Source: Escherichia coli (GTDB taxonomy: Bacteria > Pseudomonadota > Gammaproteobacteria > Enterobacterales > Enterobacteriaceae). Taken from it: a DNA stretch of 64,000 nucleotides. A program made the position numbers and the translations under genes. Shown piece by piece: positions 1-64,000 of the stretch (within the stretch, counting starts at the first letter, position 1; the number at the start of each line of letters is the position of its first letter). The stretch lies in the NCBI RefSeq assembly GCF_003790525.1, contig NZ_CP033633.1; one strand, 5' to 3'. The notes beneath the pieces are model-generated. The model did no database searches and was not told the origin of the DNA. It was given only the letters and a program-made list of their open reading frames with translations.

Positions 1-10
1 ATTTAACAGT

Positions 11-708
11 AATTACCAGTGTTATGGCTATCGTCGCCTGCATGCGATGCTCAGGCATGAGGGGGGGGGCGGCTATCAGAAAAGGTTGTACGCAGACTTA
101 TGGTGGAAGAACAGCTTGTCGTCAGCCGTAACCGTCGTCGCCGCTACAGCTCATATTGCGGAGAAATCGGACCGGCTCCGGATAACCTTATCGCCAGAGA
201 TTTTAAGGCGGAGCAACCTAATCAGAAATGGCTGACAGATATCACGGAGTTCCACCTCCCTGCAGGTAAAGTCTGGCTATCATCGGTGGTGGACTGCTTC
301 GATGGAAAAGTTGTGAGCTGGTCTCTCAGTACACGCCCCGATGCTGAACTGGTCAACACTATGCTGGATAGCGCTGTCGAAACGTTAAATGCTGGCGAAC
401 GACCGGTGATACACAGTGACAGAGGTGGGCATTATCGCTGGTCAGGCTGGCTGGAAAGAGTGAATGCAGAAGGTCTTATTCGCTCAATGTCCCGCAAAGG
501 ATGTTCACCTGATAATGCGGCATGCGAAGGCTTTTTCGGCAGACTGAAAACGGAAATGTATCATGGGCGTAAATGGTCGGGCATCACGCCAGAAAAGTTC
601 ATGCAGCAAGTGGATACTTACATCAGATGGTATAACGAGCGGCGTATAAAATTATCGCCGGGTGCAGTCAGCCCCAAAATGTACCGCCAACAATGCGGGC
701 TGGAATGA
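11..708 (+). pseudogene. IS3-family transposase OrfB (DDE integrase core); 5' end outside window; frame switches at a G9 homopolymer (61-69)
   Basis: Frame 2 (11-69: YQCYGYRRLHAMLRHEG) and frame 1 (100-708: RRRRYSSY...QKWLTDITEF...HSDRGGHY...SPDNAACEGFF) are consecutive IS3 OrfB segments joined at the poly-G run. Confidence 0.6.
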
Positions 709-1600
709 TAAAGCAGTCCAGGAAATCGTCCGCATCCCCAGAACGGTCAAACATCGTGGCGTTGACAACGGGTTCCTGAGTCCGGTGAAGCGCCGGTTAC
801 TGGAAAATGTTGTGTACGTCATAACAGAAACGGAGAGAAAAACGGCGATGCAAATCAGGCGGAGAAGGGTGTATCAGCGGTTACTGAAGGTTGACCCGCT
901 GAAGTGCATCCTGTGCGGAGGTCAGATGCGGTTTACGGGGCTGAAGCGGGGCTACCGTCTGGCAGAGCTGGTCATGATGCATGAGCCACTGGCACGACAG
1001 CGGGTATACAGCTGAGAGCCGCAGAGGGGAAGTTGCGTCCATTTTTTGAGGAATGGAGCAAAAAATCATCACAGATATAAAAAATCAATCAATGAAAGCC
1101 ATTTAATTGCCGGTGCATTGTGGATGCAGTCCTCATGGTACGTAACCAGAGTTGAATAAACATCCATTTTTTTGTGTTTTTTTAACCTCCCCGGGTTTTT
1201 AATTCCTGTCGATTAAAAGTGTTAGATTATTTGGTTAAGAGTTCTCTCGTCCTATTTATTCAGGCGTTATCACGGATATGCAGATCGCTAAGTCAGTTGT
1301 AAGAAAACCAGACAGTGCACATCATTATACCTAGGTCTTCTCTGGAAAAATACTTAGGAATAATTTATGTAAAACAGGTTGTCGTCTTCATGATTTAAAC
1401 GCAGTACATATATATACTCTATAATAAATACAGGGAGTATCACGAGACGTCTGGATAAGAGGAATAACCAGAATAAATTGGTAAGGAATAAAGACACTTA
1501 TTTCTATTGAGAAAAAACATTCATCCTGATGTGATTAGTATCAATGAAATAATGTACTTGTATGGTTGATAAAAAAATGCATCACTAAAGAAAAAACAGT

Positions 1601-4600
1601 ATGAATAAGAATATACGAATTTTACAATTTCTGGTCAGTATACTTTATTCTGTGCAGTCTCATTTTTCTAGTGCGCAAACAATACAACTGAATGGTAATG
1701 GTATACCTGAAAGTATAACCAGGAGTATTACAGGTGTTGATGGAAACGCGGCGCTTAATATCAGCGTGCCGTATAAAACAAGTTATACTCAAAATATACT
1801 ATCTGTTGAAAGCAGTATTAACATCAAAGGAGGAACAAGCAATACATCAATCGGTGGTGCAGGTGTCTACGGTGAAAACTTTACGCTAAATAATAATGGT
1901 AGTGTTTGGGGAGGAGATGGATATAATGGTGGAATTGCTGTTAGTGGCAACAAAATATCTATAAACAATTACAGAAATGTATATGGGGGTAATGGTCTTG
2001 GTGGCTCAGGAAGTAGCGGAGGTGCAGGGTTAAGCGGGGATGATATTATAGTTGATAATTACAGAAGTATATACGGAGGTGATGATGTAGGTGGGACAGG
2101 TGGTTCCGGTGTAACCGGTAGCAATATTACAGTGCATAATTCCGGAGGAATATTGGGCGGTAATGGCGTAAACGGTGGTGATGGTATTAATGGTAGTAAT
2201 CTTTTCATTACTAACGACAACATGATATCTGGAGGATATGGAATAAAACAAGGGGGAGATGCTATTTCTGGAAATCAAATCACTTTGAATAATAACGGTA
2301 TTGTTCAGGGGGGATATGGCCCCGACGGTGGTTGCTCTGTTTATGGAGAAGATATCCATATTAATAATCATGGTAATCTTTCAGGATTATATAATAGCCA
2401 AAAAGATGCTTATAATACATCAATAATTTTTTCTGGCGGGTATAATTCATTAGATATTTATTCAGATTCTGTGATTAATGGTGATATTAAACTAGCTAGT
2501 ATACCTGTTAATGGTACAAATGAATTAATTATTAAGAACATCAATAACGCAACAGCAATTAATGGTGGGCTAATGATTGGGAATGGCTCATCTGTTTATC
2601 TGTCAGGCAAGAACTCCATTTTTAACGGAAATATAAGTATTGATGAAGACGCATCTATGAACCTGTCTGTAGGAAATGCTAATGTTCACGCAAATACTAT
2701 TACATTAAAAAGTGATTCATGGCTTAATATAGACACATCAATTAAGAACTGGACTCAGGACTATTACACATTATTGTCGTCAGACACAGGTATCTCGATC
2801 GCTGATAATAGTCACATTGTACAATACAATGTATTACTGACAGAAGGTGCTGAAAGTTATGTTTATACGTCTTTAAATGACGACGATAACAAACTGATAT
2901 CCATGCTGAGATGGAATAATACAAAAGGGATGGGATATGGAACCTTTAATATAGAAAAAGATGCCACTCTGAACATAGGCGTTTCTCTTTCCGATAATCT
3001 TTCACCTTTATTATATGATGGCTGGGACGGCAAAAGTCTGACAAAATCAGGTAATGGTACTCTTATACTTTCTGCAACAAACAATTATACAGGAAATACA
3101 GAGGTTAAATCTGGCGTATTAATTCTTGCTGCACCTGATGCTCTTGGTCGGACTGAGTATTTATATTTATCCCGTGGCGCAGAACTGGATATGAATGGGT
3201 ATCCTCAGACAATAAGCAAACTACTGACGGCTGCAGGCTCTGTGCTGAACATTCATGGCGGAAGTCTGATACTGAATAATGGAGGAGAATCTGCAGGTAC
3301 TATTGCAGGGGATGGTTCTCTGAACATAAATGGGGGAATGCTTGATATAACGGGTAATAATCGTAATTTTTCCGGTGTTTTTACCGTGAATAAGGGGGCT
3401 CATTTGGCTGTATCCACGGCTGATAATCTGGGGACAGCCTTTGTTGATAACTATGGCACATTAACTCTGAACAGTACATCAGCATGGCAGCTTACCAACA
3501 ATATCAGTGGTTATGGTAATGTTCGCAAGACGGGAGCAGGTGCACTGAACATTAGCGATAACGCAAAATGGAGCGGGATGACAGATATTATTCAGGGGAC
3601 AGTGATACTGGGGAACGCAGATTCACCGGTGATGCTCGGCAGTAACCAGGTCATTGTTGAAGAGCAGGGCAAACTCTCCGGGTTTGGGGGCGTTGCAGGA
3701 AATCTGAGCAATAGTGGTATAGTCGATCTCACTACATATATGCCGGGTAATATACTGACTGTCGGAGGGAATTACACTGGCAGAAATGGACTTATTCTCC
3801 TCCAGACAGAAACAGGTGGTGACAATTCGAAAACAGATCGTCTGGTGATTAAAGGTAATGCCAGTGGCCGTACCCGTGTCGCTGTTACTCAGGCCGGTGG
3901 TTCTGGTGCAGAGACACTTAATGGGATTGAAGTGATTCACGTCAGTGGCAATGCTGATAATGCTGAATTCATTCAGACGGAACGTATTACAGCCGGAGCT
4001 TATGATTACATACTGAAACGTGGTCAGGGGATTAACAGCACTAACTGGTATCTGATTAGCAGAAAAGACATTCCTGTACCACAACCTGAAGCTGTACCGG
4101 AAAACCATGATAATAATTTGCGTCCTGAGGCAGGTAGCTATGTTGCCAGTATTGCTGCTGCAAATAATCTGTTTGTAACGAATCTGTATGAACGACAGGG
4201 ACAGGAGTTGTATATCAGCCACATGACAGGAGAAGAAAATGAAGCAGGTATCTGGATGTATAATAAAGGAAAACATAATCGCTGGCGTGACAACAGTAGT
4301 CAGCTGAGAACCCGGGGGAATAGCTACGTTGTGTTAATAGGGGGAGATATAGCTCAGTGGAGCCTGAATGGTACCGATCGCTGGCATACAGGTATGATGG
4401 CTGGCTATGGTCATAATAATAACAGTACGAATGCCCTGAGCACCGGATACCATTCGGAAGGAAGAATGAATGGATACACAGCGGGTCTTTATGCAACATG
4501 GTATGCCAATGATGAAACACACAATGGTTCTTATCTTGATAGCTGGCTGCAATACAGCTGGTTTGATAATCATATAAATGGAGAACGGCTGCCTGCTGAG

Positions 4601-5098
4601 TCATGGAAGTCAAAAGGGTTTACGGTATCTCTGGAAGCAGGATATTCATGGAAGGCTGGAGAGTTTACCGACAATTACAAGGGAAGTCATGAATGGTATG
4701 TTCAGCCGCAGCTTCAGGTTGTCCGGATGAATGTAAAATCAGACAAATATCATGAAAGTAACGGAACCAGTATTGAAAATACCGGTAACGGAAATATTCT
4801 CACCCGCCTGGGAGCAAGAACATGGCTTACCAGCAAAAACGGTAAAAATACGCGGTATGCGGTTCCGTTCAGACCATTTGTGGAGGCACACTGGTTGCAC
4901 AATAGTCGTGTTTTCGGCACCAGTATGAATGGTGTAAGTATATACCAGGATGGTGCGCGTGATATCGGAGAAATAAATGGTGGTGTTGTGGGAATGATAA
5001 CACCAGAAGTAGCATTCCGGGCTGATGCAGGCATTCAACTTGGAGAACATGGATACCATAATACATCTGCCATGTTGAGTGTGGAATATCGTTTCTGA
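1601..5098 (+). CDS. type Va autotransporter (adhesin-like): signal peptide, Gly-rich beta-helix passenger, C-terminal beta-barrel
   Basis: 1165-aa ORF; hydrophobic N-terminal leader; repeated GGNG/GGDG motifs; C-terminal ~280 aa with alternating aromatic pattern ending VEYRF; AT-rich relative to neighbours. Confidence 0.8.
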   Translation: MNKNIRILQFLVSILYSVQSHFSSAQTIQLNGNGIPESITRSITGVDGNAALNISVPYKTSYTQNILSVESSINIKGGTSNTSIGGAGVYGENFTLNNNGSVWGGDGYNGGIAVSGNKISINNYRNVYGGNGLGGSGSSGGAGLSGDDIIVDNYRSIYGGDDVGGTGGSGVTGSNITVHNSGGILGGNGVNGGDGINGSNLFITNDNMISGGYGIKQGGDAISGNQITLNNNGIVQGGYGPDGGCSVYGEDIHINNHGNLSGLYNSQKDAYNTSIIFSGGYNSLDIYSDSVINGDIKLASIPVNGTNELIIKNINNATAINGGLMIGNGSSVYLSGKNSIFNGNISIDEDASMNLSVGNANVHANTITLKSDSWLNIDTSIKNWTQDYYTLLSSDTGISIADNSHIVQYNVLLTEGAESYVYTSLNDDDNKLISMLRWNNTKGMGYGTFNIEKDATLNIGVSLSDNLSPLLYDGWDGKSLTKSGNGTLILSATNNYTGNTEVKSGVLILAAPDALGRTEYLYLSRGAELDMNGYPQTISKLLTAAGSVLNIHGGSLILNNGGESAGTIAGDGSLNINGGMLDITGNNRNFSGVFTVNKGAHLAVSTADNLGTAFVDNYGTLTLNSTSAWQLTNNISGYGNVRKTGAGALNISDNAKWSGMTDIIQGTVILGNADSPVMLGSNQVIVEEQGKLSGFGGVAGNLSNSGIVDLTTYMPGNILTVGGNYTGRNGLILLQTETGGDNSKTDRLVIKGNASGRTRVAVTQAGGSGAETLNGIEVIHVSGNADNAEFIQTERITAGAYDYILKRGQGINSTNWYLISRKDIPVPQPEAVPENHDNNLRPEAGSYVASIAAANNLFVTNLYERQGQELYISHMTGEENEAGIWMYNKGKHNRWRDNSSQLRTRGNSYVVLIGGDIAQWSLNGTDRWHTGMMAGYGHNNNSTNALSTGYHSEGRMNGYTAGLYATWYANDETHNGSYLDSWLQYSWFDNHINGERLPAESWKSKGFTVSLEAGYSWKAGEFTDNYKGSHEWYVQPQLQVVRMNVKSDKYHESNGTSIENTGNGNILTRLGARTWLTSKNGKNTRYAVPFRPFVEAHWLHNSRVFGTSMNGVSIYQDGARDIGEINGGVVGMITPEVAFRADAGIQLGEHGYHNTSAMLSVEYRF

Positions 5099-5244
5099 TG
5101 TGTCTTTACATTATAAATATCCTTCACAAAATATTGTTGATAAGACATGGTTAGGTGGTGAGCTGCCTCGGAAAATATGACGACAGTAATGATTTCTAAG
5201 AGATTTGAAATGCGTTGATAACAAAATCTGAAATATAGGAGTCT

Positions 5245-6030
5245 GTTTAGGAGAGCCTGTTTAGGATTCTGTGTAAATGCCTTTTCTCAGAAGTGACCGT
5301 CCAGGCGGTCACCGAACTCGATAATAAAGCGGCTCATTGCCATTCGCCAGTCCTTCAACGGCATCGTCCATTTCTGGGACGCAGACTGGATTGCCAGCCA
5401 CACCACTTTTTTCACCGAGTCGTCTGTCGGGAACACTTTACGCTTTTTGATCGCATGGCGGATCACGCTGTTTAGCGACTCGATGGCATTCGTCGTATAG
5501 ATCACTTTGCGGATGTCCGTTGGATAAGCGAAGAACGTGGCAAGATTCGGCCAGTTAGCCTGCCAGCTTCGGCTTATCTGAGGATAGCGACTGTCCCAGG
5601 CCGCAGCGAACGCTTCCAGTGCCTGCTGACCTGCCTCTTCCGTGGGAGCCTGATAAATCGCTTTCAGGTCGCGAGTGACGGCTTTGTAGTCCTTCCATGA
5701 CACGAAGCGCAGGCTGTTGCGCACCATATGCACGATGCATAACTGGATGCGGGCCTTCGGATATACTGTGTTGATGGCATCCGGGAAGCCTTTCAGGCCA
5801 TCCACACAGGCGATGAGGATATCGTTCAGACCGCGGTTTTTCAGTTCAGTCAGCACATTGAGCCAGAACTTCGCCCCTTCATTTTCGGCCAGCCACATAC
5901 CCAGCAGTTCTTTCTGACCTTCGATATTGATGCCCAGTGCCAGGAACACCGATTTGTTGATGACGCGACTGTCCTGCCGAACTTTCAGGACGATACAGTC
6001 AAGATAAACAATTGATAAACAGCATCCAGT
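5245..6030 (-). mobile_element. IS256-family element fragment, copy 1 (transposase 3' two-thirds, 5287-~6000; N-terminal part replaced)
   Basis: ORF 5287-6114 encodes ...ALGINIEGQKELLGMW...LIACVDGLKGFPDAI...CIVHMVRNSLRFVSWKDYKAV... typical of IS256/mutator transposases; same sequence recurs at 10491 and 57069. Confidence 0.7.
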
Positions 6031-6112
6031 GTAAGCGTACAGCCTGAACCGTCTGGTCAGAATCTGACGAATTAGACAAAGTGATGTCCACCAAATAAGT
6101 GAAGTGCGCCCC
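6031..6112 (+). mobile_element. IS66-family left terminal fragment (same as left end of complete copy at 11269)
   Basis: gtaagcgtacagcctgaaccgtctggtcagaatctgacgaattagacaaagtg... shared with 11269-11337, then diverges. Confidence 0.5.
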
Positions 6113-6147
6113 AATAGTTAGACACCAGATCTGTAACTGAGGAGCGT

Positions 6148-6456
6148 ATGAGCAAATTTTCATTAGAATTCAAAAGGGAAGTATCAGAAAAATACCTGGA
6201 AGGTGAGCTGAGTTTGAAGTCTGTTGGAAAAATGTACAATATTGACCCCAGCACGGTAAGGAAATGGGCTTATGTTTACCGTAAGCACGGATTAAAAACA
6301 CTGACTGGGCAAAAAAGACGTTATGACGATAACTTCAGATTGAATGTGGTCAGAGATGTTATTGATAATTCTCTTTCTATAAGGGAAGCTGCAGTGAAGT
6401 ATGGGATCCCTGCTTTTAACACCATATCCAAATGGATTAAAAAATACAGTGAGTGA
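6148..6456 (+). CDS. HTH-domain transposase OrfA-like protein of a truncated IS (element cut by IS629)
   Basis: 102-aa ORF with helix-turn-helix-like segments; ends 3 bp from IS629 terminus; assignment by general resemblance only. Confidence 0.35.
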   Translation: MSKFSLEFKREVSEKYLEGELSLKSVGKMYNIDPSTVRKWAYVYRKHGLKTLTGQKRRYDDNFRLNVVRDVIDNSLSIREAAVKYGIPAFNTISKWIKKYSE

Positions 6457-6495
6457 ACCGCCCCGGGTTTCCTGGAGAGTGTTTTATCTGTGAAC

Positions 6496-7386
6496 TCAGG
6501 CTGCCAGATCATCGTTTCCGATGGAAGCATAATAAGCTTTTTCTGCTTCTGCCGGTGGGATATGGCCCAGCCTTTCCAGCAATCGTCGATTGTTATACCA
6601 GTCCACCCACGTGAGTGTGGCCAGCTCCACTTCTGTCCGGTTTTTCCAGCTCTTACGGTGTATTACCTCCGCTTTGTAAAGGCCATTGATGCTCTCCGCC
6701 ATCGCGTTGTCATACGAGTCACCAGTACTTCCTGTTGATGCCAGTAATCCGGCTTCCTTAAGCCGCTGTGTGTAGGCCAGCGATACATACTGAGAACCTT
6801 TATCACTGTGATGGACTGTGCCGGACGGTCGACGGGCCCATAACGCCTGCTCCAGAGCATCCAGCACGAATGTCGTTTCCATAGACGATGAGACCCGCCA
6901 CCCCACGATGTATCCGGCAAACACATCAATGATGAACGCCACATAGACGACCCCCTGCCATGTGCTGACGTAAGTAAAATCAGCCACCCACAACTGGTCA
7001 GGACGTTCTGCCACAAACTGACGGTTTACGCGGTCGCCTGCGGCAACGGCTTTCCGGCTGACGGTAGTGCGGACCTTTTTACCCCGGAGAACACCGGCAA
7101 GTCCCATAACCGCCATGAGGCGCGCCACTGTACATCTGGCTACCCTGATTCCTTCCCGTAACAACTGACGCCAGACTTTACGCACACCATATACCTGATG
7201 ATTCCCATCGTATACGCGCAGTATCTCTTTCTTCAGCCAGTCATCGCGCTGCGCACGGGCACTGCGTTTATAAGGATGATGTCGCTGTTGCTGACAGTGG
7301 TAATACGTTGACGGGGCAATATGTAGTTCACTGCATACCGGTCCGACCCCGTACAGCTTACGCAGCTTATCCAGCAGTGGCATCAC
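6496..7386 (-). CDS. IS629 transposase OrfB
   Basis: 296-aa ORF; DDE integrase core (HSDKGSQY...[15 protein letters not shown]); overlaps orfA as in IS3 family. Confidence 0.85.
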
Positions 7387-7709
7387 TTTTTCCAGAGGCG
7401 GTCGAACTCCGCCTTCGCAAAATAAGCGGAAGCCTGGCGAAGGATATCGTTACTGCGGCGCAGTTCACGATTTTCACGTTCCAGCTCTTTCAGACGCTGA
7501 CGTTCAGCGGTGGTGAGCCCGCCATCACCGCCTCCGGTATCCCGCTCATGCTGGCGTACCCAGACACGCAGAGTCTCCGGTGTACAGCCAATCTTTGGGG
7601 CAATGGAACAAATTGCCGCCCACTGTGAGTCATATTCGCCCTGACTTTCCAGAACCATACGAATCGCCCTCTGACGGACTTCGGGGGAAAAACGAGTATT
7701 TTTAGTCAT
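7383..7709 (-). CDS. IS629 transposase OrfA
   Basis: 108-aa [33 protein letters not shown]... with leucine-zipper tail. Confidence 0.85.
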
Positions 7710-8003
7710 TCTGTTTACCTCTTTATCAGGGAGTTTAGTCTCCAGGATTCCCGGGGCGGTTCAGTTTTCACTCAGCTATGAACAACTGACCCGGTTTGCG
7801 GAACGACGCATCCGGGAATGCAATCTGGACAGCCAGGGCGCGATTTATCTCTGCGAGTCAGCCAAAGCCGGAGCCGTGCTGATCTTCTGGCATGAACTGG
7901 CCATAAATGGCTATACCTCAATGAATGCCATAAAAAGACAGGAGATCATTGACGCCGACCATCAGCGCCTCAGAAAGCTTATCTGGCCGGAGGATGACTG
8001 GAA

Positions 8004-8594
8004 ATGACCCAGAGCCGCCGACCGTCGCCACTGCAACGGAGAGTGCTGATTGTGCTGGCTGCCCTTGATGAAAAACGGCCAGGCCCCGTGCTGACGCGGG
8101 ACATAGAACGGGTGCTGGAGCGAAGCGGGGAAGCCCCGGTCTACGGGCCAAACCTGCGCGCCTCCTGCCGTCGTCTGGAGGATGCCGGATGGCTGCGTAC
8201 CCTGCGCGCTCCGAACCTGCAGCTGGCAGTGGAACTGACGGACGCCGGCCGGGCCGTGGCACAGCCTCTGCTGCTGGCAGAACAGGACCGCCTCCGGGCA
8301 GAACAGCGTGCGGCAGAAGTCGTCGTACTGCCGCTGGTCCCGGCAGCAGGTCTGCCCGCAGACGGCACTTCTGCCACTGATCTGGCGGTGGAGCTGAACG
8401 GCATGACGTATCAGGCCTGCCGCGAGGATTTTGTGGTACGTCTCGACGGCAGCACCTGTCTGCAGTTATGGAATAAAGAAGGCAGGGTGGTACGGCGGGA
8501 GGGCGATCCGCTGGAAGTGGCGCAGTGGCTGCAGGCCTGTCACGATGCCGGAATGGAGGTTCGTGTACAGGTTAATGAAAGCGTCACCCCGTAA
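8004..8594 (+). CDS. hypothetical high-GC protein, possible winged-helix DNA-binding N-terminus
   Basis: 196-aa ORF; start overlaps stop (ATGA) of an upstream gene remnant at 7767-8006 that is cut by IS629. Confidence 0.45.
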   Translation: MTQSRRPSPLQRRVLIVLAALDEKRPGPVLTRDIERVLERSGEAPVYGPNLRASCRRLEDAGWLRTLRAPNLQLAVELTDAGRAVAQPLLLAEQDRLRAEQRAAEVVVLPLVPAAGLPADGTSATDLAVELNGMTYQACREDFVVRLDGSTCLQLWNKEGRVVRREGDPLEVAQWLQACHDAGMEVRVQVNESVTP

Positions 8595-9114
8595 CAGTAT
8601 TTCCCGCTCCGTGAAATTGAAACTTTGCAATTAATTCTTTGAGCGTCTTAGCTTTACAAGTAGTGATATGTCGCTTCCGTCAGGAATTTCGAGTTTTCTT
8701 ATCCGGTGATGTAGCCCGACATCAGTTTTATATCCAAGCAGTCTGGTGGCCTGGCTTATTGTTACTTGTATAACGACCTTTGTTCAGTTCAGTACATTCC
8801 GTCCCAGTTCGGACGGTTGTTTTTTTATGATGAAATGCTGTAGGAATATACTGACACGTGCATTACCCCTACCGCGATAATGCAACCGTACAATATAGGG
8901 CGTTTCCTAAACGCAGCCCTCATCACTCCAATCCAACAAGACACAGCATTTTTGATCACGAAGAAAGACAAATATATTTCCGTTGTTACAAATAACAACA
9001 GTGTTTTATATTTCTTTGACCTCAGGCCCGCGCATGTTGCCATTCGATGTCATTTTCCTGACTCGTTTCTTCTTTATGGTGTAGTGTGATCTTCACTTTA
9101 TGGATGCTAACAAT

Positions 9115-10473
9115 ATGAAAAGAAAAATTATTCCTGTGCTAATCGGTTGTACGCTCTCTTTCTCTGCCCTGGCGGCACAACCTACGGCTGAGCGCTATGT
9201 CGTCAGTTTTCCAGAAGGCACGCACGTGAACTACGCCGGCGCATTTGCTAGTGCATTCCCGAACGGCCTTCCGGTTGGGATAGGTTCTGGCCTGCTGTTC
9301 ACCGGTAAACAGGGCGATGCCCTGACATTCGCAACCATTACCGATCGCGGTCCGAACGCGGATTCACCGAAAGAGGGGAAAAACGAAACTAAAATTTTCG
9401 TTACGCCAGATTTCGCGCCGCTGCTGATGACGATTCGTGTACAAAACGGCAAAGCGGAGGCCATCGATCCCCGTCCTCTGCATGACGATAAAGGCGCGAT
9501 CAACGGTCTGCCGCTGGCAAGTGACGTGATTGGATCCACCAATGAAGTGGCCTTCAGCGACACGTTACATAGACTGAAGGGGGATAATCGCGGGCTGGAT
9601 ACGGAAGGGATCACTCCGGATGGTAAAGGAGGTTACTGGCTGTGCGATGAGTATGGCCCGTTCCTGATTAACATCGACAGTAAAGGGAAAATCCTGGCAA
9701 TCCACGGTCCGCAGGCGGCGGAAGGGGAAAAAGTGATTGCGGGCGGTTTGCCAAATATCCTCAAATGGCGTCAGGCGAACCGCGGCTTTGAAGGCCTCAC
9801 CCGTATGCCGGACGGGCGTATTATTGCCGCCGTGCAAAGTACGCTGGATATCGACGCTAAGAGCAAGGAAAAGGCGCTGTTTACGCGTCTGGTGAGCTTC
9901 GATCCGGCAAGCGGAAAAACCGCGATGTACGGTTATCCTATCGACAGCGCGGCCTACAGCAAAAACAGCGACGCTAAAATCGGAGACATCGTGGCGCTCG
10001 ATAACCAGCGCATCCTGCTGATCGAACAGGGAAGAGATAAAAACAACAGAATGCGTAACCTGATTTACGAGGTCGATCTCAATAAGGCGAGCGACCTGTC
10101 AGGCTTCGACAAGCCGGGTGAGTATCCGGAGTTTGATGATGAGAAAACCCTGTCACAGCGAGGCATTACCCTTGCGCAGAAAACGCAGGTTGTTGATCTG
10201 CGCTCCTTGGGCTGGCAGCAGGAGAAGGCTGAAGGGTTGGCGCTGATCGACAGCAAAACGCTGGCGGTGGCGAACGATAACGACTTTGGCGTGAAGGTGG
10301 CGATGCAACATCCGGTTGAGGGCAAGACATTCAAGGATTATCGGGTGAACGCGGAAGGAAAGCTGACGCTTGACGACAAGCAGGTTGAAACGACCCTCAG
10401 AGTGAAGCCACTGGAGAAACCGGAGTCTGACAGTGAACTGTGGATTGTGACGCTGCCGGAAGCGTTGAAATAA
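9115..10473 (+). CDS. secreted protein, phytase-like esterase family (tentative)
   Basis: Signal peptide MKRKIIPVLIGCTLSFSALAA; 452 aa; family assignment from memory of conserved blocks only. Confidence 0.5.
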   Translation: MKRKIIPVLIGCTLSFSALAAQPTAERYVVSFPEGTHVNYAGAFASAFPNGLPVGIGSGLLFTGKQGDALTFATITDRGPNADSPKEGKNETKIFVTPDFAPLLMTIRVQNGKAEAIDPRPLHDDKGAINGLPLASDVIGSTNEVAFSDTLHRLKGDNRGLDTEGITPDGKGGYWLCDEYGPFLINIDSKGKILAIHGPQAAEGEKVIAGGLPNILKWRQANRGFEGLTRMPDGRIIAAVQSTLDIDAKSKEKALFTRLVSFDPASGKTAMYGYPIDSAAYSKNSDAKIGDIVALDNQRILLIEQGRDKNNRMRNLIYEVDLNKASDLSGFDKPGEYPEFDDEKTLSQRGITLAQKTQVVDLRSLGWQQEKAEGLALIDSKTLAVANDNDFGVKVAMQHPVEGKTFKDYRVNAEGKLTLDDKQVETTLRVKPLEKPESDSELWIVTLPEALK

Positions 10474-10490
10474 GTTTATAAGGTACGGAC

Positions 10491-11268
10491 AGGAGCCTGT
10501 TTAGGATTCTGTGTAAATGCCTTTTCTCAGAAGTGACCGTCCAGGCGGTCACCGAACTCGATAATAAAGCGGCTCATTGCCATTCGCCAGTCCTTCAACG
10601 GCATCGTCCATTTCTGGGACGCAGACTGGATTGCCAGCCACACCACTTTTTTCACCGAGTCGTCTGTCGGGAACACTTTACGCTTTTTGATCGCATGGCG
10701 GATCACGCTGTTTAGCGACTCGATGGCATTCGTCGTATAGATCACTTTGCGGATGTCCGTTGGATAAGCGAAGAACGTGGCAAGATTCGGCCAGTTCCTG
10801 CCAGCTTCGGCTTATCTGAGGATAGCGACTGTCCCAGGCCGCAGCGAACACTTCCAGTGCCTGCTGACCTGCCTCTTCCGTGGGAGCCTGATAAATCGCT
10901 TTCAGGTCGAGAGTGACGGCCTTGTAGTCCTTCCATGACACGAAGCGCAGGCTGTTGCGCACCATATGCACGATGCATAACTGGATGCGGGCCTTCGGAT
11001 ATACTGTGTTGATGGCATCCGGGAAGCCTTTCAGGCCATCCACACAGGCGATGAGGATATCGTTCAGACCGCGGTTTTTCAGTTCAGTCAGCACATTGAG
11101 CCAGAACTTCGCCCCTTCATTTTCGGCCAGCCACATACCCAGCAGTTCCTTCTGACCTTCGATATTGATGCCCAGTGCCAGGAACACCGATTTGTTGATG
11201 ACGCGACTGTCCTGCCGAACTTTCAGGACGATACAGTCAAGATAAACAATGGGTAAACAGCATCCAGT
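10491..11268 (-). mobile_element. IS256-family element fragment, copy 2 (transposase frameshifted: ORFs 10527-10745 and 10678-11187)
   Basis: Near-identical to 5245-6030 but with a 2-bp deletion near 10797 splitting the ORF. Confidence 0.7.
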
Positions 11269-11339
11269 GTAAGCGTACAGCCTGAACCGTCTGGTCAGAA
11301 TCTGACGAATTAGACAAAGTGGTGTCCACCAAATAAGTA

Positions 11340-21331: not shown

Positions 21332-22195
21332 TTATTGTTCAGTTAACTTCATTTCGACAAGTAAAGGTAAATGATCTGAGACAGATGCATATGGCTTACT
21401 TTCAGGGGTCGCTCTATCTGACGGTTTAGGAATATATACATCTTTAATGTCCCATTTTTGAGCATTTGATGTAAGTATATAATCAATTTTCCTGTCTGGA
21501 TTCCATGATGGTGCCGTGTACTTCAATTCCTTATCAGTGTCATTGAACCATGCTGTTAAATCCAAGTACTCTGTTGATTGAGGTGGTAAATTAAGATCAC
21601 CCACTATAATTGGAAGTGCATTTTTAAACTGCCAAGAAGAGAATTCTGTTTGAAGAGTTCTTACTTGCTCTGCTCGTAATGGCTGCGTAGTGAAGTCCAA
21701 ATGAGTAGTTACTAACATAACAGGCGCAGGATAATTAGGGACATCAACTTCTACAGCACAGGCCGCTCTTTGCTCCGCACCTTTGATGTTAGGTAGTTCC
21801 ATCCTTTTACTCAATTTCAAATCATACTTAGACAGTACTGCTGTACCATATTCCCCACCATCATGATCTATAGCCTTGCAGAAGTAATAATTCATTCCCA
21901 ACTTATTAGCTATATACTCTGCTTGATTGACTGGGTTAGAACCCTCTTTACTAAAGTTCTTACCAGAACGCCCAGTCATGTTATCAACTTCTTGCAGTCC
22001 AATAATATCAACATTCATTTTACGAATTGCTTCTACAATGGCATCAGTACTCCCCATTCTAGAGGCCATTATGTTATATGACCCAACACGAATACTATCG
22101 GTATCTGCTGGACCATCCATGAGGCGATCAGAAGCTAAAGTTGAAGAGGAAAGAACTATAAACCCTATAACCGCAGCAATGCTTGTTAATTTCAT
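21332..22195 (-). CDS. secreted endonuclease/exonuclease/phosphatase (EEP, DNase I-like fold) family protein
   Basis: Signal peptide MKLTSIAAVIGFIVLSSSTLA; ...DIIGLQEV... near N-terminus and ...SDHLPLLVEM... near C-terminus; AT-rich. Confidence 0.65.
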   Translation of the reverse strand: MKLTSIAAVIGFIVLSSSTLASDRLMDGPADTDSIRVGSYNIMASRMGSTDAIVEAIRKMNVDIIGLQEVDNMTGRSGKNFSKEGSNPVNQAEYIANKLGMNYYFCKAIDHDGGEYGTAVLSKYDLKLSKRMELPNIKGAEQRAACAVEVDVPNYPAPVMLVTTHLDFTTQPLRAEQVRTLQTEFSSWQFKNALPIIVGDLNLPPQSTEYLDLTAWFNDTDKELKYTAPSWNPDRKIDYILTSNAQKWDIKDVYIPKPSDRATPESKPYASVSDHLPLLVEMKLTEQ

Positions 22196-22376
22196 TTTTA
22201 CACCTTGTTATTTTTGATAGTAAATTTACATATCAAAATAAATCATAAAATCGCTTTTTTTAGTGATAAAAACCTCAAAAACAAAAACAATTAGTGATCA
22301 ACATCTCATAAGTAGTACATTTATCAACCGTTCCATTAATGTTTCATTCTATCGCGAATTAGGTAATGACTCCAAC

Positions 22377-22880
22377 TTATTGATAGTGTTTTATGTTCAG
22401 ATAATGCCCGATGACTTTGTCATGCAGCTCCACCGATTTTGAGAACGACAGCGACTTCCGTCCCAGCCGTGCCAGGTGCTGCCTCAGATTCAGGTTATGC
22501 CGCTCAATTCGCTGCGTATATCGCTTGCTGATTACGTGCAGCTTTCCCTTCAGGCGGGATTCATACAGCGGCCAGCCATCCGTCATCCATATCACCACGT
22601 CAAAGGGTGACAGCAGGCTCATAAGACGCCCCAGCGTCGCCATCGTGCGTTCACCGAATACGTGCGCAACAACCGTCTTCCGGAGCCTGTCATACGCGTA
22701 AAACAGCCAGCGCTGGCGCGATTTAGCCCCGACATAGCTCCACTGTTCGTCCATTTCCGCGCAGACGATGACGTCACTGCCCGGCTGTATGCGCGAGGTT
22801 ACCGACTGCGGCCTGAGTTTTTTAAGTGACGTAAAATCGTGTTGAGGACAACGCCCATAATGCGGGCTGTTGCCCGGCAT
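22377..22880 (-). CDS. insB: IS1 InsB
   Basis: Near-identical to 20359-20862. Confidence 0.85.
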
Positions 22881-23074
22881 CCAACGCCATTCATGGCCAT
22901 ATCAATGATTTTCTGGTGCGTACCGGGTTGAGAAGCGGTGTAAGTGAACTGCAGTTGCCATGTTTTACGGCAGTGAGAGCAGAGATAGCGCTGATGTCCG
23001 GCGGTGCTTTTGCCGTTACGCACCACCCCGTCAGTAGCTGAACAGGAGGGACAGCTGATAGAAACAGAAGCCAC
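22799..23074 (-). CDS. insA: IS1 InsA
   Basis: Near-identical to 20165-20440. Confidence 0.9.
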
Positions 23075-23304
23075 TGGAGCACCTCAAAAACACCATCATA
23101 CACTAAATCAGTAAGTTGGCAGCATCACCCAGGGGGCCAGTCTAGCAGATTATGGTGCGCAGTTATACAACAGCAGTAATGAGGAGTCTACTATTTCTCT
23201 TGTTATGCCAGATGCAATTGAATGGAACGGAAAGAATACGCCAAGACGGCAATACATGATAAAATATATTGCCGTATTTAAATATTAAAATTTATTTTTG
23301 TAGA

Positions 23305-23712
23305 TTATCTGAATTTTCGGTGACCTTCAAGTTTTATATCGTTCATTTTATCCAGAGACTCACGTAATGATTCTATATCCCCGTCCTCAACTTTCTTTTT
23401 TGCAATATTGATTTCATGTTGTAGTTTTTTTAACTCTTCCTTATAACTATCTACAGAAACTTTATCATTAACATCTATCTTTTCAGGAATAATATTCATA
23501 GAAGAATCTACAGCTTTATCCATCATTTCAAGAGCATTTAATAGTGATGATTTATCATTGGAAGATTGTAGAATACTCATACTTTTGGCAAGAGACTGCA
23601 TGTTTTTATCCAGGCCAGAAGCCAAAGATACGTTGCTGAGAGATAAAAAAATAGCTAGTACAGCACCTGAGAAAAATACCTTTTGTTTTTTCATTAATAT
23701 ATTCCTGTTCAA
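23305..23712 (-). CDS. small secreted four-helix protein, cytochrome b562-like (tentative)
   Basis: Signal peptide; ~110-aa mature helical protein ending ...EGHRKFR (cf. cytochrome b562 C-terminus); AT-rich. Confidence 0.45.
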   Translation of the reverse strand: MNRNILMKKQKVFFSGAVLAIFLSLSNVSLASGLDKNMQSLAKSMSILQSSNDKSSLLNALEMMDKAVDSSMNIIPEKIDVNDKVSVDSYKEELKKLQHEINIAKKKVEDGDIESLRESLDKMNDIKLEGHRKFR

Positions 23713-24078
23713 AGTTGATTATAGTTATGTCAATTTAAGTTTATTATTATGATTTTTTATTTTTGTACTATGAATCTCCTGTATGCTTATATGTGCAGAA
23801 AATCTCATTTTATCAAGAAGAATATCAAATTTTCTCCGATACTTCTACATACTCCATCATTCATGCTCCTTTTATCCGTGCACCGTAAAACCCCGTCCTT
23901 CAGCGGGGATATAAGGCGCTGTTTTCCACCTAACCAGGTGTCTGCTGCTATTCAATGTATTGGCGGATGACGGATGCCGCCCGTTGAAGCAGGAACCCAC
24001 GTCCTTAGGGCGTGGAGGATGTCAAATACCCGCCCTCATTGAGAGAGAAGCTACGAGATTTTCGCTAAGGGACACAGG

Positions 24079-25560
24079 TCATACGGGAGATGGCGGTTCC
24101 CAGCGTTTATCCTGCTCCGGCGGAGGCAGTGATGCGTCATCGTTGCTGTTCGCCGCGATATAATCGCGGTAGTAGCGTTCACTTCCTTCCCGGTGATGAT
24201 CCACATCCGGTCGTGTAATCCTGTAGTCTTCGTGACCGGTACGGCCTGTCACATTATGCCAGGCAACCATTTCAGCAAAGACCTGGTTAAATTGTTTGTC
24301 GTTTCCTTCTGGTTCAAAGCCCATTCTGGGATCACGCTCAAACAATACAGGTGCAATCAAATCCAGTTTATCTGCCAGCGCATTGCGGTCATGGTGATTA
24401 CGGAAAACAACCCTGTCACCATAATCCGTACAGACAAACTCTCCCGTCCGACGGTCACGGAAACGAACACTCCCGTTCTTCTGCAAACGGGCCTCGAGAT
24501 CACCGGTATTACCGTATACCGGCGTTCCGCCCGGTTCACAAAGCACGACACAGCGGTCTGTTGTTGTTGTGCGTGACTTGTCTTTACGGCGATCGCGATA
24601 ATCCCAGCCTCTCAACTGCGATACAGCAGCCCTGTCTCCCTGAGCAGCCTGAATTTCGACCCACTGACGGTAAGAGGGTGGATACCACTTCCCGTCAGCA
24701 ATAAGTTTCTGTCGCTCATCCCTGATGTCTTCTTTCAGCCTGATCAACGCCTGCATTCGCTGAACTTCTGCAATGTGATAATGCAGCTTACGTAATGCCG
24801 GATCATCGTACTGCGCACGAATGTGTGACTTCCGCAGACGGCATGCCTGATGAATTTCCCGACAACGTTCCCCATTACGCAGATCTGGTTTACGCCATTG
24901 TTCACGCCATGCCAGATAGCGGGCACGCAGGTCAGCACGGGCCTCAGCTCTGGCTTCACGTCGCTGCCGGCGCAGCATTGGGTCACGTTTACTGCTGACC
25001 CCGTACCTGTCACTGACAGCCAGCTCCGGGTTATAGCGACTTTCAGGTTGCACCCTGTCAAACAAATCTGCTGGGGCACTCACAAAAGGTCCGGCCTGTG
25101 GCTCTGCACGCCCCAGAGTCAGATCAGGATGAATGCTGCTGGCCTTCACCGGCGTTTGCTCATGATTAAAGGCATCAACGACAACAAGCCCGTGATGTTG
25201 TTTCTGTAGCATCAGTCCCTGTTGTGCAAACAGCTCATGACAACGCTGCCAGGTAAACTCACCCTGTGTGATCATTTCTTCAATCTGAGGGCTACAATGG
25301 CTGATGCTGTATCCCCACAGACTTTCTTTATCAGAAAACAGTTCGCGTTTGATATCCCCCTGCGGCCCCGTGCCTGTACGCATACGGTGCCATTCTTTAT
25401 CGGTCGCAGGACAGCTCTCCATACGACGACCACGGAAGCGTTCTGTTGGCGTAACCTGGCGGAAAATATCTGTTGGTACAGGCTGCCAGCCACCATCGAG
25501 TTGATTCACATTGTCGAGCGTCAGCAGTGACCATACGGTGTCAGCACGAACGGGAGTCTG
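24079..25560 (-). pseudogene. relaxase fragment: paralogue of the C-terminal ~490 aa of the NikB-like relaxase at 53701-56403; nuclease domain missing
   Basis: Long collinear similarity (QTPVRADxxWxLLTLxN...WHRMRTGxGPQGxIKRExFSDKESLWGY...) to the 900-aa relaxase but lacking the HxH relaxase motifs. Confidence 0.65.
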
Positions 25561-25599
25561 GTTATGATATTTTTCGGATCCCGGTGAAAAAAGAGAGAA

Positions 25600-25720
25600 A
25601 CATGCAGATACCATGCATATCCATATGTTTGGCATCTGCATATGACAGGCATACGCATATCTCACACATCTGCATATCTATAACATATACATATGTATCA
25701 CATCTGCATATACTAAACAT
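25600..25720. repeat. array of ~6 imperfect direct repeats with 17-bp periodicity (ATCTGCATAT-N7)
   Basis: GCATAT cores at 25615, 25638, 25655, 25672, (25689 variant), 25706. Confidence 0.5.
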
Positions 25721-25750
25721 ATATAAAAGCCGTCTTGCCAGGAGGAAGAC

Positions 25751-25981
25751 ATGAGAACCGTATCTATTTTCAAAAATGGCAATAACCGCGCGATCCGTCT
25801 GCCCCGCGATCTGGATTTTGAGGGGGTGAGTGAGCTGGAGATTGTACGGGAAGGGGACAGAATCATTCTGCGTCCCCTCCGCCCGAGCTGGAGCTCATTC
25901 CTGGAGCTAGAAAAGGCCGATCCGGGCTTTATGACGGAACGCGAGGACGTTGTCTGCGACGAAGGACGATTTAACCTGTGA
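25751..25981 (+). CDS. vapB: VapB/VagC-type antitoxin (AbrB/SpoVT fold)
   Basis: 76-aa ORF MRTVSIFKNGNNRAIRLPRDL...; overlaps downstream PIN toxin. Confidence 0.8.
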   Translation: MRTVSIFKNGNNRAIRLPRDLDFEGVSELEIVREGDRIILRPLRPSWSSFLELEKADPGFMTEREDVVCDEGRFNL

Positions 25982-26394
25982 ACAAGATCTATATGCTCGA
26001 CACGAACATCTGCTCGTTCATCATGCGCGAGCAGCCTGAAGCAGTGCTTAAGAATCTGGAGCAGGCGGTGCTGCGCGGTCACCGTATAGTGGTCTCGGCC
26101 ATCACCTACTCCGAGATGCGCTTCGGCGCCACCGGTCCAAAGGCATCGCCACGCCACGTGCAGCTGGTTGACGCGTTCTGCGCCCGTCTCGATGCCATCC
26201 TGCCCTGGGATCGCGCTGCGGTGGATGCAACCACGGAGGTTAAGGTGGCGCTGCGCCTCGCCGGCACGCCGATCGGTCCGAACGACACGGCGATCGCCGG
26301 GCACGCCATCGCCACCGGGGCAATACTGGTGACGAATAATGTGAGAGAGTTTGAGCGGGTGCCTGGACTGGTACTGGAAGACTGGGCAGGATAA
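25978..26394 (+). CDS. vapC: VapC/VagD PIN-domain toxin
   Basis: 138-aa ORF MLDTNICSF... with acidic PIN residues; hairpin terminator at 26402-26425. Confidence 0.85.
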   Translation: MNKIYMLDTNICSFIMREQPEAVLKNLEQAVLRGHRIVVSAITYSEMRFGATGPKASPRHVQLVDAFCARLDAILPWDRAAVDATTEVKVALRLAGTPIGPNDTAIAGHAIATGAILVTNNVREFERVPGLVLEDWAG

Positions 26395-26955
26395 AGGAGT
26401 AAGGCCGCCCCCGACGGCCTTACCACTATTTTGCGATGTCAGTCGTATTCATTTTCAGCGTTAAAAAAGGGCTCTATACGAATACGTGTATCAGCGTGAG
26501 TAAGTTTCGGCGGCCTGATAAATCCACTATTTCCCAGCTGGACAGCCAGTTGCCACATGGCATCACTACGGGGAATGCTACGATAATTCCTCTCTGTGAG
26601 GAAAGCGGCATAATCCTGATGCCCGAACGTCATGAGCACCTGTCTGATGAACTTGTGTGACCCACCGTCATTTTTAAGACATTGCATCAGCAGTGCCTGC
26701 TTCTGCCGGTCATCGGTTATTTTGGTGGAGAACCTTATCAGGGCTTGCTGGCTGAGAAGTGGTGCCTCAGAGAGCAGGGCTTCATCTTTTTCCCAGAGCC
26801 AGTTCAGGATACTGATACAGACTTCATCTGCAATCTTATCGCCATTCAGAATTAAACGAGTAATCCCCAGGTCAAACTGGTCATCAGCAAATAAAACAAG
26901 CTGAACCGCCCCGGGAATCCTGGAGACTAAACTCCCTGATAAAGAGGTAAACAGA

Positions 26956-27282
26956 ATGACTAAAAATACTCGTTTTTCCCCCGAAGTCCGTCAGAGGGCG
27001 ATTCGTATGGTTCTGGAAAGTCAGGGCGAATATGACTCACAGTGGGCGGCAATTTGTTCCATTGCCCCAAAGATTGGCTGTACACCGGAGACTCTGCGTG
27101 TCTGGGTACGCCAGCATGAGCGGGATACCGGAGGCGGTGATGGCGGGCTCACCACCGCTGAACGTCAGCGTCTGAAAGAGCTGGAACGTGAAAATCGTGA
27201 ACTGCGCCGCAGTAACGATATCCTTCGCCAGGCTTCCGCTTATTTTGCGAAGGCGGAGTTCGACCGCCTCTGGAAAAAGTGA
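26956..27282 (+). CDS. IS629 transposase OrfA
   Basis: Identical protein to 7383-7709. Confidence 0.85.
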
Positions 27283-28169
27283 TGCCACTGCTGGATAAGC
27301 TGCGTAAGCTGTACGGGGTCGGACCGGTATGCAGTGAACTACATATTGCCCCGTCAACGTATTACCACTGTCAGCAACAGCGACATCATCCTTATAAACG
27401 CAGTGCCCGTGCGCAGCGCGATGACTGGCTGAAGAAAGAGATACTGCGCGTATACGATGGGAATCATCAGGTATATGGTGTGCGTAAAGTCTGGCGTCAG
27501 TTGTTACGGGAAGGAATCAGGGTAGCCAGATGTACAGTGGCGCGCCTCATGGCGGTTATGGGACTTGCCGGTGTTCTCCGGGGTAAAAAGGTCCGCACTA
27601 CCGTCAGCCGGAAAGCCGTTGCCGCAGGCGACCGCGTAAACCGTCAGTTTGTGGCAGAACGTCCTGACCAGTTGTGGGTGGCTGATTTTACTTACGTCAG
27701 CACATGGCAGGGGGTCGTCTATGTGGCGTTCATCATTGATGTGTTTGCCGGATACATCGTGGGGTGGCGGGTCTCATCGTCTATGGAAACGACATTCGTG
27801 CTGGATGCTCTGGAGCAGGCGTTATGGGCCCGTCGACCGTCCGGCACAGTCCATCACAGTGATAAAGGTTCTCAGTATGTATCGCTGGCCTACACACAGC
27901 GGCTTAAGGAAGCCGGATTACTGGCATCAACAGGAAGTACTGGTGACTCGTATGACAACGCGATGGCGGAGAGCATCAATGGCCTTTACAAAGCGGAGGT
28001 AATACACCGTAAGAGCTGGAAAAACCGGACAGAAGTGGAGCTGGCCACACTCACGTGGGTGGACTGGTATAACAATCGACGATTGCTGGAAAGGCTGGGC
28101 CATATCCCACCGGCAGAAGCAGAAAAAGCTTATTATGCTTCCATCGGAAACGATGATCTGGCAGCCTGA
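27279..28169 (+). CDS. IS629 transposase OrfB
   Basis: Identical protein to 6496-7386. Confidence 0.85.
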
Positions 28170-28559
28170 GTTCACAGATAAAACACTCTCCAGGAAACCC
28201 GGGGCGGTTCAAACACCCTTTCTTCATCCATCCTGCGCGCTCCATCTGATAATGTTCTGACAGGTAAAAATCAAATTCTGTATGATTTTTGTGTTATCGA
28301 TTTATGATAATATCAGATATTTTTTCATTACTTATGATTAAAATCATATCTAATATGAATTTATGTGTATTGCTTAATTATCATATCACCTGCCCGTTTC
28401 CCGCCGCGCAGATCCGGTTTCCGGCTGAAGTGGATCCAGACCTGATTTGTTGCTGAGTATCGGTAAAAGTGCGGCTTATAAGCTATTCTGAAACATGGCA
28501 AGTGAATCTGGGCTGTATAATTCCGGCAAGTGTCATCTGTATTTAAAGGACGTGTGAGT

Positions 28560-29012
28560 ATGAAATTTATGGAATGTGCTGTCCGGGATGTGATTTATGG
28601 GACCAATGTCCGTCTTGTCAAACCGGTCAACATTTATGAATGTGAACTCGGGGACAATGTGTTTGTCGGCCCCTTCGTTGAGATACAGAAAGGCTGTGTC
28701 ATTGGTAGTGGAAGTCGGATACAGTCGCACACGTTTATTTGTGAGAACGTAACACTGGGGGAGAAGTGCTTCATTGGTCATAACGTGACGTTCGCCAACG
28801 ATCTGTTTCGTTCAGGAGCACCAGATCCGTCACCGGATAACTGGATCAGCATTACCCTGGGGGATTCGGTTACTGTTGGCAGTGGAGCCATTATTCTGTC
28901 TCCGTATATATGCAGCGGAGCTGTTATTGGTGCGGGTTCAGTTGTGGTAAAACCGATTGAGAACAAAGGCATTTATGCAGGAAACCCGGCAAGACTGCTC
29001 AGAATATTATGA
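28560..29012 (+). CDS. hexapeptide-repeat (left-handed beta-helix) acyl/acetyltransferase
   Basis: Repeated [LIV]G-x4 hexads (VFVGPF, CVIGSG, VTLGEK, CFIGHN, VTVGSG, AVIGAG); SD aagga upstream of ATG 28560. Confidence 0.7.
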   Translation: MKFMECAVRDVIYGTNVRLVKPVNIYECELGDNVFVGPFVEIQKGCVIGSGSRIQSHTFICENVTLGEKCFIGHNVTFANDLFRSGAPDPSPDNWISITLGDSVTVGSGAIILSPYICSGAVIGAGSVVVKPIENKGIYAGNPARLLRIL

Positions 29013-29018
29013 AAAAGA

Positions 29019-29045
29019 AAAGGGCCGTTACTGGCCCTTTTTATC
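29019..29045 (+). terminator. rho-independent terminator (GGGCC-N6-GGCCC + T-run)
   Basis: aaagggccgttactggcccttttta directly after the acetyltransferase stop. Confidence 0.5.
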
Positions 29046-29225
29046 AGAGGTAGGTCTGTGAATACGGCAGGTGTACAGAAATCGACTGCCGGGGATCGAT
29101 TTCCAGGGCCGCCCGGTATTCTGCGTCAGTGATATCACCTTTTTTCGGTAAATAACCGAGAGCATCGTTTCCCAGCCCTGACAGTATGCGTATTCTGGCG
29201 ATCCGGAAATCAAACAGGCTGTCCA

Positions 29226-29408
29226 TCATACCATGCTCCGGAAATGCGGGAGGAGTGGCCAGATAGGCAGGTTTGACCATTGTCCTAAAGTGCCTTCAGG
29301 AAGAGATAATCGGGAAGCGCCTTCACTGATCGAAAGTTGATTTTCAAGAACCGTTCTGACAGCTTCGGCTTTGAACTCTTTAGAGTAACGTTGGGTTTTT
29401 CTGCTCAT
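29226..29408 (-). pseudogene. IS3-family transposase OrfA N-terminal remnant
   Basis: MSRKTQRYSKEFKAEAVRTVLENQLSISEGASRLSLPEGTLGQW then frame lost. Confidence 0.5.
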
Positions 29409-30389
29409 TATTAGCTCCTTCTGATGCCATTCTATTTCAGGAAGGAGTGTCCGTTAAACCCAGGCTACCTCATAGTTCATTTTCTGTTGATGCGCTGAAG
29501 ATCATTTCATTCAAAATACTGACATCTTTCATAAAGACCTCCATTTTATGTCGGGGAAAAATAAAGCACAGATAAACCATATTTTCACATTTAATTTACA
29601 AATTAGTGGTATCAGTCACAAATAACTTACAGGTCCGGTAATATCGGTCTGTTAGTGATATTTACTGAAAATGATGGAAAGATATTGATAACGTGGTTGC
29701 CATAACCAATGCTTCAGGGAAGCCGATATGGTTAATGTCATTACAATCGTCGCCACAGTTGCCTGTGTATCCGGATATTTGAAATGGATCTTCCAGAAGC
29801 GGACTCGGGTAGTATCTTCATGGTTTGGCTTTCAGCAGATCTGTGACTCTGCTATTTATTGATGAATATGACCTTTACAATTCCAGTTATTGTTCTGATT
29901 GCAATAATCACTTCATCACAATAATCCACCATTTTTTGTGATTATCTGGCAATAATTTTCTTTTCTGCTCCAGAGATCCGAAAACTCCTGGTTCCGGATC
30001 CGCGGATCCTTCGCTGCCGCCCGCTGGTCCGCTTTCACAGGATGTGGTGTCCCGCTCCGCTGACATGACACTGTATGTTGTGTTTCTTCCCGTGTTCCCG
30101 AGCCAGTCATCAGCGGCAGAAAAGATCGCTTCGCTTATTCACTGATCCTGATTCACTTCCGGAAAATCCTGAATCCGATAAAAATCGGATCATAGAAAAA
30201 CAGTCATCCTGTAATTTATCATGGTTACTACATTGCAGGTTATTATTGTCATGATTACTTTTCAGGTCAGTTATTGATGGTGGTGTTAATAATAGCTGGA
30301 TAACAATATTCCGTTGCCGGAGGCATGTTATAGCGTAATACTGGTGTATACTTAATGGTGTACAGAGAGTATGTAAGATGAGGTGCATT

Positions 30390-30915
<526 letters not shown>

Positions 30916-31725
30916 ATGTCAGGCTCCGTTATACACAGCCAGTCTGCAGCCATGGTACCGGCAGTGTATTCTGCCGGACAGTCTGCACAACTTCCTGTTG
31001 CCATTGATTATCCGGCAGCTCTGGCACTCCGCCAGATGTCGATGGTTCATGATGAACTGCCGAAATATCTGCTGGCTCCCGAGGTGAGTGCCCTGCTTCA
31101 TTATGTCCCGGATCTGCGCCGCAAGATGCTGCTGGCCACTCTGTGGAACACCGGCGCGCGTATTAATGAAGCACTAGCGCTGACGCGGGGGGATTTTTCG
31201 CTCACGCCTCCGTATCCGTTTGTGCAGCTGGCCACTCTGAAGCAGCGGACAGAAAAAGCCGCCAGGAGGGCAGGAAGGATGCCCGCCGGTCAGCAGACTC
31301 ACCGTCTGGTTCCGCTCTCCGACGCCTGGTACGTCAGCCAGCTGCAGACGATGGTGGCCACACTGAAAATCCCCATGGAACGGCGTAATAAACGAACAGG
31401 CAGGACAGAGAAAGCGCGGATCTGGGAAGTGACGGACAGAACGGTCAGGACCTGGATTGGGGAGGCGGTTGCCGCCGCTGCTGCTGACGGTGTGACGTTC
31501 TCTGTTCCGGTCACACCACATACGTTCCGCCATTCCTATGCGATGCACATGCTGTATGCCGGTATACCGCTGAAAGTTCTGCAAAGCCTGATGGGACATA
31601 AGTCCATCAGTTCAACGGAAGTCTACACGAAGGTTTTTGCGCTGGATGTGGCTGCCCGGCACCGGGTGCAGTTTGCGATGCCTGAGTCCGATGCGGTCAC
31701 AATGCTGAAAAACAGACATGTATAA
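30916..31725 (+). CDS. resD: ResD tyrosine site-specific recombinase (multimer resolvase)
   Basis: 269-aa ORF directly after ccdB as in F; C-terminal HxxR...Y catalytic region (HTFRHSYAMHMLYAG...STEVYTKV). Confidence 0.8.
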   Translation: MSGSVIHSQSAAMVPAVYSAGQSAQLPVAIDYPAALALRQMSMVHDELPKYLLAPEVSALLHYVPDLRRKMLLATLWNTGARINEALALTRGDFSLTPPYPFVQLATLKQRTEKAARRAGRMPAGQQTHRLVPLSDAWYVSQLQTMVATLKIPMERRNKRTGRTEKARIWEVTDRTVRTWIGEAVAAAAADGVTFSVPVTPHTFRHSYAMHMLYAGIPLKVLQSLMGHKSISSTEVYTKVFALDVAARHRVQFAMPESDAVTMLKNRHV

Positions 31726-31862
31726 TAAGTCACAATTATGAATTGTGATTTCTTCTATAAAAAAGAGACCACTGCAATATGTGATCTCTTGTATTATTTC
31801 ATAATTGGGTGATGCTGCCAACTTACTGATTTAGTGTATGATGGTGTTTTTGAGGTGCTCCA

Positions 31863-32138
31863 GTGGCTTCTGTTTCTATCAGCTGTCCCTCCTGTTCAGC
31901 TACTGACGGGGTGGTGCGTAACGGCAAAAGCACCGCCGGACATCAGCGCTATCTCTGCTCTCACTGCCGTAAAACATGGCAACTGCAGTTCACTTACACC
32001 GCTTCTCAACCCGGTACGCACCAGAAAATCATTGATATGGCCATGAATGGCGTTGGATGCCGGGCAACCGCCCGCATTATGGGCGTTGGCCTCAACACGA
32101 TTTTCCGCCATTTAAAAAACTCAGGCCGCAGTCGGTAA
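31863..32138 (+). CDS. insA: IS1 InsA
   Basis: Near-identical to other insA copies. Confidence 0.9.
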
Positions 32139-32560
32139 CCTCGCGCATACAGCCGGGCAGTGACGTCATCGTCTGTGCGGAAATGGACGAACAGTGGGGC
32201 TATGTCGGGGCTAAATCGCGCCAGCGCTGGCTGTTTTACGCGTATGACAGGCTCCGGAAGACGGTTGTTGCGCACGTATTCGGTGAACGCACGATGGCGA
32301 CGCTGGGGCGTCTTATGAGCCTGCTGTCACCCTTTGACGTGGTGATATGGATGACGGATGGCTGGCCGCTGTATGAATCCCGCCTGAAGGGAAAGCTGCA
32401 CGTAATCAGCAAGCGATATACGCAGCGAATTGAGCGGCATAACCTGAATCTGAGGCAGCACCTGGCACGGCTGGGACGGAAGTCGCTGTCGTTCTCAAAA
32501 TCGGTGGAGCTGCATGACAAAGTCATCGGGCATTATCTGAACATAAAACACTATCAATAA
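32057..32560 (+). CDS. insB: IS1 InsB
   Basis: Near-identical to other insB copies. Confidence 0.85.
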
Positions 32561-32570
32561 GTTGGAGTCA

Positions 32571-33482
32571 TTACCAACTATTACTGTCCAGAATCTCCAC
32601 GGCTGAAATATATAGCGGAGAAACTCCACTGCCTTCAGGAAAACGGACAATGACATCATGATTATTACTGGACATCGTATAACCAGCCTCAACATAATTC
32701 CCTGTCTCAGAAATAACGCCATCTTCCTGGATTTCGGGATTAGACCGAACTGGAGTATTCATCTGACCCACACTTAATACCAGGTCCGGTAGATTTGGTG
32801 ATACAGGGGCACTGTAAACATCTTTAATATTGGTTCCCGGACGACTCCGGTCCGGAACTGGAACGGCATCCACTACTGGCACTGTCATCGGAATACCTCC
32901 GATAATAGCCATATATTGTGTACCATTCTGCATAAGGTCCGTCAGACGATATTTTACCGGTACATTATTACCCGCTGCTGGTAACTGGCTGGCAGGGATA
33001 TCCGTTACCTGCTCCAGTTGCTGTGTAACCATAAGACGAATAATTTTTTGCTCATTTCCGGAAGCAGGCTCCAGACGGGCAAAAGAAACAGCAGCCGGGC
33101 GAGACGGTTCTGGCAAACCACCACGTAAACCATTTTCAAGAACTGTTCGTGCAGCGGAAACTTTCTCGTTTCCCCAGGGGCTATGCACACTGACAGACCA
33201 TCCCGACCAGTCTCCCTCTTCAAGTTCCTTATCAAGAATAATCCGGCGAATAATTCCAGGAAAAAGAACACTTTGTACAAGTGCGATACCTTGTGGGCTG
33301 TAATCCCCCCATCCCGGAGGCATGGATGGAGCGAGACCTGATGAGCCTCCGGGTTTCACATCACCGCCCGGAATTCGTCCTGTTGACGGCCACACAACCA
33401 TTGTGTCCCCGTAATCAATACCTTCTGTCGGTACACTACCTTCATTATCACTCATAGAAAACCTCTTTGACTTTAAAAACAA
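32571..33482 (-). pseudogene. unknown Gly/Pro-rich protein, C-terminus cut by IS1 (stop codon supplied by the IS1 end)
   Basis: 303-aa ORF MSDNEGSVPTEGIDYGDTMVVWPSTGRIPGGDVKPGG...; reading frame runs into the IS1 terminus. Confidence 0.4.
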
Positions 33483-33669
33483 TCAATTAAAATTAAATAC
33501 TGTACATATAACCACTGGTTTTATGTACAGATCAAAAATTACGCCGCTGTGTTTTCTCTGTCAAGACTGTGGATTTCAATTTTTGTGAAAACGATCAAAA
33601 AACAGGCACTCACACCACGTGCTATTCTCGCCTGATACCACAAAAAACTGCACAAGCATTACTGGTCAG

Positions 33670-34129
33670 GACGGCAGGAAGAATGCCCGCCGGCCAGCAG
33701 ACTCACCGGCTGGTTCCGCTCTCGGACTCCTGGTACGTCAGCCAGCTGCAGACGATAGTGGCCACACTGAAAATCCCCATGGAACGGCGTAATAAACGAA
33801 CAGGCAGGACAGAGAAAGCGCGGATCTGGGAAGTGACGGACAGAACGGTCAGTACCTGGATTGGGGAAGCGGTTGCCGCCGCTGCCGCTGATGGTGTGAC
33901 GTTCTCTGCCCCGGTCACGCCACATACGTTCCGCCATTCCTATACGATGCACATGCTGTATGCCGGTATACCGCTGAAGGTCCTGCAGAGCCTGATGGGG
34001 CATAAGTCCATCAGCTCAACGGAAGTCTACACGAAGGTGTTTGCGCTGGATGTGGCTGCCCGGCACCGGGTGCAGTTTTCGATGCCTGAGTCCGATGCGG
34101 TCACAATGCTGAAAAACAGACACGCATAA
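33670..34129 (+). pseudogene. partial second copy of resD (3' ~60%), diverged
   Basis: Translation TAGRMPAGQQTHRLVPLSD...HTFRHSYTMHMLYAG... collinear with resD residues ~115-269. Confidence 0.7.
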
Positions 34130-34265
34130 TTCATAAATCATAATTATGAATTGTGATTTATTCTGTAAAAAAGAGACCACTGCAATATGTGATCTCTTGT
34201 ATGCAAGGGGGCTTAAACAGTATGAATTCACAAGTGTGATTTCATAAGTAATAACTTTTTGATTA

Positions 34266-34541
34266 TTATGTTAGTGTTTTTAAGTATTGCTCAAGGGCTA
34301 CTCTGACGATGGCACTTACATTTTTTGGATCTTTACCATTGCGTTTATTCCTCAATGCCAGATCTTCTATTGTGACAAGCATGCTTTCACCAAGAGAGAT
34401 TGTCGTCCGACATTGTTTTTCTGGTTCGGTTTTTTCCGGCGCGCCGTATGGTTTATCCGCAAGGCGCTGAGCCAGAGCCTCTGCTTGTTCTACCGTAACT
34501 GCAGCTCTGTTTAATGCTTGCTGGCTGGGTTTCTTCACCAT
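34266..34541 (-). CDS. small ribbon-helix-helix centromere-binding protein (ParB/ParG-like) of a type Ib partition system
   Basis: 91-aa ORF immediately downstream of and overlapping the ParA-like ATPase gene. Confidence 0.5.
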   Translation of the reverse strand: MVKKPSQQALNRAAVTVEQAEALAQRLADKPYGAPEKTEPEKQCRTTISLGESMLVTIEDLALRNKRNGKDPKNVSAIVRVALEQYLKTLT

Positions 34542-35179
34542 GGGCCAAATACCTCATTCATTAAATGTTCAATTTCTGCTTTGGCTGCTGTATTGTTCGT
34601 TTCTACTACACCGGTGCCGTTGCTCATGCAATCGCGATAGACTTTTCTGAAACAAATAACTGAATCCAGAACTTGAATTGTTGGGAATTCTTCAAGATAT
34701 TCAAGGAATTCTTTTCTCTCATTTCCCCTCAAAACCGGATTGGTTGTTGCCATACTTTGTAAACAATAAACCTTAAGTTCCGGGTTAAGGTTACGCATTG
34801 CGTCTATCTGTTGTTCTAGTTCTGTAAGAGTATCCAGATCTGGTTGAGAACACTGTAGTGGCGCAATTATTTGATGTGCGACAACTCCACTCGTTATGAA
34901 TTCCTTTGAGTTTCTTCCTGCGACATCCACTATTACATCATCGAACTTTTCATTCAGAGCCTGTAGTGTTTGTGTCAGATTATCAAATTTCTCAACAAGA
35001 GTTATTGCTGGTAAAAGTCCTGCAGCTTCTCGTTCCGCATGATGTTTTGCGGCTGTTCGTTGTAGATCTCCGTTTAACAGGCAGACTTCCCTTCCTTTAT
35101 TTGCGAGAGCAATAGCCAGGTTTGATGCAATGGTAGTTTTCCCTGAACCACCTTTGTTCCCACCAACTACAGTAATCAT
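34535..35179 (-). CDS. ParA/ParF-type partition ATPase (deviant Walker A)
   Basis: MITVVGGNKGGSGKTTIASNLAIALA...; 214 aa; divergent from parM. Confidence 0.8.
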   Translation of the reverse strand: MITVVGGNKGGSGKTTIASNLAIALANKGREVCLLNGDLQRTAAKHHAEREAAGLLPAITLVEKFDNLTQTLQALNEKFDDVIVDVAGRNSKEFITSGVVAHQIIAPLQCSQPDLDTLTELEQQIDAMRNLNPELKVYCLQSMATTNPVLRGNERKEFLEYLEEFPTIQVLDSVICFRKVYRDCMSNGTGVVETNNTAAKAEIEHLMNEVFGPW

Positions 35180-35407
35180 TGCAACCTCATAAATGTGATG
35201 TGTGAAGTATGATGATATTTTGACACGGTAACCTGAGGTGTCAATATGCGTTCATATTTATGAAGTATGAAACATGAAGTGTTTCATATGATGTAATAAA
35301 TAATACTTGTGTTTTGTGATTTCATAACTATGATAGTACTCAAATTGAGTATTACCTTGCAACCAGAAACAGTGATTTACTCAGATTGAGTATTTAAGGG
35401 GCTATAG
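35180..35407. promoter_or_regulatory. intergenic centromere/promoter region shared by the two divergent partition operons
   Basis: AT-rich 228-bp region with short repeats (tgatgtg, atgaagt, attgagtat x2) between divergent par genes. Confidence 0.45.
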
Positions 35408-36379
35408 ATGAACGTATACTGCGATGATGGTTCAACAACAATCAAGTTGGCATGGAATGACAATGGGAAAATCAGTAAGTCGTTGTCGCAAAACTCATTT
35501 CGTCATGGATGGAAGGTTGACGGGTTAGGGATTCGCCAGACATTTAACTATGAACTGGATGGTAAAAAATACACGTATGATGAAGTTAGCAACCAATCTA
35601 TTCTTACGACTCATATTGAGTATCAATATACGGATGTTAACCTGTTAGCTGTGCATCACGCTTTACTGAATAGTGGATTAGTGCCTCAGCCTGTATCATT
35701 GACTGTGACTTTGCCTATCAGTGAGTTCTACACGAAAGAGTGTCAAAAAAATGAACTCAACATTCAGCGTAAAATTGAGAATTTAATGAGGCCGATTCGT
35801 CTTAATAAAGGCGATGTTTTCACCATTGAACACGTTGATGTGATGCCTGAATCATTGCCAGCTGTGTTTTCTCGTCTGGTCATGGATAAAGTTGGTCAGT
35901 TCGAAAAATCGCTGGTAGTTGATATTGGCGGCACTACGCTTGATGTTGGTGTTATCGTTGGTCAATTTGACTCTGTAAGTGCCATTCATGGTAATTCTGG
36001 CATTGGTGTGTCTTCAGTTACGAAAGCTGCAATGAGTGCATTGCGCATGGCATCCAGTGATACCAGTTTCCTCGTTGCAGATGAATTGATTAAACGTCGT
36101 AATGACCCGGACTTTGTTCGGCAGGTTATAAATGACGAAACAAAAACTGATCTGGTCCTTAATACCATTGAGGGGGCTATTGCCAGTCTGGGGGAGCAAG
36201 TAGTCAATGAGCTCGGTGATTTTCATCATGTGAATCGTGTTTATGTTGTCGGTGGTGGGGCACCGTTGATCTATGATTCGATAAAAACGGCATGGCACCA
36301 TCTTGGGCAAAAAGTAGTGATGATGGAGTCGCCACAGACAGCACTGGTTGAAGCTATCGCGGCTTTCAAAGAGGAGTAA
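35408..36379 (+). CDS. parM: ParM (StbA) actin-like plasmid segregation ATPase
   Basis: 323 aa; MNVYCDDGSTTIKLAWNDNGK...FNYELDGKKYTYDEV... collinear with R1 ParM. Confidence 0.85.
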   Translation: MNVYCDDGSTTIKLAWNDNGKISKSLSQNSFRHGWKVDGLGIRQTFNYELDGKKYTYDEVSNQSILTTHIEYQYTDVNLLAVHHALLNSGLVPQPVSLTVTLPISEFYTKECQKNELNIQRKIENLMRPIRLNKGDVFTIEHVDVMPESLPAVFSRLVMDKVGQFEKSLVVDIGGTTLDVGVIVGQFDSVSAIHGNSGIGVSSVTKAAMSALRMASSDTSFLVADELIKRRNDPDFVRQVINDETKTDLVLNTIEGAIASLGEQVVNELGDFHHVNRVYVVGGGAPLIYDSIKTAWHHLGQKVVMMESPQTALVEAIAAFKEE

Positions 36380-36383
36380 TATT

Positions 36384-36776
36384 GTGGACGATGAACGGAA
36401 AAGGAAAAAATTCACACTTTATCTGCATCCGGAAAAAGCTGCAGACTTTCAAACTTTGGAAGCGATAGAGTCCGTTCCGCGTTCTGAGCGTGGTGAGCTG
36501 TTCCGGAATGCATTTATTTCTGGAATGGCGTTACACCAACTTGATCCTCGCCTGCCTGTATTGCTGACTGCCATTTTGAGCGAGGAGTTTTCAGCAGATC
36601 AGGTTGTAACCTTACTCAGTCAGACGACTGGATGGAAGCCTTCTCAGGCCGATATCAGAGCTGTGTTGACTGAACTCGGTGCTTCGCAATCTGCTGAAAA
36701 AATGCCTCCTTCTGCTACTGATTCGGTGCAGGAGGCAATGAATGATGTGCGCCTTAAAATGCAAAAATTATTCTGA
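36384..36776 (+). CDS. parR: ParR-like centromere-binding adaptor (GTG start)
   Basis: ~130-aa ORF directly after parM, SD gaggag 8 nt upstream of GTG 36384. Confidence 0.55.
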   Translation: MDDERKRKKFTLYLHPEKAADFQTLEAIESVPRSERGELFRNAFISGMALHQLDPRLPVLLTAILSEEFSADQVVTLLSQTTGWKPSQADIRAVLTELGASQSAEKMPPSATDSVQEAMNDVRLKMQKLF

Positions 36777-36780
36777 TATA

Positions 36781-38052
36781 TCAGAATGAAGCAATGGGGA
36801 TCTCAGTCCATTGTGTTGTATACGAAGGCGAGAGCATTTCCCGTTTCATTTGCCATTCAGGGGCGGTTCCTCGCCCCGCAAACCACACTTTCCCTTTTCC
36901 CGACTGGTTCAGTTCATCGAGTGTTTTCATTAACTTTTCACTGTTTTTACGGGGCTGGATTTCATCAAATAATCCCGGCTGCGCTATACCCGATGGTGTG
37001 AAATCAGCCAGCATGACTCCTGCCTTCATATAGCGGTACCCTTCACGCCAGACATGGTTTAAGGCTCTGCATGCGGCGGCAATAATGTCCCGGCTGTCCT
37101 GTGTGGGCAATGGAAGCTTTTCCACAGCGGCATTGCTGTAACAGGGTTCTTTTACTGCAAAGGGGGATGTCCGTACAAATGTCGTCACCTGCCGGCAATA
37201 CTGACGCTCCCCACGTAGTTTCTCTGCGGCCCGCTCTGCATACTGAACAACAGCCTGGTGCATGGCATCTTTGTCTGTGATTCGTTCACCAAAACTGCGA
37301 CTACAGACAATCTGCTGTTTTGCCGGTGGTGCTTCTTCCAGGGATATGCAGGACTCGCCGTTGAGTTCGCGTACCGTACGCTCAAGAATGACGCTGAAGT
37401 TTTTCCGGATGAATGCCGTGTTAGCCTGCGCCAGCTGCAGTGCTGTGTTAATACCCAGCGCATTCAGCTTTTCCGTCAGTCTGCGTCCTACTCCCCAGAC
37501 CTCACCAACTGGCTGCAGTCCCAGTAGCTTCAAGATCCGATTACGGTTTTCTGCCGTCAGCGCGACCACACCGGAAAACTGTGGCCATTGCTTTGTTGCC
37601 CACTGTGCACTTTTAGCCAGCGTTTTTGTAGGCGCAATGCCCACCCCCATGGTGAGTCCTGTCCAGCTCTTTACCTGTTCCCTGAGCTGATGACCAAAAA
37701 ACTCCGGAGAGATGCAATGATTTATCCCCCGCAAATCAATAAACATTTCATCAATTGAGTAGGGCTCAACTGCGGGAGAAAGCGACTCCAGAACAGCCAT
37801 GACCCGTTGGCTCATGCTGTGGTACAGCGCATAATTGCTGGAAAATACATGTATTTTCTTCTCCAGGCGCATCTGTCTCACCTGAAACCAGGGCTGCCCC
37901 ATTCTGATGCCAAGGGCTTTTGCCTCCGGGCTGCGCGCGATCACACAGCCATCGTTATTGCTGAGTACGATGACCGGTTCGTTGCGAAGGTCCGGGCGGA
38001 AAACTTTTTCACATGAGGCGTAGAAACTGTTGATATCAGCCAGTGCAAACAT
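36781..38052 (-). CDS. Y-family DNA polymerase V catalytic subunit (UmuC/MucB/ImpB-like)
   Basis: 423 aa; MFALADINSFYASCEKVFRPDLRNEPVIVLSNNDGCVIARS... N-terminus. Confidence 0.85.
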   Translation of the reverse strand: MFALADINSFYASCEKVFRPDLRNEPVIVLSNNDGCVIARSPEAKALGIRMGQPWFQVRQMRLEKKIHVFSSNYALYHSMSQRVMAVLESLSPAVEPYSIDEMFIDLRGINHCISPEFFGHQLREQVKSWTGLTMGVGIAPTKTLAKSAQWATKQWPQFSGVVALTAENRNRILKLLGLQPVGEVWGVGRRLTEKLNALGINTALQLAQANTAFIRKNFSVILERTVRELNGESCISLEEAPPAKQQIVCSRSFGERITDKDAMHQAVVQYAERAAEKLRGERQYCRQVTTFVRTSPFAVKEPCYSNAAVEKLPLPTQDSRDIIAAACRALNHVWREGYRYMKAGVMLADFTPSGIAQPGLFDEIQPRKNSEKLMKTLDELNQSGKGKVWFAGRGTAPEWQMKREMLSPSYTTQWTEIPIASF

Positions 38053-38489
38053 CAGCGTAACTCCCGCGTCCTGTGTATCACGTGAGTGACAACACCAAAA
38101 ATACAGATGTTTTCCGGATACAGTGTGCGGAACTCCGGGCTGTCTGAAACCGGCTCCAGTGCCGGGCGTGGGCGCAACAGCAGTCGTTTGACGGTGAACT
38201 CACCGTCGATCTCAGCGATAACGATGTCCCCGTGTTGTGGTTTTTCGGCCCTGTCCACTACCAGCAGATCACCATTCTGCACGCCAGCCTGGTTCATCGA
38301 TTCACCGCTGGCGCGCAGAAAGAAGGTGGCTGCAGGTCTGCTGATGCAATAGCTGTTCAGATCCAGTTCCTGCTCAGCATAATCAGTGGCAGGCGAAGGA
38401 AAACCGGCCTGGCAACGATCGGCAAACAACGGTCGCACGTAACTGTCATCGCCTGAAGGGTCAGCCGGACGGTGATAAACGGTACTCAT
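38052..38489 (-). CDS. UmuD/MucA/ImpA-like self-cleaving accessory subunit
   Basis: 145 aa; ...ASGESMNQAGVQNGDLLVVDRA...GDIVIAEIDGEFTVKRL (Ser/Lys peptidase fold). Confidence 0.8.
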   Translation of the reverse strand: MSTVYHRPADPSGDDSYVRPLFADRCQAGFPSPATDYAEQELDLNSYCISRPAATFFLRASGESMNQAGVQNGDLLVVDRAEKPQHGDIVIAEIDGEFTVKRLLLRPRPALEPVSDSPEFRTLYPENICIFGVVTHVIHRTRELR

Positions 38490-38734
38490 GCTGCAGGCAG
38501 CCAGCTGTCGTCCTGCCAGATTTCTTCCAGCAGAGACAGGATACGTTCTTTATCCTTGTCGTTGCGGGCTCCTGTGACAGATACAGACGGGGCGCTGCCC
38601 TGGTCTATACGCAGCCAGATTTCCGGGTAGTGTGGTTTCAGACGTTGTTCGATTTCATTCTGTAGCGCCTGAAGTGTGCCTGATTTGAGGTTTTTTGTGC
38701 TCTGGCGGTCGAAAAGAATTTCAATGCGGATCAT
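38486..38734 (-). CDS. DinI-family protein (ImpC-like) heading the umuDC-like operon
   Basis: 82-aa ORF from internal ATG (MIRIEILFDRQ...ILSLLEEIWQDDSWLPAA), DinI-like acidic C-terminus. Confidence 0.6.
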   Translation of the reverse strand: MIRIEILFDRQSTKNLKSGTLQALQNEIEQRLKPHYPEIWLRIDQGSAPSVSVTGARNDKDKERILSLLEEIWQDDSWLPAA

Positions 38735-39127
38735 GTTCTCATCTCCCTTTTCTCTTGCTGTATGTATATACAGTATTCTAATAACTGAATCCACACACAG
38801 TCAAATGTCATTATTGTGACTAAAAAACGCTCAATTCTCTGAGGGTGTGGCTGTATGCCTGCTGTGGAGTGCTGTGTCCAGCTTATCCACAGCATTTTGT
38901 GCACGGTTCTGTGGACAAAATACCTGGTTACCCAGGCCGTGCCGGCACGTTAACCGGGCTGCATCCGATGCAAGTATGTCGCTGTCGCCGGCCTCCTCAC
39001 CCGGTCACGTTTCGTCGTTCCTCCTCCACGCGCTGCGGCTTCGGGGCCGCACCTGCATTCGTATGCGGTCGCCCGGTAACAGGTGCGGCACGGCCTGATG
39101 GAGGCCGCATGTGAGAGGAGAATTCCC

Positions 39128-40054
39128 ATGCCAAACTGGTGCTCGAATCGTATGTATTTTTCTGGTGAACCGGCACAGATCGCTGAGATTAAACGACTGG
39201 CCAGTGGTGCAGTCACACCGCTTTATCGCCGCGCCACAAATGAAGGTATTCAGCTGTTTCTGGCCGGAAGTGCCGGACTTCTGCAGACCACTGAAGATGT
39301 GCGGTTTGAACCATGCCCCGGACTGACGGCTGCCGGACGTGGTGTTGTATCTCCGGAGAATATAGCGTTCACCCGCTGGCTGACACACCTGCAGAACGGT
39401 GTACTGCTGGATGAGCAAAACTGCCTGATGCTGCATGAACTCTGGCTGCAGAGCGGTACTGGACAGCGTCGCTGGGAAGGATTACCGGACGATGTCAGGG
39501 ATACCATCACCGCACTTTTCACCGCAAAAAGAGGTGACTGGTGTGGCTTCTGGAGTAACGAGGATGTATCGGTGTGGTGGAACCGTCTGTGTGACAATGT
39601 ACTGCCGGAAAAAACCATGCCGTTTGACCTGCTGACGGTTCTGCCGACCCGCCTTGATGTTGAAGTGAATGGCTTCAACGGTGGTGTTCTGAACGGTGTT
39701 CCTTCTGCATATCACTGGTATACAGAACGGTATGGTGTGAAGTGGCCTTGTGGGTATGACCTGAATATCAGCAGTCAGGGGGAAAACTTCATTCAGGTGG
39801 ATTTCGACACGCCGTGGTGTCAGCCGGAAAGCGACGTTATTGCAGCATTAAGCCGCCGTTTCAGCTGCACGCTGGAGCACTGGTATGCCGAACAGGGCTG
39901 TGATTTCTGTGGCTGGCAGTTGTATGAGCGCGGAGAGCTTGTTGATGTGCTGTGGGGGGAACTGGAATGGTCTTCCCCGACAGATGACGATGAGCTGCCG
40001 GAAGTCACCGGACCTGCGTGGATAGTCGACAATGTGGCGCATTATGGCGGATGA
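39128..40054 (+). CDS. hypothetical Cys/Trp-rich leading-region protein
   Basis: 308 aa from ATG 39128 (MPNWCSNRMYFSG...); SD ggagga upstream; first ORF of the co-oriented leading-region block. Confidence 0.55.
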   Translation: MPNWCSNRMYFSGEPAQIAEIKRLASGAVTPLYRRATNEGIQLFLAGSAGLLQTTEDVRFEPCPGLTAAGRGVVSPENIAFTRWLTHLQNGVLLDEQNCLMLHELWLQSGTGQRRWEGLPDDVRDTITALFTAKRGDWCGFWSNEDVSVWWNRLCDNVLPEKTMPFDLLTVLPTRLDVEVNGFNGGVLNGVPSAYHWYTERYGVKWPCGYDLNISSQGENFIQVDFDTPWCQPESDVIAALSRRFSCTLEHWYAEQGCDFCGWQLYERGELVDVLWGELEWSSPTDDDELPEVTGPAWIVDNVAHYGG

Positions 40055-40102
40055 AGTATGACGGAGACGGGCGGGAAACCGCCCGTTTCTTTTCCGACAA
40101 AG

Positions 40103-40447
40103 GATGTCGCCGGCGGCTCCGCTTTACCCGGCCATGCGGGGCATGGCCTTGTGGGTTTTCAACTCTGTAGCCTCAGCGTCGTGTGCGGGCTGTGCCGTGC
40201 CTCCATCGTAGCCGGGCTTCTGCGGGCGGGTTGCAAGGTAAGGTGAACCGCTGCGGTCACCCGGTCCCTCCTTCCCGTCTGCCGTGATTTTCCGGTCGTT
40301 CACCCGCTCAGATTTCGCGGTCTCACCCTCCAACTCCCGTCAGCCGTGTGCGTCAGGCTGCGGCTTCCCTTGCGCCCTTGCAACCCTGCAGGCCCGGCAA
40401 AGATGGAGGCACGGCACCGCCCGGTGTCGCGGAATATGTGAACAACG
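40103..40447 (+). repeat. structured non-coding repeat, family A copy 1 (ssi/Frpo-like candidate)
   Basis: ~345 bp GC-rich, near-identical to 47056-47402; directly upstream of the klcA-like gene. Confidence 0.6.
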
Positions 40448-40459
40448 GAGGAAAACATC

Positions 40460-40885
40460 ATGCAATATGCGAAACCTGTCACTCTGAATGTTGAAGAGTG
40501 CGACCGTCTCTCCTTTCTGCCTTACCTGTTTGGCAACGATTTTCTGTATGCCGAGGCGTATGTGTACGCGCTGGCGCAAAAAATGATGCCGGAATATCAG
40601 GGAGGCTTCTGGCACTTCATCCGCCTGCCGGACGGTGGCGGTTACATGATGCCGGATGGCGACCGTTTCCACATGGTGAACGGTGCAAACTGGTTTGACC
40701 GTACCGTGAGTGCTGATGCCTGCGGCATCATTCTGACTTCCCTTGTGATTAACCGCCAGTTGTGGCTGTACCACGACAGCGGGGATGCGGGACTGACACA
40801 CCTTTACCGGATGCGCGATGCGCAGTTGTGGAGCCACATCGAATTTCACCCCGAATGCAATGCGATTTACGCGGCACTGGACTGA
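40460..40885 (+). CDS. antirestriction protein, KlcA/ArdB-like (tentative)
   Basis: 141 aa; ...[22 protein letters not shown]...[15 protein letters not shown]...; assignment from remembered family pattern. Confidence 0.5.
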
Positions 40886-40931
40886 TTAACGGACGGGGCG
40901 GCGATGCCGCCCCTGTAAAGGAGACGAGAAC

Positions 40932-41351
40932 ATGTACTGTACTGTTAAAGAAATTATCCGCGAAGTGCTGGATACAGACGTGCCGGACAGTGAATGCGTT
41001 TTTGCTGTGGTGCTGACCCGTGGGGATGTACGTCACATAGCCCAGGACTGGAGTCTGACAGACGATGAGCTGGAAACCGTCATGCAGCGGCTGGACGATG
41101 CCTTTGAGCATGGTGCTGATGTCAGCATTGTTCACGACGTTGTTCGTGAACTGATGGAGGAAAAGCGCGTAAACCGTCTTGTAACAGTCCCTGCGGTGCT
41201 GCTGGAAAAAGTGATGGTGATGGCTGGTAGTGAAATTTATCGCCTCCATGCTGTAGGGAGCGAGAACGGGGGCGACGGTGACGCATTTGTCAGGGAAGAA
41301 CGTGAGATTATGCGGTTGATGCGTCAGGCGCTGGACGGGGAGAACGGGTAA
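40932..41351 (+). CDS. hypothetical acidic leading-region protein
   Basis: 139-aa ORF co-oriented with neighbours. Confidence 0.5.
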   Translation: MYCTVKEIIREVLDTDVPDSECVFAVVLTRGDVRHIAQDWSLTDDELETVMQRLDDAFEHGADVSIVHDVVRELMEEKRVNRLVTVPAVLLEKVMVMAGSEIYRLHAVGSENGGDGDAFVREEREIMRLMRQALDGENG

Positions 41352-41542
41352 TGAATATCAGCACAGAAACCCGCGAAATTCTGCGCAATTACAAAGCCGT
41401 GATTAATGCACGACGTCGTGAGATGGGGCAGAAACCGCTCACCACCGCGCAGATTGTTGATGAAATCTGCGATTTTGTGGCAAATCAGCAGGCTGTTTTC
41501 CTCGGCGGTCACTACATCCTTCAGGGCAGCAGAAACAGGTGA
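41351..41542 (+). CDS. hypothetical small protein
   Basis: 63-aa ORF, start overlaps previous stop. Confidence 0.35.
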   Translation: MNISTETREILRNYKAVINARRREMGQKPLTTAQIVDEICDFVANQQAVFLGGHYILQGSRNR

Positions 41543-41744
41543 TACAGGGCAGGCGGTGGAGGCCGCCTGTCAGCCCGCGCGAAAACCCCTGGCAGGCTGA
41601 CGCCTGCCGGAAACGCGGGGTGCAGCGCCTGCGGCGCTGCCGGCCCGGCTTTCCGGTCAGAAGGTAGTGTATGGCTGTATGCCAGGAACAGGTGTGATAT
41701 TCCGTGACGCTGTCACCGTTTCTGGCTGTTTTTTGTTGCGCCCA

Positions 41745-42300
41745 CTTCGGCTCCCGGCTGCCTGGCGGCATCCGGTCGTCAGGCCCGACTCCGACAGGCA
41801 GCTGCTGGCGCACCCGCCAGTCTCCGCCGAACCCGCTGGCGCGGTTTCGGGCTGTCGCTACGGTCCGATGCGTGAAAACCCGGGCTTGCAGCGACCGTTC
41901 CGGTCGCGCCGCCTCTGTCGCGCCGTGACCTGCGCTCCCTGCACACCTGACGGTGTGTGAGGAAACTGCGCCTGATGGCGCAGCAGTCTTCCCTCCTGCC
42001 GCCACCTCTGCGGCCTGTTTCCCGCTGTGGACTTTCCGGGGGGCAGACGTAACCCCCTCCCGTTCCATCTGTCCAGGGTGAGATGCACCGGCCACAAAAT
42101 TTTTAGCCATGAACCCGGCTAAAAATTTTGCGTCCGCCCCCGGACAGCTGTCCCGTGAGGCGGTAAACGGGCCCCCATCGGAAAGGTCCACTGCGGGGAG
42201 AAACCCCTGTGAAGTGGACGGCAGGAGGAGCTTTCGCTCCTCTGAAGGGGCACATGAACGTCCCGTCGCCGGTATCCGGTTTATCTCACATCTTTCAGTC
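41745..42300 (+). repeat. structured non-coding repeat, family B copy 1 (ssi/Frpo-like candidate) upstream of ssb
   Basis: ~555 bp GC-rich, many internal palindromes; paralogous to 48098-48640 and 51470-51850. Confidence 0.6.
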
Positions 42301-42311
42301 AGGAGGTTCTT

Positions 42312-42839
42312 ATGAGTGCACGTGGTATCAACAAGGTCATCCTCGTCGGGCGTCTGGGCAATGATCCGGAAGTCCGTTACATCCCCAACGGGGGCGCAGT
42401 GGCAAACCTGCAGGTGGCCACGTCAGAAAGCTGGCGCGACAAACAGACGGGGGAGATGCGGGAGCAGACGGAATGGCACCGCGTGGTGCTGTTCGGCAAG
42501 CTCGCGGAAGTGGCAGGTGAATATCTGCGCAAGGGCGCGCAGGTCTACATCGAGGGGCAACTCCGTACCCGTAGCTGGGAAGATAACGGTATCACCCGTT
42601 ACGTCACTGAAATTCTTGTTAAGACCACGGGCACCATGCAGATGCTGGGGAGTGCACCACAGCAGAACGCTCAGGCGCAACCGAAGCCTCAGCAGAATGG
42701 GCAGCCACAGAGTGCTGACGCGACGAAAAAAGGTGGCGCGAAAACGAAAGGCCGTGGACGTAAGGCCGCGCAGCCCGAGTCTCAGCCGCAACCGCCGGAG
42801 GGGGAGGATTACGGGTTTTCAGACGATATCCCGTTCTGA
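42312..42839 (+). CDS. ssb: plasmid single-stranded DNA-binding protein
   Basis: 175 aa; OB-fold N-terminus, Gln/Pro-rich linker, acidic tail ...DDIPF. Confidence 0.9.
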
Positions 42840-42857
42840 CTGGCCTGACTGTGATAA

Positions 42858-43130
<273 letters not shown>

Positions 43131-43193
43131 GAGAGGTGCCGGACGGGAACGCGTCCGGCAGACATACAACCATCCCGGTCAAAGGAGAAATAT

Positions 43194-45151
43194 ATGTCAG
43201 TTACAGAGTCTAAGACAAAAACGGAGCGTAAATCCAGCCGTAAACCTGCAAAAACGCAGGAAACTGCACTGTCTGCCCTGCTGGCGCAGACGGAGGAAGT
43301 GAGCGTGCCGCTGGATTCACTGATTAAATCACCGCTGAATGTGCGCACGGTGCCGTATTCTGCGGAGTCCGTCAGTGAACTGGCTGATTCCATTAAGGGA
43401 GTCGGCCTGCTGCAGAATCTGGTTGTTCATGCCCTGCCAGGTGACCGTTACGGTGTCGCCGCAGGTGGTCGCCGACTGGCAGCACTCAACATGCTGGCAG
43501 AGCGTGACATCATTCAGGCTGACTGGCCTGTCCGCGTGAAAATTATTCCGCAGGAGCTGGCGACGGCTGCATCGATGACCGAGAACGGTCATCGTCGGGA
43601 TATGCACCCTGCCGAACAGATTGCCGGATTCCGCGCAATGGCGCAGGAAGGCAAAACACCTGCGCAAATCGGTGATTTGCTGGGCTATTCACCCCGCCAT
43701 GTCCAGCGAATGCTGAAACTGGCTGACCTTGCGCCTGTCATCCTCGATGCGCTGGCAGAAGACCGCATCACCACCGAACACTGTCAGGCGCTGGCGCTGG
43801 AGAACGACACCGCGCGTCAGGTGCAGGTGTTTGAAGCCGCCTGCCAGTCAGGATGGGGTGGAAAACCGGATGTGCGGGTTATCCGCAACCTGATTACGGA
43901 AAGTGAAGTGGCGGTGAAGGACAACACTAAATTTCGCTTTGTGGGGGCTGATGCTTTCTCGCCTGACGAACTGCGCACCGATTTGTTCAGCGATGACGGG
44001 GACGGTTATGTCGACCGCGTGGCGCTCGATGCCGCCCTGCTGGAAAAACTCCAGGTTGTTGCAGAGTCCCTTCGGGAAGCAGAAGGCTGGGAATGGTGCG
44101 CCGGGCGCATGGAGCCAGTCGGTGAGTGCCGTGAGGATGCCGGAACATACCGCTGTCTGCCGGAGCCGGAAGCGGTGCTGACGGAGGCGGAAGAAGAACG
44201 CCTGAACGAACTGATGACGCGTTACGACGCGCTGGAAAACCAGTGTGAGGAATCCGACCTGCTGGAAGCAGAAATGAAGCTGATGCGCTGCATGGCGAAG
44301 GTCAGAGCGTGGACGCCGGAGATACGTGCCGGAAGCGGTGTGGTGGTGTCCTGGCGTTATGGCAACGTATGTGTCCAGCGTGGTGTGCAGTTGCGCAGTG
44401 AAGATGACGCGACTGACGACGCTGACCGCACGGAACAGGTGCAGGAGAAAGCGTCAGTGGAGGAAATCAGTCTGCCACTGCTGACGAAAATGTCTTCCGA
44501 ACGCACGCTGGCAGTCCAGGCGGCACTGATGCAGCAACCGGACAAATCCCTGACACTGCTGGCATGGACGCTCTGCCTGAATGTGTTTGGCAGCGGAGCG
44601 TACAGTAAACCAGCACAAATCAGCCTGGAATGTAAACATTATTCGCTGACCAGCGATGCGCCGTCAGGGAAGGAAGGTGCCGCATTCATGGCGCTGATGG
44701 CAGAAAAAGCCCGTCTTGCGGCCCTGTACCGGAGGGATGGTCACGGGACATGACGACATTCCTTTCACTCAGTCAGGAGGTGCTGTTATCCCTGCTCAGT
44801 TTCTGCACCGCGTGCAGCATCCACGGCGTTCAGACCCGCGAGTGTGGTCACACGTCACGCAGCCCGCTGGACACGCTGGAGAGCGCCATCGGTTTTCACA
44901 TGCGCGACTGGTGGCAGCCGACAAAAGCAAACTTCTTCGGACACCTGAAAAAGCCGCAGATTATCGCAGCCCTGAATGAGGCAGGACTGTCCGGTGCCGC
45001 ACGGGACGCGGAGAAGATGAAGAAAGGCGATGCGGCTGAACATGCAGAGTTCCATATGAAAGACAACCGCTGGGTGCCTGGCTGGATGTGTGCACCACGT
45101 CCACAGACGGATACCACTGAACGCACTGATAACCTGGCTGATGCCGCCTGA
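43194..45151 (+). pseudogene. ParB-like nuclease-domain protein (leading-region ParB/YubM-like) split by a frameshift near 44750
   Basis: ORFs 43194-44753 (519 aa, ParB/Srx-like motif ...VAAGGRRLAAL...) and 44750-45151 (133 aa) together span the ~650 aa expected. Confidence 0.65.
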
Positions 45152-45202
45152 TGAACAACCACACCGCCCCGCCGGAGACGGGGCGGCAGCAAGGGAGATA
45201 CC

Positions 45203-45640
45203 GTGATGAAAACTGAACTGACCCTGAATGTCCTGCAGACCATGAACGCACAGGAATATGAAGATATCCGTGCTGCGGGAAGCGATATGCGCCGTAATCT
45301 CACTCACGAGGTGATGCGTAAAGTGGACGCACCGGCTAACTGGATGATGAATGGCGAGTATGGCAGTGAGTTCGGGGGCTTTTTCCCCGTCCAGGTTCGT
45401 TTCACGCCAGCCCACGAACGTTTCCACCTGGCATTATGTTCGCCGGGAGACGTCTCTCAACTCTGGATGCTGGTTCTGGTGAATGGTGGTGGACAGCCTT
45501 TCGCCGTCGTTCAGGTGCAACATATCTTCACGCCTGTCGCGATCAGTCACACGCTGGCGCTCGCCGCGACACTTGATGCGCAGGGATACAGTGTTAACGA
45601 CATCATTCATATTTTGATGGCAGAAGGAGGTCAGGCATGA
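45203..45640 (+). CDS. psiB: PsiB, plasmid SOS inhibition protein B
   Basis: [27 protein letters not shown]...[10 protein letters not shown], near-identical to F PsiB. Confidence 0.9.
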
Positions 45641-46356
45641 GCGCACGTTCACGGGCACTGATCCCCCTCAGCGCAGAACAACAGGCCGCCATGCAGGCTG
45701 TGGCTGTCACCGAACAACGTCGTCGTCAGGGACGCACACTTTCAGCATGGCCTTATGCCAGCGCTTTCTTTCGCTGCCTGAATGGCAGTCGCCGGATTTC
45801 GCTGACCGATCTCCGCTTTTTTGCCCCTGCGCTGACGAAGGAGGAATTTCATGGCAACCGTCTCCTGTGGCTGGCTGCCGTGGATAAACTGATTGAAAGT
45901 TTTGGTGAAGTCTGTGTTCTTCCCCTGCCATCCGATGCGGGGCATCGTCTGTTCCCGTCTGTTCCTTTTCGTGAAGGTGAGCGTCGTCGTCAGAAAACCA
46001 CGCTGACAGAGCAGAAATACAGCCGCCAGCGGGAACGTGAGGCAGAACGACGGGAACTGGAATACCAGACATGTTTTGCTCAGGCGCAGATTGACCTTGC
46101 GTTTCATACTCCCGCCACGGTCGGAAGCTGGTTGTCCCGCTGGTCTGGTGCTGTTGAGGAGCATGATCTGGAAACGATTTTCTGGGGGTGGTGCGGGCGT
46201 TTTCCGTCACTGTCATCATTTGACCGGTTTTTCTGGCAGGAGGGACCACTCTGGCGGCTGATTTTTGAAGCCGGTGAGGCCGGTCGTGGTGCACCGGTAC
46301 AGGTACGTGCACTTGAGCAGTGGATGATCCCGAACAAGCTGGAGAACGTAATATGA
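45637..46356 (+). CDS. psiA: PsiA, plasmid SOS inhibition protein A
   Basis: 239-aa ORF overlapping psiB stop; [22 protein letters not shown]... Confidence 0.85.
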
Positions 46357-46949
46357 TGAAATCAGACGAAAAATATCAGGTTCCCGTGTGGATGCGACCT
46401 CTGTTGCCGTTGCTCTGCAACACCGGGGGGAACGATCCGGAAGAACTGCTGAATGATACAGCAACCACTGTCAGTGCGAATGTTGTCCGTTATGTACTGA
46501 TAGTTGCTGTGCGGTCGCAGGTTGATCTGCTGCAGATTCTGTACAGGAAAGGGCTGTTGCGCACAGAGATACCAGGTGGCTTTTCACCGGAAGAAGCGCA
46601 GGCACTCCTGGATAATCTGGTGCGCAGCCATATCAGCAGGGCGCTGTCGGGTGAGCGAATGGCAGCCCGTGACAGAAATGCCGATCTGGCCTGGATTCGA
46701 CAGCAACTGGTCGATGCCGCCTGGTTTGTCCGTGCCACACTGGAGGCGCATGGGATGGGCGTCGGAAATGAGAGTCCCCCTGCTCAGCCGGAGACAATGC
46801 CGGACATACAGACACGGGAACTGGTGATGTTGATCAAGCGACTGGCATCATCGCTGAAAGCGGTGAAACCGGACAGTTGTGTGGTGCGTGAAGCGCAGGA
46901 CTGGCTGCGCGACAGAAAACTTGTGAGCATCACGGATGTTCTTCGGTGA
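46353..46949 (+). CDS. hypothetical leading-region protein
   Basis: 198-aa ORF; ATG overlaps psiA stop (ATGA). Confidence 0.5.
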   Translation: MMKSDEKYQVPVWMRPLLPLLCNTGGNDPEELLNDTATTVSANVVRYVLIVAVRSQVDLLQILYRKGLLRTEIPGGFSPEEAQALLDNLVRSHISRALSGERMAARDRNADLAWIRQQLVDAAWFVRATLEAHGMGVGNESPPAQPETMPDIQTRELVMLIKRLASSLKAVKPDSCVVREAQDWLRDRKLVSITDVLR

Positions 46950-47055
46950 ACCAGTGGAGGTATGCTTGAGGGGCAGGGACATGCCGGTCATGATCGTTTC
47001 GTTCCAGGGGTGGTCTGGAGATCATGCGGTGTGCTCCCTGCTCTCGCCGGAATAA

Positions 47056-47402
47056 GGACGTCGCCGGCGGCTCCGCTTTTACCCGGCCATGCGGGGCATG
47101 GCCTTGTGGGTTTTCAGGTATGAAGCCATCGTGTCGTGTGCGGGCTGTGCCGTGCCTCCATCGTAGCCGGGCTTCTGCGGGCGGGATGCAAAGGTACGCT
47201 TCGCCGCTGCGGTCACCCGGTCCCTCCTTCCCGTCTGCCGTGATTTTCCGGTCGTTCACCCGCTCAGATTTCGCGGTCTCACCCTCCAACTCCCGTCAGC
47301 CGTGCGCGTCGGGCTGCGGCTTTCCTTGCGCCCTTGCATCCCTGCAGGCCCGGCAAGGATGGAGGCACGGCACCGCCCGGTGCCGCAGAACATGTGACTA
47401 TG
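47056..47402 (+). repeat. structured non-coding repeat, family A copy 2 (ssi/Frpo-like candidate) upstream of ardA
   Basis: Near-identical to 40103-40447. Confidence 0.6.
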
Positions 47403-47414
47403 GAGGATTCGGGA

Positions 47415-47915
47415 ATGTCTGTTGTTGCACCTGCTGTATACGTTGGAACCTGGCACAAATACAACTGCGGAAGCATCGCCGGACGCTGGTTTGACCTGAC
47501 CACGTTTGATGATGAACGCGATTTTTTCGCCGCCTGCCGTGCCCTTCACCAGGATGAAACCGATCCGGAACTGATGTTTCAGGATTATGAGGGATTCCCG
47601 GGGAATATGGCCTCTGAATGTCATATCAACTGGGCCTGGGTTGAAGGCTTCCGCCGGGCGCGGGATGAAGGCTGCGAAGAGGCTTATCGTCTCTGGGTGG
47701 ATGATACCGGTGAGACGGATTTTGACACCTTCCGCGATGCCTGGTGGGGCGAGGCTGACAGTGAGGAGGCTTTTGCGGTTGAGTTCGCCAGTGATACCGG
47801 CCTGCTGGCTGGCGTGCCGGAGACGGTGGCGCTCTATTTTGACTATGAGGCGTATGCGCGGGATTTATTCCTGGACTCCTTCACCTTTATTGACGGTCAT
47901 GTGTTCCGTCGGTGA
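47415..47915 (+). CDS. ardA: ArdA antirestriction protein (DNA mimic)
   Basis: 166 aa from ATG 47415: MSVVAPAVYVGTWHKYNCGSIAGRWFDLTTFDDERDFFAACRALHQDE...; highly acidic. Confidence 0.85.
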   Translation: MSVVAPAVYVGTWHKYNCGSIAGRWFDLTTFDDERDFFAACRALHQDETDPELMFQDYEGFPGNMASECHINWAWVEGFRRARDEGCEEAYRLWVDDTGETDFDTFRDAWWGEADSEEAFAVEFASDTGLLAGVPETVALYFDYEAYARDLFLDSFTFIDGHVFRR

Positions 47916-48097
47916 TTTACTCCCCCGCTCCGGCGGGGGTATGGCCTGCCGGGCCGCCGGAAAACCCTGGCAGGCTTACGCCTGCCTGAAATGCAGGAGG
48001 GCCGCGCCTGCGGCGCTGCCCTTCCTGCCCGTCATGGTGTGAGGCATTTTTCTGTTATGTCGTTTCTGTTGTTCTGATTTCCGGAGGCGGGGACACC

Positions 48098-48640
48098 CTT
48101 CGGCTCCCGGCTGCCTGGCGGCATCCGGTCGTCAGGCCCGACTCCGACAGGCAGCTGCTGGCGCACCCGCCAGTCTCCGCCGAACCCGCTGGCGCGGTTT
48201 CGGGCTGCCGCTACGGTCCGATGTCTGAAAAACCAGGCCTGCAGCGACCGTTCCGGTCGCGCCGCCCCTGTCGCGCCGGAAACGGCGCTCCCTGCACACC
48301 TGACGGTGTGTAAGGCCACTGCGCCTGATGGCGCAGTTGTCTGCCCTTCCGCCGCCACCCCTGCGGCCTGTTTCCCGCTGTGGACTTTCCGGGGGCTGAA
48401 GCGGCCACAACACGTTTCAGCCGTCCAGGGGAGAGATGTACCAGCCACAAAACTTTTTGCCGCAGGCGTCAAAAACTTTTGCGTCTGCCCCCGGACAACT
48501 GCCCCGTGCCGTGGCAGTCGCTGCCCCATCGGAAAGGTCCACTGCGGGGAGAAACCCCGAAGAAGTGGACGGCAGAAGGGGCTTTCGCCCCTCCGGGGAA
48601 TAACCGGTCGGCCCGGCGACCTGATTCAGCAGAAGGAGAC
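48098..48640 (+). repeat. structured non-coding repeat, family B copy 2
   Basis: Paralogue of 41745-42300. Confidence 0.6.
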
Positions 48641-48646
48641 GTTTTC

Positions 48647-49081
48647 ATGACAGTCAGCAGCACGATTTCCGTTTTTTGCCGAGACGGGGTGTTCCGTACC
48701 GTTTACTGCCACCTGCACGGTGAGCCGACCTGGAACGGTCGCATCCTGCATACCCACTATGCCACCGGTCAGCTGGCCGAAGCCCTGGTTGAACACGGAG
48801 ATATCCGTTGCCTCGGTCCCCGTTGCGACAAACCCGCCGGGCATACGCTTCAGAACCCGGTGGACGGTGTGACGGCTTATTACGGACGTGACAGTGGTTT
48901 CCGGATGGACAGTGAAGCGCGTGAGTACCGCTCTTTCAGGGAGGCTATTGCCACTGAAAGCACAGAAGAGGTGCGCTTCCATTATGTGTTCATCGACGGC
49001 TACTGGAAGGTGATGTACCGCACGCCGGAAGGCTGGAAGATGAAAGCGCTCGCGCTGGCACTGCGTCGCTGTCCGGAATGA
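48647..49081 (+). CDS. hypothetical leading-region protein (Cys/His-containing)
   Basis: 144 aa from ATG 48647 (MTVSSTISVFCRDGVFRTVYCHLHGEPTWNGR...); SD aggaga 9 nt upstream. Confidence 0.55.
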   Translation: MTVSSTISVFCRDGVFRTVYCHLHGEPTWNGRILHTHYATGQLAEALVEHGDIRCLGPRCDKPAGHTLQNPVDGVTAYYGRDSGFRMDSEAREYRSFREAIATESTEEVRFHYVFIDGYWKVMYRTPEGWKMKALALALRRCPE

Positions 49082-49173
49082 AAAAAAGCAGGGCGATAAA
49101 CCCTGCCTTTCTCCGCCGGCGCTTCCCCGTACGGAAGTCCGGCATCTCATTCACTAACTATGGAGATTATGCT

Positions 49174-49440
49174 ATGAGGCCATCAATTATCTTCGCAACC
49201 GCCGAGTATGTAAAGCGTCTGCGTGAAGAGTGCCGGCGGGAGAACAAACCCCTGCACCGCCATACCCGCTTCAGACGCCAGGAACTGGCACCGGATGAGA
49301 TTAACCCGGACGTCCTGGCGATGGGCGGTCATATCGCCAGACGCTGCAGTGAGCGGAAGCGGGTGCGTATCCCCGCCATGAAAGTCAGCGAATGGGGCCA
49401 CCTGCTCCGCGCGCTTGAAATTGAGCGGGTCTGCCACTGA
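49174..49440 (+). CDS. hypothetical basic small protein
   Basis: 88 aa from ATG 49174 (MRPSIIFATAEYVKRLREE...); SD ggaga upstream. Confidence 0.45.
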   Translation: MRPSIIFATAEYVKRLREECRRENKPLHRHTRFRRQELAPDEINPDVLAMGGHIARRCSERKRVRIPAMKVSEWGHLLRALEIERVCH

Positions 49441-49504
49441 TTAACCCTTGCCGTCTGCCTGTGCAGGCGGCAGGATACGTTCAGACATCTCACCAGGAGG
49501 AACC

Positions 49505-50467
49505 GTGAGTAAGAAGAAAACCACCACGACGCCCACGCCGCATGATGCCGCGTTCCGGTCGTTCCTGGCGAACCCCGACGTCGCCAGAGATTTTCTGGAA
49601 CTGCATCTTCCGGCGGAGTACCGGCAGTTGTGCGACCTGTCCACGCTGAAGCTGGAACCCGCCACCTTTGTTGAGCCGGACCTGCATCAGTACGCCAGCG
49701 ATATCCTCTGGAGTGTGAAAACCACCGGGGGTGAAGACGGCTATATTTATACGCTCATCGAGCACCAGAGCACCGAAAATCTGTACATGCCTTTCCGCAT
49801 GTTACGTTACAGTGTGGCGGCGATGCAGAGACATCTGGAGCAGCACAAAACATTGCCACTGGTGATTCCGGTGCTGTTCTATCATGGTGAGCGCAGCCCG
49901 TACCCGTACAGCATGAACTGGCTGGACTGTTTTGAGGATCCGGCGCTTGCGGCTAAAATATACACAAAGCCGTTTCCGCTGGTTGATATCACTGTCGTTG
50001 ATGACAATGAAATCATGAACCATCGCCGGATGGCCGCACTGACGCTGCTGATGAAGCATATCCGCCATCGTGACATGATGGAGCTGCTGGACAAACTCCC
50101 GCAGGTCATGGTGGAAATTTCAGACGAGCAGGTGCGTGTTCTGATTCATTACATCGTTAACGCAGGGGACTCTGTATCACCGGAATTTATGCGGGCGCTG
50201 GCTGAGCGTCTGCCGCAGCATGAGGATAAACTGATGACTATTGCCGAACGTCTTGAGCAGCAAGGAATACAGAAAGGAATACAGCAGGGAATACAGCAGG
50301 GAATACAGCAGGGAATACAGCAGGGAATACAGCAGGGAATACAGAAAGGCCGCATGGAGGAGAAGCAGGATATTGCGCGTCAGCTTCAGAAAACGGGAAT
50401 GCCATCTGCACAAATCTGTCAGATCACCGGACTTTCCGAAGCTGAACTGAAGAACATCACTCACTGA
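49505..50467 (+). CDS. Rpn-family (YhgA-like, PD-(D/E)XK) recombination-promoting nuclease with repeat-containing C-terminal tail
   Basis: GTG start with SD caggagga; N-terminal HDAAFRSFL...DFLELHLP...IEHQS...FRMLRYS motifs; C-terminal GIQ[QK] x7 repeat then conserved tail. Confidence 0.75.
   Translation: MSKKKTTTTPTPHDAAFRSFLANPDVARDFLELHLPAEYRQLCDLSTLKLEPATFVEPDLHQYASDILWSVKTTGGEDGYIYTLIEHQSTENLYMPFRMLRYSVAAMQRHLEQHKTLPLVIPVLFYHGERSPYPYSMNWLDCFEDPALAAKIYTKPFPLVDITVVDDNEIMNHRRMAALTLLMKHIRHRDMMELLDKLPQVMVEISDEQVRVLIHYIVNAGDSVSPEFMRALAERLPQHEDKLMTIAERLEQQGIQKGIQQGIQQGIQQGIQQGIQQGIQKGRMEEKQDIARQLQKTGMPSAQICQITGLSEAELKNITH
50234..50467 (+). CDS. putative intragenic small ORF (RpnS-like) from an internal in-frame SD+ATG within the Rpn gene
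   Basis: gagga-N7-ATG at 50234; product MTIAERLEQQ(GIQx)n...TGLSEAELKNITH parallels the two stand-alone downstream cassettes. Confidence 0.4.
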   Translation: MTIAERLEQQGIQKGIQQGIQQGIQQGIQQGIQQGIQKGRMEEKQDIARQLQKTGMPSAQICQITGLSEAELKNITH

Positions 50468-50475
50468 TGAGAACC

Positions 50476-50506
50476 ACAAAGCCCGGCAAAATGCCGGGTT
50501 TTTTTG
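50476..50506 (+). terminator. hairpin + T-run after the Rpn gene
   Basis: aagcccggcaaaatgccgggttttttt. Confidence 0.6.
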
Positions 50507-50529
50507 TCAGCAGGAGCAGAGCAAACAGT

Positions 50530-50703
50530 ATGACGATTGCAGAACGTCTTGAGCAAAAAGGTCGCCAGGAGGGCAGGATGGAAGGTGCGCTTGAAAAAGC
50601 CCTGGCTATTGCGTGCCAGCTTCAGAAAATGGGGATGACGCCGGAGCAGATTAAGCAGGCTACCGGACTGTCCGAAGCTGAACTGAAAAAAATCATTCAC
50701 TGA
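50530..50703 (+). CDS. stand-alone Rpn C-terminal-tail paralogue (orphan RpnS-like cassette 1)
   Basis: 57 aa MTIAERLEQKGRQEGRMEGALEKALAIACQLQKMGMTPEQIKQATGLSEAELKKIIH; own SD and ATG. Confidence 0.5.
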   Translation: MTIAERLEQKGRQEGRMEGALEKALAIACQLQKMGMTPEQIKQATGLSEAELKKIIH

Positions 50704-50714
50704 TGAGAGCATCA

Positions 50715-50743
50715 CAGCCCGGAAGAATGCCGGGCTTTTTTGC
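50715..50743 (+). terminator. hairpin + T-run after cassette 1
   Basis: cagcccggaagaatgccgggctttttt. Confidence 0.6.
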
Positions 50744-50761
50744 CAGCAGGGGCAGAGCAGT

Positions 50762-50992
50762 ATGACTATTGCAGAACGTCTTATACAGAAAGGTTTCGAC
50801 GAAGGTTTTAAAGAAAGTTTTAAAGAAAGTTTTAAAGAAGGCTTTAAAGAAGGCTTTAAAGAAGGGGCGCTTGAAGTGGCGCGGGAAATAGCCTGCCGGC
50901 TGCGGGATATAGGCTGGCCGCCGGAACGGATTCAGGAGGTCACGGGACTTTCCGGTGAAGAACTGAAAAAGCTGTTTCCTGATGAGCAGTAG
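50762..50992 (+). CDS. stand-alone Rpn C-terminal-tail paralogue (orphan RpnS-like cassette 2) with FKE[SG] repeats
   Basis: 76 aa MTIAERLIQKGFDEGFKESFKESFKEGFKEGFKEGALEVAREIACRLRDIGWPPERIQEVTGLSGEELKKLFPDEQ. Confidence 0.5.
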   Translation: MTIAERLIQKGFDEGFKESFKESFKEGFKEGFKEGALEVAREIACRLRDIGWPPERIQEVTGLSGEELKKLFPDEQ

Positions 50993-51022
50993 CCTGGCAT
51001 TCAGCCAGGCTGTGAATCATGC

Positions 51023-51274
51023 TCACACATCCTCTGCCGTTTCCCCCAGTTCATTTTCCAGACGCCTGATGATATCTGCCTTACGCATCCCCTGCATGTG
51101 AGGCAGCAGGTCACGGACTGAAAGAGCCTGGGTGGTCCTCCAGACGGTGACGTCCACCTGTTCCGCATTTTCCCAGGCGTGCCATGTTCTCTGCGTCACG
51201 CCAAATTCTCTGGCCGCTTTTTCGCGTGACCAGAGCATGCTTTTTCGCCAGATTCGCAGTTCCCAGCCGGTCAT
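51023..51274 (-). CDS. small putative DNA-binding regulator (HTH-like), antisense to the leading-region block
   Basis: 83-aa ORF; promoter-side intergenic region carries GTGAA-N5-TTCAC palindromes. Confidence 0.4.
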   Translation of the reverse strand: MTGWELRIWRKSMLWSREKAAREFGVTQRTWHAWENAEQVDVTVWRTTQALSVRDLLPHMQGMRKADIIRRLENELGETAEDV

Positions 51275-51291
51275 AAAACACCTTTGAAAAA

Positions 51292-51374
51292 GTGAAAAAA
51301 CTTCACTTTATTTTATCACCATAATTGCCAAATCAGCGCGATAAATAAGTGTGAAAAAAGTGAAGAAATTTCAC
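51292..51374. promoter_or_regulatory. two 15-bp palindromes GTGAA-N5-TTCAC (51292-51306, 51360-51374): candidate operator pair
   Basis: gtgaaaaaacttcac and gtgaagaaatttcac, plus extra GTGAA half-site at 51351. Confidence 0.45.
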
Positions 51375-51469
51375 TTTTTTTGGTTGCAGATGTCGTGCGG
51401 TTTTCTCTGTTTTCACCTGTGCGGGAGTGGTGCGCCAGTGACCACAGCATGCCGTTGTTGTGCCGTCGG

Positions 51470-51850
51470 TTTTCTCCGGTCGCGCCGGATGCGGCGCTCC
51501 CTGCACACCTGACGGTGTGTAAGGCCACTGCGCCTGATGGCGCAGCTGTCTCTGCCTGTCTGCCGCCGCACTGCGGCCCGTTCTCCGCAGACGAACTTTC
51601 CGGGGGTACATACACGACCACATCCCGTTTCAGTCGTCCAGGGGAGAGATGTACCAGCCACAAAACTTTTTGCCGCAGGCGTCAAAAACTTTTGCGTCTG
51701 CCCCCGGACAACTGCCCCGTGACGTGGTGAGCGTCCCCCGTCGGAAAGGTCCACTGCGGGGAAATCCCCGAAGACCCGGACGGCAGAAGGAGCTTCGCTC
51801 CTCCGGGAAATGACCTGGCTGACCCGGCAGTCGTGACGATGAGGAGACAA
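51470..51850 (+). repeat. structured non-coding repeat, family B copy 3 (5'-truncated)
   Basis: Collinear with the 3' ~380 bp of 48098-48640. Confidence 0.55.
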
Positions 51851-51854
51851 TGTG

Positions 51855-52703
51855 ATGAATCAGACTTTACCCACTGCTGACCTGAATACTGCCGGCACGA
51901 CAGATGTTATTCCGTCTGTGGCTATCGACCGCATCATCGCGCAGCGTAACGAAGGTATTGCACTGTTCATGCAGGCGATGGAATGCCTGGCGACAGCGCG
52001 CAGGATTCTGCTCGATGCGTCAGGTGATATTTTTCTTTACGGGTTTGAAGACTGCGTGACTGATTCCGTTCGTCGCATGGATAAACCGGAAGAAGCGAAA
52101 AGGAATATCACCCGTCTTGCCGACCGGAAAATCTGGGACCGCCTGATGACAGATACGGGCATGTACACCTTCATGAGTTCATGCCAGCGTGATGAGTGGA
52201 ACAGCCAGCTGATGAGCGACACCTGTCCTGAAATCATCCTGGACAATGTACTGGCAACATTCCGCCATCTGAATGCCAGCAAAATGCAGACATTTGAACA
52301 GGGACTGATTGATGTCTACCGGAAATTGTCATGGGATTACAGAACCAATAATCCCTGCCGTCTGGGCAAGAGAATCATTATTGAAAACCTGCTGTACCGC
52401 TGGAGTAACGGGCGTGTGACGCTGGACTGCAGCGGGCGGGAGGCACTGGATGACCTGGTACGTCCGTTTTATCTGCTGGATGGGCGCAACATTCCTGACT
52501 TCCGGAGCAGCATCGGGGCGCAGTATGGTGAATTTCTCGGGAACGGCGACAATGTCGGTAAGCTGTTAGAAGGGGAATATTTTACGGTGCGTGGCTACCA
52601 GAAAGGGACCGTACACATTGTCTTTAAGCGTTCTGACCTTGTTGAAAAACTGAATGATATTATTGCACGGCATTATCCTGGTGCATTGCCGCCACGAGTC
52701 TGA
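51855..52703 (+). CDS. hypothetical leading-region protein
   Basis: 282 aa from ATG 51855 (MNQTLPTADLNTAGT...); SD gaggag 8 nt upstream; last co-oriented gene before the oriT region. Confidence 0.55.
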   Translation: MNQTLPTADLNTAGTTDVIPSVAIDRIIAQRNEGIALFMQAMECLATARRILLDASGDIFLYGFEDCVTDSVRRMDKPEEAKRNITRLADRKIWDRLMTDTGMYTFMSSCQRDEWNSQLMSDTCPEIILDNVLATFRHLNASKMQTFEQGLIDVYRKLSWDYRTNNPCRLGKRIIIENLLYRWSNGRVTLDCSGREALDDLVRPFYLLDGRNIPDFRSSIGAQYGEFLGNGDNVGKLLEGEYFTVRGYQKGTVHIVFKRSDLVEKLNDIIARHYPGALPPRV

Positions 52704-52788
52704 TTAAACAGAAAAGCCCTGGTATTTATGCCGGGGCTTTTTTTTCTGTAATCATCATAATCTCAGAACATGATGTGACATTGTCACA

Positions 52789-53124
52789 TCAATTGTTGTT
52801 CATATCGATGCCATCTTTTCTGCCTGAATCTGTCTTTTTAGGTGCTGTTTTAGAGGAAGAACGGCGGGATGGTTTTTTCGATTCTGCTTCCCGAATAATG
52901 TCACGAAGTGCCTTCTCTCCTACTTCATACCCTGCATTTTTGAGCGTGTCACGAACATCTGCCAGTGTATAACCCTTTGTCCTTACCAGGACAATGATGT
53001 CATCACGAATGGCATCAAGAAAATCACGCAATGTTTTCCGTTGAGCGGTGAGGTCCGGCAATTCCGATAAGGCAGATTTTGCCAGCTGGATGTCATCATC
53101 TGAGTAAAATTTTTTAGAAGCCAT
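52789..53124 (-). CDS. hypothetical protein adjacent to oriT (basic C-terminal tail)
   Basis: 111 aa from ATG 53124 (MASKKFYSDDDIQLAKS...); SD ggagag upstream on minus strand. Confidence 0.45.
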   Translation of the reverse strand: MASKKFYSDDDIQLAKSALSELPDLTAQRKTLRDFLDAIRDDIIVLVRTKGYTLADVRDTLKNAGYEVGEKALRDIIREAESKKPSRRSSSKTAPKKTDSGRKDGIDMNNN

Positions 53125-53139
53125 TAGCACTTTCTCTCC

Positions 53140-53350
53140 GTTTCATGTTGAAGTCTGATTTTATCATCAAAAACTGACTCCTGGCAGGGCTGCGCCCTGC
53201 CTCTGCCGTCTGCATAAGACTATGATGCACAAAAATAACAGGCTATAATGGCCTGAAAAACGGGACAGGATGTGTAATCGTATAACCGCGCACGCACGGC
53301 TATACGATTACCACCTGGTCAGGGCTTTGCCCCGACACCCTGGTAAGGAG
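53140..53350. promoter_or_regulatory. candidate origin of transfer (oriT) with inverted repeats, upstream of nikA-like gene
   Basis: IR GGCAGGGC-TGC-GCCCTGCC (53183-53201) and perfect 11-bp IR GTAATCGTATA-N14-TATACGATTAC (53273-53308). Confidence 0.4.
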
Positions 53351-53356
53351 CAGACC

Positions 53357-53689
53357 ATGAGTGAGAAGAAAAACCGAAGTGGTAGTGAGAAACGGCAAAA
53401 GAATGTCCTCATTGCTGTTCGTTTTTCACCAGAAGAGGCTGATATTGTTAAAGAAAAGGCAGAAAAAAACGGACTGACAGTTTCAACTCTGATAAGAAAA
53501 ACTGTGCTGGGAAAACAGATAAATGCCCGCATTGACGAAGATTTTTTGAAAGAGCTGATGCGTCTTGGTCGCCTGCAGAAGCATCTGTTTGTGGAAGGAA
53601 AACGCACGGGAGATAAAGAGTATGCAGAGGTTCTCGTTGCTATTACAGAACTTGCTAATACTCTGCGAAGAGATTTAATGGGACGCTGA
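53357..53689 (+). CDS. nikA: relaxosome accessory protein (NikA/MbeC-like ribbon-helix-helix)
   Basis: 110 aa; MSEKKNRSGSEKRQKNVLIAVRFSPEEADIVKEKAEKNGLTVSTLIRK...; immediately precedes the relaxase. Confidence 0.65.
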   Translation: MSEKKNRSGSEKRQKNVLIAVRFSPEEADIVKEKAEKNGLTVSTLIRKTVLGKQINARIDEDFLKELMRLGRLQKHLFVEGKRTGDKEYAEVLVAITELANTLRRDLMGR

Positions 53690-53700
53690 GATAATCGCTG

Positions 53701-56403
53701 ATGAATGCCATCATTCCGAAAAAAAGACGCGACGGAAAGTCTTCTTTTGAAGACCTGATTGCGTACACCTCAGTGCGGGATGATGTGCCGGAAGATGAAC
53801 TCAGGCCAGACACGGAAATGAAAGCTGAGATTCCGCACCGGAACCGCTTCAGACGTCTTGTTGATTATGCAACACGTCTGCGTAATGAAAAATTTGTTTC
53901 CCTGATTGATGTGATGAAAGACGGCAGTCAGTGGGTGAATTTCTATGGTGTGACCTGCTTTCATAACTGTTTGTCTCTTGAATCTGCGGCTGAAGAAATG
54001 CAGAAAGCAGCAGACCTTGCTCATTTTTCCAAAGATGATACAGATCCTGTTTTTCACTATATTCTCTCCTGGCCTGCGCACGAAAGTCCGCGTTCTGAGC
54101 AGCTTTTTGACTGTGTGCGTCACACCCTGAAATCCCTTGAGCTGTCAAAACATCAGTATGTGGCAGCCGTTCATACAGACACGGATAACCTGCATGTACA
54201 TGTTGCAGTGAATCGTGTCCACCCTGAAACCGGCTATATCAATTGCCTTCCGTGGAGCCAGGAAAAACTCAGCCGTGCATGTCGTGAACTTGAACTTAAG
54301 CACGGATTCGCGCCTGATAATGGCTGCTTTGTGCATGCACCCGGCAACCGTATTGTGCGCAAAACAGCGCTGGTACGTGAGCGCCGTAATGCCTGGCGAC
54401 GCGGGAAAAAGCAGACGTTCAGGGAATATATTGCGCAGATGTCGATTGCCGGGCTGCGTGAAGAGCCCGCACAGGACTGGTTATCTTTGCATAAACGGCT
54501 GGCCAGTGATGGTCTGTATATCACGATGCAGGAAGGGGAACTGGTGGTGAAGGATGGCTGGGACAGAGCGCGGGAAGGTGTTGCACTCAGTTCGTTCGGA
54601 CCGTCATGGACAGCTGAAAAACTGGGGCGGAAACTGGGGGAATATCAGCCTGTACCGACAGATATTTTCAGTCAGGTGGGGGCACCCGGTCGTTATGATC
54701 CGGAAGCCATTAACGTGGATATCCGGCCGGAAAAAGTGGCAGAAACGGAGAGTCTGAAACAGTACGCCTGTCGTCACTTTGCTGAACGCTTACCGAAAAT
54801 GGCGCGAAATGGTGAACTGAAAAGTTGCCTGGCTGTACACCGTACTCTGGCAGAGGCGGGATTATGGATGGGGATTCAGCACGGGCATCTGGTACTGCAT
54901 GATGGATTTGAACCACAGCAGACGCCGGTTCGTGCAGACAGTATATGGCCGTTGTTAACGCTGGAAAATATCAGAAAACTGAATGGCGGCTGGCAGTCTG
55001 TACCGAAGGATATTTTTACTCAGGTTGTACCACAAAGTCGCTTTAGTGGGCATCGAATGGATATGCATCCGGTCAGTGATCATGAATGGCACAGAATGAG
55101 AACAGGGGCTGGCCCACAGGGGGCAATTAAGCGGGAGATTTTCTCTGACAAAGAGAGTCTGTGGGGATATGCAGTCAGCCATTGTGCCCGTGATATTCAG
55201 TACATGATCTCTGAAGGGCGCTTTAGCTGGCAGAACTGCCATGAACTGTTTGCCCGCAGTGGACTGATGTTACAGAAACTGCATCATGGTCTTGTGATTG
55301 TGGATGCGTTTAATCATGACCAGACACCGGTTAAAGCCAGCAGCATTCATCCGGATTTGACTTTGTCCAGAGCAGAGCCGCAGGCCGGGCCATTTGAAAT
55401 TGCAGCGGCGGATATTTTCGATCGGGTGAAGCCTGAAAGCCGTTATAACCCTGATATGGCTGTCAGTGACAGTAAGGAACCCGGGTTTAAACGGGATCCT
55501 GAATTGCGCCGCCGTCGTCGTGAAACCCGTGCAGCTGCGCGGGAAGATTTACGTGCGCGTTACCTTGCATGGAAGGAGCACTGGCGTAAACCCGATTTAC
55601 GTTACGGCGAACGGTTACGGGAAGTTCATGCTGCCTGCCGCCGGCGCAAGGCGCATATCCGCGTACAGTTCAGGGATCCGCAAGTGCGTAAGCTGCATTA
55701 CCATATTGCGGAAGTGCAGCGAATGCAGGCGCTGATCAGGCTGAAGGAAAGCGTCAGGGAAGAGCGACTGTCGCTGATGGCGGAAGGTAAGTGGTACCCG
55801 CTGTCTTACAGGCAGTGGGTGGAGCAGATGGCGGTTCAGGGGGATTCTGCTGCTGTATCTCAGTTACGTGGATGGAATTATCGCGACAGAAGGAATGATG
55901 AGGTGCTTTTAACCACGCCTCAACGCTGTGTGGTTCTTTGTGAACCAGGCTCCACCCCGATTCACAGGGATATCGGTGGCATGGTGGCGACTTTGCAGCG
56001 TAATGGCAGTGTGCGTTTCCGTGATGCGACAACAGGAGAGTACGTCTGTACAGATTATGGTGATCGCGTTGTTTTCAGCAACAGTGCCGATAACAAAACA
56101 CTGAAGAAAAGGATGGTCAGGGTGTCCAGTGTGCTTTTTGCAAGGGATCCCCGAATGGGGTTTGAGCCGGAAGGTCAGGATGCACAATTTAACCGTATGT
56201 TTGCTGATATGGTTGCGTGGAAAAACGTGCAGCGGGATGAGCGTAAGGGGCACTACAGGATAAGTCGTTCTGATGTTGATCAACTGAGGGTCAGTAGTGA
56301 AAAACGTTTTCGTGATTATCTTAAAGGGCGTGATACTGAATCACACACTTACCATCATGCAACGGATGAAAATAAGTGGGAGCCGCCATCACCGGGGATG
56401 TAA
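53701..56403 (+). CDS. nikB: MOBP-type conjugative relaxase (NikB-like)
   Basis: 900 aa; relaxase His-triad motif AAVHTDTDNLHVHVAVNRV in N-terminal domain; size and context match IncI1 NikB. Confidence 0.75.
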   Translation: MNAIIPKKRRDGKSSFEDLIAYTSVRDDVPEDELRPDTEMKAEIPHRNRFRRLVDYATRLRNEKFVSLIDVMKDGSQWVNFYGVTCFHNCLSLESAAEEMQKAADLAHFSKDDTDPVFHYILSWPAHESPRSEQLFDCVRHTLKSLELSKHQYVAAVHTDTDNLHVHVAVNRVHPETGYINCLPWSQEKLSRACRELELKHGFAPDNGCFVHAPGNRIVRKTALVRERRNAWRRGKKQTFREYIAQMSIAGLREEPAQDWLSLHKRLASDGLYITMQEGELVVKDGWDRAREGVALSSFGPSWTAEKLGRKLGEYQPVPTDIFSQVGAPGRYDPEAINVDIRPEKVAETESLKQYACRHFAERLPKMARNGELKSCLAVHRTLAEAGLWMGIQHGHLVLHDGFEPQQTPVRADSIWPLLTLENIRKLNGGWQSVPKDIFTQVVPQSRFSGHRMDMHPVSDHEWHRMRTGAGPQGAIKREIFSDKESLWGYAVSHCARDIQYMISEGRFSWQNCHELFARSGLMLQKLHHGLVIVDAFNHDQTPVKASSIHPDLTLSRAEPQAGPFEIAAADIFDRVKPESRYNPDMAVSDSKEPGFKRDPELRRRRRETRAAAREDLRARYLAWKEHWRKPDLRYGERLREVHAACRRRKAHIRVQFRDPQVRKLHYHIAEVQRMQALIRLKESVREERLSLMAEGKWYPLSYRQWVEQMAVQGDSAAVSQLRGWNYRDRRNDEVLLTTPQRCVVLCEPGSTPIHRDIGGMVATLQRNGSVRFRDATTGEYVCTDYGDRVVFSNSADNKTLKKRMVRVSSVLFARDPRMGFEPEGQDAQFNRMFADMVAWKNVQRDERKGHYRISRSDVDQLRVSSEKRFRDYLKGRDTESHTYHHATDENKWEPPSPGM

Positions 56404-56471
56404 AAATCATGTAGACAGGGTGATTAAATCACCGTAATGTGTCCTCGTTGTGTATACATTATGGGGGAGAT

Positions 56472-56720
56472 ATGCGAACACAGGTGACACTGCAAAAATG
56501 GGGCAACAGTATTGCTCTCCGGTTAACCGGAAATCTGAAAACCGTGCCGGGTTTTTCGGCAGGAGATGTGGTTGATGTGGAAATCAGTGAGAAAGGATTG
56601 ATCGTGGAAAAACCGGTGAGACCTCGTCTTACAGAGGCTGTATTGCTTGCGGGGCTGACGCCATTTTCCGCGCATGCAGATGAAGCTGCCACTCTTCTTG
56701 ATAAGGAGAGTGAGTTCTGA
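56472..56720 (+). CDS. MazE/PemI-like antitoxin (AbrB/SpoVT fold)
   Basis: 82 aa MRTQVTLQKWGNSIALRLTGNL...; stop overlaps toxin start. Confidence 0.65.
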   Translation: MRTQVTLQKWGNSIALRLTGNLKTVPGFSAGDVVDVEISEKGLIVEKPVRPRLTEAVLLAGLTPFSAHADEAATLLDKESEF

Positions 56721-57064
56721 TGTTTGTTCCAAAGCGTGGTGATATTTGCTGGCTTGATTTTGAACCCCAAAAAGGAAAAGAAATTGGCAAATATCGTCCG
56801 GCATTAATCCTGTCCCATGAGCAATATAATCGTTTAACAGGGCTTGTCATATGCTGCCCTGTCAGTACGAGTATCCGGGGCGCTCCAACAGAGGTTCCTG
56901 TTACTAATCTCGATGCACCAAGTGTGGTGGCCACAACGCTCATACAGACACTTGACTGGCGGCAAAGGCAAGTGCGTTTAATTACGGAAGCAGAAGAGGG
57001 CGTATTTGATGAGGTGCTTGAGAGAGTGATCACTCTGATTGGTGGTGAACATTTACTGAAGTGA
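56720..57064 (+). CDS. MazF/PemK-like endoribonuclease toxin
   Basis: 114 aa MFVPKRGDICWLDFEPQKGKEIGKYRPALILSHEQYN... Confidence 0.8.
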   Translation: MFVPKRGDICWLDFEPQKGKEIGKYRPALILSHEQYNRLTGLVICCPVSTSIRGAPTEVPVTNLDAPSVVATTLIQTLDWRQRQVRLITEAEEGVFDEVLERVITLIGGEHLLK

Positions 57065-57068
57065 AGGA

Positions 57069-57321
57069 GCCTGTTTAAGATTCTGTGTAAATGCCTTTCT
57101 CAGAAGTGACCGTCCAGGCGGTCACCGAACTCGATAATAAAGCGGCTCATTGCCATTCGCCAGTCCTTCAACGGCATCGTCCATTTCCGGGACGCAGACT
57201 GGATTGCCAGCCACACCACTTTTTTCACCGAGTCCGTCTGTCGGGAACACTTTACGCTTTTTGATCGCATGGCGGATCACGCTGTTTAGCGACTCGATGG
57301 CATTCGTCGTATAGATCACTT
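57069..57321 (-). mobile_element. IS256-family element fragment, copy 3 (terminal ~250 bp, cut by IS629)
   Basis: Same end sequence as 5245 and 10491; ORF 57122-57319 encodes the transposase C-terminus. Confidence 0.6.
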
Positions 57322-57375
57322 TGAACCGCCCCGGAAATCCTGGAGACTAAACTTCCTGAGAAAGATGTAAACAGG

Positions 57376-57702
57376 ATGACTAAAAATACTCGTTTTTCCC
57401 CCGAAGTCCGTCAACGGGCAGTTCGTATGGTTCTGGAAAGCCAGGGCGAATATGACTCACAATGGGCGGCAATTTGTTCCATTGCTCCAAAGATTGGCTG
57501 TACGCCAGAGACCCTGCGTGTCTGGGTTCGCCAGCATGAGCGGGATACCGGGGGCGGTGATGGTGGGCTCACCACCGCTGAACGTCAGCGTCTGAAAGAG
57601 CTGGAACGCGAAAATCGTGAACTGCGCCGCAGTAACGATATCCTTCGCCAGGCTTCCGCTTATTTTGCGAAGGCGGAGTTCGACCGCCTCTGGAAAAAAT
57701 AA
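57376..57702 (+). CDS. IS629 transposase OrfA (variant)
   Basis: 108 aa, one substitution relative to copies 1 and 2. Confidence 0.8.
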
Positions 57703-58095
57703 TGCCACTGCTGGATAAGCTGCGTGAGCTGCAGTGAGCTGCATATTGCCCCGTCAACGTATTACCACTGTCAGCAACAGCAGCATCATCCTGATAAACG
57801 CAGCGCCCGTGCGCAGCGTGATGACTGGCTGAAGAAAGAGATACAGCGCGTATACGATGAAAATCACCAGGTGTACGGTGTGCGTAAAGTCTGGCGTCAG
57901 TTGTTACGGGAAGGTATCAGAGTGGCCAGATGCACTGTGACACGTCTTATGGCGGTTATGGGTTTTGCCGATGTTCTCCGGGGTAAAAGGTCCGCATTAC
58001 CGTCAGCCGGAAAGCCGTTGCCGCAGGCGACCGCGTAAACCGTCATTTCGTGGCAGAACGTCCTGACCAGCTGTGGGTGGCTGATTTTACTTACG

Positions 58096-60835
<2,740 letters not shown>

Positions 60836-61366
60836 TGAGTTAACAGACAAAACATTCTCCAGGAAACCCGGGGCGGTTCATATCGCCAGAAAAGCTTTCA
60901 CAACGCCTGTGAGCATATCCAGAACAAAAACGAAAAAATCCTTGTTCGTTCTTAAAAATCGCGTTAGAACTCCTTTGAGCGTGTTCTGCGACTGTGTCTT
61001 GTGTTGGCATGCGTAAACGGGAGCCGCAGTTCGCGCTCACCCTCCCATCTGTATTTCACCTGACGACACGGTTCTTCGTTACGTTCCTTCGGTGAGTGAG
61101 TGCCTGTGCGTCAGGGTAACGCAAAGTGTTCAGGTTTTGCGGGGTGTCAAGTCGGTTAGACTAACCGACCGCAGAATTAACTATACCTCTGAAGGTCTCC
61201 CCCGATATATCTGCCTGTCAGATATGTCGCCGATTCGGCATATCACTACATTAAACTCCTTAAAAAACAATGATGCTATGTTGACTGACGGTTTTTCGGA
61301 AGTCTGACCGGAGAGACGTCAGTACGAAACAGAATGAAGTTGAAAAAACGATCACGTCAGGTCACT

Positions 61367-63438
<2,072 letters not shown>

Positions 63439-64000
63439 TTATGCCGTGCGCACAGTCATAAGAAGCTCATGCAGAAAGCATGTAAATTTTTTAAGACGCA
63501 GATATATAAGGTATTTTCGCCATTCTGCGAGGGGAAAACTCGTAAGTTTCATAACACAAAAATTGTACGGGTAATCCGAAGGTAAAAATAACGTACCTCA
63601 ATCACCAGCTACTGGTGACATCCGTTTCCAGAGGCTAAACGGATGTTGCCGCCATACAGGCATCCTCTTCCAGGCTCATGGGATATTGCAGTCACCCGAA
63701 GGCGCTTCTCTCAGACCTCCGGGAGATTGGTTGGTCGCCGGAGCGACAGATATTCAAAAGGCATTTTGCTCCATGAGAACAAAAAATCAACAGTATTCTA
63801 GACAAGGAACCGGAGACAGGCTAAAAAAACTGTGGGCGCGTTTCTGGCAGTCAAGAAAACCATGGGGTTAGTAAGATTATGCAACAGGAGCCAGGAACGC
63901 GTTCCGCTTCTTCTGTAAGAGGCGCTCAGAATGTGCTTAATGCTTCTTTTAATGGTATCAGAGATGAACGGGCCTGAGTCATTCCGGCAGGTTATAGCGT

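Follow-up and report, generated by a model that had tools for sequence, protein, structure and literature searches.

We identified a run of nine G residues that breaks the reading frame of an IS3-family transposase gene near the start of the 64,000-nucleotide stretch of Escherichia coli DNA analysed here (hereafter, the window). With a probability of about 80%, this G9 tract represents a heritable +2 slippage expansion of a G7 tract in the remnant of a single-ORF IS3-family transposase gene, which is subject to neutral decay, and has no functional consequence. The frameshift would be without effect because this copy of the IS appears to be already truncated and immobile. The main evidence comes from the architecture of the intact element, from the series of tract lengths found in other copies, and from the stability of an otherwise identical G7 tract in a large set of control assemblies.

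Frame break and architecture of the element

The window starts within the IS, so that only the 3′ part of the element is included (positions 1–740; this and all other features described here are on the plus strand), with positions 1–760 of the window aligning to a full-length copy, L002, carried by plasmid pLH10-b-1-A. The homopolymer, GGGGGGGGG, occupies positions 61–69 and is flanked by A60 and C70. Upstream of the tract, the transposase is read in frame 2 (positions 2–61; ...YQCYGYRRLHAMLRHEGG, also written ...NSNYQCYGYRRLHAMLRHEGG, with ...YGYRRLHAMLRHE leading into the run), and this segment matches the Pfam domain HTH_21 (E=4.5e-05) and is continuous with the 318-aa upstream ORF of the full-length copy. 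Downstream, the homologous reading proceeds in frame 1 (positions 70–708; RLSEKVVRRLMVEEQ..., also RLSEKVVRRLMVEEQLVV..., encoding RLSEKVVRRLM...) through the DDE integrase core, with matches to rve (9.9e-19) and rve_2 (5.3e-13), and ends at a stop codon at 706–708. The switch from frame 2 to frame 1 falls exactly at the G9 run, as a preceding sequence-only reading had noticed. The assignment of the gene to the IS3 family, made in that same reading, is borne out by the rve and rve_2 matches and by the score of the transposase against the NCBIfam model NF033516 (transpos_IS3), which is 416 bits at a cut-off of 160; PGAP names the element only as “IS3 family transposase.”

Aligned with copies that contain seven, eight or ten G, the window tract is two residues longer than the in-frame G7, in which GAG GGG GGG CGG encodes E-G-G-R. 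Only G7 and G10 yield the full ORF of 510 or 511 aa, respectively, and G6, G8 and G9 are out of frame, with G9 requiring a −1 shift. The run is the sole stretch of seven or more G or C within the 64 kb, which otherwise contain six G6 runs and one C6 run. We dropped the composition-based significance of the run, given that G9 or C9 also turned up in 33 of 100 shuffled versions of the window in which the dinucleotides were preserved. Thus, the meaning of the tract has to be sought in the comparison with other copies rather than in run statistics.

The full-length element is approximately 1606 bp long (positions 1633–3239 in L002) and is bounded by perfect 26-bp terminal inverted repeats (TGGGGATGCGGACGATTTCCTGGACT / ...CCCCA, that is, TGGGG...AGTCCA / ...CCCCA) with the 5′-TG...CA-3′ ends typical of IS3. 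The right repeat, AGTCCAGGAAATCGTCCGCATCCCCA, with its CA end, is located at positions 715–740 of the window and is 100% complementary to the left repeat of L002. On reading the flanks of L002, we found no obvious short target-site duplication, for which 3–4 bp would be expected. Both sides of the IS in L002 (~1524–1545 and ~3245–3270, the latter corresponding to window ~746–771) carry ATCGTGGCGTTGACAA within IS91-like DNA, and this pair forms an imperfect direct repeat that is far longer than an IS3 target duplication.

In its G7 form, the transposase gene is one unbroken ORF of 1533 nt encoding 510 aa. Such a gene is annotated by PGAP on plasmid pF1022-2 (WP_089581263.1), where the element lies in the context PerC-HTH-IS-IS91-aatA, and the copy in strain Nissle is likewise G7 and free of frameshifts. 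A protein search recovered 5991 relatives, and the best 120 of these include 105 full-length single proteins of 500–520 aa. The full-length homologs, typically of 510–512 aa, come from Salmonella, Dickeya, Enterobacter, Pseudomonas, Burkholderia, Cupriavidus and other Proteobacteria. This element does not have the arrangement in which orfA and orfB overlap and an A-rich heptamer directs a programmed −1 frameshift between them; the IS3 subgroup to which it belongs encodes the transposase as a single ORF. Given that this layout is the norm of the subgroup, the break at G9 is something other than the frameshift characteristic of IS3, although the sequence-only reading had called it the frame break of the IS3-family transposase.

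The programmed −1 ribosomal frameshift of IS911, IS3 and IS150 occurs at A_AAA_AAG followed by a downstream structure. The element described here belongs to the same family, shows a frame change in the transposase gene, and still contains the ancestral A7 motif upstream of the region covered by the window (L002 2303–2309). However, the ORF of L002 runs from its ATG through this motif in frame, into HTH_21 and on to the G tract, and the break lies ~250 nt past the A7, within HTH_21, on a G run that is missing from the homologs. Moreover, the dominant allele shows no such break, the gene is a single ORF, and no stimulatory structure accompanies the tract (see below). The break as a classical orfA/orfB junction is therefore ruled out.

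At the A7 site, the classical slippery motif A_AAA_AAA is kept in the right phase, and the KK that it encodes is conserved in all 105 homologs. A −1 slip at the A7 of L002 would lead to termination after 18 codons. Judging from the sequence, a short protein resembling OrfA could result, which would invert the logic usual for IS3 elements.

Origin of the tract and its length alleles

Most homologs lack the G run: they read EG[V/L]R at this site, compared with EG-G-R in the E. coli element, and no insertion or deletion interrupts this position in any of the 105 that are full-length. L010, an intact metagenomic copy with 97% identity, contains G5TT instead of G7, GAG GGG GTT CGG, encoding E-G-V-R (GAGGGGGTTCGG), and the same G5TT is found in the copies of E. 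coli MEI005 and EC571. Taken together, the homologs without the run and the G5TT copies indicate that the pure G7 arose within a single lineage of E. coli when two T residues were replaced by G, which left the ancestral length and frame unchanged.

We surveyed 5426 complete E. coli genomes and found the tract region in 1237 records. G7 is the dominant allele, with the G7 query matching exactly in 834 of these records, whereas G8 matched exactly over the full query in 25 and G9 in seven, namely, the plasmids of E15, E16 and E32 and the chromosomes of MB19, ET881, GPEC657 and 23CRST026. Plasmid bR120 also contains G9, with one mismatch in the flank; plasmid Br190 contains G10, and pETEC_73 of strain E24377A contains G6. 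On many plasmids, an in-frame 18-bp tandem duplication (CATGAGGGGGGGCGGCTA twice; for example, L004 2534–2569) doubles the tract. In the four duplication alleles that we read (L004, L013, L014 and L015), G7 always comes first and is followed by a second tract of G6, G7, G8 or G9, and the 107-base span that matches the G7+G9 combination (read in L015) recurs on plasmids of Escherichia albertii, Shigella flexneri, Salmonella enterica and E. coli.

G9 itself occurs in at least five contexts: a truncated plasmid copy next to a chemotaxis-receptor gene, as in plasmid pE32-3; an IS66-truncated chromosomal copy of the IMT5155 type, with IMT5155 itself being G7; a full-length plasmid copy; the second tract of an 18-bp duplication allele; and an unrelated chromosomal locus in strain S42. 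Furthermore, a single context, in which PerC-HTH, the IS, the IS91 remnant and aatA follow each other, includes G7, G8, G9 and G10. This spread of G6, G7, G8, G9 and G10 across other copies agrees with the earlier suggestion that the homopolymer is a hot spot of slipped-strand mispairing.

From this series, we infer both the slippage mechanism and the direction from G7 to G9. Two T-to-G changes would have converted G5TT (E-G-V-R) into G7 (E-G-G-R), producing a run long enough to slip. Slipped-strand mispairing at replication would then have added two residues to G7, within the HTH_21 region, and the tract would have drifted to G6, G8, G9 and G10 in separate lineages. In a full-length copy, G9 would result in a truncated product of ~353 aa; in the plasmid lineage to which the window belongs, the element would in addition have lost its 5′ part and be immobile, a remnant that has become fixed upstream of aatA. 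In E. coli, the longer a homopolymer, the higher its indel rate, with an exponential increase (PMC8510543), so that alleles with eight or more G would be expected to diversify further while G5TT and most G7 tracts stay put. Homopolymer frameshift pseudogenes share with this case a coding mononucleotide run, a length that varies among strains, truncation by out-of-frame alleles and the steep rise of indels with length (PMC8510543). There is no essential difference between the two; only the dense sampling of the G6–G10 series is unusual, and it is owed to the wide spread of the aatA locus, with which the remnant is transmitted.

Alternative readings of the G9 allele

The closest relatives of the window bear directly on whether the tract could act as a switch. 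No record identical to the window was found in the complete E. coli genomes or in PLSDB, and the nearest, at 99.9% identity, are the plasmids of E15, E16 and E32. In pE32-3, similarity to the IS starts only ~78 nt upstream of the site that corresponds to window position 1, and this copy has no left repeat, no start codon and none of the first ~250 codons, which include the N-terminal HTH domains. PGAP describes the gene as “frameshifted; incomplete; missing N-terminus.” The window's own copy, the upstream sequence of which lies outside the window, is probably 5′-truncated too, judging from these relatives. If the source of the window is structured in the same way, the G9 frameshift hits an already dead gene and would switch nothing. 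Thus, the proposal in the sequence-only reading that G9 might be a working on/off switch for this copy becomes implausible.

A broader version of that proposal concerns the full-length copies, in which the tract would be a reversible, heritable switch between ON (G7, G10) and OFF (G8, G9) states that limits the transposase and replaces the translational frameshift control absent from the single-ORF subgroup. Otherwise intact copies with G7, G8, G9 and G10 do occur in the same genetic context, the tract varies in several contexts, and the loop in which it lies is variable, accepting V, L, G or one additional G. Phase-variable poly-G/C contingency loci are known from surface genes of Neisseria, Haemophilus and Campylobacter, where the tracts are conserved, the genes are functional and exposed to fluctuating selection, and switching can be measured within a clone. 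As in these loci, the poly-G tract is intragenic here, and in-frame and out-of-frame lengths coexist among close relatives, with G7 to G10 in one plasmid context. However, unlike those tracts, the present one is specific to one lineage and resides in a mostly decayed transposase gene, and it is known from assembled sequences only. It is not conserved as a functional feature in the family, given that the homologs encode EG[V/L]R and an intact copy carries G5TT. The gene is not otherwise functional in the nearest relatives nor, probably, in the window, although some full-length copies elsewhere differ in this respect. Most copies are single and fixed, and many are truncated or contain stop codons, which leaves little activity to regulate; the copy in the lineage of the window is among those truncated, and neutral slippage in a decaying gene predicts the same pattern. 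No relevant reports of IS transposases switched by G tracts emerged from a search of the literature. We regard a contingency locus as improbable, and the narrower possibility that the tract is a mutational ON/OFF switch replacing frameshift control in full-length copies, with the G9 of the window being one of the OFF states, as marginally more so.

Another improbable alternative, on a par with the latter, is that the source DNA actually contains G7 (or G8 or G10), the long homopolymer having been miscalled in the consensus. Homopolymers of eight or more residues are classic error sites, with longer runs being more error-prone for sequencers, and the window and pE32-3 differ at another homopolymer, A7 compared with A8 at window 1571–1577. 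In addition, G8 and G9 isolates occur within the same studies (the ET, MB and GPEC series), which would fit either rapid switching or platform noise. However, the plasmids of E15, E16 and E32 share G9 with the window, which is an independent sequence: it differs from pE32-3 by nine SNPs over ~32 kb, by the absence of a group II intron and by the one other homopolymer indel. G9 is likewise present in four chromosomes from other studies, and the G7+G9 duplication allele in plasmids of four species. More generally, G8, G9 and the duplication alleles recur across assemblies from many unrelated projects, and G9 is reproduced in E15, E16, E32, the window, MB19, ET881, GPEC657, 23CRST026, bR120 and S42.

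The Nissle-type chromosomal copies provide a control for miscalling, since ~600 of their assemblies, produced with every technology, contain an identical G7 between almost unchanged flanks. Only two of these ~600 have G8 or G9, namely, 806883-9-2019 (G8) and S42 (G9), and no length change was seen among ~31 sampled Nissle-type records. Among the copies linked to aatA, by contrast, ~19% are not G7 (~34 compared with ~144 G7, an approximate figure because the G7 count is extrapolated from a spread sample). The contrast between 2 of ~600 and ~19% is one that inherited alleles can produce and random miscalling of G7 cannot, although a G8 or G10 could still have been read as G9 in the particular assembly of the window. 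Random sequencing error is thus an unlikely source of G9, and the artefact considered in the sequence-only reading does not fit the recurrence of G9 in independent assemblies and contexts alongside a stable G7 tract.

The least probable alternative is that a ribosomal −1 slip on G_GGG_GGG, or stuttering of the RNA polymerase, restores a full-length protein of 511 aa (E-G-G-G-R) from G9. In principle, perfect re-pairing after a −1 slip inside the run would bring the frame back, −1 frameshifting is classical in IS3 elements, and PGAP annotates a “programmed frameshift” on bR120 (G9) and on LH10 and PK8275 (G8). However, neither a slippery site nor a frame break is conserved at this position: the family encodes a single ORF, none of the 105 homologs is broken here and most lack the run, and the dominant allele, G7 (834 of 1237 records), is already in frame. 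Folding of window positions 70–130, 72–112 and 40–140 gave z-scores of −1.05, −0.63 and −0.92, respectively, such that no significant stimulatory RNA structure was detected downstream of or around the tract, and in the closest relatives the copy has no start codon. Transcriptional slippage in some IS families relies on long, conserved tracts of A or T whose out-of-frame state is built in. The present case resembles it in that a homopolymer lies in a transposase gene and rescue at the RNA level is possible in principle, but here the run consists of G, varies in length and is in frame in the common allele.

The PGAP label deserves separate comment, because G9 copies kept intact by programmed frameshifting were what the sequence-only reading had named as evidence against a switch, and in the annotation such copies seem to exist: “programmed frameshift” is assigned to G8 and G9 copies alike (L002 1674–3207, L006 1654–3188 and L012 3490–5023), whereas L018 1654–3186 is annotated as unbroken. 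At the same site, however, the label needs a +1 shift for G8 and a −1 shift for G9, and the G8 copy of LH10 receives the same accession, WP_089581263.1, as the unbroken G7 gene. The label on the G8 and G9 copies is annotation repair and not evidence of recoding. A programmed −1 frameshift was therefore rejected, on the lack of downstream structure, the lack of conservation and the inconsistency of this label.

The aatA locus and implications

The IS fragment is followed by an IS91-family transposase remnant (positions 770–1015, annotated by PGAP on the identical stretch L001 3270–3515) and by aatA, encoding the APEC autotransporter adhesin (positions 1601–5098 in the ORF list; an autotransporter according to PGAP), the ORF of which is 3498 bp long. 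The published aatA ORF is also 3,498 bp, IS91 has been reported in its 5′ flank, and IS2- and IS91-like sequences have been described at all sequenced aatA loci (PMC2944236). The IS fragment and the IS91 remnant together form a conserved 5′ flank of aatA. As a Sanger-era record of tract length, the cosmid sequence of IMT5155 reaches only 1,072 bp upstream of aatA and thus stops short of the G tract (PMC2944236). The plasmid pAPEC-O1-ColBM did not appear among the matches listed.

The window represents a segment of an APEC virulence plasmid of the ColBM/IncI1 type, related to pE32-3. The homologous stretch of pE32-3 contains aatA, the eit iron-uptake operon, colicin B/M genes, ccdAB, vapBC and many IS remnants. 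Around position 6969–6977, the window is without a ~2.2-kb stretch that includes the ltrA gene for a group II intron reverse transcriptase; in pE32-3, this stretch is present and located inside another IS3-family element.

A second variable homopolymer was observed closer to the adhesin gene, at positions 1571–1577, that is, 24–30 nt upstream of the aatA ATG at 1601. This run is A6 in IMT5155, pF1022-2, bR120, GPEC657 and 23CRST026, A7 in the window, LH10 and PK8275, and A8 in pE32-3. The predicted transcription start sites of aatA are upstream of the poly-A run (PMC2944236). The run would hence lie in the leader of the adhesin transcript, where a change in length could affect aatA expression.

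To conclude, the G9 tract is probably an ordinary homopolymer frameshift in an IS remnant, at a slippage hot spot, with an artefact being improbable. The frame break should accordingly be taken to reflect homopolymer slippage leading to a pseudogene, rather than programmed frameshifting of the IS3 type, and the PGAP label on the G8 and G9 copies is misleading in this respect, as it can be mistaken for evidence of recoding. If full-length copies of the element did switch, this would amount to mutational instead of translational control of an IS3-family transposase; nothing in the present data requires such switching. The length of the tract, from G6 to G10, together with the 18-bp duplication, provides a cheap, fast-evolving marker with which lineages of the aatA virulence locus can be traced on both APEC plasmids and chromosomes.

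Follow-up and report, generated by a model that had tools for sequence, protein, structure and literature searches.

An IS-flanked, low-GC autotransporter gene on a conjugative Escherichia coli plasmid is identified from its sequence as the APEC adhesin gene aatA

A 64,000-nucleotide stretch of Escherichia coli DNA (NCBI RefSeq assembly GCF_003790525.1, contig NZ_CP033633.1; hereafter the window) carries a large autotransporter gene in an AT-rich island, which raises the question of which autotransporter this is, how it came to lie there and what it may do. The initial annotation had regarded the gene as not assignable to a named autotransporter. It is a single intact ORF on the plus strand (1601-5098; 3,498 bp) for a protein of 1,165 aa and ~124 kDa, as judged from the ORF list and allele comparisons, and its length equals that published for aatA. 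This gene, for APEC autotransporter adhesin A, received both its name and a functional characterisation in 2010 (Dai et al. 2010, PMC2944236; Li et al. 2010). Gapless comparisons gave 97.17% amino acid identity (98.06% for DNA) to AatA encoded on pAPEC-O1-ColBM (APECO1_O1CoBM96), an allele studied by experiment, where a value below ~90% would have counted against the assignment, and 99.57% (99.74% for DNA) to the copy of BL21, which was likewise called AatA by Dai et al. (PMC2944236). With these identities and a published FNR box upstream, the gene can be assigned after all, and on sequence grounds we conclude that the ORF is aatA, an already characterised APEC adhesin gene.

Because NCBI gives the gene the generic product name ‘autotransporter outer membrane beta-barrel domain-containing protein’, its identity as aatA is hidden; some records annotate it as ‘AidA-I adhesin-like protein’, and an identical protein is already in NCBI (e.g. 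AYW28269.1). As this is a known adhesin gene, carried between insertion-sequence fragments by a conjugative virulence plasmid, the observation holds but is unremarkable. This analysis shows that the gene is aatA and that the ORF, the APEC-type promoter and the FNR box are intact, and it provides a map of the domains and a predicted fold. The best overall explanation, of which we are nearly certain, is that the gene is aatA, that it encodes a monomeric autotransporter of type Va and that it lies in a low-GC cassette moved by IS elements.

AatA of APECO1_O1CoBM96, IMT5155 and BL21/REL606 has its parts in the same order as the protein of the window gene, namely signal peptide, AT repeat, passenger and translocator. 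The APEC O1 protein differs from the window allele at 33 residues, 19 of them in the barrel, and the same number of translocator substitutions was counted by Dai et al. (PMC2944236) for IMT5155/BL21 against APEC_O1. Of the 68 nucleotide differences between the window and APEC O1, 38 are clustered in the last 350 nt, a pattern suggesting that one lineage has acquired its 3′ end by recombination.

The signal peptide claimed in the initial annotation for this 3.5-kb gene is supported by n, h and c regions visible in the sequence and in a hydropathy scan. The N-terminus begins with MNKNIR, followed by the hydrophobic core ILQFLVSILYSV (11-residue Kyte-Doolittle peak of 2.1) and by SSAQ at residues 23-26, features that predict a Sec signal peptide at aa 1-25 (1601-1675, plus strand) with cleavage between SSA and QT; a signal peptide was also predicted with SignalP 3.0 by Dai et al. 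(PMC2944236). Residues 1-23 have a pLDDT below 50 in the AlphaFold (AF2) model.

The Gly-rich units, seven in tandem and 25-30 aa long, occupy aa 77-261 (1829-2383, plus strand), as delimited by a unit table and by glycine autocorrelation, which peaks at lags 25 and 30. Every unit starts with GG, the consensus being roughly GGxGxxGGxxxxGxx-I-x-I-x-N-x-G-x-I-x; glycine makes up 24.8% of residues 27-260, and at the DNA level a 53-nt repeat that is 74% identical recurs with a 90-nt spacing. Because strict GG[ND]G occurs only four times (aa 104, 129, 186 and 192) compared with 12 occurrences of GGxG, 11 of them within aa 85-240, the earlier description of the passenger as ‘GG[ND]G-rich’ was too strong, and ‘Gly-rich repeats’ is the accurate part of it. 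In the AF2 model, the units have a strand pattern every 25-27 residues with pLDDT values of 90-97, and one unit is predicted to form one beta-helix rung.

The remainder of the passenger contains a VirG/IcsA insertion domain (VID) at aa 377-434 (2729-2902, plus strand; Pfam PF22364, E = 1.6e-7), and the IcsA passenger fragment in PDB 5KE1 matches aa 376-549 (E = 1.2e-56). A PATR repeat at aa 480-508 (3038-3124, plus strand; Pfam PF12951, E = 3.1e-9; TIGR02601) lies inside the segment equivalent to the published AatAF fragment (2975-4196, plus strand; ORF nt 1375-2596, aa 459-865; coordinates from Dai et al., PMC2944236). An autochaperone, or pertactin-like C-terminal passenger cap, spans aa 717-818 (3749-4054, plus strand; Pfam AC_1, E = 3.5e-24; Pertactin, E = 1.4e-7) and resembles the IcsA autochaperone in PDB 3ML3 (E = 1.6e-24; Foldseek TM 0.75).

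The C-terminal part consists of an alpha-helical linker at aa 843-856 (4127-4168, plus strand), predicted to lie in the barrel pore, and of the outer-membrane beta-barrel translocator at aa 884-1165 (4250-5095, plus strand), with aromatic residues at its C-terminus (YRF). The initial annotation had proposed such a barrel, to be given up if a profile search lacked the beta-domain; the search found it with both Pfam PF03797 (aa 884-1143, E = 9.6e-35) and TIGR01414 (E = 2.7e-96), and the proposal therefore stands. The modelled barrel superimposed on the AIDA-I transport unit 4MEE with a Foldseek TM of 0.96 (normalised to the target) and an rmsd of 1.6 Å, and the linker helix falls within the region aligned to that structure. 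Overall, the AF2 model (mean pLDDT 83) comprises an all-beta passenger, the linker as its only long helix, and the barrel; the passenger is predicted to be a beta-helix.

IcsA/VirG of Shigella flexneri is colinear with AatA and shares its Gly-rich repeats, VID, PATR segment, autochaperone and barrel. AatA 45-550 aligned with IcsA 84-597 (35% identity, E = 2e-52) and AatA 592-1165 with IcsA 494-1102 (34%, E = 8e-99), the Gly-rich units of AatA falling on the Gly-rich repeats of IcsA. Such full-length homology, Gly-rich repeats and VID included, would be compatible with a functional analogue of IcsA in which the repeats recruit N-WASP for intracellular actin-based motility; the Gly-rich region of IcsA is its N-WASP-binding region. 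N-WASP is the target of IcsA (review of autotransporter groups). We regard this reading as highly improbable for AatA, given that the identity is only ~35% and that BL21/REL606 and many commensals, none of them with a cytosolic lifestyle, are among the E. coli carriers. The IcsA linker insert with SSRRASS, the IcsP cleavage and phosphorylation site, is also absent from AatA in the alignment. A PATR-containing segment of ~100 aa is additional in AatA (AatA ~447-489 and 592-651 both align with IcsA 494-537). Finally, the published phenotype of AatA is extracellular adhesion, in contrast to the intracellular actin nucleation of IcsA.

The closest solved transport unit is that of AIDA-I (4MEE, E = 1e-73 over AatA aa 711-1165), and this closeness of barrel and autochaperone raises the alternative that AatA is mainly a self-associating protein of the AIDA-I/TibA/Ag43 kind, serving cell-cell aggregation and biofilm formation instead of host-cell binding. 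AatA was grouped with AIDA-I, TibA and Ag43 in the tree of Dai et al. (PMC2944236), a 2011 paper names a role of AatA in ‘cell aggregation’ in its title, and most Group 8 members have been linked to aggregation or biofilm (review of autotransporter groups). We nevertheless consider this alternative quite unlikely: the NCBIfam AIDA-I model scored 275 bits, its cut-off being 1,200, and matched the C-terminal part only, leaving the N-terminal 650 residues of AatA uncovered. Moreover, the 25-30 aa Gly-rich units differ in type from the AIDA-I repeats and are not SAAT repeats, which are 19 aa long, and no glycosyltransferase gene, including one of the aah/tibC heptosyltransferase type, is adjacent to aatA. 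The 2022 autotransporter phylogeny placed AatA, described as outer-membrane anchored and predicted to be beta-helical, in Group 8 with IcsA, ShdA and MisL and not in the SAAT Group 4, and no autoaggregation or biofilm role was reportedly seen by Li et al.

Among these Group 8 relatives, ShdA and MisL of Salmonella enterica are homologous to AatA in their C-terminal halves (27% identity over ~74% of the query). The NCBIfam models for MisL (E = 1.5e-106) and ShdA (E = 3.9e-51) matched AatA, all far under their equivalog cut-offs; ShdA is much longer than AatA and binds fibronectin, whereas AatA has no reported ECM ligand (review of autotransporter groups). Uncharacterised E. coli paralogues of 1,204-1,318 aa (e.g. 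WP_338386040.1, encoded on an IncF plasmid) are 49-50% identical to AatA between its residue 221 and the C-terminus, and also have Gly-rich N-terminal repeats, VID, autochaperone and barrel. They differ from AatA in their longer Gly-rich region, in lacking a segment of ~47 aa (AatA 619-665) and in having a LuxR-type regulator gene directly 3′.

By analogy with the established pathway of the family, the 25-residue signal peptide would route the 124-kDa precursor via Sec, and BAM would insert the ~280-residue C-terminal domain to form a beta-barrel whose pore holds the linker helix (aa 843-856). Export of the passenger would start from its C-terminus, the autochaperone folding first and templating the stacking of a long right-handed beta-helix, and the passenger would remain attached to the cell surface. 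For near-identical alleles, adherence to chicken DF-1 fibroblasts via the surface passenger has been reported by Dai et al. (PMC2944236), so that adhesion assays of the kind suggested in the initial annotation are already in print. In that study, aatA under its native promoter increased the adhesion of a fim-negative K-12 strain 1.9-fold, the AatAF fragment served both as the antigen for an antibody and as a competitor blocking IMT5155 adhesion to DF-1, and the anti-AatA antibody caused only a ‘slight’ inhibition; the published effects are thus modest. The gene also reportedly contributes to APEC virulence (Li et al. 2010, as cited in later publications). We infer an adhesin function for the plasmid copy in the window from these near-identical alleles.

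The ~580 bp of AT-rich sequence noted initially is readily recognised at 1020-1600 (581 bp), which has 34.3% GC, where the ORF has 41.3% and the window overall 51.5%; a GC content this low or lower is reached by only 1.7% of 581-bp windows. The low-GC tract extends into the 5′ part of aatA, with 28% GC over 1351-1650. The aatA-proximal region with the native promoter (1346-1600, plus strand) is conserved in all three genomic contexts compared, homology starting at 1346 against pAPEC-O1-ColBM and at 1354 against BL21, and the 200 bp upstream of the ATG match APEC O1 at 196 positions and BL21 at 164. The functional aatA promoter was mapped to no more than 100 bp from the ATG (Dai et al., PMC2944236); our simple scan of the plus strand over 1400-1600 gave no sigma-70 promoter match at threshold. 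An exact 14-mer FNR box, ATGTTTTTTCTCAA in minus-strand reading (1508-1521, minus strand), ends 79 nt before the ATG and is the aatA site listed in Table 1 of PMC5481319 (APECO1_O1CoBM96, ATG distance -79). In that work, the aatA promoter fragment was shifted by FNR in EMSA, and aatA-lacZ expression was lower in an fnr deletion.

The same AT-richness would suit an intact but effectively silent gene that is mostly repressed (e.g. by H-NS) and hitchhikes with an IS-rich virulence module, with little phenotype: the promoter and 5′ coding part have 28-37% GC in the 51.5% GC window. In BL21, the aatA transcript reaches 0.16 times the level of IMT5155 and the protein is undetectable (Dai et al., PMC2944236), and wild-type AatA reportedly went undetected in vitro in the study of Li et al., so that the presence of the gene is no guarantee of expression. 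Furthermore, aatA is common in avian commensals (56%; Dai et al., PMC2944236), and it is broken by IS2 or IS3 in some genomes (hits H1, H27 and H73). We still hold a silent copy to be unlikely, because the window promoter is of the APEC and not the BL21 type, and with the APEC-type promoter both transcript and protein can be detected in IMT5155 and APEC O1, and adhesion is conferred on K-12 (Dai et al., PMC2944236). The ORF is also intact and near-invariant over hundreds of genomes, 575 of 713 aatA records being at least 99% identical.

Among 5,426 complete E. coli genomes, 687 carry aatA, which occupies 486 places on chromosomes and 248 on plasmids (233 matching plasmid records). The flanks vary between genomic contexts and the low-GC cassette (~1346-5195) is conserved across them; IS elements have transferred it between chromosomal and plasmid locations. 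As in APEC O1, aatA in the window is IS-flanked and linked to eitABCD, the iron-uptake module of ColBM/ColV virulence plasmids, beside which its cassette lies; the APEC O1 copy resides on a ColBM plasmid, whereas the window plasmid has a conjugative IncK2/Z-type backbone with MPF_I conjugation.

The IS remnants that had been noted on both sides are IS3 and IS91 upstream and IS1414 and IS3-family sequences downstream, and the structural reading was correct: the gene was acquired horizontally, is low in GC, lies between IS sequences and encodes a large classical (type Va) autotransporter whose passenger is Gly-rich. Upstream, an IS3-family element cut by the window start (1-767, plus strand) contains an integrase-core ORF at 100-708 (Pfam rve, E = 8.8e-19; rve_2). 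Its matches to IS3-family copies end at ~767, and pPK8275-145kb has a complete ‘IS3 family transposase’ CDS annotated at the corresponding place. The IS91-family remnant (765-1216, plus strand), which forms the first third of the AT-rich leader, comprises the C-terminal end of the transposase (to 1015) and the 3′ non-coding end, with ~85% DNA identity to many ‘IS91 family transposase’ loci; ORF 662-1015 had no Pfam match. Dai et al. (PMC2944236) described IS2 and IS91 sequences 5′ of aatA, and the upstream flank of IMT5155 (IS3 and IS91 remnant) is as in the window.

Downstream, a truncated IS1414 of the IS256 family (~5253-6100, minus strand) lacks ~40% of the transposase at its N-terminus (Pfam Transposase_mut positions 160-377 of 379, E = 6.1e-73) and matches other IS1414 copies at 99%. 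Within it lies an intact astA (EAST1) ORF (5667-5780, minus strand) with the translation MPSTQYIRRPASSYASCIWCATACASCHGRTTKPSLAT up to its stop codon, annotated in pE32-3 at 100% identity. An IS3-family orfA fragment (6148-6456, plus strand; Pfam profile matches) is followed by an IS3 element (6454-7767, minus strand) with orfA at 7383-7709 and orfB at 6496-7386, Pfam HTH_Tnp_1, HTH_21 and rve being matched across 6148-7767. This IS debris closes the island; it recurs as copies elsewhere and contains an Rfam ALIL frameshift pseudoknot at 7312-7428 (minus strand, 116 bits).

The 3.5-kb gene described in the initial annotation is an ORF of 3,498 bp at window 1601..5098 on the plus strand, which encodes 1,165 aa and is the single long ORF there; no comparable ORF was found on the opposite strand of 1601..5098. 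We compared it directly with the aatA locus of pAPEC-O1-ColBM (NC_009837.1 81930-85427, APECO1_O1CoBM96) and with one BL21 locus. Full-length, gap-free alignment gave 98.06% DNA and 97.17% protein identity to the APEC O1 allele, and the BL21 allele, equal in length and likewise gap-free, was 99.74% identical at the DNA level and 99.57% at the protein level. The sequence thus identifies the gene as the already known aatA, with agreement in every AatA feature that could be tested, including the published domain order (signal peptide, AT repeat, passenger, translocation domain). The initial observation is confirmed; its interpretation was right as to the kind of protein and wrong in holding that the gene was not assignable to a named autotransporter.

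Dai et al. 2010 (PMC2944236) described aatA of APEC IMT5155 as a single-gene locus of 3,498 bp that encodes a 124-kDa autotransporter adhesin, has IS2/IS91 sequences on its 5′ side and other IS elements on its 3′ side, and is 98% identical to the pAPEC-O1-ColBM copy and 99% identical to the copies of BL21(DE3) and REL606. The name was given to the pAPEC-O1-ColBM copy by Li et al. 2010, as cited by Dai et al. (PMC2944236), who likewise call the BL21 copy AatA. Exactly 19 of the 33 amino acid differences between the window protein and APEC O1 AatA lie in the translocator domain, the count that Dai et al. (PMC2944236) give for APEC_O1 compared with IMT5155/BL21. Because of its length, the identities and these 19 differences, we consider the window coding sequence to be of the IMT5155/BL21 type. 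Divergence from the APEC O1 allele is ~11% in the 3′ end of aatA and ~1% elsewhere, with 38 of the 68 nucleotide differences falling in the last ~350 nt (aatA nt 3146-3480, window 4746-5080), so that in one lineage the 3′ part encoding the barrel may be recombinant.

The exact window protein is present in NCBI (e.g. AYW28269.1), and all 6,327 sequences of its 90% cluster bear generic labels. The gene was already known, and nothing here is biologically new; the value of the assignment is one of annotation, as the generic label conceals a published virulence-associated adhesin. Text searches for aatA mix different proteins, and some of the literature matches appear to refer to the EAEC gene or, in one instance, to a misspelt Acinetobacter ataA. 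The EAEC aatA is an unrelated gene that encodes the outer-membrane component of the Aat transporter for dispersin.

The signal peptide that had been noticed in the sequence is well supported. The N-terminus reads MNKNIR-ILQFLVSILYSV-QSHFSSA, followed by QT, and combines a positively charged n-region, a 12-residue hydrophobic core and an SSA/Q motif with small residues at -3 and -1, from which a Sec signal peptide is predicted; a SignalP result for AatA was reported by Dai et al. (PMC2944236). The passenger is indeed Gly-rich (24.8% Gly in residues 27-260), and its description as GG[ND]G-rich was too strong, since the strict motif occurs only four times; GGxG occurs 12 times, 11 of them inside the Gly-rich segment. 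Seven tandem Gly-rich units of 25-30 aa, every one opening with GG, occupy aa 77-261, and two of them are recognizable as a 53-nt DNA repeat (74% identical, 90 nt apart). Further along the protein, Pfam matches comprised a VirG insertion domain (VID, PF22364, aa 377-434), a single PATR repeat (aa 480-508), the autochaperone AC_1 (aa 717-805, E 3.5e-24), Pertactin, and the autotransporter beta-domain PF03797 (aa 884-1143, E 9.6e-35); NCBIfam TIGR01414 matched with an E of 2.7e-96. The C-terminal barrel of the initial annotation, for which lack of a beta-domain in a profile search had been named as the contrary outcome, is therefore present.

An AlphaFold2 model of AatA built from 26 homologues reached a mean pLDDT of 83.1. 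The signal peptide is disordered in this model, the passenger is uninterrupted all-beta from ~aa 26 to 820 with a pLDDT of mostly 80-97 (90-97 in the Gly-rich segment), and a single long helix at 843-856 precedes a barrel at 883-1164. Because the modelled strand pattern recurs every 25-27 residues, with starts at 94, 119, 144, 171, 196, 222 and 247, one beta-helix rung is predicted for every Gly-rich unit. The modelled barrel plus linker superposed on the AIDA-I transport unit 4MEE with a TM of 0.96 and an rmsd of 1.6 Å, and the passenger matched the IcsA fragments 5KE1 and 3ML3. With a signal peptide, a beta-helical passenger plus autochaperone, and a helical linker plus barrel all found, AatA is, as judged from sequence and model, a classical type Va autotransporter.

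Among characterised proteins, IcsA/VirG of Shigella is the closest relative of the AatA passenger. AatA 45-550 aligned with IcsA 84-597 at 35% identity (BLASTP E 2e-52), Gly-rich repeats included, and AatA 592-1165 aligned with IcsA 494-1102 at 34% identity (BLASTP E 8e-99). This colinearity, which extends over the Gly-rich repeats and the VID, shows at the level of the alignment homology and not orthology, in agreement with a 2022 phylogeny that places both proteins in Group 8. Compared with IcsA, AatA has an additional segment that contains PATR, and in the alignment nothing in AatA corresponds to the SSRRASS-bearing insert of the IcsA linker. We take SSRRASS to be the IcsP/SopA cleavage and phosphorylation motif of the IcsA linker. 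It is very improbable that AatA is an IcsA-like actin nucleator that binds N-WASP: homology is the one argument for such a role, and the biology of the carriers, which include BL21 and commensals, argues against it. A modest useful point beyond the naming of the gene may be the combination of full-length IcsA colinearity with a confident model that equates a Gly-rich unit with a beta-helix rung.

Two segments of AatA, aa 447-489 (window ~2939-3067) and aa 592-651 (window ~3374-3553), both align to IcsA 494-537 in the PATR region, a pattern suggestive of a duplication within AatA as compared with IcsA. An uncharacterised paralogue family of 1,204-1,318 aa, 49-50% identical to AatA, occurs in many E. 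coli. Its 1,311-aa member on an IncF plasmid (L006:1750-6092, NZ_AP027900.1) is 49% identical from AatA aa 221 on, lacks ~47 aa in the area of these two AatA segments, and is directly followed by a small LuxR-type regulator gene.

Some records use the name AIDA-I. We rejected it because the score falls short of the cut-off of the family model, the repeats are of another type and a glycosyltransferase is missing: no full-length AIDA-I match was obtained, and NF033176, whose cut-off is 1,200 bits, scored 275.5 bits and matched aa 650-1165 only. The self-associating autotransporters (SAAT) are characterised by imperfect ~19-aa passenger repeats and an adjoining heptosyltransferase gene (aah/tibC). 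The repeats of AatA are Gly-rich units of 25-30 aa, and beside aatA there are IS fragments only and no glycosyltransferase gene. Published reports on an aggregation role of AatA conflict, and in view of the differing repeats and neighbourhood we regard a SAAT-type aggregation factor as unlikely.

Upstream of aatA, 196 of 200 bp match APEC O1 and 164 of 200 match BL21, so that by sequence comparison the window promoter is of the APEC type. This fits the statement of Dai et al. (PMC2944236) that the promoters of IMT5155 and APEC_O1 hardly differ, the BL21 promoter being only ~70% identical and poorly active. The 14-mer ATGTTTTTTCTCAA, which Barbieri et al. 2017 (PMC5481319) gave as the aatA FNR site with an ATG distance of -79, is present as an exact match at 1508-1521 on the minus strand, its end lying 79 nt 5′ of the ATG; in that study, FNR shifted the aatA promoter fragment and an fnr deletion reduced aatA-lacZ expression. 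Because a sigma-70 and terminator scan of 900-5400 yielded sites no more numerous than in shuffled controls, with no plus-strand promoter found in 1400-1600 and no terminator 3′ of the aatA stop codon, the promoter position was taken from the cloning result of Dai et al. (PMC2944236). That the window carries an intact and effectively unexpressed copy as silent cargo is plausible in part, as the AT-richness and the poor expression of the BL21 copy would fit, but the promoter found here is the active APEC type.

Functional evidence comes from alleles that are 97-99.6% identical to the window copy, those of IMT5155 and APEC O1 in the case of adherence. According to Dai et al. (PMC2944236), aatA transcript and protein are made in both strains, a fim-negative K-12 strain adhered 1.9-fold better to DF-1 chicken fibroblasts when it carried aatA together with 100 bp of its native upstream region, anti-AatA serum lowered the adherence of IMT5155, and IMT5155 adhered less to cells pre-incubated with a fragment of aa 459-865, which corresponds to window 2975-4196. 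In PMC5481319 and in a 2022 review, Li et al. 2010 are cited for a contribution of aatA to in vivo virulence. Roles of the window AatA in chicken-cell adherence and virulence would be carried over from these near-identical alleles.

By the established mechanism of the family, the AatA precursor would be exported through Sec, the barrel would be inserted with the assistance of BAM and the linker in its pore, and the passenger would be extruded C-to-N, the autochaperone being the first part to fold and nucleating the helix. AatA is probably retained on the surface, because a band of the expected size was seen in total cell extracts (Dai et al., PMC2944236) and Group 8 autotransporters are described as outer-membrane anchored in the 2022 review. 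The Gly-rich module (aa 77-261) lies outside aa 459-865, the sole AatA fragment assayed for adhesion. As a long shot, these seven rungs could carry a second binding activity, directed to a host protein or to self-association and separate from DF-1 adhesion. In that case AatA would be an adhesin with two sites, and the AatA/IcsA-like family of E. coli would offer a tractable model for the role of Gly-rich repeats outside Shigella.

The GC content is 34.3% in 1020-1600 (581 bp), 36.7% in the first 1.1 kb of the ORF, 41.3% in the whole ORF and 51.5% in the 64-kb window; only 1.7% of 581-bp windows are equally or more AT-rich than 1020-1600, and the low-GC tract is unbroken from ~1000 to 2600. The AT-rich upstream sequence of ~580 bp is thus real, with the restriction that about one third of it is the tail of an IS91-family remnant spanning ~765-1216 and is therefore not aatA-specific. 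Small ORFs in 1020-1600 were rejected as genes since all are <50 aa and unsupported. An Rfam search of 1-9000 (E <= 0.1) gave no match in the AT-rich leader; its sole match was the ALIL pseudoknot RF01497 (7312-7428, minus strand, 116 bits) at the orfA/orfB overlap of a downstream IS3 copy, which is the expected programmed-frameshift signal of IS3.

Remnants of IS elements flank aatA as had been proposed, and a co-oriented neighbour gene is absent. Upstream, the IS91-family remnant is preceded by an IS3-family integrase core (100-708), in an element truncated by the start of the window and complete in a sister plasmid (pPK8275-145kb); the ORF at 662-1015 has no Pfam match and is assigned to the IS91 remnant by DNA similarity only. 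Downstream are a 5′-truncated IS1414 (~5253-6100, minus strand), an IS3-family orfA fragment (6148-6456) and the IS3 copy (6454-7767, minus strand). The arrangement of IS3 end and IS91 remnant (700-1353) is found at coverage of at least 80% in 330 genomes, on chromosomes and plasmids. Inside the IS1414 remnant lies an ORF for the EAST1 heat-stable enterotoxin, astA (5667-5780, minus strand), the 38-aa product of which, MPSTQYIRRPASSYASCIWCATACASCHGRTTKPSLAT, is found annotated in the sister plasmid pE32-3 with 100% identity; a second astA ORF (10902-11018, minus strand), a variant ending in ...TTRPSLST, lies in another IS1414 copy or remnant.

Neither direct nor inverted repeats that might delimit a transposon around aatA were found on its flanks when 600-5400 was searched for repeats, and the cassette limits were set where homology among the three contexts (window, APEC O1 and BL21) stops. 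Homology to the window starts at 1346 for APEC O1 and 1354 for BL21 and stops at 5195 and 5494, respectively; the portable core therefore comprises the ORF with ~250 bp of promoter before it and ~100 bp of trailer after it.

Of 5,426 complete E. coli genomes, 687 (~13%) carry the aatA ORF, which occupies 486 chromosomal and 248 plasmid sites, mostly at 99% identity or higher. The ORF is also present in 233 plasmids of PLSDB, many of which come from chickens; Dai et al. (PMC2944236) reported it in a third of APEC isolates. In three of the genome matches (H1, NZ_CP135672.1; H27, NZ_CM142796.1; H73, NZ_CP019256.1), aatA is in two pieces around an annotated IS2/IS3-family transposase, so natural insertional knock-outs probably exist.

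The window is ~99.9% colinear with pE32-3 (NZ_CP119733.1; our L004 and L007), a conjugative IncK2/Z plasmid with MPF_I from chicken, and this colinearity takes in the leading region (ssb, psiB, ardA and umuDC) and the relaxase. The APEC virulence genes are therefore placed on an I-complex plasmid and not on the ColBM plasmid of APEC O1. A segment of 6.2 kb (13706-19907) corresponds, inverted and at 99.7% identity, to pAPEC-O1-ColBM 86,809-93,009, which adjoins aatA there, and contains an MFS transporter and three ABC-transporter genes (an eitABCD-type iron ABC transporter), a recombinase and a RelE/RHH toxin-antitoxin pair. A ColBM-type virulence module thus sits here on a different plasmid backbone; eitD served as flank marker for the APEC_O1 variant in Dai et al. 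(PMC2944236). Naming aatA flags the plasmid as one with an APEC virulence module (aatA, eitABCD, astA) on a conjugative IncK2/Z-type backbone. At window ~6977, inside the IS3 copy, pE32-3 carries a 2.26-kb insertion that is absent from the window and encodes the group II intron reverse transcriptase LtrA (ltrA). An intron-containing stretch at 57322-60880 of the window is 97% similar to this insertion, which suggests recent intron mobility between the sister plasmids.

Follow-up and report, generated by a model that had tools for sequence, protein, structure and literature searches.

The window analysed here is a 64,000-nucleotide stretch of an Escherichia coli contig (NZ_CP033633.1), and it carries, besides an intact relaxase gene, a minus-strand open reading frame that resembles only the C-terminal part of such a gene. 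The question raised by this locus is what the shorter frame is and how it came to lie in this plasmid. A first-pass annotation of positions 24079–25560 had called it the remnant of a second MOBP-type relaxase gene, left by an earlier cointegration or recombination with a plasmid from its own mobility family. The most probable answer, to which a probability of about 0.9 is given, is that the fragment is a non-functional 3' piece of an IncI1-type nikB gene, cut off by a join at the sequence TATGAT to vapBC DNA and inherited within a mosaic.

The open frame extends over 24079–25665 on the minus strand and encodes 528 amino acids from a GTG start. When the translation was compared by BLASTP with the resident 900-aa relaxase (53701–56403), 329 of 494 positions were identical (67%), with 4 gaps and an E-value of 0. 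Residues 407–898 of the relaxase correspond to residues 36–527 of the ORF, and the two are collinear up to the C-terminus. Position 25560, the boundary given in the first-pass annotation, was correct, as it corresponds to ORF residue 36, the first residue aligned to the resident relaxase. The pairwise alignment that had been proposed as a check thus found significant similarity between the two proteins, and the description of the ORF as collinear with the C-terminal ~490 aa of the relaxase held.

The nikB-derived part of this frame is 1,490 bp long (24079–25568, minus strand) and is equivalent to NikB codons 405–899. It has the same C-terminal architecture as the NikB of IncI1 plasmids (R64/ColIb-P9 type; WP_001387486.1 of pESBL-EA11, NC_018659.1), including TraI_middle, which was the only Pfam domain found in the fragment (PF22863, residues 108–196, 39.6 bits against a cut-off of 27.6). 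Unlike IncI1 NikB, it lacks codons 1–404. The alignment begins at NikB residue 405, and Pfam detected in the fragment no Relaxase nuclease domain (PF03432), which holds the catalytic Tyr and the His motif, in agreement with the earlier statement that the N-terminal nuclease domain is missing. The NCBIfam model for TraI/MobA(P) relaxases (NF041893) matched the fragment at 169 bits over model positions 179–496 only, below the equivalog cut-off of 250 bits. The nikA gene and oriT that belong to the IncI1 operon are not found directly upstream of the fragment, where a divergent vapBC stands. From 25569 to 25665 the minus-strand frame continues without homology to nikB for ~33–35 codons, up to the GTG, by reading through the IncF-type DNA upstream of vapBC; this 5' extension is, to judge by its sequence, chance read-through unrelated to nikB. 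Truncated relative to its full-length homologues, and with a defined breakpoint to unrelated DNA at 25568/25569, the fragment is a remnant, or pseudogene.

The source of the fragment is a relaxase lineage other than the resident one. Nucleotide identity to nikB of pESBL-EA11 is 98.4% over 24086–25568, and residues 405–898 of the IncI1 protein are 99.0% identical to the fragment (489/494) without a gap. Nucleotide identity to the resident relaxase gene is 70.8%, with no exact match longer than 17 nt. In a sensitive PLSDB search with the fragment, the identities were bimodal: 1,511 records at 95–99%, which are IncI1 nikB genes (97.7–98.8% nt), and 928 records at 60–80%, which are relaxases of B/O/K/Z-type plasmids (~71% nt), with only 22 records in the range of 80–95%. 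A further 80 records, at 99% or more, carry the fossil itself. By its near-identity to IncI1 nikB, apart from the B/O/K/Z type, the fragment is a member of the IncI1-type nikB lineage by descent. The 97.7–98.8% identity to the 1,511 IncI1 records bears out the earlier claim that it is left over from a second MOBP relaxase gene. Its description as diverged was right in that the fragment has 67% amino acid identity to the resident protein, but this divergence is not decay, since the fragment belongs to another relaxase lineage.

Between the fragment and the IncI1 reference there are 25 codon differences, 19 of them synonymous and 6 non-synonymous. As these differences are mostly synonymous, the divergence from IncI1 would be allelic, and the gene was once functional. 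Copies of the fragment differ from one another by 2–3 positions over 1,490 bp, and the frame is open for 528 codons, so that signs of decay go no further than three substitutions. These three are specific to the fragment lineage (25355 and 25538 in the window, 24879 in AR_0085), and all are non-synonymous, which fits relaxed constraint, in what is a tiny sample. In near-identical plasmids, the equivalent of 24079–25566 has the RefSeq/PGAP label "IncI1-type relaxase NikB, incomplete, missing N-terminus". The fragment is therefore already known as a pseudogene in public RefSeq records, and it is a commonplace plasmid scar; no paper that discusses the nikB remnant was found in the literature.

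At the 5' end, homology to IncI1 nikB stops at 25568. A three-way alignment placed the truncation junction at 25563–25568, a 6-bp microhomology (TATGAT) common to IncI1 nikB and the region upstream of vapBC in IncF plasmids. Because both parental sequences have TATGAT at the crossover, the join was illegitimate and microhomology-mediated, and is not an IS end. In place of the 5' part of nikB stands an IncF-type vapBC segment (25563–26901, plus strand), which matches the backbone of pAPEC-O2-211A-ColV at 99.55% identity over 1,340 bp; the order there is HEPN nuclease, vapB, vapC. In the window vapB lies at 25751–25981 and vapC at 25978–26394, both on the plus strand, and vapBC is annotated by PGAP in the equivalent stretch of plasmid pE15-3.

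In three contexts, the vapBC cassette breaks off on its left side within the same 6 bp (25563–25568): next to the HEPN nuclease gene in IncF plasmids, next to the nikB remnant, and next to ~280 bp of unrelated DNA by ISEc8 (pCh101 and Br_112_kylling p1). The site may be prone to recombination, or it may mark where the cassette ends.

On its other side, the vapBC segment is bounded by an IS3-family element of 1,310 bp resembling IS629/IS1203 (26902–28211, plus strand), recognised by BLAST and by its terminal inverted repeats (TGAACCGCCCCGGG...). Rfam places an ALIL frameshift pseudoknot in this element at 27237–27353. There is no 3-bp target-site duplication at 26902–28211, the flanks being AGC and AAC, and the absence of a duplication suggests that the element took part in a rearrangement rather than entering by simple insertion.

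At the 3' end, homology to IncI1 nikB reaches down to 24079 in the comparison with p025542_85 and to 24086 with pESBL-EA11. It stops inside the final two codons, so that the 3' limit of the fragment is the end of the gene, and its last residue and stop codon come from flanking DNA. A spacer of 52 bp (24027–24078), common to all other carriers of the fossil, lies between the stop codon and a single copy of a 134-bp direct repeat (23893–24026). Part of this repeat (23893–23975) resembles DNA of the IS200/IS605 family, with a 90–93% match to annotated IS200/IS605 tnpA. In plasmid pLH10-b-1-A (NZ_CP100531.1) there are two copies of the repeat, at 54450–54583 and 63136–63269, and they bracket 8,686 bp with a metabolic gene cluster (LysR, cytosine permease, arcC, fdrA, cysteine hydrolase). 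Relatives of the window plasmid, as well as IncF ColV plasmids, carry this cluster next to the nikB remnant. The copy in the window is a hybrid, with the variants of the left copy at 23903 and 23915 and that of the right copy at 23999, which places the crossover between 23916 and 23998. The single hybrid copy therefore indicates that the two repeats recombined and the 8,686-bp cluster between them was deleted, and that the remaining repeat is the scar of this 8.7-kb deletion.

In IncI1 plasmids, trbC and nikB are convergent with only 36 bp between them. This site carries cargo elsewhere: a DUF2971 gene in p025542_85, and ~10 kb of IS and TA genes between trbC and the resident relaxase gene in pE15-3.

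The fossil exists in a long and a short form. Among 5,426 complete E. coli genomes, 11 have the long form (1,490 bp of nikB together with vapBC). Their sources are chickens, chicken meat and black kites, and the countries on record include China, Switzerland, France, Japan and Laos. All eight of these 11 carriers that are typed, or near-identical to a typed plasmid, belong to the I-complex. Five were typed directly (four IncK2/Z and one IncI-gamma/K1), and to these are added pE15-3, which is IncK2/Z, and its two near-identical siblings. Window positions 23000–27000 are 100% identical to pE15-3 and the two siblings, which are 129.7-kb plasmids of chicken E. coli from Hebei. The pE15-3 group is typed IncK2/Z and MPF_I; the window is a close relative of pE15-3 and structurally different from it elsewhere.

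The 3' flank with the end of the gene (at least 80% of 23880–24090) is more widespread. It was found in 121 genomes, mostly on IncF ColV/APEC plasmids of 125–290 kb, more than 100 of which carry the short form, 434 bp with the same 3' flank. PGAP annotates the short form as a 435-nt "relaxase NikB" pseudogene beside the same metabolic cluster. Locus APECO2_RS27025 of pAPEC-O2-211A-ColV and the "relaxase NikB" pseudogene of pCh101 are the same fossil, 3' flank included, and the LysR to cysteine hydrolase cluster beside it is common to the ColV plasmids and the relatives of the window plasmid. Window positions 23891–24512 are 99.7% identical in two IncF ColV plasmids. The difference is in length: the ColV pseudogene keeps 434 bp up to an IS629 terminus, against which it ends directly at window position 24512, whereas the window keeps 1,490 bp and the original junction of nikB with vapBC. 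In pAPEC-O2-211A-ColV, the IS629 end at the nikB remnant is the same end, in the same orientation, as the one abutting vapBC at 26902 in the window, and the short form fits an IS-mediated adjacent deletion of 24513–26901. Since a short copy cannot regrow IncI1 sequence, the short form is derived from a long form like that in the window. Among the 5,426 complete E. coli genomes, the long form was not found in any IncF plasmid, and no intact nikB linked to the 3' flank of the fossil was found, with none above the matches of 54% coverage.

These observations are consistent with the following history. The donor would be an IncI1 plasmid that already had cargo at the trbC–nikB site. The join at TATGAT to the IncF-type region upstream of vapBC severed the fragment from its 5' 1.2 kb, nikA and oriT, and the IncI1/IncF hybrid would then have entered an IS-rich accessory mosaic (eitABCD, cytochrome b562, vapBC, ccdAB, IS1 and IS629) that appears to circulate among poultry-associated E. 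coli plasmids. The occurrence of the same fossil and 3' flank in more than 100 IncF ColV/APEC plasmids is the reason to think that the fossil was inherited with this mobile mosaic. The long form survives in I-complex plasmids (IncK2/Z and IncI-gamma/K1), and the form in the IncF ColV/APEC plasmids has been shortened to 434 bp. As for the order of events, the IncI1 by IncF join may have come first, followed by transfer to I-complex plasmids, or the assembly may have taken place within an I-complex plasmid. In either order, the fragment is a record of an old illegitimate recombination between IncI1 and IncF-type DNA.

The other explanation of some weight is the one in the first-pass annotation, taken literally: an IncI1 plasmid would have formed a cointegrate with this I-complex backbone, or recombined with it directly, and all of it but the fragment would later have been deleted. 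The long form is seen only in I-complex plasmids, in eight typed carriers, and the leading region, ~13 kb at 94–98% to IncI1, would allow a homologous cointegrate of co-resident IncI1 and IncK2/Z plasmids. However, neither flank of the fragment is resident I-complex backbone or IncI1 backbone: IncF-type vapBC DNA adjoins its 5' end, and accessory DNA its 3' end. The resident nikB lies 28 kb away in the opposite orientation, and the nearest backbone is 11 kb off. A tblastn search of the window and of the full pE15-3 sequence for other pieces of IncI1-type nikA, nikB 5' or trbC matched only the resident genes. No other IncI1-specific DNA is present, and so there is no trace by which cointegration with the window plasmid could be shown. 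That more than 100 IncF ColV plasmids have this fossil together with its flank also speaks against direct recombination with this backbone, which makes the direct route unlikely, if well ahead of the explanations that follow. Of the earlier claim, recombination with a plasmid of the same mobility family stands, with an IncI1 donor at 97.7–98.8% nucleotide identity; the nature of the two flanks argues against a cointegration with the resident backbone.

Far less probable is that the truncated ORF is expressed as a protein of the NikB C-terminal domain, for example one that titrates the IncI1 transfer machinery of incoming or co-resident plasmids. The 528-codon frame is still open, and 11 genomes from several countries have kept the fragment; recency, though, accounts for the low diversity of the copies. 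The IncF carriers retain only 145 codons, and the lineage-specific substitutions are non-synonymous in all three cases. Upstream of the ORF, a crude consensus promoter scan of the minus strand detected nothing like a sigma-70 site, and no sequence resembling a Shine-Dalgarno site is visible before the in-frame GTG and ATG codons. Nothing else relevant was found around the fragment in the promoter and terminator scan or in Rfam, save the frameshift pseudoknot of IS629. Without a nuclease domain, an oriT or nikA partner, or any promoter or ribosome-binding site that could be recognised, the fragment is predicted to be inert in transfer. A more specific proposal is just as improbable. In it, divergent transcription of the frame, starting at the vapBC control region, would give a C-terminal NikB protein that has no nuclease and acts on IncI1 conjugation as a decoy or fertility inhibitor; if this were true, the protein would shield its I-complex host plasmid against competing relatives.

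Descent from the resident relaxase gene itself, by internal duplication or as a degenerate paralogue that diverged in place, would account for the collinearity and the 67% amino acid identity, but it is ruled out by the 98–99% identity to IncI1 nikB against only 70.8% to the resident gene, with its longest exact match of 17 nt, and the mostly synonymous differences from IncI1 also oppose it.

The preferred reading, of an IncI1 nikB piece inherited in a mosaic, has modest consequences. The fragment itself matters little, being a routine plasmid pseudogene with a label already in RefSeq. Typing tools count the remnant as an extra MOBP relaxase, which may inflate predictions of mobility: PLSDB/MOB-suite gives "MOBP,MOBP,MOBP" for these plasmids, and this count probably includes the pseudogene. 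The nested truncations, which have their 3' flank in common and measure 1,490 bp in the I-complex and 434 bp in IncF ColV plasmids, are also a handy marker, by which the accessory and virulence mosaic of poultry E. coli can be seen to have been exchanged between IncF and I-complex backbones, IncI1-derived DNA included.

I-complex typing and the requirement of nikB for transfer are described in the literature (PMC6361801, PMC10286972), and nikB is essential for I-complex transfer (PMC10286972). The working relaxase of this plasmid is, by its domain content and gene context, the distinct I-complex gene at 53701–56403 (plus strand), a NikB-like relaxase of the IncK2/Z type. Its 900-aa product has both the Relaxase and TraI_middle domains in Pfam (PF03432 at residues 86–203) and scores 415.9 bits with the NCBIfam TraI_MobP_relax model, against the cut-off of 250. 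It is 70% identical in amino acids to IncI1 NikB over the full length. Directly upstream is nikA/mobA, a relaxosome accessory gene (53357–53689, plus strand; NCBIfam MobA, 111 bits against a cut-off of 80). The resident NikA (match at 53357–53680) is 65% identical in amino acids to IncI1 NikA and is the only NikA match in the window, the remnant having no counterpart. The resident relaxase (WP_072648818.1 in pE15-3) and the fragment are thus both of the MOBP/NikB family and collinear over the C-terminal 494 residues; unlike the fragment, the resident gene is of the other lineage, full length, and has nikA/mobA upstream.

The two NikB-type relaxase sequences (53701–56403 and 24079–25568) are internally repetitive around TraI_middle, with about three tandem units of ~140 aa. 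These are seen as secondary BLASTP alignments of 32–36% identity at residues ~260–335, 304–449 and 407–582.

Similarity to IncI1 varies along the I-complex backbone. The leading region at 36803–49531 (impCAB, ssb, parB, psiAB, ardA) is 94–98% identical to pESBL-EA11 over ~13 kb, and oriT-nikA-nikB only ~83%, with ~71% in the 3' half of nikB. The backbone itself is, on these identities, a mosaic with IncI1. In pE15-3 (NZ_CP119749.1, 43694–45903, outside the window), traJ is truncated and traW follows it directly, and the traK–traV block of the I-type T4SS appears to be deleted; the "conjugative" call of MOB-suite for this plasmid is therefore doubtful.

Several other features lie downstream of the resident relaxase. 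A PemK/MazF-type toxin-antitoxin pair (56439–57064) is located between the relaxase gene and another IS629-like copy, which contains a group II intron with a reverse transcriptase/maturase (~57322–60880; RT ORF at 58752–60275, Rfam Intron_gpII at 60279–60365). In pE15-3, the intron occupies a different IS copy. An Rfam match to STAXI RNA (70.4 bits) is present on the minus strand at 63591–63748, by IS100 (istA/istB).

Follow-up and report, generated by a model that had tools for sequence, protein, structure and literature searches.

A 119-bp array of tandem repeats is located at 25605-25723 of the window (the whole stretch of DNA that was analysed, 64,000 nucleotides) and is read here as an expanded autoregulatory operator of the vapBC (vagCD-type) operon, probably serving VapB4C4 complexes. 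From comparison of homologous loci this reading is given a probability of about 0.8. It had been one of the options named in the original prediction, and it is favoured by repeat units that overlap the predicted -35 and -10 hexamers, co-occur with vapB, show a binding-type footprint, and follow the half-site logic of known vapO operators. On enterobacterial resistance and virulence plasmids, modules of this type rank among the commonest addiction systems; their control region appears undescribed, VapBC regulation having been worked out on two-operator systems. In the literature searched, neither a description of a vagCD/vapBC repeat array nor a binding or expression experiment for this VapB subfamily was found.

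Structure of the repeat array

Seven 17-bp units run head to tail in the array; six are strong and one is degenerate. The unit is CATATG-N5-CAT(A/C)TG, two near-palindromic hexamers spaced 11 bp. Units start at 25605, 25622, 25639, 25656, 25673, 25690, and 25707, follow each other without gaps, and carry 0-2 mismatches each.

25605-25621 (+), unit 1 (degenerate), CAGATAccatgCATATC; two mismatches, in the 17-bp register
25622-25689 (+), units 2-5, upstream of the core promoter, CATATGtttggCATCTG, CATATGacaggCATACG, CATATCtcacaCATCTG, CATATCtataaCATATA; assigned by register, mismatches, and position-specific conservation in 18 homologues
25690-25706 (+), unit 6, CATATGtatcaCATCTG; reaches into the 3' end of the -35 hexamer and occupies the promoter spacer
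25707-25723 (+), unit 7, CATATActaaaCATATA; overlaps the -10 hexamer and the probable transcription start

All six repeat positions listed in the original prediction are correct: the window sequence has GCATAT at 25615, 25638, 25655, 25672, and 25706, and at 25689 its variant ACATAT. The array spans 25605-25723 and so runs slightly past the extent proposed there, 25600-25720. Three exact copies of ATCTGCATAT are present (at 25634, 25668, and 25702), Tandem Repeats Finder detects, over 25631-25723, a period of 17 bp and a super-period of 34 bp, and a repeat search from 25599 returns six copies spaced exactly 17 bp.

The unit pattern is matched 26 times in the 64-kb window, compared with 10.8 +/- 4.3 times in shuffled sequence; none of 100 shuffles reached 26, and half of the matches (13 of 26, both strands) lie in register inside the 119 bp of the array. 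Within 300 bp upstream of vapB, six units are found at up to two mismatches, against 0.03 expected from shuffles. The G+C content of the array is 35%, that of the whole window 51%.

Other readings of the repeats as such were set aside. A structured RNA is rejected because Rfam returned nothing beyond two matches at chance level to eukaryotic miRNA families (E = 0.6), and because most of the array lies upstream of the probable transcription start. Short open reading frames do cross the array (25473-25754, +; 25562-25720, -; and an N-terminal extension of the nikB frame to 25665), but a coding sequence is rejected, given indels of 17, 34, and 68 bp among homologues and conservation in a 12+5-bp rather than a codon-like pattern. 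In Klebsiella plasmids, a 153-amino-acid RefSeq 'hypothetical protein' (WP_014343465.1) is annotated over the array and the vapB start (L002, 4766-5227, -); the 17- and 34-bp indels and the non-codon conservation mark it as probably a spurious gene call. The Fur-box hexamer is NATWAT, and an array of Fur-box-like hexamers is rejected because this pattern does not fit CATATG.

The vapBC operon and its promoter

25686-25714 (+), predicted sigma-70 promoter of vapBC: -35 TATACA (25686-25691), 17-bp spacer, -10 TATACT (25709-25714); consensus prediction
25740-25745 (+), ribosome-binding site of vapB, AGGAGG, read from the sequence
25751-25981 (+), vapB (vagC-type) antitoxin, 76 amino acids, AbrB/MazE-type swapped-hairpin DNA-binding domain
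25978-26394 (+), vapC (vagD-type) PIN-domain toxin, 138 amino acids
26399-26423 (+), GC-rich, terminator-like hairpin GTAAGGCCGCCCCCGACGGCCTTAC, 5 bp past the vapC stop; consensus match

VapB is matched by NCBIfam TA_anti_VapB (NF040493; 88 bits, cut-off 60) and Pfam PF04014 (E = 6e-9), its closest PDB relatives being 6IFM_B (E = 3.5e-7) and 3ZVK_E. VapC is matched by the Pfam PIN domain (PF01850, E = 9e-15) and by a tRNA(fMet)-specific endonuclease VapC in PDB (E = 1e-28). Its matches to NCBIfam VapC models reach E = 1e-35 and stay under the equivalog cut-offs; for the tRNA(fMet)-specific endonuclease equivalogs the scores are 107.9 bits (NF010285, cut-off 143) and 122.8 bits (NF047863, cut-off 140), a strong relationship that stays below both curated thresholds. 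The two genes overlap by 4 bp (25978-25981) and, by these NCBIfam, Pfam, and PDB matches and this overlap, form a VapBC type II toxin-antitoxin module.

The predicted promoter is the sole promoter-like site upstream of vapB and lies inside units 5-7, its -10 hexamer TATACT being conserved across the VapB family; transcription of vapBC would start near 25721. The hairpin downstream of vapC is possibly a bidirectional terminator at the right end of the module.

Linkage of the units to vapB

Eighty genomic loci encoding VapC relatives (66-93% identity) were fetched and the DNA upstream of each vapB was extracted; 81 upstream regions were compared, with VapB homologues at 60-100% amino acid identity. 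At least one 17-bp unit is present upstream of vapB in 79 of the 81 regions, from Vibrio and Pseudomonas to Enterobacterales. The 260 bp upstream of vapB hold 23 units per kb and 487 kb of flanking DNA 0.30 per kb, a 76-fold difference in density, and no chain of two or more units was found away from vapB in these flanks. Hosts with boxes beside vapB include Vibrio, Pseudomonas, Shewanella, Xenorhabdus, and Klebsiella, on chromosomes as well as plasmids.

The gene upstream of the array varies: a HEPN nuclease gene (L001), hypothetical genes (L002), ccdAB (L085, L086), nikB (the window, L003), or chromosomal DNA. Whatever this neighbour, the array is always directly upstream of vapB, and the distance from the -10 to the vapB start changes only by short inserts among homologues. 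A 951-bp query matched at least 5,000 PLSDB plasmids, with the repeat region covered in 2,729 of these; among complete E. coli genomes, 824 of 5,426 gave a match, at 1,147 plasmid and 18 chromosomal places.

Two arrangements recur. The homologues from Vibrio, Pseudomonas, Azotobacter, and Shewanella have the classical two-operator design, in which two units 38-40 bp apart flank the promoter, one over a TTGACA -35 (CATATGcTTGACATATG), the other just after the TATACT -10; two-unit versions are present in chromosomes, and isolated CATATG-N5-CATATG units with 11-bp spacing also occur in distant homologues. Enterobacterial homologues have a compact core, cTATACATATGC-N4-CATCTGCATATACT-N3-CATATGC, preceded by a variable number of upstream units. 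The core CATATACT-N3-CATATGC at unit 7 is kept in nearly all of them, and unit 6 is the counterpart of the -35-overlapping operator of the distant homologues. As far as sequence can tell, the sites thus behave as vapO-type operators are expected to: they occur together with the gene of the cognate antitoxin, lie across the -35 and -10 of the predicted promoter of their own operon, and consist of paired near-palindromic half-sites about one helical turn apart.

Instead of VapB, the protein on the boxes could be another factor, for instance a regulator of host or plasmid or a nucleoid-associated protein, and the array would then couple vapBC to another circuit. The AT-richness of the array (35% G+C) and the conserved element with GATC-containing inverted repeats that adjoins it (see below) would suit such a factor. 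VapB is nevertheless the only constant partner of the boxes across diverse hosts, chromosomes, and plasmids; its DNA-reading loop is nearly invariant alongside the invariant boxes, and the 487 kb of flanks hold no unit chains elsewhere. Binding by another factor is accordingly regarded as improbable.

Conservation and copy number of the units

The footprint was taken from 18 array-bearing homologues lined up on the -10 without gaps, in which two abutting hexamers form a 12-bp block. Boxes are 91% identical to the consensus and the N5 spacers 58% (Mann-Whitney p = 6e-12). The box extends to R-CATATG-C by flanking positions that were not used in selecting units. Each block keeps its own variant across genera (e.g., CATACGCATAT in block 3), upstream blocks are as conserved as proximal ones, and the variants are retained across genera with VapB differing by up to 18%. 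At the position of unit 1, homologues carry CATAGG-N5-CATATC. Conserved boxes with free spacers support a footprint of the protein-binding type.

Plasmid arrays vary between 3 and 11 units in steps of 17 or 34 bp. The left-boundary element is most often 134 bp from the -10, in the window as well; the other distance classes are 116, 100, about 84, and 202 bp. Arrays of seven units make up the modal length class, with 13 fetched loci and the window. Two E. coli IncF plasmids (L085, 1395-1440; L086, 1383-1428) have undergone a clean 68-bp, four-unit contraction relative to L001 (9870-9985). Their deletion endpoints lie in the repeated CCT(G/A)ACATCTGC, and a -35-like TATCCA stands in place of TATACA; they encode the same VapB (WP_001261286.1) as a copy with a full-length array, and the promoter geometry is preserved. 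Contracted arrays persist in many E. coli plasmids. Because variants that have lost four units persist with an identical VapB, the extra units are dispensable for basic function. The longest array, of about 11 units, is that of a gut isolate (L042, ~2040-2215), with three or four near-perfect 34-bp repeats CATCTGCATATGCCATGCAGATGCATAYCCTGAR in which CATCTGCAT and ATGCAGATG form an inverted pair; its appearance suggests recent amplification.

These length differences bear on how much of the array would act as operator. Units 6 and 7 might be the only functional ones, with units 1-5 as neutral products of slippage or unequal recombination; copy number does range from 3 to 11 among close relatives in 17- and 34-bp steps, the 68-bp contraction does occur in plasmids with identical VapB, and two units suffice in distant homologues. 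Neutral repeats would, however, decay or homogenise, whereas the upstream blocks stand at 91% against 58% for the spacers and keep position-specific variants, and the seven-unit class is the mode (13 loci and the window). Neutrality of units 1-5 is therefore judged unlikely, yet it is the most serious of the competing accounts.

Comparison with published VapBC operators

Structural work on other VapBC systems points to how the boxes of the array may be read. In the R. felis VapBC2-DNA complex (PDB 3ZVK), Asn9 and Gln11 of VapB2 read a near-palindromic A(A/G)TAT-type half-site, with one VapB dimer on each, and Arg16 supports Asn9 and contacts the backbone (PMC3326315). The loop F7-K8-N9-G10-N11-N12-R13...R16 of the present VapB is nearly invariant in 84 homologues, which matches the invariance of the CATATG box. 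In the alignment it falls on the R. felis residues Asn9, Gln11, and Arg16, and the window VapB shares Asn9, Gly10, and Arg16 with R. felis VapB2. Both systems have a swapped-hairpin antitoxin and palindromic AT-rich half-sites, and the two half-sites bound per octamer in R. felis are also proposed for the array. The R. felis crystal differs in holding a single, bent 27-bp operator with about 14 bp between the half-site centres, and its description mentions no tandem array.

In Shigella and Salmonella, VapBC assembles into VapB4C4 octamers, each with a pair of AbrB-type DNA-binding domains. The octamers bind at two operators that cover the -10 and the -35, and regulation depends on the VapB:VapC ratio (PMC3384007, PMC3378870, PMC11796401). 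In operator oligonucleotides of Shigella, ATATCC/ATATAC boxes occur in pairs spaced 13 bp, and TTGACA overlaps one of the boxes (PMC3384007). The array resembles vapO1/vapO2 (OS1/OS2) of Salmonella LT2 vapBC and of Shigella pMYSH6000/pINV mvpAT in its half-site pairs and ATAT core, and a TTGACA -35 embedded in a box is common to those operators and to homologues of the present family. The enteric operators are two and separated, with the Shigella boxes 13 bp apart; the window has seven contiguous units with a box spacing of 11 bp and a copy number that is polymorphic between 3 and 11. The window VapB is itself only a distant relative of the VapB of those systems (PDB 3TND_B and 6SD6_A, E~1e-3; 6IFM_B, E = 3.5e-7). 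The match of the units to the half-site logic of these operators (PMC3326315, PMC3384007, PMC3378870) supports their reading as VapB operators.

Operators with many sites are familiar from other toxin-antitoxin and plasmid systems: the four HipB operators of hipBA, the ~120-bp multi-site operator of ccdAB, and the 7-bp heptads of omega (pSM19035). These likewise consist of many adjacent short sites that load repressor complexes cooperatively; they differ in fold (HTH, RHH), site sequence, and period, and are without VapB. The multi-site principle is thus already known in other toxin-antitoxin families. From every characterised VapBC operator found, the array differs in having seven contiguous rather than two separated sites, 11-bp box spacing, and a polymorphic copy number.

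Junction with nikB and origin readings

24079-25568 (-), 3' fragment of nikB, an IncI-type relaxase, ~496 C-terminal codons; not part of the repeat system
25563-25568 (unstranded), junction of the nikB fragment and the vapBC module, TATGAT, a 6-bp microhomology common to both parents; from ungapped comparison with L084 and L001

The nikB fragment is matched by the NCBIfam TraI/MobA(P) relaxase model (E = 1e-49) over profile positions 179-496 only. It aligns with an IncI-gamma/K1 plasmid (L084) up to 25568, and the intact gene runs 1.2 kb further; from 25563 on, the sequence is that of the vapBC module of IncF and IncR plasmids. The 6-bp overlap of the two homologies indicates illegitimate recombination at 25563-25568; the PLSDB matches show the break in homology as well. 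The array is on the vapBC side of this junction and hence belongs to the vapBC module, not to the relaxase. A near-identical arrangement is found in plasmid unnamed1 of E. coli AR_0085 (IncK2/Z), at 99.9% over 951 bp.

The original prediction had also considered that the repeats might be left over from an origin, of replication or of transfer, on the plasmid from which the truncated relaxase came, and had proposed a search for an associated rep gene. Iterons of RepFIA, P1, and pSC101-type origins are direct repeats of 17-22 bp within AT-rich plasmid DNA, accompanied by a rep gene, DnaA boxes, and an unwinding element. The array shares with them direct repeats, here with a 17-bp period, in an AT-rich interval on a plasmid. 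It differs in being tied to vapB, in constant order directly upstream of the gene, and in holding the vapBC promoter, with the -10 inside the last unit; two-unit versions, moreover, sit in chromosomes. Among the genes annotated next to the array in six plasmid contexts there is no rep gene, and no match to the DnaA box TTATCCACA with up to one mismatch occurs on either strand in 25300-25900. With the vapBC promoter embedded, no rep gene annotated, and no DnaA box, iterons of a replication origin, intact or remnant, are very improbable and this reading is rejected.

A remnant of the IncI-type oriT that belonged to the truncated nikB is less probable still. The array does adjoin the relaxase fragment; nikB homology, however, ends at 25568, 1.2 kb inside the gene, and in intact IncI plasmids nikA (annotated as mobA in the L084 record) and oriT lie beyond that point and so are absent here. 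The intact nikB-oriT locus of L084 is itself without the array: its + strand has no unit, its - strand a single isolated one. An oriT remnant is rejected on these grounds, and neither form of the origin proposal is upheld.

Proposed mechanism

Under the reading of the array as a VapB operator, each hexamer CATATG (extended, R-CATATG-C) would be the site of one VapB dimer. The two hexamers of a unit, 11 bp or about one helical turn apart, would face the same side of the DNA and jointly make up one 17-bp operator, to which one VapB4-VapC4 hetero-octamer could bind by its two DNA-binding domains. The promoter, from the -35 through the spacer and the -10 to the probable start, is covered by units 6 and 7, whose occupancy would sterically block RNA polymerase; as with enteric vapBC, regulation would depend on the VapB:VapC ratio through conditional cooperativity.

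Units 1-5 probably arose as extra operator copies by 17- and 34-bp duplication and were then kept by selection. Most likely they would recruit more octamers cooperatively, giving tighter and more switch-like repression, and they would hold a sizeable pool of VapBC on the plasmid. At an assumed 10.5 bp per turn, neighbouring units are rotated by about 223 degrees, which would place neighbouring octamers on roughly opposite faces. Boxes of neighbouring units are 6 bp apart, compared with about 10 bp contacted by a VapB dimer in 3ZVK, so that all seven units may not be filled at once. Filling of alternate units would fit the 34-bp super-period; filling of all seven is the alternative.

Shigella VapB bound to DNA is protected from Lon in vitro (PMC11796401). 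By analogy, the extra operators might also form a plasmid-borne docking platform that stores VapB4C4 octamers and shields VapB from Lon, a speculative extension to which we give low odds. If it held, antitoxin half-life would depend on the presence of plasmid DNA, and plasmid loss would remove the gene together with the protective DNA, with sharper post-segregational killing as the outcome. Unit copy number (3-11) would then be an evolvable dial, and shared boxes could mediate cross-talk between paralogous vapBC operons on one plasmid. The seven-unit array and its natural 3- to 11-unit variants constitute a ready-made allelic series, with which operator number could be tested against repression, conditional cooperativity, antitoxin protection, and plasmid stabilisation.

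Boundary element, paralogues, and surroundings

25570-25599 (+), right half of the conserved left-boundary element of the vapBC module, TTTTTCGGATCC...GAAAAAAGAGAGAA; conserved just upstream of the array in most array-bearing homologues

In full, the left-boundary element reads AGATCCGG..C-N~6-CTTTTTTCGGATCT-N5-7-GAAAAAGAGAGAA (also TTTTTTCGGATCT...GAAAAAGAGAGAA), as in L002 (4985-5040) and many other loci. It is an inverted repeat with 7-bp arms, AGATCCG and CGGATCT, each with a GATC Dam site. The window keeps the right arm only, the left arm AGATCCG having been lost at the junction. It may serve as an insulator, or as the target of a regulator or of recombination.

In a paralogous vapBC lineage, with a VapB 91% identical, about 70 bp are inserted between array and vapB (L001, 9990-10050). 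The insert is also present in L005 (vapB at 3940), L009, L018, L031, L039, L043, L054, L085, and L086. It holds an extra unit, GGATATGCatcaCATATCCAC, that closely resembles the -10 operator oligonucleotide of Shigella pMYSH6000, GATATACACAAGACATATCCACAT; this likeness suggests promoter-region mosaicism between VapB subfamilies. The IncF plasmid pEC9952-1 (L001) has two paralogous vapBC operons 4.9 kb apart (5189-5832 and 10052-10695). As both of its arrays are built from the same boxes, transcriptional cross-regulation is likely.

The segment of nikB fragment and vapBC is flanked in the window by insertion-sequence genes, at 22377-23074 and 26956-28169. The former comprises open reading frames that, from their translations, we take to be IS1-like insA/insB; the latter is annotated as an IS3-family transposase in L003, a near-identical plasmid. 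Such bracketing fits a mosaic region assembled by insertion-sequence activity.

Follow-up and report, generated by a model that had tools for sequence, protein, structure and literature searches.

A solitary hexapeptide-repeat acyltransferase gene in Escherichia coli as a probable relic of a plasmid-borne amino-sugar cassette

Main Finding

We propose that the hexapeptide-repeat acyltransferase gene at 28560..29012 (+ strand) in a 64,000-nucleotide stretch of Escherichia coli DNA (contig NZ_CP033633.1; hereafter the window) is probably the sixth gene of a conserved cassette, that its product is an enzyme of the QdtC/FdtD/WlbB type acting on a kanosamine-type amino sugar, and that the copy analyzed here is a relic generated by insertion sequences (IS). 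The cassette would be mobile, with the acyltransferase gene transcribed convergently to the other five genes, which together would serve the synthesis, modification, and export of a kanosamine-type 3-amino sugar. In the window, 4.56 kb of the operon has been lost through an IS3-family element and a deletion next to it, and a second, IS629-like element has severed the other flank, leaving the acyltransferase gene, its leader, and a shared terminator as a relic that would lack an endogenous substrate. The gene is a common plasmid relic and is not a known antibiotic-resistance gene.

The Acyltransferase Gene and Its Transcription Signals

The acyltransferase gene itself is intact, and its length and fold are as originally predicted. 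The open reading frame at 28530-29012 (+) opens at a GTG, and the ATG at 28560 yields a protein of 150 aa identical to RefSeq WP_032353631.1; all 25 of the homologues compared start at the position of this ATG and are 150 aa long. The protein matches Pfam Hexapep (PF00132) in three stretches and scores 60 bits (cut-off 27; E 1.3e-16), which places it in the left-handed beta-helix (hexapeptide-repeat) superfamily, and it has 7708 homologues at E ≤ 1e-5. Left-handed beta-helix acyltransferases are trimers and use acetyl-CoA. An AF2 model built from 25 close homologues attained a pLDDT of just 67 and has short strands recurring regularly every ~6 residues, as in a left-handed parallel beta-helix, with pLDDT values of 86-93 for residues 11-70 and a poor mean of just 67 for residues 118-150, such that the C-terminal third is unreliable. 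Foldseek matches of the model are beta-helix enzymes throughout (probability 1.0), and as a means of sub-classification the search of the PDB was set aside because GlmU, LpxD, YrdA, and WlbB were returned at near-equal E-values.

The region upstream of the gene (28232..28559, +) contains short palindromes and an AT-rich core at 28260-28400, where the GC content is 24% compared with 38% for 28211-28559 and 51.5% for the whole window. A perfect candidate −10 element (TATAAT, 28516-28521) is accompanied by a poor −35, and a ribosome-binding site (AAGGA) is present at 28546-28550. The gene may still be expressed. The AT-richness of this region is as had been predicted, and the promoter that was also claimed for it did not emerge from a consensus scan, in which two promoter-like sites are not above chance (3.2 ± 1.9 in shuffled sequences). 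Across genera only the last ~35 nt before the ATG are conserved, with no conservation of the leader beyond them. On the downstream side, the predicted hairpin is well founded. It lies at 29017-29042 between the acyltransferase stop codon (29010-29012) and the stop codon of the convergent gene stump (29044-29046), and it has a GC-rich 10-pair stem with a stability of −16 kcal/mol (z −2.7 relative to shuffled sequences). The hairpin keeps its position, with differing stem sequences, in Pectobacterium, Plesiomonas, Cedecea, and Pantoea. The terminator scan calls the minus strand. With an A-run as well as a T-run at its flanks, the hairpin is suited to both of the convergent genes and hence is a predicted bidirectional intrinsic terminator shared by the acyltransferase and monooxygenase genes. 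An Rfam scan of 26800-30500 at E ≤ 1 returned the frameshift pseudoknot of an IS alone, with no riboswitch and no small RNA.

Insertion Sequences and Deletion Junctions

The gene lies between an IS629-like element and the remnant of an IS3-family element, just as first described. On the left is a 1310-bp IS3-family element (26901..28210, +) with the termini TGAACCGCCCCGGG.../...CCCGGGGCGGTTCA and two frameshifted reading frames, orfA (26956-27282) and orfB (27279-28169), together with an ALIL frameshift pseudoknot at 27237-27353 (116 bits). Its length, reading frames, ends, and pseudoknot fit IS629, and the nearest named copies, to which it is ~95% identical, are annotated as ‘IS3-like element IS1203 family’ (IS629 group). 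In the window its left end is bordered by the triplet AGC and its right end by AAC, which means that no target duplication is present, and on the sister plasmid NZ_CP029742.1 AAC is found on both flanks. This element severs a gene for an 85-aa hypothetical protein, only the first seven codons of which (MDEERVF) remain at 28211..28231 (− strand). On intact plasmids this gene is divergent from the acyltransferase gene, as in the locus of the intact IncF plasmid NZ_CP027311.1 (L002; CDS 7764-8021, minus strand) that served as the reference for deletion mapping. On the right, a second IS3-family element has left 192 bp of its left end (29281..29472, −), comprising the terminal repeat and the first ~44 codons of orfA. 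The orfA N-terminus matches HTH_Tnp_1 (E 1.5e-12), RefSeq annotates the remnant as ‘transposase, incomplete’, and the same 192 bp are present in 3060 of 5426 complete E. coli genomes.

The two junctions of the deletion are both preserved. Window positions 28211-29280 correspond to L002 8001-9071 (98.0% identity) and positions 29473-29990 to L002 13632-14149 (99.0%), while the 4.56 kb of operon at L002 9072-13631 are missing from the window and have the 192-bp IS remnant in their place. At the first junction is the 3′ stump of a flavin-containing monooxygenase gene (29044..29280, −), which retains the last 78 codons and the stop of the L002 CDS at 8835-10367. As expected of a C-terminal piece, the stump has no match in Pfam, and a 61-aa open reading frame inside it (119122-119307 in the sister-plasmid record) is the RefSeq ‘hypothetical protein’ WP_032353630.1. 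At the second junction is the 5′ stump of an NtdA/KabA-like aminotransferase gene (29473..29544, −), whose first 24 codons encode MEVFMKDVSILNEMIFSASTENEL and are found by tblastn on the sister plasmid with 24 of 24 residues identical. Next, at 29545..29990 (−; 36% GC), is what used to be the upstream (promoter) region for the operon of five genes, which now has just the 24-codon stump downstream of it. The presence of two reading-frame stumps in the window argues against L002 9072-13631 being an insertion in NZ_CP027311.1. No phosphatase, dehydrogenase, or SemiSWEET gene was found in the window, and the pathway is thus not contained in it. As a candidate precursor of the deletion, in which the aminotransferase junction would carry the complete IS, plasmid CP055725.1 was discarded, as its IS66 and IS3 insertions are at other sites.

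Hence the original statement that the gene has no partner biosynthetic genes is correct for intact genes and fails for the stumps of two of them at 29044-29280 and 29473-29544. The acyltransferase gene is evidently solitary here because insertion sequences deleted five neighboring amino-sugar genes, and its orphan status is, as judged from these junctions, secondary. It had been regarded as a primary stand-alone unit, which is an incomplete view: in its closest relatives it is the sixth cassette gene, and the window retains both deletion junctions.

The Six-Gene Cassette

In NZ_CP027311.1 the same acyltransferase gene (98% DNA identity) is convergent to an operon of five genes that encode an NtdA/KabA-like aminotransferase, an NtdB-like phosphatase, a Gfo/Idh/MocA dehydrogenase, a SemiSWEET, and a flavin monooxygenase. 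Among solved structures the aminotransferase is closest to KabA (7kz3, 1.6e-90) and NtdA (4k2b, 3.9e-88), with WbpE next at 6e-50, and the phosphatase matches NtdB (3gyg) at 7e-47, with its next match at 1e-6. The dehydrogenase has no NtdC entry among its solved-structure matches and is nearest to Gfo/Idh/MocA sugar dehydrogenases (1e-15 to 1e-20), the best named of which is levoglucosan dehydrogenase, an enzyme that oxidizes C3. The SemiSWEET matches 4x5m at 100% identity, and the monooxygenase is a class B flavin monooxygenase (FMO) whose nearest solved relative is PDB 8odw. The same six genes, identically ordered and with ~30 bp between the convergent stops, are found in Pectobacterium brasiliense, Pantoea ananatis, Erwinia amylovora, and Plesiomonas shigelloides, where the chromosomal cassettes have unrelated flanks and the monooxygenase identity falls to as low as 63%. 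The NtdA-type aminotransferase and NtdB-type phosphatase genes adjoin the acyltransferase gene in E. coli, Pectobacterium, Plesiomonas, Erwinia, and Pantoea, and in a neighbor-joining tree the cassette-linked acyltransferases all fall within one clade. Since the acyltransferase gene is on the strand opposite the operon, co-transcription cannot be argued.

Publications on plasmids of E. coli and Salmonella mention ntdABC or ntdA at the level of annotation only. Our literature searches on kanosamine together with Enterobacterales, SemiSWEET, N-acetylkanosamine, or FMO likewise returned annotation-level mentions alone and no study of a cassette product, and we found no published biochemistry for members of the acyltransferase family.

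Enzyme Class and Probable Substrate

When solved structures were searched with a profile of the family, the sub-classification that the original prediction had called for gave amino-sugar N-acetyltransferases as the best relatives, namely QdtC (9.9e-14), the WxcM-like FdtD (4.9e-13), a Helicobacter pullorum N-acetyltransferase (7e-12), WlbB (1e-11), and VioB (1.5e-11). The O-acetyltransferases LacA and Maa follow at 1e-9, just ~14 bits below these N-acetyltransferase relatives. FdtD is collinear with the acyltransferase across residues 8-146, and its invariant stretch H74-N-V-T-F-A-N80-D81 is matched in the alignment by ‘PNVTFTND’ in both FdtD and the H. pullorum enzyme. In WlbB and QdtC the asparagine equivalent to N80 is reported to contact the sugar amine. 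Together with the cassette genes, these similarities make it most likely that the enzyme N-acetylates a kanosamine-type amino sugar, where the acetyl group would most likely be placed on the 3-amino group or on an N-oxygenated form of it. No nucleotidyltransferase gene lies within or adjoining the cassette at the loci in the E. coli plasmid, Pantoea, Erwinia, and Plesiomonas. As the NtdABC route involves sugar phosphates and the free sugar, the substrate would then differ from that of every characterized relative, and the gene context argues against a putative nucleotide-linked (dTDP/UDP) amino-sugar substrate.

The original prediction had pointed to an antibiotic acetyltransferase, and an enzyme of the Vat or CatB type that confers resistance to streptogramin A or chloramphenicol would indeed have the same fold and could well be stand-alone and plasmid-borne amid IS elements. 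There are weak matches to the Vat and CatB models and to CatB8, but they fall far below the curated NCBIfam cut-offs (Vat_ABCDEFH, 31.8 bits against 300; CatB, 28.4 against 350; VatA, VatC, and VatI, 26-31 against 415-450), they are confined to residues ~98-148 of a protein of 150 aa whereas the models have 201-219 positions, and CatB8, at 3e-4 in the single-sequence search and 5e-7 in the profile search, stands behind more than 45 other structures. Moreover, the AMRFinderPlus results that PLSDB distributes contain no flag for the gene on the sister plasmid, and the conserved partners are sugar-pathway genes. We therefore reject this assignment as highly improbable on scores and gene context, the best solved relatives being enzymes that N-acetylate amino sugars.

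Modification of a polysaccharide or O-antigen by a WbbJ-, WcaF-, or NeuD-type enzyme is hardly credible, and it is rejected on the same two grounds. NCBIfam gives weak matches to the NeuD/PglB/VioB model (TIGR03570, 62.2 bits), WbbJ (43 bits), and WcaF (41 bits), but these are far under the respective cut-offs of 160.8, 243, and 192, and that to TIGR03570 covers the last ~50 of 202 positions; the N-terminal nucleotide-sugar-binding domain is absent from the acyltransferase. No gene for a glycosyltransferase, nucleotide-sugar synthesis, or polymer export was found in the listed neighborhoods or among the recurrent neighbor families of the other loci. The closest homologues are thus not, taken literally, all in polysaccharide clusters, which was the setting named beforehand as counting against the original prediction, and the partners belong to a kanosamine-type small-molecule pathway.

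Orphan Copies and Their Persistence

Among 5426 complete E. coli genomes the acyltransferase gene is present in 393, the aminotransferase gene in 66, and the full monooxygenase gene in 67, and the acyltransferase already carries a generic annotation on over 1000 public contigs. As an orphan the gene also occurs, independently, within a tRNA-Phe island and on a microcin B17 plasmid. Beyond E. coli, matches to the family occur in 373 species genomes, and in ~65 of the 80 loci retrieved, as in Brenneria, Photobacterium, and Providencia, the gene stands alone on the chromosome in housekeeping neighborhoods and encodes more distant homologues. With so many of the loci stand-alone, the family must have a cassette-independent function. 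IS insertions and deletions are frequent at the cassette locus in many plasmids. On the sister plasmid, the immunity gene for colicin B has likewise been kept next to a colicin gene that is truncated.

The acyltransferase copies that we examined, old orphans included, are all full-length frames of 150 codons (19 of 19), and the allele in the window has five differences from the commonest allele, each on a variable column. The dN/dS ratio at depth is 0.05-0.17, with values of 0.05-0.13 for long-standing orphans, in which the gene is, by this measure, under apparent purifying selection. For close E. coli plasmid alleles the ratio is 0.4-0.8, but it is uninformative because only 7-10 codons have changed. 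It is unlikely that the gene has no function and is intact merely because little time has passed since the deletion. The substrate-making partners are gone, the promoter is putative, and the ratios for close plasmid alleles and the frequent IS damage at the locus are as such a reading would have it, but the uniformly full-length copies, amino-acid differences that spare the invariant columns, an intact leader, ribosome-binding site, and terminator, and persistence in the 393 genomes are at odds with it.

A refinement of our main explanation that does not exclude it, and that comes closest to the earlier idea of resistance, is that the enzyme inactivates a toxic amino sugar, either kanosamine or the cassette product, by acetylation of the amine. 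It would shield the producer when in the cassette, and the orphan and stand-alone chromosomal copies would shield non-producers. We regard both parts of this suggestion as tentative, well short of an even chance. In its favor are the separate transcription unit on the strand opposite the biosynthetic operon, the wide occurrence of the single gene without the cassette and in independent contexts, the selection on long-standing orphans, the excess of the intact gene over its partners in E. coli, and the parallel with the colicin B immunity gene of the sister plasmid. Kanosamine-6-phosphate, an obligatory intermediate of the NtdABC route, is an inhibitor of glucosamine-6-phosphate synthase, which also counts for protection. 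On the other hand, the six-fold excess may stem from the small size of the gene (453 bp), its position at the cassette edge, and the clonal spread of a few plasmid lineages, plasmid decay forms that have lost the acyltransferase and kept the monooxygenase and SemiSWEET are also common, and the close E. coli alleles are uninformative as to selection. Given the small-molecule partners and the stand-alone homologues, the enzyme may yet have such a role in detoxifying an amino-sugar antimetabolite. Slightly more doubtful again is the complete proposal that the acyltransferase is the self-protection determinant of a plasmid-borne antimetabolite system of the Enterobacterales, with kanosamine synthesis, N-oxygenation by the FMO, and export by SemiSWEET, in which the orphans represent ‘immunity without production.’

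Significance and Comparison With Known Systems

For the window itself these results carry little weight, as they concern an IS-generated relic of an already annotated gene. The relic is of value for having led to a conserved cassette of six genes on virulence and colicin plasmids of E. coli and Salmonella and in plant-associated Enterobacterales, in which a Bacillus-type kanosamine pathway is joined to a flavin monooxygenase, the crystallized E. coli SemiSWEET, and an acetyltransferase. Should the product of the cassette prove to be an amino-sugar antimetabolite, enterobacterial plasmids would have in the cassette a new competition factor, with the acetyltransferase as either the last tailoring step or the immunity gene. 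It would then also become possible to test what EcSemiSWEET transports physiologically, a point on which its crystallographers did not decide. If the enzyme is indeed protective, the orphans and the hundreds of stand-alone homologues would represent a new class of resistance to 3-amino-sugar antibiotics, a left-handed beta-helix kanosamine N-acetyltransferase.

Orphan colicin immunity genes resemble the acyltransferase gene in being small, in having their own transcription unit, and in outliving the IS-mediated loss of the production genes, although for the acyltransferase the protective role is merely a hypothesis. Vat and CatB have the same fold and are also often stand-alone on mobile DNA, but the acyltransferase misses their curated scores about ten-fold, is similar to them in its last 50 residues alone, and differs in size and conserved partners. 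The best full-length relatives are QdtC, FdtD, WlbB, and the H. pullorum enzyme, which have ‘NVTF(T/A)ND’ in common with it and whose substrates, like the one proposed here, have the amine on C3; WlbB has the highest structural overlap with the model (TM 0.77, rmsd 2.0 Å). The identity to enzymes of this type is ~22-30%, and the acyltransferase is shorter (150 aa) and has no extra domain. Moreover, they act on dTDP- or UDP-linked sugars and are encoded in O-antigen or S-layer glycan loci, whereas the acyltransferase gene is found beside a sugar-phosphate pathway of the NtdABC type. That pathway, which makes kanosamine from glucose-6-phosphate, is represented by NtdABC of Bacillus subtilis and by KabABC of the Bacillus cereus group. 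In the cassette the genes for the NtdA/KabA-like and NtdB-like proteins and then that for the Gfo/Idh/MocA dehydrogenase keep the A-B-C order, and in the window all three genes are deleted. To our knowledge, the Bacillus ntd and kab operons are without SemiSWEET, flavin monooxygenase, and hexapeptide acetyltransferase genes, the three that accompany the pathway in the enterobacterial cassette.

The Acyltransferase Gene as the Remnant of an Amino-Sugar Cassette

The acyltransferase gene was the sixth gene of an amino-sugar cassette that insertion sequences (IS) have gutted, and it has survived. At L002, a locus of the IncF plasmid NZ_CP027311.1 in which the cassette is intact, five opposite-strand genes lie next to it, encoding a DegT-family aminotransferase, a HAD-IIB hydrolase, a Gfo/Idh/MocA oxidoreductase, a SemiSWEET transporter and a FAD-dependent oxidoreductase (hereafter monooxygenase), and the stops of the monooxygenase and acyltransferase genes are ∼30 bp apart. 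The window is collinear with this locus at 28211-29280 (L002 8001-9071; 98.0% identity) and at 29473-29990 (L002 13632-14149; 99.0%), and the 4.56 kb between them in L002 (9072-13631) are absent, with a 192-bp IS remnant in their stead. The original prediction that the gene has no partner biosynthetic genes is correct for intact genes, but stumps of two partners persist: the last 78 codons of the monooxygenase (29044-29280, − strand), inside which a 61-aa ORF is the RefSeq "hypothetical protein" of the sister-plasmid record (119122-119307), and the opening 24 codons of the aminotransferase (29473-29544, − strand), still preceded by what was its upstream region. Across a 931-bp region of the locus, identity is 99.9% to a group of E. 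coli plasmids, from chicken and elsewhere, and 95-98% to many IncF plasmids.

The gene itself encodes, as first described, a hexapeptide-repeat protein of 150 aa (60 bits against a Pfam cut-off of 27). The ORF listing gives a single long frame with a GTG start (28530-29012, + strand); the true start is the ATG at 28560, which has AAGGA 9 nt 5′ of it, and the same start and exactly 150 aa are found in 25 of 25 aligned homologues. The AT-rich upstream region is also real (38% GC over 349 bp and 24% in its core, against 51.5% for the whole window), as is the hairpin, which lies five bases past the stop (29017-29042; 10 pairs, GC-rich, −16 kcal/mol, z −2.7). Hence the earlier description of the locus is accurate save for one element, the gene's own promoter, since promoter-like sites 5′ of the gene were no more frequent than in shuffles and a perfect TATAAT (28516-28521) is without a good −35; its interpretation is partly right. 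The 24%-GC core (28260-28400) contains several short palindromes based on TATGAT/ATCATA, with pairs at 28339-28349 and 28353-28363 and at 28303-28311 and 28377-28385, and these could form an operator between the divergent genes where the locus is intact. The two divergent hypothetical proteins gave no match in Pfam or NCBIfam. In three other genera a ∼90-bp stretch, ∼90% identical to an IS1 end, lies ∼50 bp 5′ of the acyltransferase start (∼650-745 in the Pectobacterium locus, and also in the Cedecea and Plesiomonas loci); the ends of the IS1 copies in the window are at 20789-20880, 22356-22450, and 32487-32570. The upstream side is IS-scarred in Pectobacterium, Cedecea, and Plesiomonas too, and the putative promoter is not conserved.

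The placement of the gene between an IS629-like element and an IS3-family remnant holds. To its left is a 1310-bp IS3-family element with an ALIL frameshift pseudoknot (26901-28210), ∼95% identical to copies annotated as IS1203 family (the IS629 group), which severs the first seven codons of a divergent 85-aa gene, and to its right is an orfA remnant comprising the IS end and the first ∼44 codons (29281-29472; HTH_Tnp_1, 1.5e-12). The triplets bordering the IS629-like element are AGC on the left (26898-26900) and AAC on the right (28211-28213), with no target-site duplication. On the sister plasmid NZ_CP029742.1 an AAC/AAC duplication surrounds the element (6729-6790 of its locus L001), with the 85-aa gene on its left, where two hypothetical genes lie. 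The left flank in the window is other DNA, with a VapB/VapC-like toxin-antitoxin pair, read from the translations (25751-26394, + strand), and a segment at 26436-26900; together with the AGC triplet this shows that a later IS-associated rearrangement joined this flank to the element. Beyond these lie a 528-aa ORF with a TraI-like middle domain (24079-25665, − strand) and, on the other side, ccdA-ccdB and a site-specific integrase (30378-31725, + strand; so annotated on the sister plasmid), followed by an IS1 copy (31863-32560, + strand).

The Cassette in Other Genera

With the acyltransferase as query against a single genome for each species, relatives were found in 373 genomes; the best 80 loci were kept and searched for the five partners. 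Among these 80, the acyltransferase gene has the whole operon beside it in Pectobacterium brasiliense (91% identity for the acyltransferase and 85-92% for the partners) and in two contigs that are E. coli-like; in Cedecea sulfonylureivorans a monooxygenase gene is at the contig edge (76% and 63% identical), and Edwardsiella ictaluri and one Escherichia species retain monooxygenase stumps. In E. ictaluri ATCC 33202 (∼1375-2166 of the locus) the acyltransferase gene is intact (84%), and after it come a 105-residue piece of the monooxygenase (67%) and no further cassette gene, an independent instance, in a different genus, of such decay. The reverse search from the monooxygenase (63% identical in Pantoea ananatis, 76% in Erwinia amylovora, and 86% in Plesiomonas shigelloides) revealed the same six genes in an unchanged order, the convergent 150-aa gene lying ∼30 bp away, in chromosomal surroundings that are mutually unrelated, so the six move as one unit. 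A hairpin lies between the two stop codons at these loci, with differing stem sequences. The acyltransferase gene is a conserved cassette member despite its separate transcription, and the intact cassette in other genomes is a more interesting object than the relic in the window, whose interest is modest.

Searches of the partner proteins by sequence against all solved structures gave KabA (7kz3, 1.6e-90) and NtdA (4k2b, 3.9e-88) for the aminotransferase (next-best 6e-50), NtdB (3gyg, 7e-47) for the hydrolase (next-best 1e-6), and Gfo/Idh/MocA sugar dehydrogenases such as levoglucosan dehydrogenase (1e-15 to 1e-20) for the third protein. The first three operon genes appear to match, in order, the NtdA-NtdB-NtdC pathway to kanosamine (3-amino-3-deoxy-D-glucose), reportedly established in Bacillus subtilis by Vetter and colleagues in 2013, a study that PMC5320562 cites. 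The FAD protein is a class B flavin-containing monooxygenase (best match a PKS-associated domain, 8odw, 6e-63, followed by ancestral FMOs). The SemiSWEET protein, whose gene is at L002 10364-10633 and falls in the stretch lost between window positions 29280 and 29473, is 100% identical to the crystallized E. coli SemiSWEET (4x5m/4x5n; next-best 4qnc, 1.1e-18), and its fourth place in an operon that resembles NtdABC suggests an amino sugar of the kanosamine type as its substrate. In two plasmid papers these genes are named ntdABC or ntdA purely on annotation, and our literature searches turned up no functional work on the cassette.

Orphan Acyltransferase Genes

Among 5426 complete E. coli genomes, the acyltransferase gene (at least 80% of its length) is present in 393, at 354 plasmid and 91 chromosomal places, compared with 66 for the aminotransferase and 67 for the monooxygenase gene at the same threshold, so at least 83% of the carriers have orphans like the window copy. 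Any monooxygenase fragment is found in 538 genomes, and 59 plasmids carry the 6.1-kb locus to at least 80%. Many independent forms of decay occur on plasmids, including acyltransferase only, monooxygenase and SemiSWEET only, and insertions of IS66 or IS3; orphans also lie in a tRNA-Phe island and next to a microcin B17 operon. Public contigs that carry the exact protein sequence, generically named, number at least 1000. The surplus of intact acyltransferase genes is compatible with selection on this gene by itself, and equally with its small size, its edge position and clonal plasmid spread.

Stand-alone copies are also common across species: in ∼65 of the best 80 loci from the 373 genomes (58-75% identical), none of the five partners lies within 10 kb. 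The gene has a constant position between psiE/malG and yjbH/pgi in Klebsiella, Raoultella, Citrobacter, and Kluyvera, and is in unrelated housekeeping contexts in Brenneria, Photobacterium damselae, and Providencia. In a neighbor-joining tree (150 aa, no bootstrap) the cassette-linked acyltransferases form one clade with stand-alone copies interleaved, a pattern that fits repeated operon loss. The dN/dS values against the window copy are 0.05-0.17 for distant pairs, orphans included, which indicates purifying selection on the family with or without the cassette. The monooxygenase family likewise has stand-alone chromosomal members; in Yersinia canariae a lone one (8001-9533 of the locus; 54% identical) lies between feoABC and tex with no other cassette gene.

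Enzyme Class and Proposed Role

The acyltransferase is an uncharacterized protein of a known enzyme kind. No NCBIfam model reached its cut-off, the scores being 62 bits for NeuD/PglB/VioB (cut-off 160.8), 31.8 for Vat (300), and 28.4 for CatB (350). The protein thus fails the Vat and CatB models, with scores far under the cut-offs and matches confined to the last ∼50 residues. The suggested streptogramin or chloramphenicol acetyltransferase therefore finds no support in sub-classification, and the gene, a cassette survivor, is not a primary stand-alone resistance gene.

With a family profile, the top solved structures were QdtC (9.9e-14), FdtD (4.9e-13), the H. pullorum N-acetyltransferase (7e-12), WlbB (1e-11), and VioB (1.5e-11), followed by LacA and Maa (1e-9) and CatB8 (5e-7). 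The FdtD alignment is collinear over residues 8-146, and the invariant HNVTFAND (residues 74-81) lines up with PNVTFTND, which FdtD and the H. pullorum enzyme share. QdtC, FdtD, WlbB, and the H. pullorum enzyme N-acetylate amino sugars at the 3-amino group and VioB at the 4-amino group, and kanosamine is aminated at position 3. Because its nearest relatives N-acetylate amino sugars and its neighbors are of the kanosamine type, we propose from similarity and context that the acyltransferase would use acetyl-CoA to N-acetylate kanosamine, kanosamine phosphate, or a form modified by the monooxygenase.

Such a reaction may serve tailoring or self-protection. That the gene is its own transcription unit on the opposite strand and has many conserved stand-alone homologues tilts toward self-protection; its strict conservation in the cassette is compatible with both. 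On NZ_CP029742.1 (locus L096) an intact colicin B immunity gene lies beside a colicin gene truncated by IS1 (29760-30967), and a truncated bacteriocin immunity gene is at 8310-8483. By analogy with the colicin B immunity pattern of this plasmid, the acyltransferase gene may have been kept as the production genes were lost. The proposed N-acetyltransferase would differ from all its characterized relatives in one respect, since these act on nucleotide-linked substrates, whereas the pathway next to the acyltransferase involves sugar phosphates and has no nucleotidyltransferase.

Follow-up and report, generated by a model that had tools for sequence, protein, structure and literature searches.

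The closest described counterpart of the locus considered here is the RepFIA region of the F plasmid, in which a 579-bp spacer between pifC and ccdA precedes ccdA-ccdB-resD-repE-sopAB. The RepFIA region of pEC958 begins 'with two rfsF sites ... followed by oriV-1, ccdAB, resD' (PMC4398462). The ccdAB genes are autoregulated from a long operator, which in F spans 113 bp and contains eight CcdA sites; its three central GTATAC palindromes, approximately 12 bp apart, are bound by chains of CcdA2-CcdB2 (PMC5389731). In IncI1 and IncR plasmids, rfsF is a site of gene-set switches and insertions (PMC8004404, PMC9412624).

The present locus lies in a 64,000-nucleotide stretch of Escherichia coli DNA (NZ_CP033633.1), hereafter the window, that is nearly identical to the IncK2/Z plasmid NZ_CP029742. 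A preliminary description of the window singled out positions 29440-30389, upstream of ccdA, as an AT-rich stretch with no convincing open reading frame that might be an origin remnant or the ccd promoter/operator region. The flagged region is genuine non-coding DNA, yet it is a mosaic instead of a single element: a known element (rfsF, a region homologous to oriV1, and the ccd promoter/operator) is fused to IS and pseudogene debris. Very probably, its right part functions as an rfsF/ResD site and ccd control region, its left part consists of relics, and no origin fires from it. Its AT-richness is true on average, with a GC content of 40.4% against 51.5% for the window (7th percentile of 950-bp windows), but is not uniform, because positions 30002-30154 have 56% GC inside the otherwise AT-rich interval. 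No annotated gene crosses the stretch in at least 10 near-identical RefSeq plasmids. The bulk is thus non-coding as described, with the exception of its left end, where 29440-29472 is the tip of an IS and 29473-29544 is the stub of a degT gene.

In a megablast search of positions 29409-30389 against 72,556 plasmids, the query splits into three independent pieces. Query nucleotides 1-64 match multi-copy IS sequence, nucleotides 65-592 are present only beside a gene for a DegT-family aminotransferase, and the remainder (from approximately 565 or 581 to 981) lies upstream of ccdA in hundreds of IncFIA plasmids at identities of up to 100%. The two left-hand pieces resolve into three features:

29281-29472, minus strand: outer-end fragment of an IS3-family element, 192 bp (from BLAST breakpoints and NF033516)
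29473-29544, minus strand: 5' stub of a DegT/DnrJ/EryC1/StrS aminotransferase gene, 24 codons, MEVFMKDVSILNEMIFSASTENEL (intact in NZ_CP101276)
29545-29894, no strand assigned: orphaned leader or upstream region of a deleted sugar-modification operon, 350 bp (occurs only with the operon)

An intact relative, plasmid pEC21Z014-112K (NZ_CP101276; segment L001), was used for local BLAST. Window positions 28842-29280 correspond to L001 1-440 and positions 29473-30500 to L001 5001-6028, with breakpoints at 29280/29281 and 29472/29473; therefore, 4.56 kb of a sugar-modification operon have been replaced by the 192-bp fragment 29281-29472. As read in L001, the deleted operon encodes DegT, HAD, Gfo/Idh/MocA, SemiSWEET and FAD oxidoreductase proteins. 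The degT gene is intact in the relative (L001 3834-5072, minus strand), while the window retains its first 24 codons, running from 29544 down to 29473, where the gene is cut by the IS. The terminal inverted repeat of the IS3-family fragment begins TGAGGTAGCC..., reading leftwards from 29472, and its orfA start codon is at 29408; the open reading frame at 29226-29408 matches NF033516 (IS3 family transposase) over amino acids 11-46. This 192-bp fragment is matched by multi-copy sequence of Shigella and E. coli plasmids and by 3303 E. coli records that carry the annotation 'transposase'. Every match to the leader at 29545-29894 (H11-H33) accompanies the sugar operon, and the leader has no annotated gene in relatives, no Rfam match and no promoter match beyond chance. 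The IS fragment, degT stub and leader are probably inert. For these left-hand ~530 bp, which are DNA unrelated to the origin region, the suggested origin remnant can be set aside.

The right-hand part (29895-30389) is 100% identical in hundreds of IncFIA plasmids. From position 29974, the window aligns with nucleotides 45,922-46,339 of F (NC_002483), upstream of ccdA-ccdB-resD, at 82% identity in the core described below and 54-63% elsewhere. The alignment to the ccd-upstream region of F that had been proposed as a check thus identifies ~420 bp (29974-30389) as homologous to the rfsF/oriV1/ccd spacer, and the alternative 'origin remnant or ccd promoter/operator' holds for this segment to the extent that it is the homolog of the pifC-ccdA spacer. 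The features of the right-hand part and the operon downstream are:

29895-29973, plus strand: left-flank block of the recombination site (72-81% identity, ~900 plasmids)
29974-30001, plus strand: rfsF core, 28 bp, with left arm AGATCCGAAAA, centre CTCCTG and right arm GTTCCGGATCC (assigned from conservation and coordinates)
30035-30083, plus strand: imperfect inverted repeat with arms 30035-30049 and 30069-30083 (from pairing across 15 lineages)
30155-30165, no strand assigned: ACTTCCGGAAA, built on the palindrome TTCCGGAA (kept in 15 or more of 16 lineages)
30181-30191, plus strand: AAAATCGGATC half-site, oriented as the core right arm (TCGGATC invariant)
30205-30216, plus strand: CATCCTGTAATT block, in which 30206-30216 is ATCCTGTAATT (from the lineage alignment)
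30247-30389, plus strand: ccd promoter/operator (from CcdA-type hexamers in the register of F)
30390-30608, 30610-30915 and 30916-31725, plus strand: ccdA, ccdB and the gene for a resD-type tyrosine recombinase, the downstream operon

The core has an 11-6-11 layout, forming an imperfect inverted repeat with GATC in each arm, and is the sole match in the 64 kb, where none is expected by chance. Phylogenetic footprinting was based on an alignment of 9, then 15-16 diverged lineages, including F, R64, IncR pF77_1, pLVPK, a pSLT-like plasmid, and Enterobacter and Serratia plasmids. The strongest block of the footprint is AGATCCGAAAA-N6-GT(T/C)(C/A)CGGATC, with AGATCCG and CGGATC of the core invariant in 16 lineages. 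Identification of this 28-bp core as rfsF is based on coordinates quoted in later papers, with NC_002483 (F) and NC_005014 as the reference records used. Nucleotide 45,922 of F, where the RepFIA homology of pEC958 starts, is the first base of the F core. Likewise, nucleotide 43,620 of R64 is the first base of AGATCCGAAAACCCCAAGTTACGGATCT, the R64 counterpart of the core, and this coordinate was used in a study of IncI1 plasmids as the start of the R64 'rfsF to yfcA' segment (PMC8004404). The rfsF sequence was not found in the supplement of PMC9412624.

Natural recombinants provide a strong indirect signal of recombination at this site. In pMB3176_2, the left module of the window (the sugar operon) is joined at the core to an R64-type right module, consisting of a hypothetical gene, resD and parA. 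In p675SK2_B, the right module of the window is fused to a vapBC left module. Both module switches map within 29985-29993, inside the core, in keeping with the published picture of rfsF in IncI1 and IncR plasmids (PMC8004404, PMC9412624). The hybrid centre of pMB3176_2, CCCCTG, cannot be derived simply by joining left and right parts of the window and R64 centres, which leaves the exact point of exchange uncertain. A related sequence lies further left in the window:

28410-28437, plus strand: second, variant rfsF-like site, AGATCCGGTTT CCGGCT GAAGTGGATCC (flank, arm and centre shared with p2RM8082)

This variant site lies at the left edge of the sugar cassette and is in direct orientation relative to the core at 29974; the cassette is therefore bracketed by two direct sites with differing centres. 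In p2RM8082, a complete rfsF with this left flank, arm and centre is joined to an R64-type (IncI-type) resD. The non-coding element flanking the 28410 site is carried by more than 5000 plasmids, with homology ending at the site. Junctions of the form AGATCCG(G/A)TTTC(C/T)GGCT-AAGTCGGATC are found in pJYC01A and pZ1323CEC0008-2.

Conserved DNA extends to both sides of the core. The left-flank block lies directly left of the core in ~900 plasmids, while the genes beyond it are unrelated across plasmids (diguanylate cyclase, M20 peptidase, IS26, DUF3800, korC and sugar operon). Its motifs include GCAATAAT at 29901-29908 and 29949-29956, ACAATAAT at 29918-29925, TTTTTTGTG at 29932-29940 and a pyrimidine tract at 29957-29971, and are invariant or nearly so in the alignment. 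The short gattatc/aataatc repeats that the preliminary description placed near 29890-29950 are real, at positions 29901, 29918 and 29949 and, as inverted GATAATCACA, at 29938-29947, with the 'aataatc' repeats representing three conserved GCAAYAAT motifs of this block. As origin signals they do not hold up, being neither DnaA boxes nor iterons but part of the conserved block flanking rfsF. GCAAYAAT is not over-represented window-wide (6 found versus 6.2 expected); despite this chance-level 8-mer count, the repeats are kept in register across ~900 plasmids and are therefore not a chance pattern. F contains the proximal part of the block only (ACAACAAT and the pyrimidine tract); beyond it, in place of the distal part, lies the pifC promoter. 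The block at 29895-29973 is a candidate accessory sequence. Readings of the block as CRP or IHF sites were checked by eye and rejected.

To the right of the core, the inverted repeat at 30035-30083 includes, in its right arm (30069-30083), the near-invariant ATGTTGTGT. The block at 30155-30165, based on TTCCGGAA, resembles the core arm TTCCGGA, making ACTTCCGGAAA a candidate extra ResD-binding site. In other plasmids, rfsF-like junctions have a variant of the 30181-30191 half-site, AAGTCGGATCT, as their right arm. In the block at 30205-30216, GTAATT (30211-30216) is nearly invariant, and ATCCG pairs inversely with CGGAT of the preceding half-site in most lineages. The blocks at 30155, 30181 and 30206 all repeat the arm motif (C)CGGA(T), suggesting that they may be extra ResD-binding or regulatory sites. 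Homologs of 29960-30246 are present in 3563 plasmids. In nearly every inspected locus that has the full right-hand region, the region is followed by an operon whose last gene encodes a ResD-like integrase, with variable cargo between site and integrase (ccdAB or unrelated small genes); pifC was found next to the site in none of the inspected loci. Given that the site is conserved with a ResD-like integrase and without pifC, a role in recombination or regulation is favoured over one as an origin.

The last ~140 bp of the stretch bear out the other half of the original suggestion, the ccd promoter/operator. They contain three CcdA-type hexamers, GTATAC (30346-30351), GTGTAC (30358-30363) and GTATGT (30369-30374), which are 12 and 11 bp apart, as well as a ribosome-binding site, GAGG, at 30380-30383. 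The counterpart hexamers of F, ATATAC, GTATAC and GTATGT, have the same spacing and the same register. Only the three central CcdA sites are recognisable by eye in the window, and this operator part is common only to ccd-bearing lineages. A sigma-70 scan gave three promoter-like sites versus 3.5 expected, none of them informatively placed or above chance; placement of -35 and -10 elements by eye on the conserved blocks gave no convincing promoter, and a terminator scan gave none at an informative place. The downstream genes ccdA, ccdB and resD are all intact. CcdA and CcdB score above the curated cut-offs of their NCBIfam equivalogs and are 96% and 99% identical to their F counterparts, respectively. 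The 269-amino acid ResD shares 96% identity with its F counterpart over 266 amino acids and matches tyrosine-recombinase families, with GARINE, HTFRH and EVYTKV in its translation representing the catalytic Arg, His-x-x-Arg and Tyr motifs.

Together, these features are best accommodated if 29895-30389 serves as the cis-acting control region of an F (RepFIA)-type ccdA-ccdB-resD operon. Judging from the symmetry of the core and the positions of the junctions, ResD, which is encoded 0.9 kb downstream, would bind the two GATC-bearing inverted arms, with strand exchange predicted within the 6-bp centre or at its edge. Recombination of this kind would separate plasmid dimers into monomers and, in the course of evolution, exchange whole modules among plasmids. 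The GCAAYAAT repeats and pyrimidine tract on the left, and the inverted repeat, TTCCGGAA and TCGGATC half-sites on the right, would provide accessory or regulatory sites, and chains of CcdA2-CcdB2 would bind the GTATAC-like hexamers of the last ~140 bp and repress the operon. By the title of the 1986 paper of Lane et al., the D protein is reportedly both a transcription repressor and a resolvase.

A more far-reaching view, which is possible but on balance doubtful, is that rfsF-like sites and their flanks constitute a plasmid-wide cassette-exchange platform for ResD-family recombinases, with a role beyond dimer resolution. The conserved flanks of such a platform may comprise the GCAAYAAT block, the inverted-repeat hairpin and the extra GATC-bearing half-sites. 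If so, ccdAB, DUF3800 genes, ars operons and the sugar operon would be cargo bracketed by variant sites (here those at 28410 and 29974), and modules would be shuffled among IncF, IncI, IncK, IncR and Klebsiella plasmids. Dam methylation of the GATC present in every arm could then couple recombination to replication. No dissection of the accessory architecture of rfsF was found in the accessible literature, and the multi-part conserved architecture and cassette-like bracketing are the only aspects of the locus possibly worth more work.

It is very unlikely that the right-hand part instead acts as a working replication origin of the plasmid, equivalent to oriV1 (ori-1) of F. Such a role would be in keeping with its homology to the F spacer containing oriV1, with a GC-rich centre between AT-rich flanks, and with the conserved hairpin-forming inverted repeat, which could serve as a priming signal. 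It would also be compatible with the cluster of six GATC within 250 bp, the highest density in the 64 kb; three of these six lie in conserved recombinase-arm motifs, and the F counterpart holds three. However, oriV-1 is reported to require RepC and, from transposon mutagenesis, to be dispensable in pEC958 (PMC4398462), and tblastn searches with F PifC, RepE and SopA gave no match within the 64 kb. With the PifC/RepC initiator missing from the 64 kb, the region is unlikely to work as an origin. The DnaA boxes that might have marked an origin are at chance level, with no perfect TTATNCACA and two one-mismatch boxes in 981 bp, compared to 0.81 per kb window-wide; perfect boxes are also absent from the F spacer itself. 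No iterons or tandem repeats were detected in the stretch, only two-copy pairs of 10-13 nt, and matches to IHF sites are limited to one-mismatch matches, which are uninformative. Moreover, IncR, IncI1, IncFIB(K) and pSLT-type plasmids share these conserved blocks, and in the inspected loci a resD-like gene is always present and pifC is never beside the site. From these sequence comparisons, the stretch most likely does not fire as an origin here.

There is similarly little likelihood that the stretch conceals a small gene missed by annotation or a regulatory RNA with a defined structure, such as one that is built on the conserved hairpin and transcribed rightwards. With respect to RNA, 93% of cells in the inverted repeat are paired in 15 lineages, two pairs show compensatory changes, and G-U pairs favour the plus strand. 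The hairpin of the repeat is strong in the F, IncR and pSLT-type copies, and the F copy folds far better than shuffles, with energies of -30.5 kcal/mol as RNA (z -6.4) and -13.1 as DNA (z -3.95). For related sequences, the shuffle control is a lenient one. In contrast, the window copy is degenerate and no better than shuffles (z -0.7 as RNA and -0.4 as DNA), as is the Serratia copy, and an inverted repeat would be equally expected for a dimeric DNA-binding protein. An Rfam search of the stretch gave no match, and two hits obtained at a permissive threshold were noise only. With respect to a gene, the longest stop-free stretches in the interval are 56-92 codons, and open frames of up to 100 codons exist. 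Minus-strand open frames over the conserved part recur, but the frame shifts between lineages, with single-base indels between conserved blocks; these frames are therefore not coding, and a hidden gene was rejected on this basis. Scarcely more credible is the proposal that the whole stretch is ccd promoter/operator and upstream spacer with no other function, for although the operator hexamers lie directly upstream of ccdA and the autoregulated ccdAB operator is long (PMC5389731), that of F is merely 113 bp, the blocks at 29895-30246 are kept in plasmids that have other cargo before resD in place of ccdAB, and module junctions fall at the 28-bp core.

Downstream of resD are IS1, a truncated colicin B gene, a second resD (33641-34117, 5'-truncated and of IncI/K type), parA and umuDC. 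Given the presence of this truncated IncI/K-type resD, the F-type copy is a secondary acquisition, and the block derived from F/ColBM seems to have entered at the rfsF of the backbone itself. The locus thereby shows how, at a ResD recombination site, an IncK-type plasmid gained a maintenance module derived from F/ColBM. Appropriate labels for annotation are IS fragment, degT pseudogene stub, rfsF and ccd promoter/operator; the stretch should not be annotated as an origin. More broadly, this ~350-bp non-coding architecture is found where modules meet in thousands of resistance and virulence plasmids of enterobacteria, and a precise map of its core and blocks helps to explain and predict plasmid mosaicism, a role already noted for IncI1 and IncR.

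Comparison with known systems places the locus closest to F (RepFIA), which has the same order of site, ccdA, ccdB and resD. The two differ to the left of the site, where F has pifC and its promoter and the window has the GCAAYAAT block and the sugar-operon relic, and within the core, where the centre is CCCCAA in F versus CTCCTG in the window and the right arm is GTTACGGATCT versus GTTCCGGATCC; pifC, repE and sop are not near the window site. The rsd-crs region of pSLT/pSDL2 (rfsF-ccdAB-rsdB of the Salmonella virulence plasmid) has a homologous core, AGATCCGAAAA AAGGTA GTCCCGGATCT, and shares the conserved blocks, ccdAB and the downstream integrase with the window, but differs in its centre and in having two extra genes between ccdB and the integrase. 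IncI1 plasmids (R64 and ColIb-P9) and IncR plasmids contain the same core family, right-hand blocks and downstream resD-like integrase, though in R64 the cargo between site and recombinase is a hypothetical gene rather than ccdAB. To our knowledge, no accessory proteins are known for the ResD/rfsF system. With Xer-cer/psi/dif and Cre-loxP, the likeness is in architecture only: inverted recombinase-binding arms about a short centre, here 11-6-11. The resemblance to cer and psi extends to ~200-350 bp of conserved flanking DNA as possible accessory sequence. Unlike at Xer sites, the recombinase would be the plasmid-encoded ResD, not XerCD, and the arms of the present site contain GATC.

The variant of rfsF, the F-type recombination site targeted, as inferred, by the plasmid-encoded tyrosine recombinase ResD, lies to the left of the sugar cassette, at the end of a conserved non-coding element:

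28216-28437, non-coding element, 72-88% conservation in >5000 plasmids
28410-28437, variant rfsF-like site, AGATCCGGTTT CCGGCT GAAGTGGATCC

In the comparison plasmid p2RM8082, the flank and arm of this site make up a complete rfsF adjoining an IncI-type resD. In other plasmids the immediate neighbour of the site is either an ars operon or a gene for an AAA ATPase. With the variant site at 28410-28437, the sugar cassette of the window therefore lies between two sites in direct orientation. The cassette is itself incomplete: an IS-associated deletion has removed 4.56 kb of the sugar operon, and the other edge of this deletion, at 28842-29280, consists of the 3' parts of two genes:

28530-29012 (+), acyltransferase gene (NeuD/PglB/VioB-like hexapeptide acetyltransferase), its 3' end at the edge
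within 28842-29280 (-), FAD-dependent oxidoreductase gene, of which a 3' remnant is left

Directly left of the conserved element is an apparently intact IS3-family element (26956-28169):

26956-27282, orfA
27279-28169, orfB

Around the rfsF core, the densest GATC cluster of the 64 kb is found at 29971-30220 (six in 250 bp), with a GATC spacing of 22 bp between the two core arms. Each conserved arm-like motif (AGATCCG, CGGATC and TCGGATC) contains a Dam site, and it may thus be speculated that ResD binding responds to methylation state. The conserved TCGGATC half-site is overlapped by a palindrome, ATCCGAT-AAAA-ATCGGAT (30173-30190), which F and most other lineages lack.

Downstream of ccd and the F-type resD come an IS1, a colicin remnant and a second resD, followed by parA and umuDC:

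31863-32138 and 32057-32560, ORFs of IS1, adjoining the colicin B-like gene
32571-33482 (-), truncated colicin B-like gene, identified by eye from N-terminal sequence
33641-34117 (+), second resD, 5'-truncated (aa 110-266, 91% identity to F ResD)
34535-35179 (-), parA
36781-38489 (-), umuDC

Because relatives carry cmi, cma and cbi between resD and cba, these genes appear to have been deleted by IS1 in the window. The truncated resD is probably the native copy of the IncI/K backbone, broken when the F/ColBM-type block was acquired.

In the plasmid NZ_CP033847 (L017), rfsF-type sites at 1120 and 3075 stand either side of a DUF3800 gene and a small gene, and in NZ_CP041394 (L015) the same pair directly follows the left block and half-core at 3076. 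The two genes look like a cassette mobilised via site-specific recombination.

Follow-up and report, generated by a model that had tools for sequence, protein, structure and literature searches.

The open reading frame (ORF) at 32571..33482 on the minus strand of the 64,000-nt stretch of Escherichia coli DNA analysed here (the window) is almost certainly an IS1-truncated pseudogene of the colicin B gene cba, in a replicon from which the rest of the ColBM module has been secondarily lost. The gene belonged to a ColBM module, and the replicon that carried it is a large plasmid of E. coli from the pE16-3 lineage, which is associated with birds. When the 294-aa product was searched against all PDB chain sequences, residues 1-293 aligned with residues 1-293 of colicin B (1RH1) at 293/293 identities (E=2.6e-193), by which a chance match is excluded by far. 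At the nucleotide level, no differences were found over 880 nt (880/880) in comparison with the intact cba gene of pSTEC1024_2, the remnant covering 57% of the gene at 100% identity. The Pfam family Cloacin (PF03515) extends across residues 1-293 (E=3.9e-100), accompanied by a weak Pyocin_S match, and a TonB box, D17-T-M-V-V21 (DTMVV, residues 17-21), is present; the concept of a pentapeptide TonB box is said to go back to Schramm et al. in 1987. An NCBIfam scan of the fragment returned no family, the curated colicin B model presumably needing the full protein. In an earlier note made from the letters alone, the ORF had been left unassigned, which does not hold, as any database search identifies colicin B and the exact truncated protein has already been deposited. 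The speculation in the same note that its composition resembled a bacteriocin translocation region was nevertheless correct, the region being the translocation/receptor-binding lobe of colicin B with the TonB box DTMVV. The further idea of a secreted effector with a novel domain was rejected.

The length of 303 aa is that of a mechanical frame, which does exist in the six-frame ORF list and opens with the TTG 33482. Nine codons inside this TTG lies the true start, ATG 33455..33453, where the sequence MSDNEGSVPTEG... (MSDNEGS...) begins. The product is therefore 294 aa long and not 303, because this ATG aligns with residue 1 of crystallised colicin B and is preceded at 6 nt by a Shine-Dalgarno sequence. 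Two properties of the N-terminus given in the earlier note were reproduced, namely its Gly/Pro-rich character (33% G+P in residues 1-60 vs 17% in residues 61-294, by composition count) and its lack of a signal peptide, since it reads as an acidic segment with no hydrophobic core. At the other end, the fusion ORF closes with ...AVEILDSNS-W-stop, Trp294 being encoded by a TGG split T|GG. The claim that the last codons and the stop derive from IS1 was thus right for the GG of codon 294 and the TAA stop, but wrong as to 'last codons', since just two bases of the final codon are involved. Truncation by IS1 itself was confirmed by full-length homologues of 511 aa (loci L001 and L003) and by sibling plasmids that keep the other half of the gene beyond the same IS1. 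None of the full-length homologues ends at the same point or belongs to a housekeeping family, and the C-terminus lost from the window could be read from them as 218 residues, corresponding to 1RH1 294-511.

The region upstream of the remnant was also found to be in place (Table 1). It keeps the dual LexA boxes of cba and, with them, a predicted SOS-regulated promoter. The -35 hexamer of the putative promoter is perfect, and its -10 hexamer matches at three of six positions; a promoter/terminator consensus scanner applied to 33300-33700 called nothing, in keeping with this 3/6 match. [quoted passage not shown] A further LexA box, the near-consensus TACTGTATATACATACAGCA at 38756-38775 (-), lies 5' of an operon (38734..36781, -) of dinI-like, umuD and Y-family polymerase genes, and this umuDC-like box at 38756 is the single match to the strict 20-mer SOS consensus in the window.

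Table 1. Coordinates of the cba remnant, its upstream signals and the adjoining elements in the window.
Feature	Position	Strand	Basis
Putative sigma-70 promoter: -35 TTGACA 33564..33559, 17-nt spacer, weak -10 TAATTT 33541..33536	33536..33564	-	reading by eye, inferred
Two overlapping LexA (SOS) boxes, CTGTACATAAAACCAG and GTGGTTATATGTACAG, with one base in common	33500..33530	-	sequence reading
Shine-Dalgarno AAAGAGG, 6 nt 5' of ATG 33455	33462..33468	-	sequence reading
cba 5' remnant, codons 1-293 and first base of codon 294	32576..33455	-	1RH1, PF03515, pSTEC1024_2 DNA match
Parts of the remnant: disordered Gly/Pro-rich N-terminus, TonB box, N-terminal receptor-binding/translocation lobe	32576..33455	-	
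End of fusion ORF from IS1 right inverted repeat: GG completes codon 294, then TAA	32571..32575	-	sequence reading and IS1 boundary mapping
IS1, 768 bp, both terminal inverted repeats, insA/insB'	31808..32575	+	boundary mapping
Deletion junction; cmi, cma, cbi and 3' 218 codons of cba gone (2,760 bp vs pE16-3)	31807..31808	.	blastn vs pE16-3 and AR_0085 loci
5'-truncated second copy of integrase gene 3' end, right border of former ColBM module	33667..34202	+	94% identical to 31263-31794

Comparison with related loci allowed the ancestral state to be reconstructed. In the intact loci (L001, L003), the order is ccdA-ccdB-int-cmi-cma(-)-cbi-cba(-)-int remnant-parA-like-parM, with a cba of 511 aa. 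The window is collinear with and 99.9% identical to pE16-3 (NZ_CP119729.1, from a chicken E. coli), in which, as in the AR_0085 plasmid (NZ_CP029742.1), cba is interrupted at the identical base by the same 768-bp IS1, with 3' cba, cbi, cma and cmi beyond it. In silico excision of IS1 and of one copy of the target duplication from pE16-3 yielded an uninterrupted 511-aa colicin B, and the 218 residues missing from the window matched colicins A, S4, N, Ia and E1 as well as the pore-forming Pfam family Colicin (PF01024). By blastn, the sole difference between the window and pE16-3 in the ColBM region is the absence of 2,760 bp directly to the left of IS1, whose left end now adjoins a position 82 bp past the stop of the resD-like integrase gene. 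The deleted DNA segment gave no blastn match elsewhere in the 64-kb window, and Cmi, Cma, Cbi and the colicin B C-terminus gave none anywhere in it. In particular, cbi (convergent with and downstream of cba) was not found in the window by blastn or tblastn and is present in L001, L003 and L007, and the PF01024 domain is absent from both the ORF and the whole window and present across IS1 in the siblings. Because the pore-forming domain is missing from ORF and window alike, the ORF is, as judged from its sequence, a fragment of a colicin B family member and would not be a functional colicin.

The borders of the former module are marked by a 536-bp direct repeat (31263-31794 and 33667-34202, 94%), consisting of the 3' end of a resD-like tyrosine recombinase gene and downstream sequence, so that int is complete at the left border and 5'-truncated at the right one; in sibling plasmids, the truncated copy is annotated by PGAP as 'tyrosine-type recombinase/integrase, incomplete'. 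This repeat suggests that the module may have entered by recombination between two related backbones, and it also constitutes a substrate for complete module loss. Apart from the ColBM deletion, the window departs structurally from pE16-3 only in the placement of one segment, comprising a group II intron (ltrA) and IS3-family sequence, which is absent at window position ~6977 and found inverted at 57322-60880 (97% identity to pE16-3 75252-78831).

The element at cba was then delimited to the base, the right end of IS1 falling at 32575 and cba sequence starting at 32576. Its terminal repeats, for which imperfect inverted repeats of ~23 bp are expected, read GGTGATGCTGCCAACTTACTGAT at 31808 and GGTAATGACTCCAACTTATTGAT (-) at 32575, and it encodes InsA (31863..32138, 91 aa) and InsB' (32057..32560, 167 aa); in the sibling plasmids, it is annotated by PGAP as 'IS1-like ... 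programmed frameshift'. A 9-bp target-site duplication does not flank the cba IS1 of the window (left TCATAATTG, right AACTATTAC), whereas AACTATTAC is duplicated on both sides of the element in pE16-3 and the AR_0085 plasmid. The missing duplication is a signature of secondary deletion. The element also differs from nine other copies compared (both remaining copies of the window and the cba copies of six relatives) in having C262, C298, C301 and T304 in place of A262, A298, T301 and C304. These four substitutions, clustered within 43 bp, represent the IS1B state, and the nearest database elements are IS1B copies with 1 mismatch, at position 369, where the window has T like the cba IS1 of the siblings. 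A search of 5,426 complete E. coli genomes, with about 75,000 IS1 matches, yielded no identical element. The picture is therefore that of a chimera, probably IS1B-type in its left 304 bp and IS1A-type at 369, the right half being called from one diagnostic site that is itself polymorphic among IS1 copies.

Loss of the module took two steps, as the comparison shows. IS1 inserted after cba codon 293, essentially where the lobe appears to give way to the linker helix, and duplicated AACTATTAC, a state that pE16-3, the AR_0085 plasmid and others still retain. In the lineage of this replicon, the stretch of 2,760 bp from the left end of IS1 to the int-cmi spacer was subsequently lost, removing the pore-forming domain, cbi, cma and cmi together with the left copy of the target duplication. 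Two routes are known by which IS-adjacent DNA is deleted and the target duplication erased, namely adjacent deletion by the transposase and recombination of two IS copies with each other (PMC11708052). The second is somewhat favoured here, with homologous recombination proposed between the resident IS1 and a second copy, of IS1B type, which would have sat in the int-cmi spacer in the same orientation before recombining with it. It is considered the most likely route because the surviving IS1 has IS1B bases in its left 304 bp and an IS1A-type base at 369, and there is a precedent in the same plasmid family, a contig (L017) in which the flank of the IS1 at window position 20110 is joined to cba and the element carries A29 of that copy. 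It is only moderately ahead, however, because the right-hand assignment depends on one polymorphic site and because adjacent deletion plus gene conversion needs an equal number of events. That competing route, in which the resident IS1 moved into the int-cmi spacer by intramolecular replicative transposition, causing a classical adjacent deletion, and a separate gene conversion introduced the IS1B-type patch, is a serious possibility, though thought rather less probable than its negation. Graded left-end deletions on the same right junction, with an essentially unchanged IS1, occur in pEF5-18-41_2, pF1022-2, L018 and L019, a pattern of adjacent deletions growing over time (PMC11708052), and the left flank is AT-rich, as tends to hold for IS1 targets; yet adjacent deletion copies the resident IS1, so that four clustered IS1B-type substitutions within 43 bp need a second event. 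It is also very improbable that there was no deletion at all and that the int|IS1 junction arose as a mis-join across an IS1 copy, the real replicon keeping a complete, IS1-interrupted ColBM module. The window does contain three IS1 copies, and the exact left junction (int +82 bp | IS1) has no contiguous match in PLSDB plasmids, complete E. coli genomes or 10 further contigs, being known from this assembly alone. Both flanks nevertheless follow pE16-3 collinearly, ordered and oriented as expected, the deleted segment is missing from 64 kb of surrounding sequence, comparable genuine deletions are known in finished plasmids, and the chimeric IS1 is a biological rather than an assembler signature. 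If recombination between IS1 copies is the correct reading, the chimeric element would indicate that such recombination contributes to module loss alongside adjacent deletion.

The exact IS1|cba junction was found in 13 PLSDB plasmids and, among complete E. coli genomes, in 17 records, these being chiefly of poultry origin, and at least 201 public contigs encode the exact 294-aa product. Across this family, the right junction is constant and the left flank of IS1 variable. The flank is the original 3' cba, as after simple insertion, in L007, L002, L014, L015, L020 and L022; it lies inside cbi in pEF5-18-41_2, inside cma in L018 and at the int 3' end in pF1022-2 and L019, and the int-cmi spacer is found in this position in the window only. 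In L017 (a contig of GCA_961210005.1), the flank is the left flank of the IS1 at window 20110, an MFS/ABC iron-transport cluster, and this state would amount to an IS1 x IS1 deletion of ~11.7 kb. Unrelated DNA adjoins IS1 in L016 and L021, in which the flanking genes are partly chromosomal-looking (tilS-like, dbpA-like, phage integrase), suggesting possible cointegration or integration events. Erosion is also seen on the cba side, as 204 bp have been lost there in pNDM_M25631H (L011, NZ_CP123060.1, 5538-6212), leaving 225 codons labelled 'cda: colicin-D' by PGAP. In a separate lineage with an independent IS1 insertion (L005; pCTXM14_005215 and many IncF plasmids of E. coli and Klebsiella), 197 codons remain, and many other 'partial' lengths of cba are on record. 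As read from these sequences, a family with one constant junction and many opposite ones shows stepwise, IS1-driven erosion of a bacteriocin module.

Further features were observed elsewhere on the plasmid. Adjoining the IS1 at 20110, the segment 19937-20109 (-) encodes the C-terminal ~57 residues of an immunity protein of the colicin-E/pyocin-S DNase type, its N-terminus cut by the IS1; the relic is annotated in pE16-3 by PGAP as 'bacteriocin immunity protein, incomplete', and NCBIfam gave no match to this short fragment. The same IS1 (20110-20877, +) forms an inverted pair with another (22362-23129, -), and the 1.5 kb between them carry a gene of the endonuclease/exonuclease/phosphatase family with a signal peptide and weak ExoIII-like matches (21332..22195, -) as well as a resolvase HTH fragment, so that the arrangement at 20110-23129 looks like a composite transposon. 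At 1601-5098 (+), a gene was found for a 1,165-aa AIDA-I/MisL-like autotransporter adhesin, with a match to the beta-barrel model TIGR01414 (E=2.7e-96) and scores below the cut-off of every named equivalog.

In the intact system, LexA leaves the dual SOS boxes upon DNA damage, which allows colicin B to be made. The N-terminal lobe of the toxin attaches to FepA, the enterobactin receptor of a competing cell, the TonB box engages TonB for import, and the C-terminal ten-helix domain forms a depolarising pore in the inner membrane, against which the producer is protected by Cbi. The coding capacity of the remnant is restricted to the N-terminal lobe, with the regulatory region intact and the pore domain, cbi, cma and cmi gone. 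We infer that the locus is a pseudogene. At most, it would give rise to an SOS-inducible, non-toxic fragment of 32 kDa (294 aa) that may still bind FepA, and the host would no longer produce colicins B and M or have plasmid-borne immunity to them. No FepA/TonB-dependent killing is predicted, because the pore domain is missing. As to the position of the break, the 1RH1 paper reportedly describes an N-terminal lobe of roughly 290 residues followed by a 74-Å helix, and single-sequence AlphaFold2 modelling of the reconstructed 511 aa, which was poor (mean pLDDT 41, N-terminal 298 residues below 50), placed a long helix from ~291. The IS1 break therefore appears to fall at the lobe/helix domain boundary, mainly on the strength of this reported 1RH1 description, with the poor model agreeing as a weak hint. 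Since other lineages break cba at different points, coincidence rather than selection is argued to account for this position.

It was also considered whether the fragment might be something other than a colicin B pseudogene. A descent from colicin D (cda) or another nuclease/tRNase bacteriocin would agree with the title of PF03515 ('Colicin-like bacteriocin tRNase domain') and with the PGAP label 'cda: colicin-D' on the shorter sibling remnant, and the N-terminal ~310 residues are common to colicins B and D. This origin is, however, hardly conceivable, as in siblings sharing this very insertion the pore-forming 3' half and cbi lie straight across IS1, and their reconstruction is exactly colicin B. 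Weaker PDB matches, to colicins E7 (88-232), E9 (149-293) and E3 (153-292), are likewise confined to N-terminal translocation regions and do not involve the nuclease domains. A C-terminal nuclease/tRNase domain is absent, the ORF stopping at residue 294, and the half that was lost was pore-forming; the 'tRNase domain' label of PGAP and Pfam is a misnomer for the translocation/receptor region.

A different proposal is that the remnant has been retained as a functional, SOS-induced lobe which, through FepA binding and its TonB box, blocks FepA and thereby protects kin from colicins B and D after the loss of immunity or disturbs the enterobactin uptake of competitors. This is regarded as most unlikely, even though promoter, LexA boxes, Shine-Dalgarno sequence and all 293 codons are intact and identical to those of functional colicin B, the break lies near a domain boundary, and the exact allele is widespread. 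Fusions of colicin B to GFP, moreover, serve as FepA labels, so that colicin B is usable non-toxically as a FepA-binding probe (PMC12927319). Perfect conservation is, however, equally expected after a recent event, and the spread of the allele is explained by hitch-hiking on a successful plasmid. Other lineages cut cba elsewhere and therefore preserve no particular fragment, colicin B has no lysis gene, and release of a fragment is hypothetical. Even less credence is given to the related idea that the widespread 294-aa allele has been domesticated as an SOS-induced 'decoy', a stable, non-toxic FepA-binding lobe, which was entertained because the break falls almost exactly at the lobe/helix boundary with promoter and SOS boxes intact. 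If true, occupation of FepA would shield kin without cbi from colicins B and D or starve competitors of enterobactin. Another potential role for the remnant would be to contribute its translocation/receptor domain, as a ready-made cassette, to recombination with different killing domains.

For the pseudogene reading, the significance lies in little beyond correct annotation. The plasmid should be scored neither as a producer of colicins B and M nor as immune to them, despite a strong 'cba' match in gene-presence screens. Automatic names such as 'colicin-like bacteriocin tRNase domain-containing protein', 'colicin-D' and 'hypothetical protein' are misleading; the 294-aa product itself is public as 'colicin-B', 'hypothetical protein' and 'Pyosin/cloacin translocation domain-containing protein', and the same 5' fragment of cba also appears as 'colicin-B, partial', the name varying with length and pipeline.

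Set against known systems, the remnant is identical over residues 1-293 to colicin B (cba; 1RH1; intact on pSTEC1024_2, CP061266.1, and on NZ_JCATZU010000002.1), and it shares with intact cba loci the Shine-Dalgarno sequence, the dual LexA boxes, the TonB box DTMVV and the place between the int remnant and the ColBM module. It differs in lacking residues 294-511, i.e. the linker helix and pore-forming domain, as well as cbi, and can neither kill nor protect. The FepA/TonB-dependent N-terminal region is also shared with colicin D (cda), which, however, has a tRNase domain and its own immunity gene, whereas the lost half in the window was, according to the siblings, a pore-forming domain followed by cbi. 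The closest relatives are pE16-3, the AR_0085 plasmid and some 15 other complete plasmids of E. coli, for the most part from poultry, which have the same IS1|cba junction to the base, the same 294-aa product and a 99.9% identical backbone. Plasmids of the pE16-3 type keep the 9-bp duplication, 3' cba, cbi, cma, cmi and an IS1A-type element, in contrast to the loss of 2,760 bp and the chimeric IS1B/IS1A element in the window.

For colicin BM plasmids, truncation of cba was reported by Christenson & Gordon 2009 (Microbiology 155:1645), according to the summary in PMC6795089. In that summary, as in the window, colicin B activity is lost by cba truncation tied to recombination with other plasmid modules; the truncation there adjoins a remnant of the microcin V operon and colicin M is typically kept, whereas in the window it adjoins IS1, and colicin M and its immunity have also been lost. 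IncF plasmids of the pCTXM14_005215 type (NZ_CP092974.1, many E. coli and Klebsiella) are similar in that IS1 adjoins a 5' cba remnant, with its other end near int-cmi, among the same backbone neighbours, but unlike the window they have the shorter remnant, a left end inside cmi and a backbone allele of ~97% identity. The remnant is thus already known, as part of a named, crystallised protein whose truncated allele has been deposited hundreds of times and whose loss from BM plasmids is in the literature, and just the left deletion endpoint and the chimeric IS1 are private to the window.
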